In this document: positions 1-22,206 of the stretch, piece by piece
Position numbering within the stretch: position 1 is the stretch's first letter
Layout: each line of letters opens with the position of its first letter
Source of the DNA: an uncultured Deferribacteres bacterium
Lineage (GTDB): Bacteria > Zhuqueibacterota > Zhuqueibacteria > Zhuqueibacterales > Geothermadaptataceae
Reading direction: 5' to 3'
Assembly: GCA_964014485.1 (NCBI GenBank)
Contig: CAXHAT010000136.1
Coordinates: forward strand, 1-22,206
Length of the DNA stretch: 22,206 nucleotides
Program-made: the position numbers and the translations under genes
Notes under the pieces: generated by a model
Seen by the model: only the letters and a program-made list of their open reading frames with translations
Database searches by the model: none
Told to the model about the DNA's origin: nothing

Positions 1-29
1 GTTTGAGCGGCCCTGACGAAAGGCGAAAC

Positions 30-149
30 GGAGTGCAAAGCTCGCTTTGCCTTTCATTCGGCTCAAATGGCTGAACATAATTTTTTCCGTGTATTTGGTA
101 AAGTTTAAGGAAAGCCTGCAACTGGGTTGCAAGGCAAGCCTTGCACTCC
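30..149. repeat. Inverted REP doublet (REPIN-like), GGAGT + hairpin family, copy 1
   Basis: 30-50 ggagtgcaaagctcgctttgc and the reverse complement of 129-149 (ggagtgcaaggcttgccttgc) match at 18/21. Each arm is itself a hairpin (gcaaagc-tc-gctttgc; gcaaggc-aa-gccttgc). The same arms recur at 3107-3130 and 3465-3483. Confidence 0.75.
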
Positions 150-152
150 TAT

Positions 153-200
153 CCAATCTCCCACTCACCACATCACCCTCTCTCCGACTCACCCAATCTC
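153..200. repeat. Degenerate 8-bp tandem repeat (6 units) overlapping the STAND gene stop codon
   Basis: ccaatctc ccactcac cacatcac cctctctc cgactcac ccaatctc, with the first and last units identical. Confidence 0.6.
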
Positions 201-3011
201 CGCACGAAGTGCGGCCACTTCCCCGTCCCGACGATGATACCCCGTCTCCTGCACCAACGCCGCCGCCTGCTCCAAATGCGCCGCCGCCTGACGAATCTTC
301 TCCTCCGTCTGCCGTCCTCCACCCTCCGCCAGACAGAGTCTGCACGCTTCCAAATGAAAATCCGTTAAATGCAAACGCATCTCCCCGCGCTCGGCGATTT
401 CCTGCGCTTCGTTGAGGTCTTCCCATGCCTTGGTAAAATGCGCTTGCACGCGATACAACGCCGCCCGGACGAAAAGACCGTGCGGCAAGTGATCTTGCGT
501 TCCAGCTTTCCGCAGGCCCGCCACCGCCTGGTTGAGATGGTTTTCGGGCTGGGCGAGGGAGTCTTTTTGCTCGGGGAAGTCTTGCGCTGGCAGCAATTGC
601 GCTCGACCCAAAGAAAGCCTATTCAGCGCCCTGTCAAGCAGTGATTGCCAATCTTGAGCTTCCCATTTCACCATCTGCTTCGCCCGCTCCAACACCTCCC
701 GCGCCCGTCCCCGGCTCAGTAGCAGATCGCAGAACCGGAAGCCTTGCAGGGAATAGAGATAGCGATAATCCGGTTGTCTTTCCTGCTGCATGGCTTCGGC
801 TTCGCGGAACAGCTTTTCGGCTTCGTCGAGCGCGCCGGACTGGTGTAGGGCATCGGCCAGCCAACTAGCACGACTCGCTTCCCGAATAAACCCATCCCCG
901 CTGCGGTCGGCGAAGTCCACGCTTTGGCGGGCGTAATCCGTCGCTTGCCGCACCTCGCCCAGGGTCAGGAACAGCTCGCTGAGATTGCCGGCGTTAATTG
1001 CGGCGTTCTCCCAATTCTCTTGCTTGATCGTATTTTCCAACCCCGCCTGCATGGGCGCGGCCGCCTCGCGCAAACGTCCCAGCGCCCGTAAGCCAAAACC
1101 GGCCCAGCTCAGGACAACGGCTTTGGCAGCATCGACCATTCCCGCCGCCGGTCGCCGCCAGGGCGGATCGAAAAAATTGGACAGCGCCGCCAGATCAGCG
1201 CCAAAGGCGCCGAGTTTATGATTGACAAAAGCTTCATCCTTTCGAAGAATTCGTTCCCAATACACATCATCCAGCACTTCCTGATGCTTCCCCGCCAAAC
1301 AGCCGTGCGTCACCGCTGCAAACAACGGCTCCATCTCTTCGAGCGCGTCCGGCAGCTCTTTTTCCGGCAGGTTTCTGTAGTAGTCGTACAAACGGCTGTG
1401 CGCTTCCGTCCAGGCATCGGGGAATTGCTGCTGTAAGCGCTCGCCAAAATGCTCGCGCACCAACGGGTGGCAGTCGAGCGTGTCAGGCTTTTCATCTTCC
1501 TTTGCCAGCAAACGCAGGTCACGCAGGCTTTGCACGGCGAATTGCCAGTCGGCGTGCTCCAGGTTTTGCAGTTTGTCGGTCAGGCCGGGAATGGCCGGTT
1601 CTTGTCGCAGTGCGTCCATCGCGCCCTTCGCCGCCGGGCGGTCGAACAAGCCCATCAGGTAGAGAATGTTCAGTTCCGACGTGTCTTTGAGCCATTTTTC
1701 ATAAGATTCCATCACCCGCCTTGCATGACCACCCTGCTTTCTGTCCTTGCTCAGCTTGGGAATCAGATCGCGCTGGCGGATTTCGCCTTTGTGTACGGTT
1801 TTCAGGTAGCTGCCCAACAGGTTGAGCGCCAGGGCGTGGCCGTCAAAGTCGCTAGCCGCTTCTTGGCGTTCCTTTTCCGCGCCTTGCACGCCGATTTTTT
1901 CGAGCAGTTGCGCTCCGGCTTCCGGCGTGAGATTTTCCAGATCGAGCCGTTCGCTACCGTGGTTGCCCATCGTCTCCAAATCTTCAATTTGCAAACGGGT
2001 GGAGATCACGCACAGGCCCGGATTGCTGCGCGCCAAGTCCTTGAGCAAGGCTTGCACGCCCTGGTCTTTCAAGCGGCCTTGCATTTCGCCGGGCGGGTAT
2101 TGCAAAGGTTCCAGACCGTCGAGAATGAGCAGGCCTCGTTTTTCGCGCACCAGTTCCGCCAGTTTCTTGCCTTTGTCCCAGGGCGAGAGAATAGGATCGC
2201 CTTTGTAACCGAACCAGTCGAGTGCGTCGTTAAAGAATTCGTCCGCCGAGACCTGGCGTTCTTCTTTGGTTCCCTGGCTGTAGAACGACCAGCCGTAGAC
2301 CCGTTCCGCGCCGCGGTAGTTGTCGCGCTTCATGTCGTTGAGCCAACTGTTCACCAAAGCGCTCTTGCCCACGCCGCCCCAAGCTACAAGCGAGAAAACG
2401 TTGCTCTGCTCGTGCGCCCAGGCTGAGTCGAGCAGGGCAAGCTCGTTCTCGCGGCCAAAGATTTCGTGGTCGGTGATCGGGAGTTTGGCGAGGGTGAGTT
2501 TGAACTCAGGTTCAGGCTGAGTGGGCGGCTTTACGTGCTCTTCAATTTTTGAAATGATGTTCTTTTCCGCCTTCGCAACGTCGCTGCGAATATCGGAGAA
2601 ATATGGCAGCAGCGACTTGTTGGCGTTCCGACGCAGCTCGCGCTCCAATTCCTGCAAGAATCGCTCGACCAACTCGGGGTTGGTTTTCTCTTCACCGCCG
2701 GTGATTTTAAATTTATCCGCCCAGCGGCACAAGCTTGCCGTAATTTTCTCGCGAAGCAACGGCTCAGGATCGGTGAAGCGGTAGAGATAGAGCAAAACGC
2801 CGTCGTAAGTGACCAGGCTGGCAAAGAATTTTCTCGCCTGCGCTTGGTCAAGATGCTTTTGTGTGGTGACAAAGCTTTCAACCAGCGTTTTGTAGAACTT
2901 CTCAAACGGCTTGTCGCGCAGTTCGCCTTTTTTGATTTCAAGGTAGTCGGTGAGTTTGTTCAAAAGCGGCTGCTTGATCGCGCCGCCCAAAAGGCTGATA
3001 AAAGTCGCCAT
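189..3011 (-). CDS. STAND-class P-loop NTPase (NB-ARC/NACHT-like) with C-terminal TPR repeats and an uncharacterised ~165-aa helical N-terminal domain (bacterial NLR-like)
   Basis: 940-aa ORF. It shows the pre-P-loop FGRENEL, Walker A WGGVGKS, Walker B LLILDGLE, GxP-like GHALAL and MHD-like CHPLVRE, followed by TPR-like helices (e.g. NAGNLSELFLTLGEVRQA, LADALHQSGALDEAEKLFREA). Confidence 0.9.
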   Translation of the reverse strand: MATFISLLGGAIKQPLLNKLTDYLEIKKGELRDKPFEKFYKTLVESFVTTQKHLDQAQARKFFASLVTYDGVLLYLYRFTDPEPLLREKITASLCRWADKFKITGGEEKTNPELVERFLQELERELRRNANKSLLPYFSDIRSDVAKAEKNIISKIEEHVKPPTQPEPEFKLTLAKLPITDHEIFGRENELALLDSAWAHEQSNVFSLVAWGGVGKSALVNSWLNDMKRDNYRGAERVYGWSFYSQGTKEERQVSADEFFNDALDWFGYKGDPILSPWDKGKKLAELVREKRGLLILDGLEPLQYPPGEMQGRLKDQGVQALLKDLARSNPGLCVISTRLQIEDLETMGNHGSERLDLENLTPEAGAQLLEKIGVQGAEKERQEAASDFDGHALALNLLGSYLKTVHKGEIRQRDLIPKLSKDRKQGGHARRVMESYEKWLKDTSELNILYLMGLFDRPAAKGAMDALRQEPAIPGLTDKLQNLEHADWQFAVQSLRDLRLLAKEDEKPDTLDCHPLVREHFGERLQQQFPDAWTEAHSRLYDYYRNLPEKELPDALEEMEPLFAAVTHGCLAGKHQEVLDDVYWERILRKDEAFVNHKLGAFGADLAALSNFFDPPWRRPAAGMVDAAKAVVLSWAGFGLRALGRLREAAAPMQAGLENTIKQENWENAAINAGNLSELFLTLGEVRQATDYARQSVDFADRSGDGFIREASRASWLADALHQSGALDEAEKLFREAEAMQQERQPDYRYLYSLQGFRFCDLLLSRGRAREVLERAKQMVKWEAQDWQSLLDRALNRLSLGRAQLLPAQDFPEQKDSLAQPENHLNQAVAGLRKAGTQDHLPHGLFVRAALYRVQAHFTKAWEDLNEAQEIAERGEMRLHLTDFHLEACRLCLAEGGGRQTEEKIRQAAAHLEQAAALVQETGYHRRDGEVAALRAEIG

Positions 3012-3106
3012 ATTTTTCCCCGGATCGTCAAATTCAAACGTTCAAAAGACTGCACTTTAAATTTGGCTTCTTTTGAGATCATTTGAAAGCAAAATTTTAG
3101 CGGCGT

Positions 3107-3483
3107 GCAGGAGTGCAAAGCTTGCTTTGCCATTCATCCTGCTCAAGCGGTCAGATTTTTTTTATTCCTTGTCGGCGCTTTTCAGCAGAACGAAAATTTG
3201 AAGAAGTTTGTAACTGATGTTACGCAGCTGGCCAATGATTCGGCATTTGATAAAAAACTTTGCTCTACGCGTCATTCCTCTGGAGACAGGAATCCAGGGG
3301 GCAGTGCACCATTTCCTGGATTCCTGCCTCCGCAGGAATGACCTTGAAAAACGTTTGGGGCCAAACAGCCTTATTTCCAATTGCAACATTCGACTCGGCT
3401 GGAAACCAATCTACAACAGGCATTATTGATGAGCGCGTAACATCAATTTGTAATAGAAAAGTAAGCAAGCCTTGCACTCCTGC
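3107..3483. repeat. Inverted REP doublet copy 2 (GGAGT + hairpin family) enclosing nested inverted repeats
   Basis: 3107-3125 gcaggagtgcaaagcttgc versus the reverse complement of 3465-3483 (gcaggagtgcaaggcttgc), 18/19. An inner inverted repeat at 3212-3225/3435-3448 matches at 13/14. The left arm and following bases resemble 30-66. Confidence 0.7.
3271..3342. repeat. GTCATTCC...GGAATCCA / TGGATTCC...GGAATGAC palindromic REP-like element
   Basis: 3271-3298 gtcattcctctggagacaggaatccagg versus the reverse complement of 3315-3342 (gtcattcctgcggaggcaggaatccagg), 25/28. It resembles a widespread ATTCC-N-GGAAT intergenic repeat type. Confidence 0.8.
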
Positions 3484-3486
3484 CTT

Positions 3487-4062
3487 CTAACGAGCGCGTA
3501 CTTCGAGCAGTTCATAAATCCGGAACTTGTCCGGGAAGCCTTTAATCTCAATCTCAGTGAGGGACTCGGCGACCAAGGCTTGCGGCGCTTTTTGCAATGT
3601 TTGTCCGGAAATTAAAATCTGCCCGCCGACAGTGAGTGATTCGATGCGCGAGGCGACGCGCATTTCCTTGCCTATCACGCCAAACTTTGCCAATCGAGAA
3701 GCGCCGATATTGCCCGCCACAACTTCCCCAGTGTGAACGCCGATTCCCATGGCAATTTCCGGCAGGCCTTGCGCATGGCTTTCCTGATTGATGTGCGGCA
3801 TTTTGCTTTGCATGGCCAAAGCGCACGCCGCCGCGCGTTCGGCATGGTCTTCCTGAGCTTGCGGCGCGCCAAAGATAGCAAGAATCGCGTCGCCAATGAA
3901 TTCAATGAGCGTGCCGTCGAAGCTTGCGATAACGGCGGTCATTTCGTCGAAATAGCGATTGAGAACTTGGATGGTTTTCTGAGGCGAGACGTGTTCAAAA
4001 ATCGAGGTGAAGCCGCGCAGGTCGGTCATAAGAATCGTCACTTCGCGGCGTTCGCCCGACAT
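3487..4062 (-). CDS. Stand-alone class III adenylate/guanylate cyclase catalytic domain (guanylate-cyclase-like specificity residues)
   Basis: Motifs TILMTDLRGFT, IEFIGDAILAIFG, MGIGVHTGEVVAGNIG and ASRIESLTVGGQILIS. The ORF track starts at 4113, but that ATG lies inside an 8-bp tandem repeat, so ATG 4062 (MSGERREVT) is preferred. The start remains uncertain. Confidence 0.88.
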   Translation of the reverse strand: MSGERREVTILMTDLRGFTSIFEHVSPQKTIQVLNRYFDEMTAVIASFDGTLIEFIGDAILAIFGAPQAQEDHAERAAACALAMQSKMPHINQESHAQGLPEIAMGIGVHTGEVVAGNIGASRLAKFGVIGKEMRVASRIESLTVGGQILISGQTLQKAPQALVAESLTEIEIKGFPDKFRIYELLEVRAR

Positions 4063-4096
4063 GATCGCGCTGTTTCGAATTTCCGACGCAGCGTTT

Positions 4097-4136
4097 TGGA
4101 ATTTTGGAGTCATGGAATATTGGAATTGTGGTGTCA
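4097..4136. repeat. 8-bp tandem repeat TGGARTNN (5 units)
   Basis: tggaattt tggagtca tggaatat tggaattg tggtgtca. Confidence 0.7.
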
Positions 4137-4186
4137 GCGGACGATCTGGCGCGTCTGAGATTCCAGGAATCCGACAAACTTCATTC

Positions 4187-7100
4187 TTAATTTTCCGTGA
4201 CCAACGCGGCTTTTACGCCTGGAGCTTTTCCGCCGTCGAGATTGCGGATTCTGGCGCAGGCGCCCCACCCTCCCCCGCCTTGAACGATTTTTAGCAGCAG
4301 AATGTTATCACCTGCTTTCAACGCAATTTCAACAACGTCATCGCCGGGCGTTACGCCGCGCGCAACATTGTTGGCATGGACGAGTTCGTCGTTGAGCCAA
4401 GCTTTAACGCCGTCGTCCGAACCAAGCTCAAGTTTAACTTTTTGCTCGGATTCTGAGATCACATTGGTGCGCAAGTAGGCTACGCGATTATCGCCGCCGA
4501 TAACCCGATCCAGTTCCGCCATCCACGGCGCATTCTGTTGCGTGCTTGCGGGCATAATTTGCCAATCCGCCTCTCCCCCGCTCTCCGGCGCAAAGGCGTG
4601 TTCAAAAAGATCGGTTTCTTCCTGAGCGTAAGGCCCGGCGACGTGCCACGCGGTGATAAAATCTTCAAAACGCTCGATGAATGCAACGATCCGGTCAGCG
4701 TTTGTTTTGCGATCCGTGTTTTTTGTTTCCGCCGTTACGCGCTGCAAGACATTTTTGGTTTCTTCGGGAGCGGAAGCGCTGGTAAATCCCGCAATTTTAA
4801 CGACGGCGATTTCCGCCTCATCACGCAGCGCCGTCGAGTCAAGATAGCCCGCAGCCATGCTCAGAGCGGCAACGTTTTTTTGTTCGGCAAGGCCCGAGAG
4901 TACGGTTTTCTTCTCATTCTCGCTTCCGGCCAAAGTCATGGCTTTTTTATATCCGCCAATCCGCTCATCGGGGGCGTCGTCGCTTTTGCCCAGCAAAATC
5001 ACGAATCCGCGCAGGGCGAGCGTCTGGTGCAATTGGTTGTTTGAATCTTCGGCTATCCGCAGCAAGTCATTTTTCGGACTGTCGTTCGGCCATTGCATCA
5101 GGGCGCGAATCGCCGACGTCTTGAGAGTTTCATCATCTCCGCCCAACGCTTCTCGCAACGCAGGCAGCCCCGCGTCATCGCCGATTCTGCCCAGAACCTG
5201 CAAGAGCGCACCTTTTGCATCTTTCGATCCTGCCTGGTCAAGACCGTCCAAAATAATTTGGGTCTGGGGACCGCCATTTTCATTTTGCGTCGCGACGGCG
5301 GCGACAGTTTTTTCAAGCTCGCCGCGCTCGTTTGGGCTTTGCGCTGAAATCAGCAATTCGACCAGTGCTTGCAAATCGTCGGTCGCGGCAGCATTTTTTA
5401 GCGCTTTCGCCGATTCCAGCCGAACGCGACGATCATCGCTTTTCGCAGTCGTCAAGAGCGTCGGCGCCGCGCCTGGAATGCGGCGTTCGTCAATGGCGCG
5501 GATAAGTTCAACCTGAACGCCTGCTTCGGAACTTTCGACTAAAGACAAAATTGCCGCATCGCCGCTTTCTCCCGCAACTTTGCAAAGCGCATCTCGCGCC
5601 GCCGCTTGACTCGGCCCGCGAACGGCGGCGGCTTTCGCCAACTGCTCAACATCGGAGGCGTCGCCGAGACTTCCAAGCGCCGCAAACGCTGCACTGCGAA
5701 CGCGGTCGGACTCACTTCCCGCGGCGCTGACGACCAAATCTTTCGTCTCTTGGTCACCTGTGCGGCTTGCAACGGCGCCAAGAAGTTGAATTTGCGCGTT
5801 TTCATCAAATCCGGTAAAAGCTGCGATGATTTCAGAGATTGACTGAGATGCGGGTATGTCGCGCACGAGCGTGATGCTTGAAGTTTGCAAGTCCGAATCG
5901 CCGGATTTTAGCGCGGAAATGAGAAGTTGAAAGCCGCGAGCGTCCCCGAGTTTCAGCAGTCCGTTCAACGCGGCAAAACGCACTGCGGAAGATTCGTCTT
6001 TCGTGTAAAGCTTCTGATAAATCCAGCGTGCGTCGGCGGTGTTTTTCGCACTCGCCAAACGTTCCGCCGCTCGAAGCATGGCGTCAGAGGCAAGCTCGCG
6101 CCTCGCGCCTTCTGCTGATTCCCGCGCTTTGTTGAGCGCGCTGACCGACTTGCTGTCGGCAATGTCCCCGAGGCTGGAAATAACGGCGGCGACAATATTT
6201 TCATCGGAATCATTGATCAGTTTTTGTAATGCGCCAACAGCTTTTCGATCACGAATCTGACCAAGCGCGGCTATCAGCCCAACTTTATGCGCACCGGACG
6301 TTTTGCCGAGCGCATTTCTCAGCGCGTCGGCGGCTTTTGGGTGGGAAATGCGCTCCAACGCGAAGCGCGCCATTTCAAAAGTTGAGGAATCGTCCAGCAT
6401 TTTGGCAAGCGCAGGAATCGAAGCTTGCGAGCTGATCAAGCTAATTTGCTCACAAAGGTACTGTTTTCCGGCCAAAGTCCCGCTGGCTTCCAGCGCTTGA
6501 ACGAGGCGCGACTCCACCTTTGCACGCGTTGTTTCACTCAGTGAAGCGAATCGGAGGAAATCCGCAAGCACAACCAAATGTTCGCGACTATCGCCAAAAT
6601 TATAACCGGTGGTTTTCGCCAGCAACTCGTCTAATTCGGAAAAATTCAAAGCGCCGGCAACGTCGAAGGGCAGCGGCGTGACGTCGCTTTCAAGATCGCC
6701 AAGCGCAAATTGAATTCCGTCTAGGTAGTGTTGCAGGATTTTCGGGTTCCAGTAGATCGCATGGTTGTGGCCGAACGAGCTATAAAACACGCGGCCTTTG
6801 CCGAAATTTCGCACCCAGCTAATCGGCAGATCCTTGTCGGTAAAACGCACGCCGTTCGCGCTCAGATTTCCCTCGTCCGTCATGTCAAGGCTGAGAAGTA
6901 CGCGAGCATTTTGCCGCAAGGCGCGCTGCCGAATGCGGTAGATTTCGTCGCTGATGTTGAAGTTTTGTCCGGCGAACGCGCGAGTGACGGGATGGTCAGG
7001 ATCATCGATTTTGATCGCCCAGGTTCCGCCTGCATTCCAGGGATGCCCGTCAAACGTCCCCCCCATTATCGAAGCCGCCTCGGGCCAATTATAAAAGTTG

Positions 7101-7534
7101 TCCGTGGCGGCATGTATGCCAATAACCGCTTTGCCGCCTTTGACGAAGCTCATCAAGCTTTCGCGATGCGCCCAGTCTTCAAAGGCCAACTCCGTTGTGT
7201 TTGCGAACAAGACGCCATCGAATTGACCGAGATTTTCTGGCTTAAACGCCGTCATATCGTCGCTGACGGTAACGGAAAAAGCGCCTGTCGCATCGCCCAT
7301 TTCTTCAAACGCTTTTGCAGCATAGGGAATCGAGCTATGACGAAAGCCCTCGGTGCGCGTAAATACTAAAATCTTGCGCTCTTGCACTGGCTTGGCGGCG
7401 CGGAGCCCTTGCATCGCTTCAGATATTTTTGCAGCGTCTTCACCGGGAATTTGTGCGAGTCCCGAAGTTGCCAGCAGGCCTGCAAATAGTGTTGATAAGA
7501 AAATATTTTTCATTTTAAAGGCGCGGTTGAACAT
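4187..7534 (-). CDS. Secreted multidomain protein: ThuA-like (class I GATase-like fold) domain + HEAT repeats + C-terminal beta-sandwich (SDDG motif, PA14-like)
   Basis: 1115 aa with a signal peptide (MKNIFLSTLFAGLLATSGLAQ) and GGAG RBS 7 nt upstream of ATG 7534. ThuA-type motifs are KILVFTRTEGFRHSSI, IGIHAA, DEIY and GKGRVFYSSFGH. Many HEAT-like units follow (e.g. VRSAAFAALGSLGD, LKTSAIRALMQW), then LELGSDDGVKAWLN...LKAGDNILLLK. Confidence 0.85.
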   Translation of the reverse strand: MFNRAFKMKNIFLSTLFAGLLATSGLAQIPGEDAAKISEAMQGLRAAKPVQERKILVFTRTEGFRHSSIPYAAKAFEEMGDATGAFSVTVSDDMTAFKPENLGQFDGVLFANTTELAFEDWAHRESLMSFVKGGKAVIGIHAATDNFYNWPEAASIMGGTFDGHPWNAGGTWAIKIDDPDHPVTRAFAGQNFNISDEIYRIRQRALRQNARVLLSLDMTDEGNLSANGVRFTDKDLPISWVRNFGKGRVFYSSFGHNHAIYWNPKILQHYLDGIQFALGDLESDVTPLPFDVAGALNFSELDELLAKTTGYNFGDSREHLVVLADFLRFASLSETTRAKVESRLVQALEASGTLAGKQYLCEQISLISSQASIPALAKMLDDSSTFEMARFALERISHPKAADALRNALGKTSGAHKVGLIAALGQIRDRKAVGALQKLINDSDENIVAAVISSLGDIADSKSVSALNKARESAEGARRELASDAMLRAAERLASAKNTADARWIYQKLYTKDESSAVRFAALNGLLKLGDARGFQLLISALKSGDSDLQTSSITLVRDIPASQSISEIIAAFTGFDENAQIQLLGAVASRTGDQETKDLVVSAAGSESDRVRSAAFAALGSLGDASDVEQLAKAAAVRGPSQAAARDALCKVAGESGDAAILSLVESSEAGVQVELIRAIDERRIPGAAPTLLTTAKSDDRRVRLESAKALKNAAATDDLQALVELLISAQSPNERGELEKTVAAVATQNENGGPQTQIILDGLDQAGSKDAKGALLQVLGRIGDDAGLPALREALGGDDETLKTSAIRALMQWPNDSPKNDLLRIAEDSNNQLHQTLALRGFVILLGKSDDAPDERIGGYKKAMTLAGSENEKKTVLSGLAEQKNVAALSMAAGYLDSTALRDEAEIAVVKIAGFTSASAPEETKNVLQRVTAETKNTDRKTNADRIVAFIERFEDFITAWHVAGPYAQEETDLFEHAFAPESGGEADWQIMPASTQQNAPWMAELDRVIGGDNRVAYLRTNVISESEQKVKLELGSDDGVKAWLNDELVHANNVARGVTPGDDVVEIALKAGDNILLLKIVQGGGGWGACARIRNLDGGKAPGVKAALVTEN

Positions 7535-7684
7535 GCTCTTTCTCCGTCATCTTATGCGTTTCCCTAACCGAAGCCATAAGATGGGCAAAGAAATCTCTTT
7601 CTCAAAATAGTTTAGCGTAAAACATCTAATTCACTAAACACAAAATCGCATCCGCCGCGTTCTTTTTGATCGGAAATGATCAAC

Positions 7685-7713
7685 AAAAAAAACGACCTGC
7701 ATTGTGCAGGTCG
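7685..7713 (-). terminator. Rho-independent terminator closing the TBDR-GH144 operon
   Basis: Perfect 9-bp stem cgacctgca(7693-7701)/tgcaggtcg(7705-7713), followed on the minus strand by T8 (A-run 7685-7692), about 55 bp after the stop at 7767. Confidence 0.8.
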
Positions 7714-7766
7714 GGCGAAAAGTAACTTCGGCGTCAGACGCTTCTGCGTTTAATTTGGAAAACGGC

Positions 7767-9461
7767 TCACTTCATCAATATCAGTTTGCGTTGCGCCGTG
7801 AAATGTTGACCGGCTTTGATCTTGTAGAAATACAGTCCGCCGGCAACATGCTTTCCTGTATCATCACGTGCGTCCCAAGCGACTTTGTGCGCGCCTGTTC
7901 CGAAACGTCGGGACGGAATCAGCGTGCGCACCAATTGGCCGACGGTATTGTAAATGCTCAGTGTCACCATGCTTGCTTCGGCCAGCTCAAACTGAATCGT
8001 GGTGTTTGGATTAAACGGATTTGGGTAATTCTGCCAGAGAATGAATCGCTTCGGCGGCGCCTCGGGGTCTTCAACATTGACGACAATATCATCGATCCAG
8101 CCGCCGGCAAAGCCCGCCCGAATAAGCCCTTTTTGAATGATCGAGTCTTTTTTCATCACCTCCCACACCCAGCCGCTGCGATAATTTTCAATCATCATTA
8201 AAATCGGCCCCTGGTCGATGCCGATATAGTCGGTGTCAAACCAGTTAACTGAATCGTTGTAGGCGTCACGGAAGCCGTAGGTGCTGTAGAGTTTGGAACC
8301 GTATTTTTCCTTCAAATTGCGCAGCATGGGAATGACGATTTCCGGGGCGTACGCAATGGAGCCGCCCGCCGCCGTCGGTGCAATCGTGCCGTCGTCGACG
8401 ATTCTGTTGCCGCTGGCGCCGCGCGCGCGATAGCCGTTAAAGCCAAAATTGCGCGGGCCGTCGCAGGCGGTCAAGCCCCATTCCGATTCGCTATAATTTG
8501 GCCAGTCTTCCGGGTTGGCGGCGCAGTAGGCGCGATTGGCGTAGGTGGCGCGACGTGCGTTTTCAAAATAGTCGTACTTTTCACCGAACAAATCGAGTTC
8601 GTCATTGTGCAAACCGCGAAAATCGATCCAGGCGTGCGGATAATGGTGGCCGAACAACGGCGCGAATGTGACGAATGCGATCGGAAAATGCGCCGTCGTT
8701 TCATAGCGATAACGCGAGGTCCAAAACTGCCAGGCGCTCGTCGGCACCGGATTCGTCGTTCCGCCCAAAGCGAGAATATAGAGCAGCATGGCTTCGTTGT
8801 AACCGGCGTATTCAAAATTTATGAATCCTGATTCCGGATTCCAGCCGCCAGAGATTCCGCCGGTATTGGGGTTGCGCATAAAGCGCCAGTCGACGCGGTC
8901 GAGAATCACCGTCGCACTGTCCCGAATCGCAGTTTCGAGATCGTTTTCCGCGTCGTCGAAATAGTTGCGCACGAAAATCACGCCCAGCATCATGAGCGCG
9001 GTGTCGATGCTGCTCAGTTCGCTCGTCCAGGCGCGTTCGAGTGTGTTGGCGTTGAGAAAATGATAATACCACCCGCGATAGCCAACCGTGCCTGTCGATT
9101 CCTTCCCCATTTTGCCGAGCAGCAACGCTCGCAAAGTCTTATCAACTCGCTCAGCCGCCTGCGCTCGAGAGACGTAGCCCAGTTCAGCGCCTATGCCGTA
9201 CGCCGTTAGCCCGAAGCCCACGGAAGCGATTGAGATGTGAGAATTTTGCGTCGAAAAGTCAGTCGAGCGATCCGGCGACAAACCGGTGGCGCTATGCGCT
9301 TTTTCCCAGAACCAATTGAATGTATCGTTCGAGAGTTGATCGAGAAAGAGCGAATCTTCGACGCTCATTTCGTATGCCGGCGCCGACCAGTAGGGTTGGT
9401 ATTCCTGGGCGAATGTCGCGGTGGTAAACGCCAGCGCTGCAGAGACGAATAGAATTTTCAT
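7767..9461 (-). CDS. Secreted GH144-like ('glucoamylase family') beta-1,2-glucanase with C-terminal FlgD-Ig/T9SS type-A-like sorting domain
   Basis: Signal peptide MKILFVSAALAFTTATFA from ATG 9461 (preferred over TTG 9485). GH144-like motifs are SIASVGFGL, ELSSIDTA, GYNEA, PLFGHHY, WGLTACDG, GTIAPTAA and YIGIDQGP. The tail reads QNYPNPFNPNTTI...IYNTVGQLVRTL...WDARDD...GLYFYKI...KLILMK. Confidence 0.88.
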   Translation of the reverse strand: MKILFVSAALAFTTATFAQEYQPYWSAPAYEMSVEDSLFLDQLSNDTFNWFWEKAHSATGLSPDRSTDFSTQNSHISIASVGFGLTAYGIGAELGYVSRAQAAERVDKTLRALLLGKMGKESTGTVGYRGWYYHFLNANTLERAWTSELSSIDTALMMLGVIFVRNYFDDAENDLETAIRDSATVILDRVDWRFMRNPNTGGISGGWNPESGFINFEYAGYNEAMLLYILALGGTTNPVPTSAWQFWTSRYRYETTAHFPIAFVTFAPLFGHHYPHAWIDFRGLHNDELDLFGEKYDYFENARRATYANRAYCAANPEDWPNYSESEWGLTACDGPRNFGFNGYRARGASGNRIVDDGTIAPTAAGGSIAYAPEIVIPMLRNLKEKYGSKLYSTYGFRDAYNDSVNWFDTDYIGIDQGPILMMIENYRSGWVWEVMKKDSIIQKGLIRAGFAGGWIDDIVVNVEDPEAPPKRFILWQNYPNPFNPNTTIQFELAEASMVTLSIYNTVGQLVRTLIPSRRFGTGAHKVAWDARDDTGKHVAGGLYFYKIKAGQHFTAQRKLILMK

Positions 9462-9483
9462 TTTCTGTTCTCTTTGGAATTTC

Positions 9484-9631
9484 AAATGACAAGCATCGAT
9501 TCACAGATAAGTTCCAATTCTCAATCTGCAATGACCAAATCACTCGTTGTTCTTGAACCAGCCTTCGTTTGAGAATTGACTAATTCGGTATTGTGATTTA
9601 TTTGTTATTTGGAATTCGTTTTTTGGGATTT
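9484..9631. repeat. Two inverted arms of degenerate ~7-bp periodic repeats (AAWTNNC-like) between the GH144 genes
   Basis: Left arm aaatgac aagcatc gattcac agataag...aattctc aatctgc aatgacc. The reverse complement of the right arm reads aaatccc aaaaaac gaattcc aaataac aaataaa...aattctc aaac. The right arm overlaps the last codons (KSQKTNSK*) of the upstream GH144. Confidence 0.45.
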
Positions 9632-11017
9632 CACTTCTCTGAAATCTAACACATCCAACCCTCGCTGAATCAGAGGATCACGCATAGAATATTCCCACAC
9701 CATGCCGGTACGAAAATTTTCGATCATAATCACGATTGGCCCTTGATCGATGCCAATGTAATCCGGATCGATCCAATCAACCGTCGGGTTGAAAGCGTCG
9801 TAGAAGCCGTGCGGCCCCCAAAGTCCTTTTTCGCCGTAACGTTCGAGCATTTTCTGCAAGGTCGGAATAACAATTTCCGGCGCGAAGACGATGGAGCCTG
9901 CCGCCGCCGTTGGTGCAATCGTGCCGTCGTCGCGCTGGATGCGGTTGGGGCCGCTGGTTCCGCGCGCGGTGTAAGTGTAGAACTTTCGGTCGTCGGTATT
10001 GTAGCTCTGTCCGGGGCCGTCACAGGCGGTCAAGCCCCAGGTGAGGGAATCGTAACCGACCCATCCCATCGGATTGTCAACCGCGTACTGGCGCTGGGTA
10101 TAAGCCGCACGGCGCGAATTTTCGAAATAGTCGATCCCCTTCTCGCGCATGTAAGCGTCGCCGAGACCGCGAAAATCGACGAACATGTGAGAATATTGGT
10201 GCCCGAAAAGCGGCGGGAAAGTCACGTGCGCCAAACCGGGGTAAGGCTCTTCCCAGCGATAAAACTTCAGCCAGTTTTGATAGGCCTGTTGCGCATCATC
10301 GTAACCGCATCCGGCGGCGAAAACATAAAGATAAAGCGCTTCGTTGTAGCCCGTCCAACCGTGGGAGAGGAAGCCGCGTTCCGGTCGCCAGCCCATGGTC
10401 ACGGTTCCGGCGGCGCGCCCCGCGTCTTCCGGCAGCGTCGTCCAATTCCAGTTGATTCGCTCAGTTAGTTCAGCGACGGTTGTGCGGATTTCCTGCTCCG
10501 GCGCATCGTCACGGTTGTAATAACTCATCGCAAAGCGCAGCCCGGCAAAAAGCAACGCCGTGTCGATGGTTGAAAGTTCACAACCCCAATAGCGCTGGCC
10601 GGTTTTCATGTGCAGAAAATGATAATAGAACCCCTGATGGCCGGTGGCGAGCGAGTCCGTGCTTTGCTCGGAATTTTTGAGAAAACGGAGCAATGCGAGC
10701 GTGTTTTCTCGCGCTTGTTCTCGCGAAATCCACCCTCGCTCCGCGCCAATCCCCCACGCGACGACGCCAAAGCCGGTCGCGGCTGTGCTAGATGGCGAAG
10801 TTGCTTTCGTGCGATCTTTCACCAACCCGTTTTCGGGGTTCATTTCATCGACAAAATAGCGAAACGAGCGGTGTTGCAATGAATCGAGAAAGGCCAATTC
10901 TTCCGCCGTTGCACCGTACTGTTCGGCCAGCGTTTTTGCTTTTTCTTGGCCGTCTATTCCCGAACATGCGAACATGGTCAGCGCATAAACGGCAATTGTG
11001 ATGCGTGCGATTTTCAT
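9605..11017 (-). CDS. GH144-like ('glucoamylase family') beta-1,2-glucanase, probable lipoprotein
   Basis: ATG 11017 gives MKIARITIAVYALTMFA-C, a lipoprotein-like signal (the ORF-track start at 11083 lies in a repeat). Motifs are ELSTIDTA, GYNEA, PPLFGHQYS, WGLTACDG, GTIAPTAA and YIGIDQGP. It is a paralogue of 7767-9461 without the C-terminal tail. Confidence 0.88.
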   Translation of the reverse strand: MKIARITIAVYALTMFACSGIDGQEKAKTLAEQYGATAEELAFLDSLQHRSFRYFVDEMNPENGLVKDRTKATSPSSTAATGFGVVAWGIGAERGWISREQARENTLALLRFLKNSEQSTDSLATGHQGFYYHFLHMKTGQRYWGCELSTIDTALLFAGLRFAMSYYNRDDAPEQEIRTTVAELTERINWNWTTLPEDAGRAAGTVTMGWRPERGFLSHGWTGYNEALYLYVFAAGCGYDDAQQAYQNWLKFYRWEEPYPGLAHVTFPPLFGHQYSHMFVDFRGLGDAYMREKGIDYFENSRRAAYTQRQYAVDNPMGWVGYDSLTWGLTACDGPGQSYNTDDRKFYTYTARGTSGPNRIQRDDGTIAPTAAAGSIVFAPEIVIPTLQKMLERYGEKGLWGPHGFYDAFNPTVDWIDPDYIGIDQGPIVIMIENFRTGMVWEYSMRDPLIQRGLDVLDFREVKSQKTNSK

Positions 11018-11044
11018 CGTTTCAACTCGGTTATAAAGTTTTTG

Positions 11045-11250
11045 ACCCGGACAAGCCGCAGCCGATTTGCGGCACTTATCCAACCTTGTGACTGAACGCA
11101 GAGTCGCCGAGATCGGGGAGCTTCGCAGAGTTTCTTTTTGAAAAAACAGAGAGTCCCGTTTATCGGTTTTCGTGCTTTTGGTCTGGTCGACATTGAACCC
11201 GCAATGAAATTCTCTCTGCGATTCTCAGCGTACTTTCCGTCTCTGCGTTT
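11045..11250 (+). repeat. ~200-bp ACGCAGAG-family repeat element, copy A
   Basis: From 11095, aacgcagagtcgccgagatcggggagcttcgcagagt closely matches the reverse complement of 14355-14391 (aacgcagagacgcaaagatcggagagtttcgcagagt). There is an internal inverted arm at 11210-11250 (ctctgcg...gtctctgcgttt). acccggacaagccg (11045) matches the reverse complement of cggcttgtcgggt (14428-14440). Confidence 0.75.
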
Positions 11251-11397
11251 TAAAAAAGTTCTACTAATAAGCTTGCATTCGAATGCTTTTGTCGAGCAGG
11301 ACAGAAATTTCAATCGACCAAGAACGATTGCTCGTCAGAGCGTCGTTCTCTGAGTTATGATCTGATGTTTCGCGCGATAACGCATACTTCAAAAATC

Positions 11398-11576
11398 TCC
11401 GCTCTGAAAAATACCGTTGGCGAATTCCTGATGACGCGAAGTTCTCATTAGCCCCGCGCTTCAGCGCAGGGACATGAGAGCGTGTCTTCTCCTCTTCCCC
11501 GCGCTGAAGCGCGGGGCTAATGATAGCGATACGATATAGTGAAAGCGAATTCGCCAACCGTATCCTGAAGAGCGGA
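11398..11576. mobile_element. MITE-like element with ~30-bp terminal inverted repeats (…GTTGGCGAATTC) carrying a TAGCCCCGCGCTTCAGCGC REP doublet
   Basis: 11398-11427 versus the reverse complement of 11547-11576 match at 25/30. Inner inverted repeat cattagccccgcgcttcagcgcaggg (~11446-11471) / ccccgcgctgaagcgcggggctaatg (11497-11522). The same terminal repeats occur at 18973-19262. No clear target-site duplication was seen. Confidence 0.6.
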
Positions 11577-11640
11577 GCCAATGAGAATCAAAAGTTGCTC
11601 GCAGGCTTTGATCCCCACGCTAAACAATGCGTGCGTAAGA

Positions 11641-14043
11641 TCAGTTATGATTTCCTTCAAGTACGACCTTCACCTGAAATTCTCCTTCGCCGCGCGGCGT
11701 TAACAAGGGGCCGCTGATTTTCTCTCCGTCAACCGTGATCGAGTGAACGCCGCCGGTGTAGCCGTTTGGATTTTCGATGCTGATGTGATAAACCCCGCCG
11801 CGAAAGCGCCGCGTCACCTTCACGCGCGGCCAGTGCGCTGGAATGCAGGGATCTATGAGCAAGCCTTCCGGCGTGGCGCGAACGCCGCAAACAGCTTCAT
11901 GCGCGACCGTGAGCAGCCAGCCCGCGGAACCGGTGTACCAGGTCCAGCCTGCGCGGCCGTAATGCTCGGAATCCTTGCCGTCGATATTTCCGGGCAGCAC
12001 GAACGGCTCGGCGGCGTAACGGTCGGCGCCTTGCTCTCCCTGCAAAATCGGATTGAGCTTCTGAAACAAGCGCATCGCATCTTCGGCGCGGCCCAGCTTG
12101 GCAAAGGCCAGGGGCGCCCATGTTGCCGCATGCGTATAAACGCCGCCGTTTTCTCGCAACGACGGCGCGTAGCGCGTGATGTAGCCGATTCCCGCGTCCG
12201 GCTTGCTGAAGCCCGGCTGGAAAAGCATGGCGCCATTGTCGCCTTCCAAATGCTCAAGAACCGCTTCGGCGATTTGAGCGCGCCGTTCGCCCTCAGCCAC
12301 GCCAGAAATAATGGCCCAGGTTTGCGAATTGAGGTAAATCTTGCATTCTTCCTGGGAAGGATCGCCGATGGGCGCACCGTCGTCTTTGGTGGCGCCGAGA
12401 TACCATTGGCCGTTCCAGCCGTGAGTGTTGAGCGCGTCCTTCAGGGCAGCGGCGCGTTTGCGGTATTCCGCCGCCAACGCGGGCTTAGGAATAGGCGAGT
12501 ATTCGCTCAAAACTCGCACCCATTGCCTCAGAATTTCATACAAAAACATGCCGAGCCAAATACTTTCGCCGCGCCACTCCAGGCCGACAGCGCTGAATCC
12601 GTCGCACCAGTCGCCGGCGCCGATGAGCGGCAGGCCGCGCTCGCTAAAACGCCCAAGCGCCGTTTCAATGGCGCGCGTGCAATGTACTTGCAGGAAGTCC
12701 TCGCCTTCGTCGTAAAAAGGGATGCGCTCCTGAAGCGCGGAAAAATCGCCCGTCTCATTAAAGTACTGCGTCAACATGTACGGCAGCCAAAGCAGATCGT
12801 CCGTCATCTCCGTGGGCAGACCTTGATCGGTGAGCGGATGCCACCAATGCAGCACCTTGCCGCTGGAAAATTGATGGCGTGCGTTTAGCTTAACGTGATC
12901 CAGCATCCGATCCGGCTCCAAAAAGAGCCAAACCTGGCTGGTCTGCAATTGGTCGCGAAAACCGTACGCGCCGGACTGCTGGTAGTAGCCCGTCCTTCCC
13001 CACAAATGCCCGGAAACCGCCTGATATTTCAGCCAGACATTATTGAGCAAATCAAAGGATTTCTCCGGCGTTTCGAGCACGACTCGACTGGTCAACTCGC
13101 ACCAAAAATCTTTGACGCGCTGCAATTCATTTCGCGCGGCGCTTTCATCGCTAAAGCGTTCAACGAGATGTGCCGCGCTCTCGTCAGGTTTGTTTTTATC
13201 GATTTGGCCGAGAAGGAAAACCACGGTTTTCTCCTCGCCGGGCGCGAGCGTGACGTTCGTCGCCAACGAAGCGGCGGGGTCTTCAAATCGGCCGCTTTTA
13301 CCGCTAAACGCGCCTTCAGCAATTCCTTTTGGCCGGTGAAAACCGCCGTGACGACCAATGAGCGCGTCCTTGCTTGCGTCCCAGCCCGCGAGTTCCGCAT
13401 TGACGGCGTGAAAGCCGAGATACGGCCATTCCGTGTTCCAATGTCCGCGATCCGTCGGGACTTCCCAAAGCAGTTTTTCCGCGGTAATGGCGCGCAGTTT
13501 TGGGTCAAATTTTGTTTCGATAAAAAGTTTATGAAATTCACGATGCACGTCCGGGGCGGCGCCGAGATTCCATTCAAGATAGGAGCTGAGTTGCAATCGG
13601 CGGGCGGCGGCGCCTTTGTTTCGCAAGGTGCAAAGCCAGATTTCCACGGGATCATCTTTCGCGGCAAACAAAGTCCATTCGCTTTCGATATCGCCGTATT
13701 TTTGCACGAAAGTCGTGTAGCCGAGACCGTGATGGACGCGGTATTCATCAAACGCCGCTTGCATAGGTTGGAACGCCAGTGAACGCAGCACTCCGGAATC
13801 GAGATCGCGCAGATAGAGCCACTTGCCCCAATCGTCACGGATCAGGTCTTGATTCCAGCGCGTCAGGCGGTTGAGCGACGCGTGTGTGCGCCAGCTAAAT
13901 CCGCCGCCGGCCTGGCTGACAACGAGGCCAAAATCGCCGTTTGAAATAACATTCACCCAGGGACGCGGCGTATCGGGCCGGGTGACAACATACTCGAAAC
14001 CGTCGTCGGAAAAACAGCCGTATTTACTCTTGAAGTCAGGCAC
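11641..14043 (-). CDS. GH94 glycoside phosphorylase (Cgs/NdvB-like motifs; probable beta-1,2-oligoglucan phosphorylase), cytoplasmic
   Basis: 800 aa, GTG start, no signal peptide. Motifs are TPRPWVNVISN, RLTRW, QQSGAYGFRDQLQ, DDLLWL, GAGDWCDG, GESIWLG, RENGGVYTHAA and WYTGSAGW. Confidence 0.9.
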   Translation of the reverse strand: MPDFKSKYGCFSDDGFEYVVTRPDTPRPWVNVISNGDFGLVVSQAGGGFSWRTHASLNRLTRWNQDLIRDDWGKWLYLRDLDSGVLRSLAFQPMQAAFDEYRVHHGLGYTTFVQKYGDIESEWTLFAAKDDPVEIWLCTLRNKGAAARRLQLSSYLEWNLGAAPDVHREFHKLFIETKFDPKLRAITAEKLLWEVPTDRGHWNTEWPYLGFHAVNAELAGWDASKDALIGRHGGFHRPKGIAEGAFSGKSGRFEDPAASLATNVTLAPGEEKTVVFLLGQIDKNKPDESAAHLVERFSDESAARNELQRVKDFWCELTSRVVLETPEKSFDLLNNVWLKYQAVSGHLWGRTGYYQQSGAYGFRDQLQTSQVWLFLEPDRMLDHVKLNARHQFSSGKVLHWWHPLTDQGLPTEMTDDLLWLPYMLTQYFNETGDFSALQERIPFYDEGEDFLQVHCTRAIETALGRFSERGLPLIGAGDWCDGFSAVGLEWRGESIWLGMFLYEILRQWVRVLSEYSPIPKPALAAEYRKRAAALKDALNTHGWNGQWYLGATKDDGAPIGDPSQEECKIYLNSQTWAIISGVAEGERRAQIAEAVLEHLEGDNGAMLFQPGFSKPDAGIGYITRYAPSLRENGGVYTHAATWAPLAFAKLGRAEDAMRLFQKLNPILQGEQGADRYAAEPFVLPGNIDGKDSEHYGRAGWTWYTGSAGWLLTVAHEAVCGVRATPEGLLIDPCIPAHWPRVKVTRRFRGGVYHISIENPNGYTGGVHSITVDGEKISGPLLTPRGEGEFQVKVVLEGNHN

Positions 14044-14244
14044 GATTTGAACTCTGTTTGATTTGTTGTTCTTGTGTAATTATCAGTGCAAACGTGAAAA
14101 CTTATGGTCAGAGAAAATACGTTTTTTGGCAGCCTCCGCGATTAAAATCTAACAGGAGCGCACAGCCCAGAATAGCTTGTGTTTCGTTCCGAGAGCAATG
14201 TCATTGAGCTCAGCGTATTTCTTGTTTTTTGGGCAAGACCTTTC

Positions 14245-14440
14245 AAACGCAGAGACGCTGAGAAGTGCAGAGAAAATTGAATTGTGAGTTCATTTTGAAC
14301 AGTTCGCGGCGATGAAAATTCGAAAATAGAGTTTCAGGCATTTGTGTTAAAAAAACTCTGCGAAACTCTCCGATCTTTGCGTCTCTGCGTTAAGTCACGA
14401 GATTAAATGACTGTTCCTGATTGGTTCCGGCTTGTCGGGT
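14245..14440 (-). repeat. ~200-bp ACGCAGAG-family repeat element, copy B (inverted relative to 11045-11250)
   Basis: aaacgcagagacgctgagaagtgcagag (14245) and actctgcgaaactctccgatctttgcgtctctgcgtt (14355-14391). Its reverse complement aligns to copy A at both ends. Confidence 0.75.
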
Positions 14441-14468
14441 TTGGGCTTACCCAGAAGCGGCGTATTTC

Positions 14469-14558
14469 TGTCGCCCTTTCAGGGTTTTCCAATGCGGTCG
14501 TGTGCTGACATTTACTAGGGCGTTGCCCTTCGCTATTACTTTCCGCCCCTTCAGGGCC
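14469..14558. repeat. Single arm of the GCCCT...AGGGC REP-like family
   Basis: tgtcgccctttcagggtt...ctagggcgttgcccttcgctattac...gccccttcagggc matches 19142-19229 (tgtcgcccttacagggct...ccagggcttcgcccttcgctgttac...accccgttgggg) in the same orientation. Confidence 0.7.
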
Positions 14559-14615
14559 TAAATCAAACCGAGCTAACACAGAACTTTTTCTCTATCGTTG
14601 GCCTTCACTCCAAAT

Positions 14616-15632
14616 TCAAAATCGTACGCCGAGGGTAAATCTCTGCGAATTGTCCAACCGTCCGTGATCCGACCAGGCGTAGTCGATGCGCAGAGACAAA
14701 TCGCCGTAAGAATAATCTAACCCGGCGCCCAGCGTCAACCCGACCTCGGAATCTTGCAGAAAAAGATTTTGATAGCCGCCGCGCAAAAACAGAAAATCGG
14801 CGACGCTCCATTCCGCGCCAAAACTCACGCTCTCGGTGTTGTCGTTCGGGTGAAAAGCGTCGACCGCGATGTTGACGCGATTGTTCTCGCCAAGCCGGAG
14901 CGGCCAGTACATCCCGACGCGAAACATCACAGGCAGGGAGTATTGCAGCGTATGAACCTCGCCCGGCAAACTGCTGTTGTCGCCGTAGCGATCCGGATCG
15001 AGATCGTACTGAATGCGCAAGTCTCGCCCTGAGTAGCCCGATTGCAATCCGAAATTCGAAACGCTGGCGGCGATGCGCATGCCGGAACCGGACAAGGTGT
15101 AGATCGTCCCGACGTTCAAACCGCCGGTCGCCAACGAGCTGTGCCAGATCGTTTCTTGCACATAATTGAGCTGCACGCCCAGGGAAAATCGATCCGTGAG
15201 TTGCCTGCCGAAACCAATTCCAAGAGCGAGATCGGCAACCGTGTAACGCTCGCCGGTGCCCAGCGGCTGTCCCACAGTGCGTACGGCAATCTCGCCGGAG
15301 TTGAGCGCCGTCGCGCTCAGGTAAAAATTGCCTGCATCGCCCGCCTGAATGAGCGCTCCGACGTAATCATAACTAATGCCCGCCAGCCACTCGCTGTGCG
15401 TCAATTGGAGACCGTAGCCGGTTTGCATACCAATCGCGCCCGGATTGTAATAGGCCGAGACGATTTCTTCAGAGGTTGCAACCCCGGCATTGCCCATGGC
15501 GGCGGCGCGAGCGCTTGGCTCGATGAGCAAAAACTGCCCAATGGTCGTGCCGGTTTTGCTTTGGCCGAAAGCAAGCCCGCTGGCGAACAGGAGCAGAATC
15601 GGACAAAGCGTTTTTATCGTCATTCTTGCCAT
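14616..15632 (-). CDS. PorV/PorQ-family (UPF0164-like) outer-membrane beta-barrel
   Basis: AGGAG RBS 7 nt before ATG 15632 and a signal peptide. It has the family-typical N-terminus GTTIGQFLLIEPSARAAAMGNA...YYNPG, alternating beta-strands, and a C-terminal barrel signature RFTLGVRF. Confidence 0.82.
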   Translation of the reverse strand: MARMTIKTLCPILLLFASGLAFGQSKTGTTIGQFLLIEPSARAAAMGNAGVATSEEIVSAYYNPGAIGMQTGYGLQLTHSEWLAGISYDYVGALIQAGDAGNFYLSATALNSGEIAVRTVGQPLGTGERYTVADLALGIGFGRQLTDRFSLGVQLNYVQETIWHSSLATGGLNVGTIYTLSGSGMRIAASVSNFGLQSGYSGRDLRIQYDLDPDRYGDNSSLPGEVHTLQYSLPVMFRVGMYWPLRLGENNRVNIAVDAFHPNDNTESVSFGAEWSVADFLFLRGGYQNLFLQDSEVGLTLGAGLDYSYGDLSLRIDYAWSDHGRLDNSQRFTLGVRF

Positions 15633-15643
15633 CGTCAAACTCC

Positions 15644-18600
15644 TTATTTGATAATCGCGAACTTGCCGATGTACGAGCCAAGCTCGCCGGCGTCAACATG
15701 GTAAATATAAAGCCCGGGCGCGACGTCGAGATTGTCTTTGGTGCGCAGGTTCCACGGGACGATTCCGTCGTGAGAACCGTCGTGCCGGAGGGTTTGCACA
15801 AGCTCGCCGCGCGCGGTAAAAATGCGGATCGAGCAGTTTGCCGGCAGCGCTCGAAATTCAAGCCGCCGCTCGCCGCGTCCGGAAACCGCGAAACGCTCCG
15901 CTTCAAAACTCGCCGAGCCGACGTAGGGATTCGGCACGACGTAGGGTTCCGTGAATTCCTCCGCTTCTTTTTGCGCGTCGATAAATTCCGCCGAAGAGGA
16001 AAATGAAAAAACGTCCTGTTCGCCCAAGGGCACGGCGGTGACGAGTTCATAAACATCGCCCTCGCCCGGCGGCGTGACGCTCTCCAAATCCACGCCGGCG
16101 GTATCGATTTCAAACCGCCAGGTGACTTGCGGACGCGTCGGGTTTTCCGGGTGGTAGGTAATCACGTCGATGAATTCTTCCGGGTAGGGCTTGCTCAAGG
16201 TGCCGTTTTGGTCGATGTCGCGAAAACGGAATTTCAGGCGCAAATCGCCGTCTTCCGTGTGCGCCAAGACGCGGAAATTCGCCGGGCGGGCGGGCAGACC
16301 AATCGCCGGAAGCGAAGTGTCCTGCGGCGAATCGCTGAAGGTAATCGTGATCGGATCGGGGAATCCGGGGCGGCGAAAATTGATCGGCAGCAAGTATTGG
16401 TAAGAAGCCAGCAAGCGGGCGTTCGTGCCGCTCGAAGCGGTGAAGCCGCTCAGCGTTTCGTCAACCGTCACCGTCTTGGGCGTGGAAACAATCGGCATCA
16501 GCCCGGCGGCGACCTGCCCGATTCCGCGCCCGTCCAAATCATAGCCGTTGGTGAACATAACCTCGCCAGTGGTTGCGTCGATCATGTCGTAAAACGCCGC
16601 CCGCAAACTGTCGGGGGAAGTGGTTTTGAACCGGATTTCGAAGGTGTGGTTGTCGGGCACGATGCTCGAATTGACGACGCGCACTTCAACGTCGCCGACG
16701 CCGGGTCCTTCAACGTGCGTCGCGGCGGAAACTTCGGCGGGCACAAATCCCGGCGCCTTCGGATTCGGACGGACGGCGACGACGTTTTTCGGCAAAATCG
16801 TACCGCCGCGCGGCGTGCGGGAAACGGCAATGGCGTTTTCCGAGGGATAGAATTCCAAAGAATCCGAGCCGTGATCATAACTCGTCACGGCGTAGTAATA
16901 AAGCTGCCCGTTCGTGACGGTACTGTCGGTGAAAGTGTGCTGAATCCCGTTGTCCTCGCCGAGATAATAAGCAACGCCTTCAACGGTGATGTTCGAAAAT
17001 CCTTTCCTGCCGTTTTCAAGGTCAAATTGCGCAATTGGCTTGCCGTTGCCGATCGGGCCGGTGCCGCGCCCGGTGGTGATCACGCGCGGGTCGCGAAATT
17101 CAGGATCGGTGGCGCGGTAGATGCGATAGCCTTCAAAGTCGTTGAGCAGAGTGACGGGGTCGGAGCCGCGTTCCGCAATGTCGTCCCAGGAAAGCCGCAC
17201 GTAGCCGTCGCCGGTCTCTGCGGTCAGGGTCGGCAGATCGGGCGGGACGGCGAATTGGTAATTGGCGTTGTAAATACGCTGAACGACTTTGACCGTATTT
17301 TCAAGCTCGTTCAGATCGGCGCCATAGGCAAGGGCAAGGCTGAAACGCTCGGTTTTTCCGGCGGCCAAAGTAAACGGGCCGGAAGCGAATAAAAAACCGA
17401 TGTTGTAGTTGAGCGCCTCGGGCAAATCGAAGCGCTGCGATGGAATCGGGTTGGTGAACTGGTCATAAAGCCGCTGCGGCCAACTGTTGCCGTTATCGAA
17501 AAAAACGATGTTGTCAACTTCAGTGTTCGGATTGCCTTTTCCCGCGCGGATGCGATTCAATTTGAAGCCGGTGAGGCCGATTTGGTCGGACTCGTGCAAA
17601 TCCGTGCGGTCAAAATTCGTTTCGCCGTCCGTGGGAACGCCGTCTTCTTCTCCGGCGTCGCCAGTCCCAAAAACGCCGTCGGCGCCGGTGTCATGCAACT
17701 GCGGAACCCAATCCAAATCTTCGTCGCCGGTCCACCATTCGCCAAATCGAAAAGCAGGCCTGCCTTCCAGCGGGCCGTATTCGCGCTCAAAGCTGGGCAA
17801 ATTATAGTTTGCCATCACATAAGCGCGGATCGCTTCCTGTCCGACGATCAATTCTCCGGGGCCGCCGTCGCGCAATTCATTCAGGACGCCGTCGTCGTCG
17901 TTGTCGAGAACATCGAGAGAATTGCCGGGCGTTTCGAGATAAGCGTAGCCGAGGTAGCCGGTCGTTGCGCAATTGCTGCTCAAATCGACGCCGTGGCCGA
18001 ATTTGTCCCAGGTGTAAACCAGGTTCAAACCGGAGGAATTGTCGTAAAAAGCGTTGTCATCGTCAGACTCGGCGATGCCGTCGCAGGAGAGCGCCGAACC
18101 GCCCACGCCAGAGTCAAAATAGAGGCCGAAAACGATATTGTCATTGTAATCGGTCGTGCCCTCGTTCGTGATGTCGTAATGCCAGAAAATCACATTGCTG
18201 GCCTGCGGATTGGCCCATTGAAAACCGCGAACTTCGATGCGCAGACCGAGACCGCGCCGGGTGGAATCGCGGCTGTCGGGGTAGAAATCCCATGCGTCGT
18301 AAAAATCGTCGTCCATCACGGTGTAGCTTTCCTGGTCGGCGTTGGCGCGTTTGCCAAAATAGCCGTTCCAGCTTCCGCCCCAGCCCGGATCATCCAGATC
18401 GTTTTCCTTGTCCGGCCAGTAATCCGGCCACGTGCGCGGATCGTAGCTCACCGCCGGGGAGCGGCCCTGGTTTATTGCCGGATCGGCTTGAAAGAATCCG
18501 GGGCGCGGTTCAAAGCGCATGATTCGATTGCGGCGGGGGCTGCGCTGCTGGCGTTCGCGATAGCCGGTTTCCATGATGTACGCCGGATTGCCGTTGCCTT

Positions 18601-18901
18601 GAATGACGCGCGCCAGCACGAACGGCGTGACGCCGTCGCTATAGTTGAGACCGCTGCCTTTCGGCACCTCAACGGAATGAAAAACGCTGAGATCAACCGT
18701 CAGCGGGTTTGGCGGGTAGCCGCCGACCATGCCGTAATTGTGAAATTGCGTACGGATGTTCGCCGCGTCATGAAAACCGATGCGTTCCGCGTCCACCCGG
18801 CCCCGCATTTCCGGCGGCACGACCGGCTGCAACTGCGCCTGCGCTTGCGCCGCGACGCAGAAAACAAGTAGCAAAAGTATGCGTGATTTCAAGCGCTGCA
18901 T
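15644..18901 (-). CDS. Large secreted/surface protein of unknown function with acidic Ca-binding-like loops, an FN3-like domain and a T9SS-like C-terminal domain
   Basis: 1085 aa with AGGAG RBS and signal peptide. It contains DNDDDG and DTGADGVFGTGDAGEEDG acidic motifs, FN3-like VRLSWDD...FEGYRIYR...YYYAVTSYD, and the tail VVPNPY...IRIFTARGELVQTL...WNLRTKDNLDVAPGLYIYHV...GKFAIIK. Confidence 0.8.
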   Translation of the reverse strand: MQRLKSRILLLLVFCVAAQAQAQLQPVVPPEMRGRVDAERIGFHDAANIRTQFHNYGMVGGYPPNPLTVDLSVFHSVEVPKGSGLNYSDGVTPFVLARVIQGNGNPAYIMETGYRERQQRSPRRNRIMRFEPRPGFFQADPAINQGRSPAVSYDPRTWPDYWPDKENDLDDPGWGGSWNGYFGKRANADQESYTVMDDDFYDAWDFYPDSRDSTRRGLGLRIEVRGFQWANPQASNVIFWHYDITNEGTTDYNDNIVFGLYFDSGVGGSALSCDGIAESDDDNAFYDNSSGLNLVYTWDKFGHGVDLSSNCATTGYLGYAYLETPGNSLDVLDNDDDGVLNELRDGGPGELIVGQEAIRAYVMANYNLPSFEREYGPLEGRPAFRFGEWWTGDEDLDWVPQLHDTGADGVFGTGDAGEEDGVPTDGETNFDRTDLHESDQIGLTGFKLNRIRAGKGNPNTEVDNIVFFDNGNSWPQRLYDQFTNPIPSQRFDLPEALNYNIGFLFASGPFTLAAGKTERFSLALAYGADLNELENTVKVVQRIYNANYQFAVPPDLPTLTAETGDGYVRLSWDDIAERGSDPVTLLNDFEGYRIYRATDPEFRDPRVITTGRGTGPIGNGKPIAQFDLENGRKGFSNITVEGVAYYLGEDNGIQHTFTDSTVTNGQLYYYAVTSYDHGSDSLEFYPSENAIAVSRTPRGGTILPKNVVAVRPNPKAPGFVPAEVSAATHVEGPGVGDVEVRVVNSSIVPDNHTFEIRFKTTSPDSLRAAFYDMIDATTGEVMFTNGYDLDGRGIGQVAAGLMPIVSTPKTVTVDETLSGFTASSGTNARLLASYQYLLPINFRRPGFPDPITITFSDSPQDTSLPAIGLPARPANFRVLAHTEDGDLRLKFRFRDIDQNGTLSKPYPEEFIDVITYHPENPTRPQVTWRFEIDTAGVDLESVTPPGEGDVYELVTAVPLGEQDVFSFSSSAEFIDAQKEAEEFTEPYVVPNPYVGSASFEAERFAVSGRGERRLEFRALPANCSIRIFTARGELVQTLRHDGSHDGIVPWNLRTKDNLDVAPGLYIYHVDAGELGSYIGKFAIIK

Positions 18902-18972
18902 GTTGAAACACTCCTGGTAAATTCAGTTGTTTCGTTCTTTATGAAACAGAAAAATTTCGCTGTCATTAGCCG

Positions 18973-19262
18973 CGCGCTTCAGGATGCTGTTGGCGAATTC
19001 ACTTTCGAGAGTCGATTTTGACAATTCACTCAGCCCCAACGGGGCGAAACGGAATAGCGAAGGGCAACGCCCTGGAAAAGCGAGACCCAAGACTATTTCT
19101 TAGCCCTGAAAGGGCGTAACAGTTTGGCCTGCTTGACTTTATGTCGCCCTTACAGGGCTTGATAATGATGACAATGTTCAATGTTTCCAGGGCTTCGCCC
19201 TTCGCTGTTACATTTGACCCCGTTGGGGTCTTTTGAATTCGCCAACAGTATCCTTCAGCGCG
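18973..19262. mobile_element. MITE-like element with the same terminal inverted repeats as 11398-11576, carrying a GCCCT...AGGGC REP doublet (~290-nt nested palindrome)
   Basis: 18973-19000 cgcgcttcaggatgctgttggcgaattc versus the reverse complement of 19235-19262 (cgcgctgaaggatactgttggcgaattc). Inner inverted pairs lie at 19034-19044/19218-19228, 19055-19078/19184-19207 and 19102-19116/19145-19159. Confidence 0.65.
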
Positions 19263-19302
19263 TGGAAGATAGGCGCGTTCGCTTTCTTCCCTCCTGATAA
19301 AT

Positions 19303-21969
19303 TTAAAGCCCTGAGTTCAACGAAAAACCCAACTCAATCCGGCGCGGCGGGAAGTAGCGGTTCGGATTGGCCAGCGTGACTTGATCCGCGACCGGCGTGA
19401 GCGAGTAGTCCGGGCTGCCGGTGTTCGTAAAAACAAACCCGTTGACAAAACGCGTATCCAGCACGTTGAAAGCGCGGGCGAACAGGCTCATGTTCAAACC
19501 GGCGATTTCAAAGAACTTCTCCGCACGCAAATCGATCAGCAGGGACGCCGATTTGTTGCTTGAATTCCGCTCCAAGCCAGCCCCGAAGCCGCTGCCAATG
19601 GATGGCGTGTAAGGCTGACCGCCGTTGTACTTGATCACTGCGCTGATCGAAAAATCATCGTGTTCCTGCAAAGCAAACGTTGCGTTGAGCGTGTTGCGCT
19701 GATCCCAGTTGAGCGGAATTTGCTCCGGGCGCGGATCTTCTCCGGCGGCGGCGCGGGTGGCGGTTTCTCGCGGATCGCTGGAATTGCCGAGAGCGCGTTG
19801 CCAGGTGTAGTCGATCGTCGAACTAAACGGGCCGATCCGTCGCTGGTCAAAAGCCACCGTAAATCCGATGACATTGCCGAAATCGACGTTCGTCAGCCTC
19901 GCATATTCCGCCGCCGCGTAAGTCGACACAAACTCCACGCCGAGCAAATCGCGAATATCTTTGTAGAAAATGCTGAGGTCAAAACCGAGAAAGTCCGTGA
20001 CCGCGTGCTTGTAGCCAAATTCGTACTGCGTGGTGCGCTCCGGCTCGATGTCGGGATTTCCGAGCACGCCATAGCTGATCCCGCCCGCCTGCAATTCGTC
20101 GAGCACGTCATAATTTGCGTTGGAAAAAATAACGCCGAGCGCGGGCGTTTGGTAAAAATGGCCGTAAGCAAAAAAGACGGCCGCCCGGTCGGTGATGGGA
20201 TGAGAAATTCCCAAACGAGGCGCCAGTGATGATTTGGCAGTGGTTTCCTGTGGATGCGACTCCGGAGCGCCGGCAATGGCGTTGGCCGGATTCTGCAAAT
20301 CACTGGGAATCGTCGAACGCGCATCGAAATATTCGAATCGCACGCCCGCGCGAACGACCAAATCCTTGAATTCAATCTGATCCTGCGCATAGGCCGCCAG
20401 AGAAATCGGCTCATAATTTGATGACGGCGGGTAATCCGGCGGATCGTTTTCGTGGCGCGTCACGCCCGTGCCGCCAGTGCTGACGATGTAGCCGTCGGGC
20501 GTGCCGAAAGTGATGTCCGACAATTGGTATTCCACGCCGAATTTGGCCAAGTGCGAACGCGTCACTTGGCTGGTAACAGCGCCTTTCAGCACCAACGCGT
20601 CCGTGGTTTGAATAAACCGCCCGAGACTCACCCCTTGAACAACGGCGCCAATTTCGTAGTTCGGATCGCCAATCGGCGGTCCGGCTTCGTCATAGCGCGG
20701 GTCGTTAAAATCATCATAAACATAGTCTTGGTAATCAAAATAATTTTGGCGCAAACTCAAATTGTAGAATGTCTTGCTCGACAGCGTGTGCGTCACGTCA
20801 AGGCCGTGGACGATAGAAAAAGTCTTCTGCGTCGGCGCGCCGTCGGGGTTGAAGCGAAATCCAAAATCGTAACGTTTTGCGTCCACATCATTGAAAATCG
20901 CCTGATAGCTCAACTCAACGTTGTTCAGAGATTTATTGGTCAGCTTGGCGAGCCCCGACCATTCGCGATTGAAGCTCAAGGGCATGGTTTCGTCGTCCCC
21001 GCTCGGCGTGAAAATTTTTTGCTCGAAATCGGCGCGGTCAGTCGGGAGAAAGCGCCGCGTTGCGTAAACGTAGCCGTCATCGACAAATCGGCGGCCGTTG
21101 AGAATGAAGCTTGTTTTCGGCAAAAGAGCCGGGCCGCTCAGACTGAACTGGTAATTCTGTCGCGACAACGGTTTGAATTCGTCATCGACGGGGCGTTTGG
21201 CGTTGGAAAAAACAAAATCGCTGATAAACGCCTCCGCGTTCCACTGAAAGCGATCCGTGCCGCTCTTGAGCACGGCATTGACAACGCCGCTCATCGCCTG
21301 ACCGTACTCTGCGTCGAAAGTGCCGCTGATAACCTGAACTTCACGCAACAGCGAACGGTCGATTCGCAGGGTCGAACTGTTGTCGTAAGAATTGTTCACG
21401 GTCACGCCATTGATCTGGAACTGCACCTCGCCCAGCCTGCCGCCGCGAAAATGGCCGTCCACCACGCCCGCCTGCAAGTTGACGATGTCCTGCAATTCCT
21501 GCACGGGCAAAGCTTCGATTTCTTCTTCCGTGACGGTCGCTAGCGAGCTGGTCAGCATCGTTTCAACGACGGGGGATTCCGCGAAAATCGTCACGGCGGC
21601 GCCTTCGATAACGCTTTCTTCCATCGTCACGTTCTGCGTCGTGGTCTGGTCAGTTTTGATGAGAACGTTTTCGACGACAATCGTGGAGTAGCCGAGAAAA
21701 GTATAGCGCACGCTATAAACGCCGGGGGGAATGTTGATGATGTTGTAATATCCCTGCGCGTCGGAAGCGGAGCCGCGCTCCGTGCCCACGATGACGATGT
21801 TGGCGCCGGGGAGCGGCTCGTTGTTCGCGTCCAAAACCCGCCCGGAAAGCTTCCCGGTCGTTCCGGCGAACGTCTGCGCCGCCAATGTCGCGATTAGAAA
21901 AAACGCGAGCAGGAAAGATTTTGGAGATGTGATGGAATCAGATCGTAACCTTCTAATATTGCTGAACAT
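19303..21969 (-). CDS. TonB-dependent receptor with N-terminal carboxypeptidase-regulatory-like domain
   Basis: 888 aa with GGAGG RBS and a signal peptide ending AQTFA. It shows GKLSGRVLD...PLPGANIVIVGT (N-terminal extension), plug motifs HFRGGR and SGTFDAEYGQAMSGVVN, and barrel motifs APRLGISHP, GNPDIEPERTTQYEFG and C-terminal PRRIELGFSL. Confidence 0.92.
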   Translation of the reverse strand: MFSNIRRLRSDSITSPKSFLLAFFLIATLAAQTFAGTTGKLSGRVLDANNEPLPGANIVIVGTERGSASDAQGYYNIINIPPGVYSVRYTFLGYSTIVVENVLIKTDQTTTQNVTMEESVIEGAAVTIFAESPVVETMLTSSLATVTEEEIEALPVQELQDIVNLQAGVVDGHFRGGRLGEVQFQINGVTVNNSYDNSSTLRIDRSLLREVQVISGTFDAEYGQAMSGVVNAVLKSGTDRFQWNAEAFISDFVFSNAKRPVDDEFKPLSRQNYQFSLSGPALLPKTSFILNGRRFVDDGYVYATRRFLPTDRADFEQKIFTPSGDDETMPLSFNREWSGLAKLTNKSLNNVELSYQAIFNDVDAKRYDFGFRFNPDGAPTQKTFSIVHGLDVTHTLSSKTFYNLSLRQNYFDYQDYVYDDFNDPRYDEAGPPIGDPNYEIGAVVQGVSLGRFIQTTDALVLKGAVTSQVTRSHLAKFGVEYQLSDITFGTPDGYIVSTGGTGVTRHENDPPDYPPSSNYEPISLAAYAQDQIEFKDLVVRAGVRFEYFDARSTIPSDLQNPANAIAGAPESHPQETTAKSSLAPRLGISHPITDRAAVFFAYGHFYQTPALGVIFSNANYDVLDELQAGGISYGVLGNPDIEPERTTQYEFGYKHAVTDFLGFDLSIFYKDIRDLLGVEFVSTYAAAEYARLTNVDFGNVIGFTVAFDQRRIGPFSSTIDYTWQRALGNSSDPRETATRAAAGEDPRPEQIPLNWDQRNTLNATFALQEHDDFSISAVIKYNGGQPYTPSIGSGFGAGLERNSSNKSASLLIDLRAEKFFEIAGLNMSLFARAFNVLDTRFVNGFVFTNTGSPDYSLTPVADQVTLANPNRYFPPRRIELGFSLNSGL

Positions 21970-22206
21970 GTGTGGCCTCCATGATCAAGCTCAGAATATG
22001 GATAACCGAGGTGCTGGCGGGACTTGCTCAAAACGTAAAATGCACTCATACAAGTCGATGTTTTTTCTGGATTCTCGCTTTCTCGCGGAACGGACGAAAG
22101 CATCGCGACGCTTCAGCAATTTTCCTTGCATCATTTATTAGACAATATCCGCAAATTCTCCGAAAACAAAGAAAATTTCAAGACAAAATAATGGCAGTCA
22201 AAATTA

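Follow-up and report, generated by a model that had tools for sequence, protein, structure and literature searches.

A conserved triad of TonB-dependent receptor, secreted protein X and PorV/PorQ-family barrel as a putative SusD-independent variant of glycan-uptake loci

The window, a stretch of 22,206 nucleotides, represents one complete contig, hence nothing is visible upstream of the receptor gene. The triad is encoded on the minus strand and its genes lie where the earlier note had placed them. The TonB-dependent receptor (19303..21969, 888 aa) consists of the Pfam TonB barrel and plug with a CarboxypepD_reg N-extension. Protein X (15644..18901, 1085 aa) carries a signal peptide and belongs to an unnamed family. 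The third gene encodes a PorV/PorQ-family barrel (14616..15632, 338 aa counted from its ATG). Its ATG is preceded by GGAG and located exactly 11 bp past the stop codon of X, in agreement with the spacing given before. Glycan enzymes come next on the same strand, as had been claimed: a GH94 phosphorylase-like protein (11641..14043) and two Glycoamylase proteins (PF10091, which we take to be GH144-type; 9605..11083 and 7767..9485), the latter with an ordinary type-A T9SS tail. A scan for promoters and terminators gave no signal higher than in shuffled sequences.

The order receptor-X-barrel is found in 69/69 testable genome loci and 58/59 testable metagenome loci of close relatives as well as in 95 of the 105 testable divergent loci, the latter covering 11 X subfamilies. 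With these counts the arrangement is far beyond chance. Receptor-X adjacency is near-invariant across phyla and subfamilies and stricter than the adjacency to the enzymes. GH144-type genes are present in 41/41 and GH94 genes in 36/41 wide loci, and depending on the X subfamily the neighbouring enzymes are GH144, GH13 or GH53. Both conserved synteny and covariation of enzyme sets with X subfamilies, which had been suggested as checks, are thus borne out. The X family comprises 890 clusters at 50% identity (E<1e-30), and X together with the barrel occurs in 73/81 sampled genomes of this phylum.

Ten receptor+X units exist in this genome alone. An X-type gene is located at most three genes downstream in 10 of 14 triad-clade receptors, with two more receptors at contig ends; the remaining 29 receptor-like ORFs all lack such a neighbour. 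Two exceptions were seen: contig C24 harbors an X-type gene with no adjacent receptor, and C105 a triad-clade receptor and barrel lacking X. A search for fused receptor-X or X-barrel proteins, a weak test, revealed none among 7999 candidates.

The receptor scores 65.6 bits against TIGR04056 (SusC/RagA), far under the cut-off of 368.25, and is therefore not a member of the SusC family. No SusD family match occurs among the nine window proteins scanned, and no SusD-like gene was detected in 280 related loci using the four SusD-like proteins of this genome as queries. The claimed absence of SusD from the operon is hence confirmed. The four SusD-like genes themselves follow receptors outside the triad clade. 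SusD_RagB is found in 10/50 host genomes, and some genomes, including this one, carry both SusD and X. Among 61 genomes of another phylum, 11 have at least 8 SusD matches and all of them are devoid of X, while the 29 with X have 0-5 matches. This exclusion follows lineages and is therefore not independent evidence.

X was described as a secreted non-lipoprotein, and this holds: its signal peptide ends with AQA, followed by Q, and a lipobox is absent. A lipobox-like motif is seen in 5/120 X homologues. Pfam revealed no family for X at E<=0.05, a PDB sequence search returned antibody chains only (E>=0.015), and residues 25-555 hit only unnamed clusters in the ESM Atlas. A SusD/TPR match is likewise absent.

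The predicted structure of X consists of four regions. Residues ~30-550 (17252..18814, minus strand) form a predicted beta-supersandwich (Z 19.1, rmsd 3.2, 263 aligned). An Asp-rich loop of DxDxDG repeats (residues 326-445) is inserted therein and likely binds calcium. Short helices follow the sandwich, then an FN3-like domain with an insertion, conserved across subfamilies (residues ~553-715; 16757..17245, minus strand). The next region, D4 (residues ~716-975; 15977..16756, minus strand), is a FlgK/FlgL-like small beta-domain (pLDDT 97.6) carrying an inserted beta-domain with no clear structural match. It is absent from short X paralogues. A fold search with D4 gave no standout carbohydrate-binding module, and lectin matches in Foldseek were at E>=0.01. 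An (alpha/alpha)6 catalytic barrel does not appear in the model. In sum, X is predicted as a supersandwich followed by FN3, a beta-domain regarded as new and the tail, without any catalytic barrel.

The tail (residues ~976-1085; 15647..15976, minus strand) ends VVPNPY...W...GLYIYHV...GKFAIIK and resembles the T9SS C-terminal domain of PorZ (5m11: Z 11.6, rmsd 2.0, 86 aligned, 29% identity). NF052228 matches X at E 7.6e-4, in the tail alone. The type-A models TIGR04183 and PF18962 do not match X, while both match the tail of the neighbouring Glycoamylase. Type-B models (CHU_C/TIGR04131) do not match X at E<=0.05 either. Hence the tail stands as a T9SS C-terminal domain by its PorZ-like fold, but not as the type-B class assumed in the earlier note. 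X-type tails occur in 12 of 236 tail-bearing proteins of this genome. A PorV-family gene is located within 2 kb of 9/12 of these, versus 17/224 of the other tail-bearing proteins.

The barrel matches NF033709 (PorV/PorQ family) with 184.9 bits (cut-off 90), and scores below the equivalog cut-offs of both PorV (78.6/250) and PorQ (74/220). PF11751 (PorP/SprF) does not match it at E<=0.05; the PF11751 genes of this genome are on other contigs. In a quick tree the barrels from triads with a long X group in a clade of their own (SH-aLRT 98), and barrel clades correspond to X subfamilies. Moreover, the covariation of X with the barrel is focused on the X tail, which accounts for 28 of the 100 top-ranking pairs (mean 16.8 and maximum 22 among 30 nulls, none of which reaches 28). 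This concentration points to the barrel as cognate anchor of the tail. Judged from sequence, the barrel thus likely holds the tail of X at the cell surface, in line with the cognate partnership proposed earlier.

The receptor gave a different picture. In mean-field analysis the top scores of both X-receptor and receptor-barrel covariation lie inside the null range, for X-receptor that of shuffled pairings, at low depth (Meff ~170). An FN3 excess (28, the highest of 12 nulls being 27; six regions tested) was too marginal to be considered. The high-scoring subfamily pairs H729/A822 with S571/S852 were dropped, as the receptor columns are nearly invariant.

The type-B/SprF analogy that had been drawn is not supported, given the tail match to PorZ and the barrel family. 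Cargo with type-B tails and PorP/SprF share with the triad one barrel gene directly 3' of each cargo and pair-specific recognition, but X differs in tail class and its barrel in family; moreover, the known type-B cargo treated in the available part of that source are adhesins, not transporter partners (PMC12618676). PorZ-PorQ is the better analogy. PorQ holds PorZ, which retains its tail (PMC10947112). Compared with PorZ-PorQ and PorU-PorV in the T9SS attachment complex of Porphyromonas gingivalis as covered there, the X body differs by its supersandwich and FN3 with the PorZ match being confined to the tail, X and barrel exist in many paralogous copies adjoining receptors, and the triad barrel is under the PorV and PorQ equivalog cut-offs (PMC10947112).

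The genome encodes the translocon SprA, the sortase PorU (contig C135), a barrel close to PorV and about 224 ordinary T9SS cargo proteins. The latter barrel, on C78, nearly reaches the cut-off for true PorV (248.6 versus 250) and is separate from the triad barrels. Another candidate for PorU, C78:21152-24400, turned out to be an M6-like cargo. SprA is found in 49/50 host genomes. Models of GldL, GldM and GldN have no match in genome G000 (97% complete), though remote homologues may escape them, and GldM (PorM) and GldN (PorN) matched 0/50 host genomes. A positive control was available for the GldM model only (14/61 over cut-off). Of the T9SS machinery named in the earlier note, SprA was thus found, but no PorL/M/N motor was detected, which weighs against the reading proposed below.

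Based on these data, X may represent a non-catalytic sugar-capture partner (lid) of the receptor that is anchored by the barrel and takes the place of SusD; we give this reading a probability of about one half. X would likely leave via SprA. Its uncleaved PorZ-like tail would then likely keep it, presumably permanently, on its own PorV/PorQ-family barrel, such that the putative sugar catcher is positioned beside the TonB-dependent receptor. Owing to the GH144 and GH94 neighbours, beta-1,2-glucan oligomers are the likely substrate of this X subfamily: the secreted GH144-type enzyme would cut beta-1,2-glucan and GH94 would finish the oligomers inside. The beta-1,2-glucan cluster of Ignavibacterium album likewise combines GH144 genes with one GH94 gene and encodes a TonB-dependent transporter to which beta-1,2-glucan uptake has been ascribed as a proposal; the parts of the paper available state that this transporter lacks biochemical evidence, and discuss neither X nor the barrel (PMC8861115).

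Like SusC/SusD pairs of Bacteroidota, the triad places a surface partner strictly next to a TonB-dependent transporter, in a glycan-enzyme locus whose enzymes vary with the pair. In contrast to SusD, X is not a lipoprotein, gives no SusD/TPR match, is twice the size and has a T9SS tail; moreover, the receptor falls below the SusC cut-off and the unit includes the barrel as its third gene. The alternative lids of Price et al. are all lipoproteins as far as the available part of the preprint goes (bioRxiv 10.1101/2023.03.17.533168).

Alternatively, X could be a barrel-anchored scaffold or assembly partner of the receptor, leaving sugar capture to the secreted hydrolase and to a type-A cargo with CBM9-like matches, which is located just upstream in 106/109 subfamily loci and has an orthologue on contig C366 of this genome. 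Mean conservation is higher for X (66%) than for the receptor (57%) and the barrel (55%), and X exceeds each in 108/109 loci, as would be expected if it had several interfaces. The presence of a PPIase/SurA-like gene in 36/120 phylum loci would fit as well. However, 47 polar or aromatic residues of X are conserved in a subfamily-specific manner, and 33 of these, charged ones included, cluster in the supersandwich. Most of the scanned proteins give a weak CBM9-like match (1/5 over cut-off), and this gene was counted in the present X subfamily only, whereas X is part of every triad. Thus we consider a scaffold role unlikely.

Catalysis by the supersandwich, with X trimming polymer at the surface beside the receptor, seems still harder to maintain. 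Aldose epimerases consist of this fold alone, and chains of a lyase and a fucanase type overlap with it (3mwx, Z 13.3; 9k1g, Z 13.3; 5xq3, Z 12.7), and the acidic residues E191, D198, D282, D299 and E323 are conserved across all X subfamilies. The best fold matches (Z 15-19), however, are to GH15/GH94/GH65-type enzymes, namely to their N-terminal domain, which has no catalytic role there, and X lacks the helical catalytic domain of these enzymes. Moreover, dedicated hydrolases are already present in the loci, and a single acidic set shared by GH144-, GH13- and GH53-adjoining subfamilies rather fits structural or calcium sites.

It is improbable that the barrel is solely an export shuttle, with X being released or LPS-attached and the receptor co-located for co-regulation: type-A cargo shuttled by PorV ends up either released or linked to LPS, as the available part of PMC10994853 describes, PorU is present and the X-receptor covariation signal is missing, but the ordinary cargo is already served by the separate C78 barrel, X tails form their own class adjoining private barrels, and receptor and X hardly ever part.

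The capture-partner reading can be extended, more tentatively and at slightly less than even odds, to FCB-related phyla outside Bacteroidia, here KSB1/Zhuqueibacterota, Calditrichota, Ignavibacteria, Rhodothermia, Eisenbacteria, Krumholzibacteria and Gemmatimonadota. In these the SusD lipoprotein may be replaced by a T9SS-exported, barrel-anchored lid, with SprA operating in the absence of a known PorL/M/N motor. If so, glycans would be captured at the outer membrane by a second type of architecture, possibly an older one. SusC/SusD pairs serve as marker for finding polysaccharide utilisation loci, hence loci of these abundant phyla of sediment, sludge and hot springs go unnoticed or pass as incomplete; X and the barrel provide a marker with substrate-linked subfamilies. 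T9SS would be tied directly to nutrient import, and PorV/PorQ barrels would be widened from shuttles to private anchors. This also raises the question of SprA function in genomes with no PorL/M/N detected. The triad is a variant of glycan-uptake loci that is undescribed in the literature searched, which mostly did not cover subscription journals; it is unmentioned in the available parts of the genome papers on Caldithrix and Melioribacter and of an eLife paper on a superfamily.

The receptor had been said to be followed directly by X. The two genes are adjacent but not in direct contact, as a gap of 401 bp separates them. This gap contains a dispersed, MITE-like element of ~296 bp with terminal inverted repeats (18970..19265, no strand assigned), of which further copies exist elsewhere in the genome. 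From the receptor stop codon to a fixed X motif the distance is 531 nt here versus a median of 172 nt in relatives (147 loci). The element is likely a late insertion.

The window, which is the complete contig C136 of an 8.4 Mb source genome (G000, 97% complete), encodes on its minus strand a TonB-dependent receptor (21969-19303) scoring far under the SusC cut-off, the 1085-aa secreted protein X (18901-15644) and a PorV/PorQ-family barrel whose ATG lies 11 bp past the X stop. The barrel passed the family model and neither equivalog. Downstream on the same strand follow, in this order, a GH94 gene, a pair of Glycoamylase/GH144-type genes and a ThuA-HEAT gene. The earlier note let X follow the receptor directly. 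The genes are indeed adjacent, but separated by 401 bp, in which lies an inverted-repeat element of ~296 bp that recurs elsewhere in the genome; in relatives this gap is short. Intergenic gaps of the operon are filled by dispersed inverted-repeat elements (18970-19265, 14227-14445, 14511-14557 and 11541-11584), with related copies on many contigs. The ThuA-HEAT gene (4187-7534) encodes a 1115-aa secreted protein with ThuA-like domain, HEAT repeats and C-terminal beta-domain. The minus strand also encodes a stand-alone adenylate/guanylate cyclase domain (3487-4113) and a NACHT/NB-ARC-like ATPase with TPR repeats (189-3011, weak Pfam hits), possibly acting in defence or signalling.

Scoring 7999 candidates gave at least 2520 relatives of X, and 890 representatives are matched at E<1e-30. 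The closest homologues carry the source labels Calditrichaeota/KSB1. From 568 confirmed genome loci and from 445 metagenome loci we took the best 80 each, counting a locus as testable if both flanks were sufficiently long. The order receptor-X-barrel is kept in 69/69 testable genome loci and 58/59 testable metagenome loci of these sets. Host labels are KSB1, Caldithrix, Ignavibacteria, Rhodothermales, Eisenbacteria, Krumholzibacteria, Gemmatimonadota, Latescibacterota and Fibrobacter. In the phylum of G000, X is present in 73 of 81 sampled genomes (G000 counted). Among 120 phylum loci fetched from 150 matches listed (362 found), the triad is intact in 95 of 105 testable ones, covering 11 X subfamilies; six of the 10 exceptions have the barrel elsewhere in the locus. 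The conservation of gene order that the earlier note had wanted checked is borne out.

Searching G000 with the window's receptor yields 43 receptor-like ORFs, 14 of which form a high-scoring clade. Ten of these have an X-type gene at most three genes downstream and two lie at contig ends; the remaining two are found on C105, with a barrel and no X, and on C63, with neither. Beside the other 29, neither X nor a barrel is found. The receptor on C105 (5583-22734) precedes the barrel and an NHL lipoprotein; further down come a tail-bearing protein of 479 aa and another two PorV-family barrels. G000 encodes four SusD-like lipoproteins, each behind a different receptor. Used as queries, these four had no match in the 280 fetched loci, in line with the lack of a SusD-like gene noted earlier for the operon. 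Tail-bearing proteins number 236, 12 with an X-type tail; a PorV-family gene lies within 2 kb of 9 of these 12 versus 17 of the 224 others, the profile being built from X's relatives. PorV-family matches total 33, including long frames (730-1040 aa) on C8, C10, C38, C128, C129, C143 and C152, several adjoining very large cargo (up to 5300 aa) with own tail variants.

G000 has the T9SS translocon SprA, as well as PorU and a near-canonical PorV; models of the motor (GldL/M/N) have no match there. Among the host genomes analysed (50 of the 80) SprA is present in 49 and SusD_RagB in 10; neither GldM nor GldN is found in any. Of the SprA/PorKLMN set that the earlier note had wanted checked, SprA is recovered and PorL/M/N are not detected with these models. 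SprA, PorU and ~236 tail-bearing cargo without detectable PorL/M/N in G000 suggest a T9SS with another motor or none. In 61 genomes of another phylum, that of G049, GldM exceeds the cut-off in 14, all without X; SusD matches number 0-5 (median 1) in the 29 X-bearing genomes, and all 11 genomes with at least 8 lack X. This distribution follows lineages.

The predicted model of X (mean pLDDT 81) consists of four parts. The N-terminal beta-supersandwich with Asp-rich insert comes closest to the domains at the N-terminus of GH15/GH94-type enzymes (Z 19.1, rmsd 3.2, 263 aligned); mutarotases also matched. It is followed by an FN3-like domain, a confidently predicted two-part beta-domain (D4, residues ~716-975) and a PorZ-like tail (~976-1085). 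The small part of D4 resembles FlgK/FlgL (Z 10.0, rmsd 2.1, 85 aligned). Its inserted beta-domain (~815-948, window 16060-16460), confidently modelled, has no clear match among 48,161 PDB representatives. Six shorter paralogues share the tail class; four weakly match the sandwich or FN3 parts, none D4. Sandwich identity is 77/70% inside the subfamily versus 35/25% to others, and the sandwich contains 33 of the 47 polar or aromatic residues whose conservation is subfamily-specific. This pattern fits a putative specificity role, for sugar or cognate receptor.

For mean-field covariation, 244 X-barrel and 229 X-receptor pairs were aligned (Meff ~170), with nulls swapping partners between near neighbours. 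The top four X-barrel pairs all fall in the X tail: I1066-L85, K1055-D296, F1028-R327 and S996-V228 (barrel numbering: TTG frame). Of the top 100, 28 are in the tail, versus a null mean of 16.8 and maximum of 22 (30 nulls). Judged from sequence, the barrel residues would lie in outer loops; tails are bound by PorV's extracellular loops, according to the accessible part of PMC10994853. X-receptor and receptor-barrel covariation was nowhere convincingly above null at this low depth. In a quick tree (64 rows, at most 5 per subfamily) the barrels belonging to long-X triads group together, as a clade that excludes the PorV-like C78 barrel and whose subclades correspond to most X subfamilies.

We propose that X would cross the inner membrane via Sec, fold, and pass SprA on its own barrel. 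The tail would stay uncleaved, as PorZ retains its tail on PorQ (PMC10947112, accessible text), and the sandwich would be presented to the adjoining receptor as putative capture partner for beta-1,2-gluco-oligosaccharides. The whole mechanism has a probability of about 0.5; that X is held by its barrel is, taken alone, quite probable. Alternatively the four-part X may be a scaffold, which we consider doubtful. A surface enzyme, to which the sandwich matches could point, is somewhat less likely still; no helical catalytic barrel is found in the X model. That the barrel is a plain shuttle releasing X is improbable. The anchored capture partner likely works like SusCD, yet the triad does not pass the tests for a SusCD system. 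Its principle, a tail kept on a partner barrel, would be that of PorZ-PorQ. It is not a type-B/SprF pair of the kind described in PMC12618676, and the earlier SprF-like analogy gives way to a PorZ-like tail. Other lids already known are lipoproteins (bioRxiv 2023.03.17.533168, as far as its available text goes). For Ignavibacterium album a cluster with similar enzymes and transporter is published, the available portion not discussing the X and barrel genes. SusCD and SprA are tabulated over FCB phyla in a Nature paper (PMC12611786, in the portion available). No description of the triad was found in the literature searched.

Neighbouring enzymes track X subfamily, which the earlier note had wanted checked for CAZyme sets; the association is descriptive because kin are not independent. 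GH94 and GH144-type neighbours belong to subfamilies 0 and 4 (GH94 at 3 further loci as well), GH13 and GH53 largely to subfamily 3, and sugar ABC genes to subfamily 1. In the window's own subfamily, the gene upstream of the receptor is a tail-bearing cargo in 106 of 109 loci having any upstream gene; weak CBM9-like and type-A tail matches occur in 4 of 5 proteins scanned. This cargo is not SusD, yet is a rival candidate sugar binder. As the conserved fourth gene of this beta-1,2-glucan subfamily it encodes a type-A cargo whose one or two repeats of ~500 aa match CBM9 weakly (e.g. L007:3709-7146, L013:782-2671). Its G000 orthologue (68% identity) lies on the short contig C366 (684-~4100), likely a piece past the end of C136. 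Of the 120 phylum loci, 36 contain a PPIase/SurA-like gene, which may be a dedicated folding helper; they belong mainly to subfamilies 1 and 3 (e.g. L251:1499-3220, G000:C20:26069-27766).
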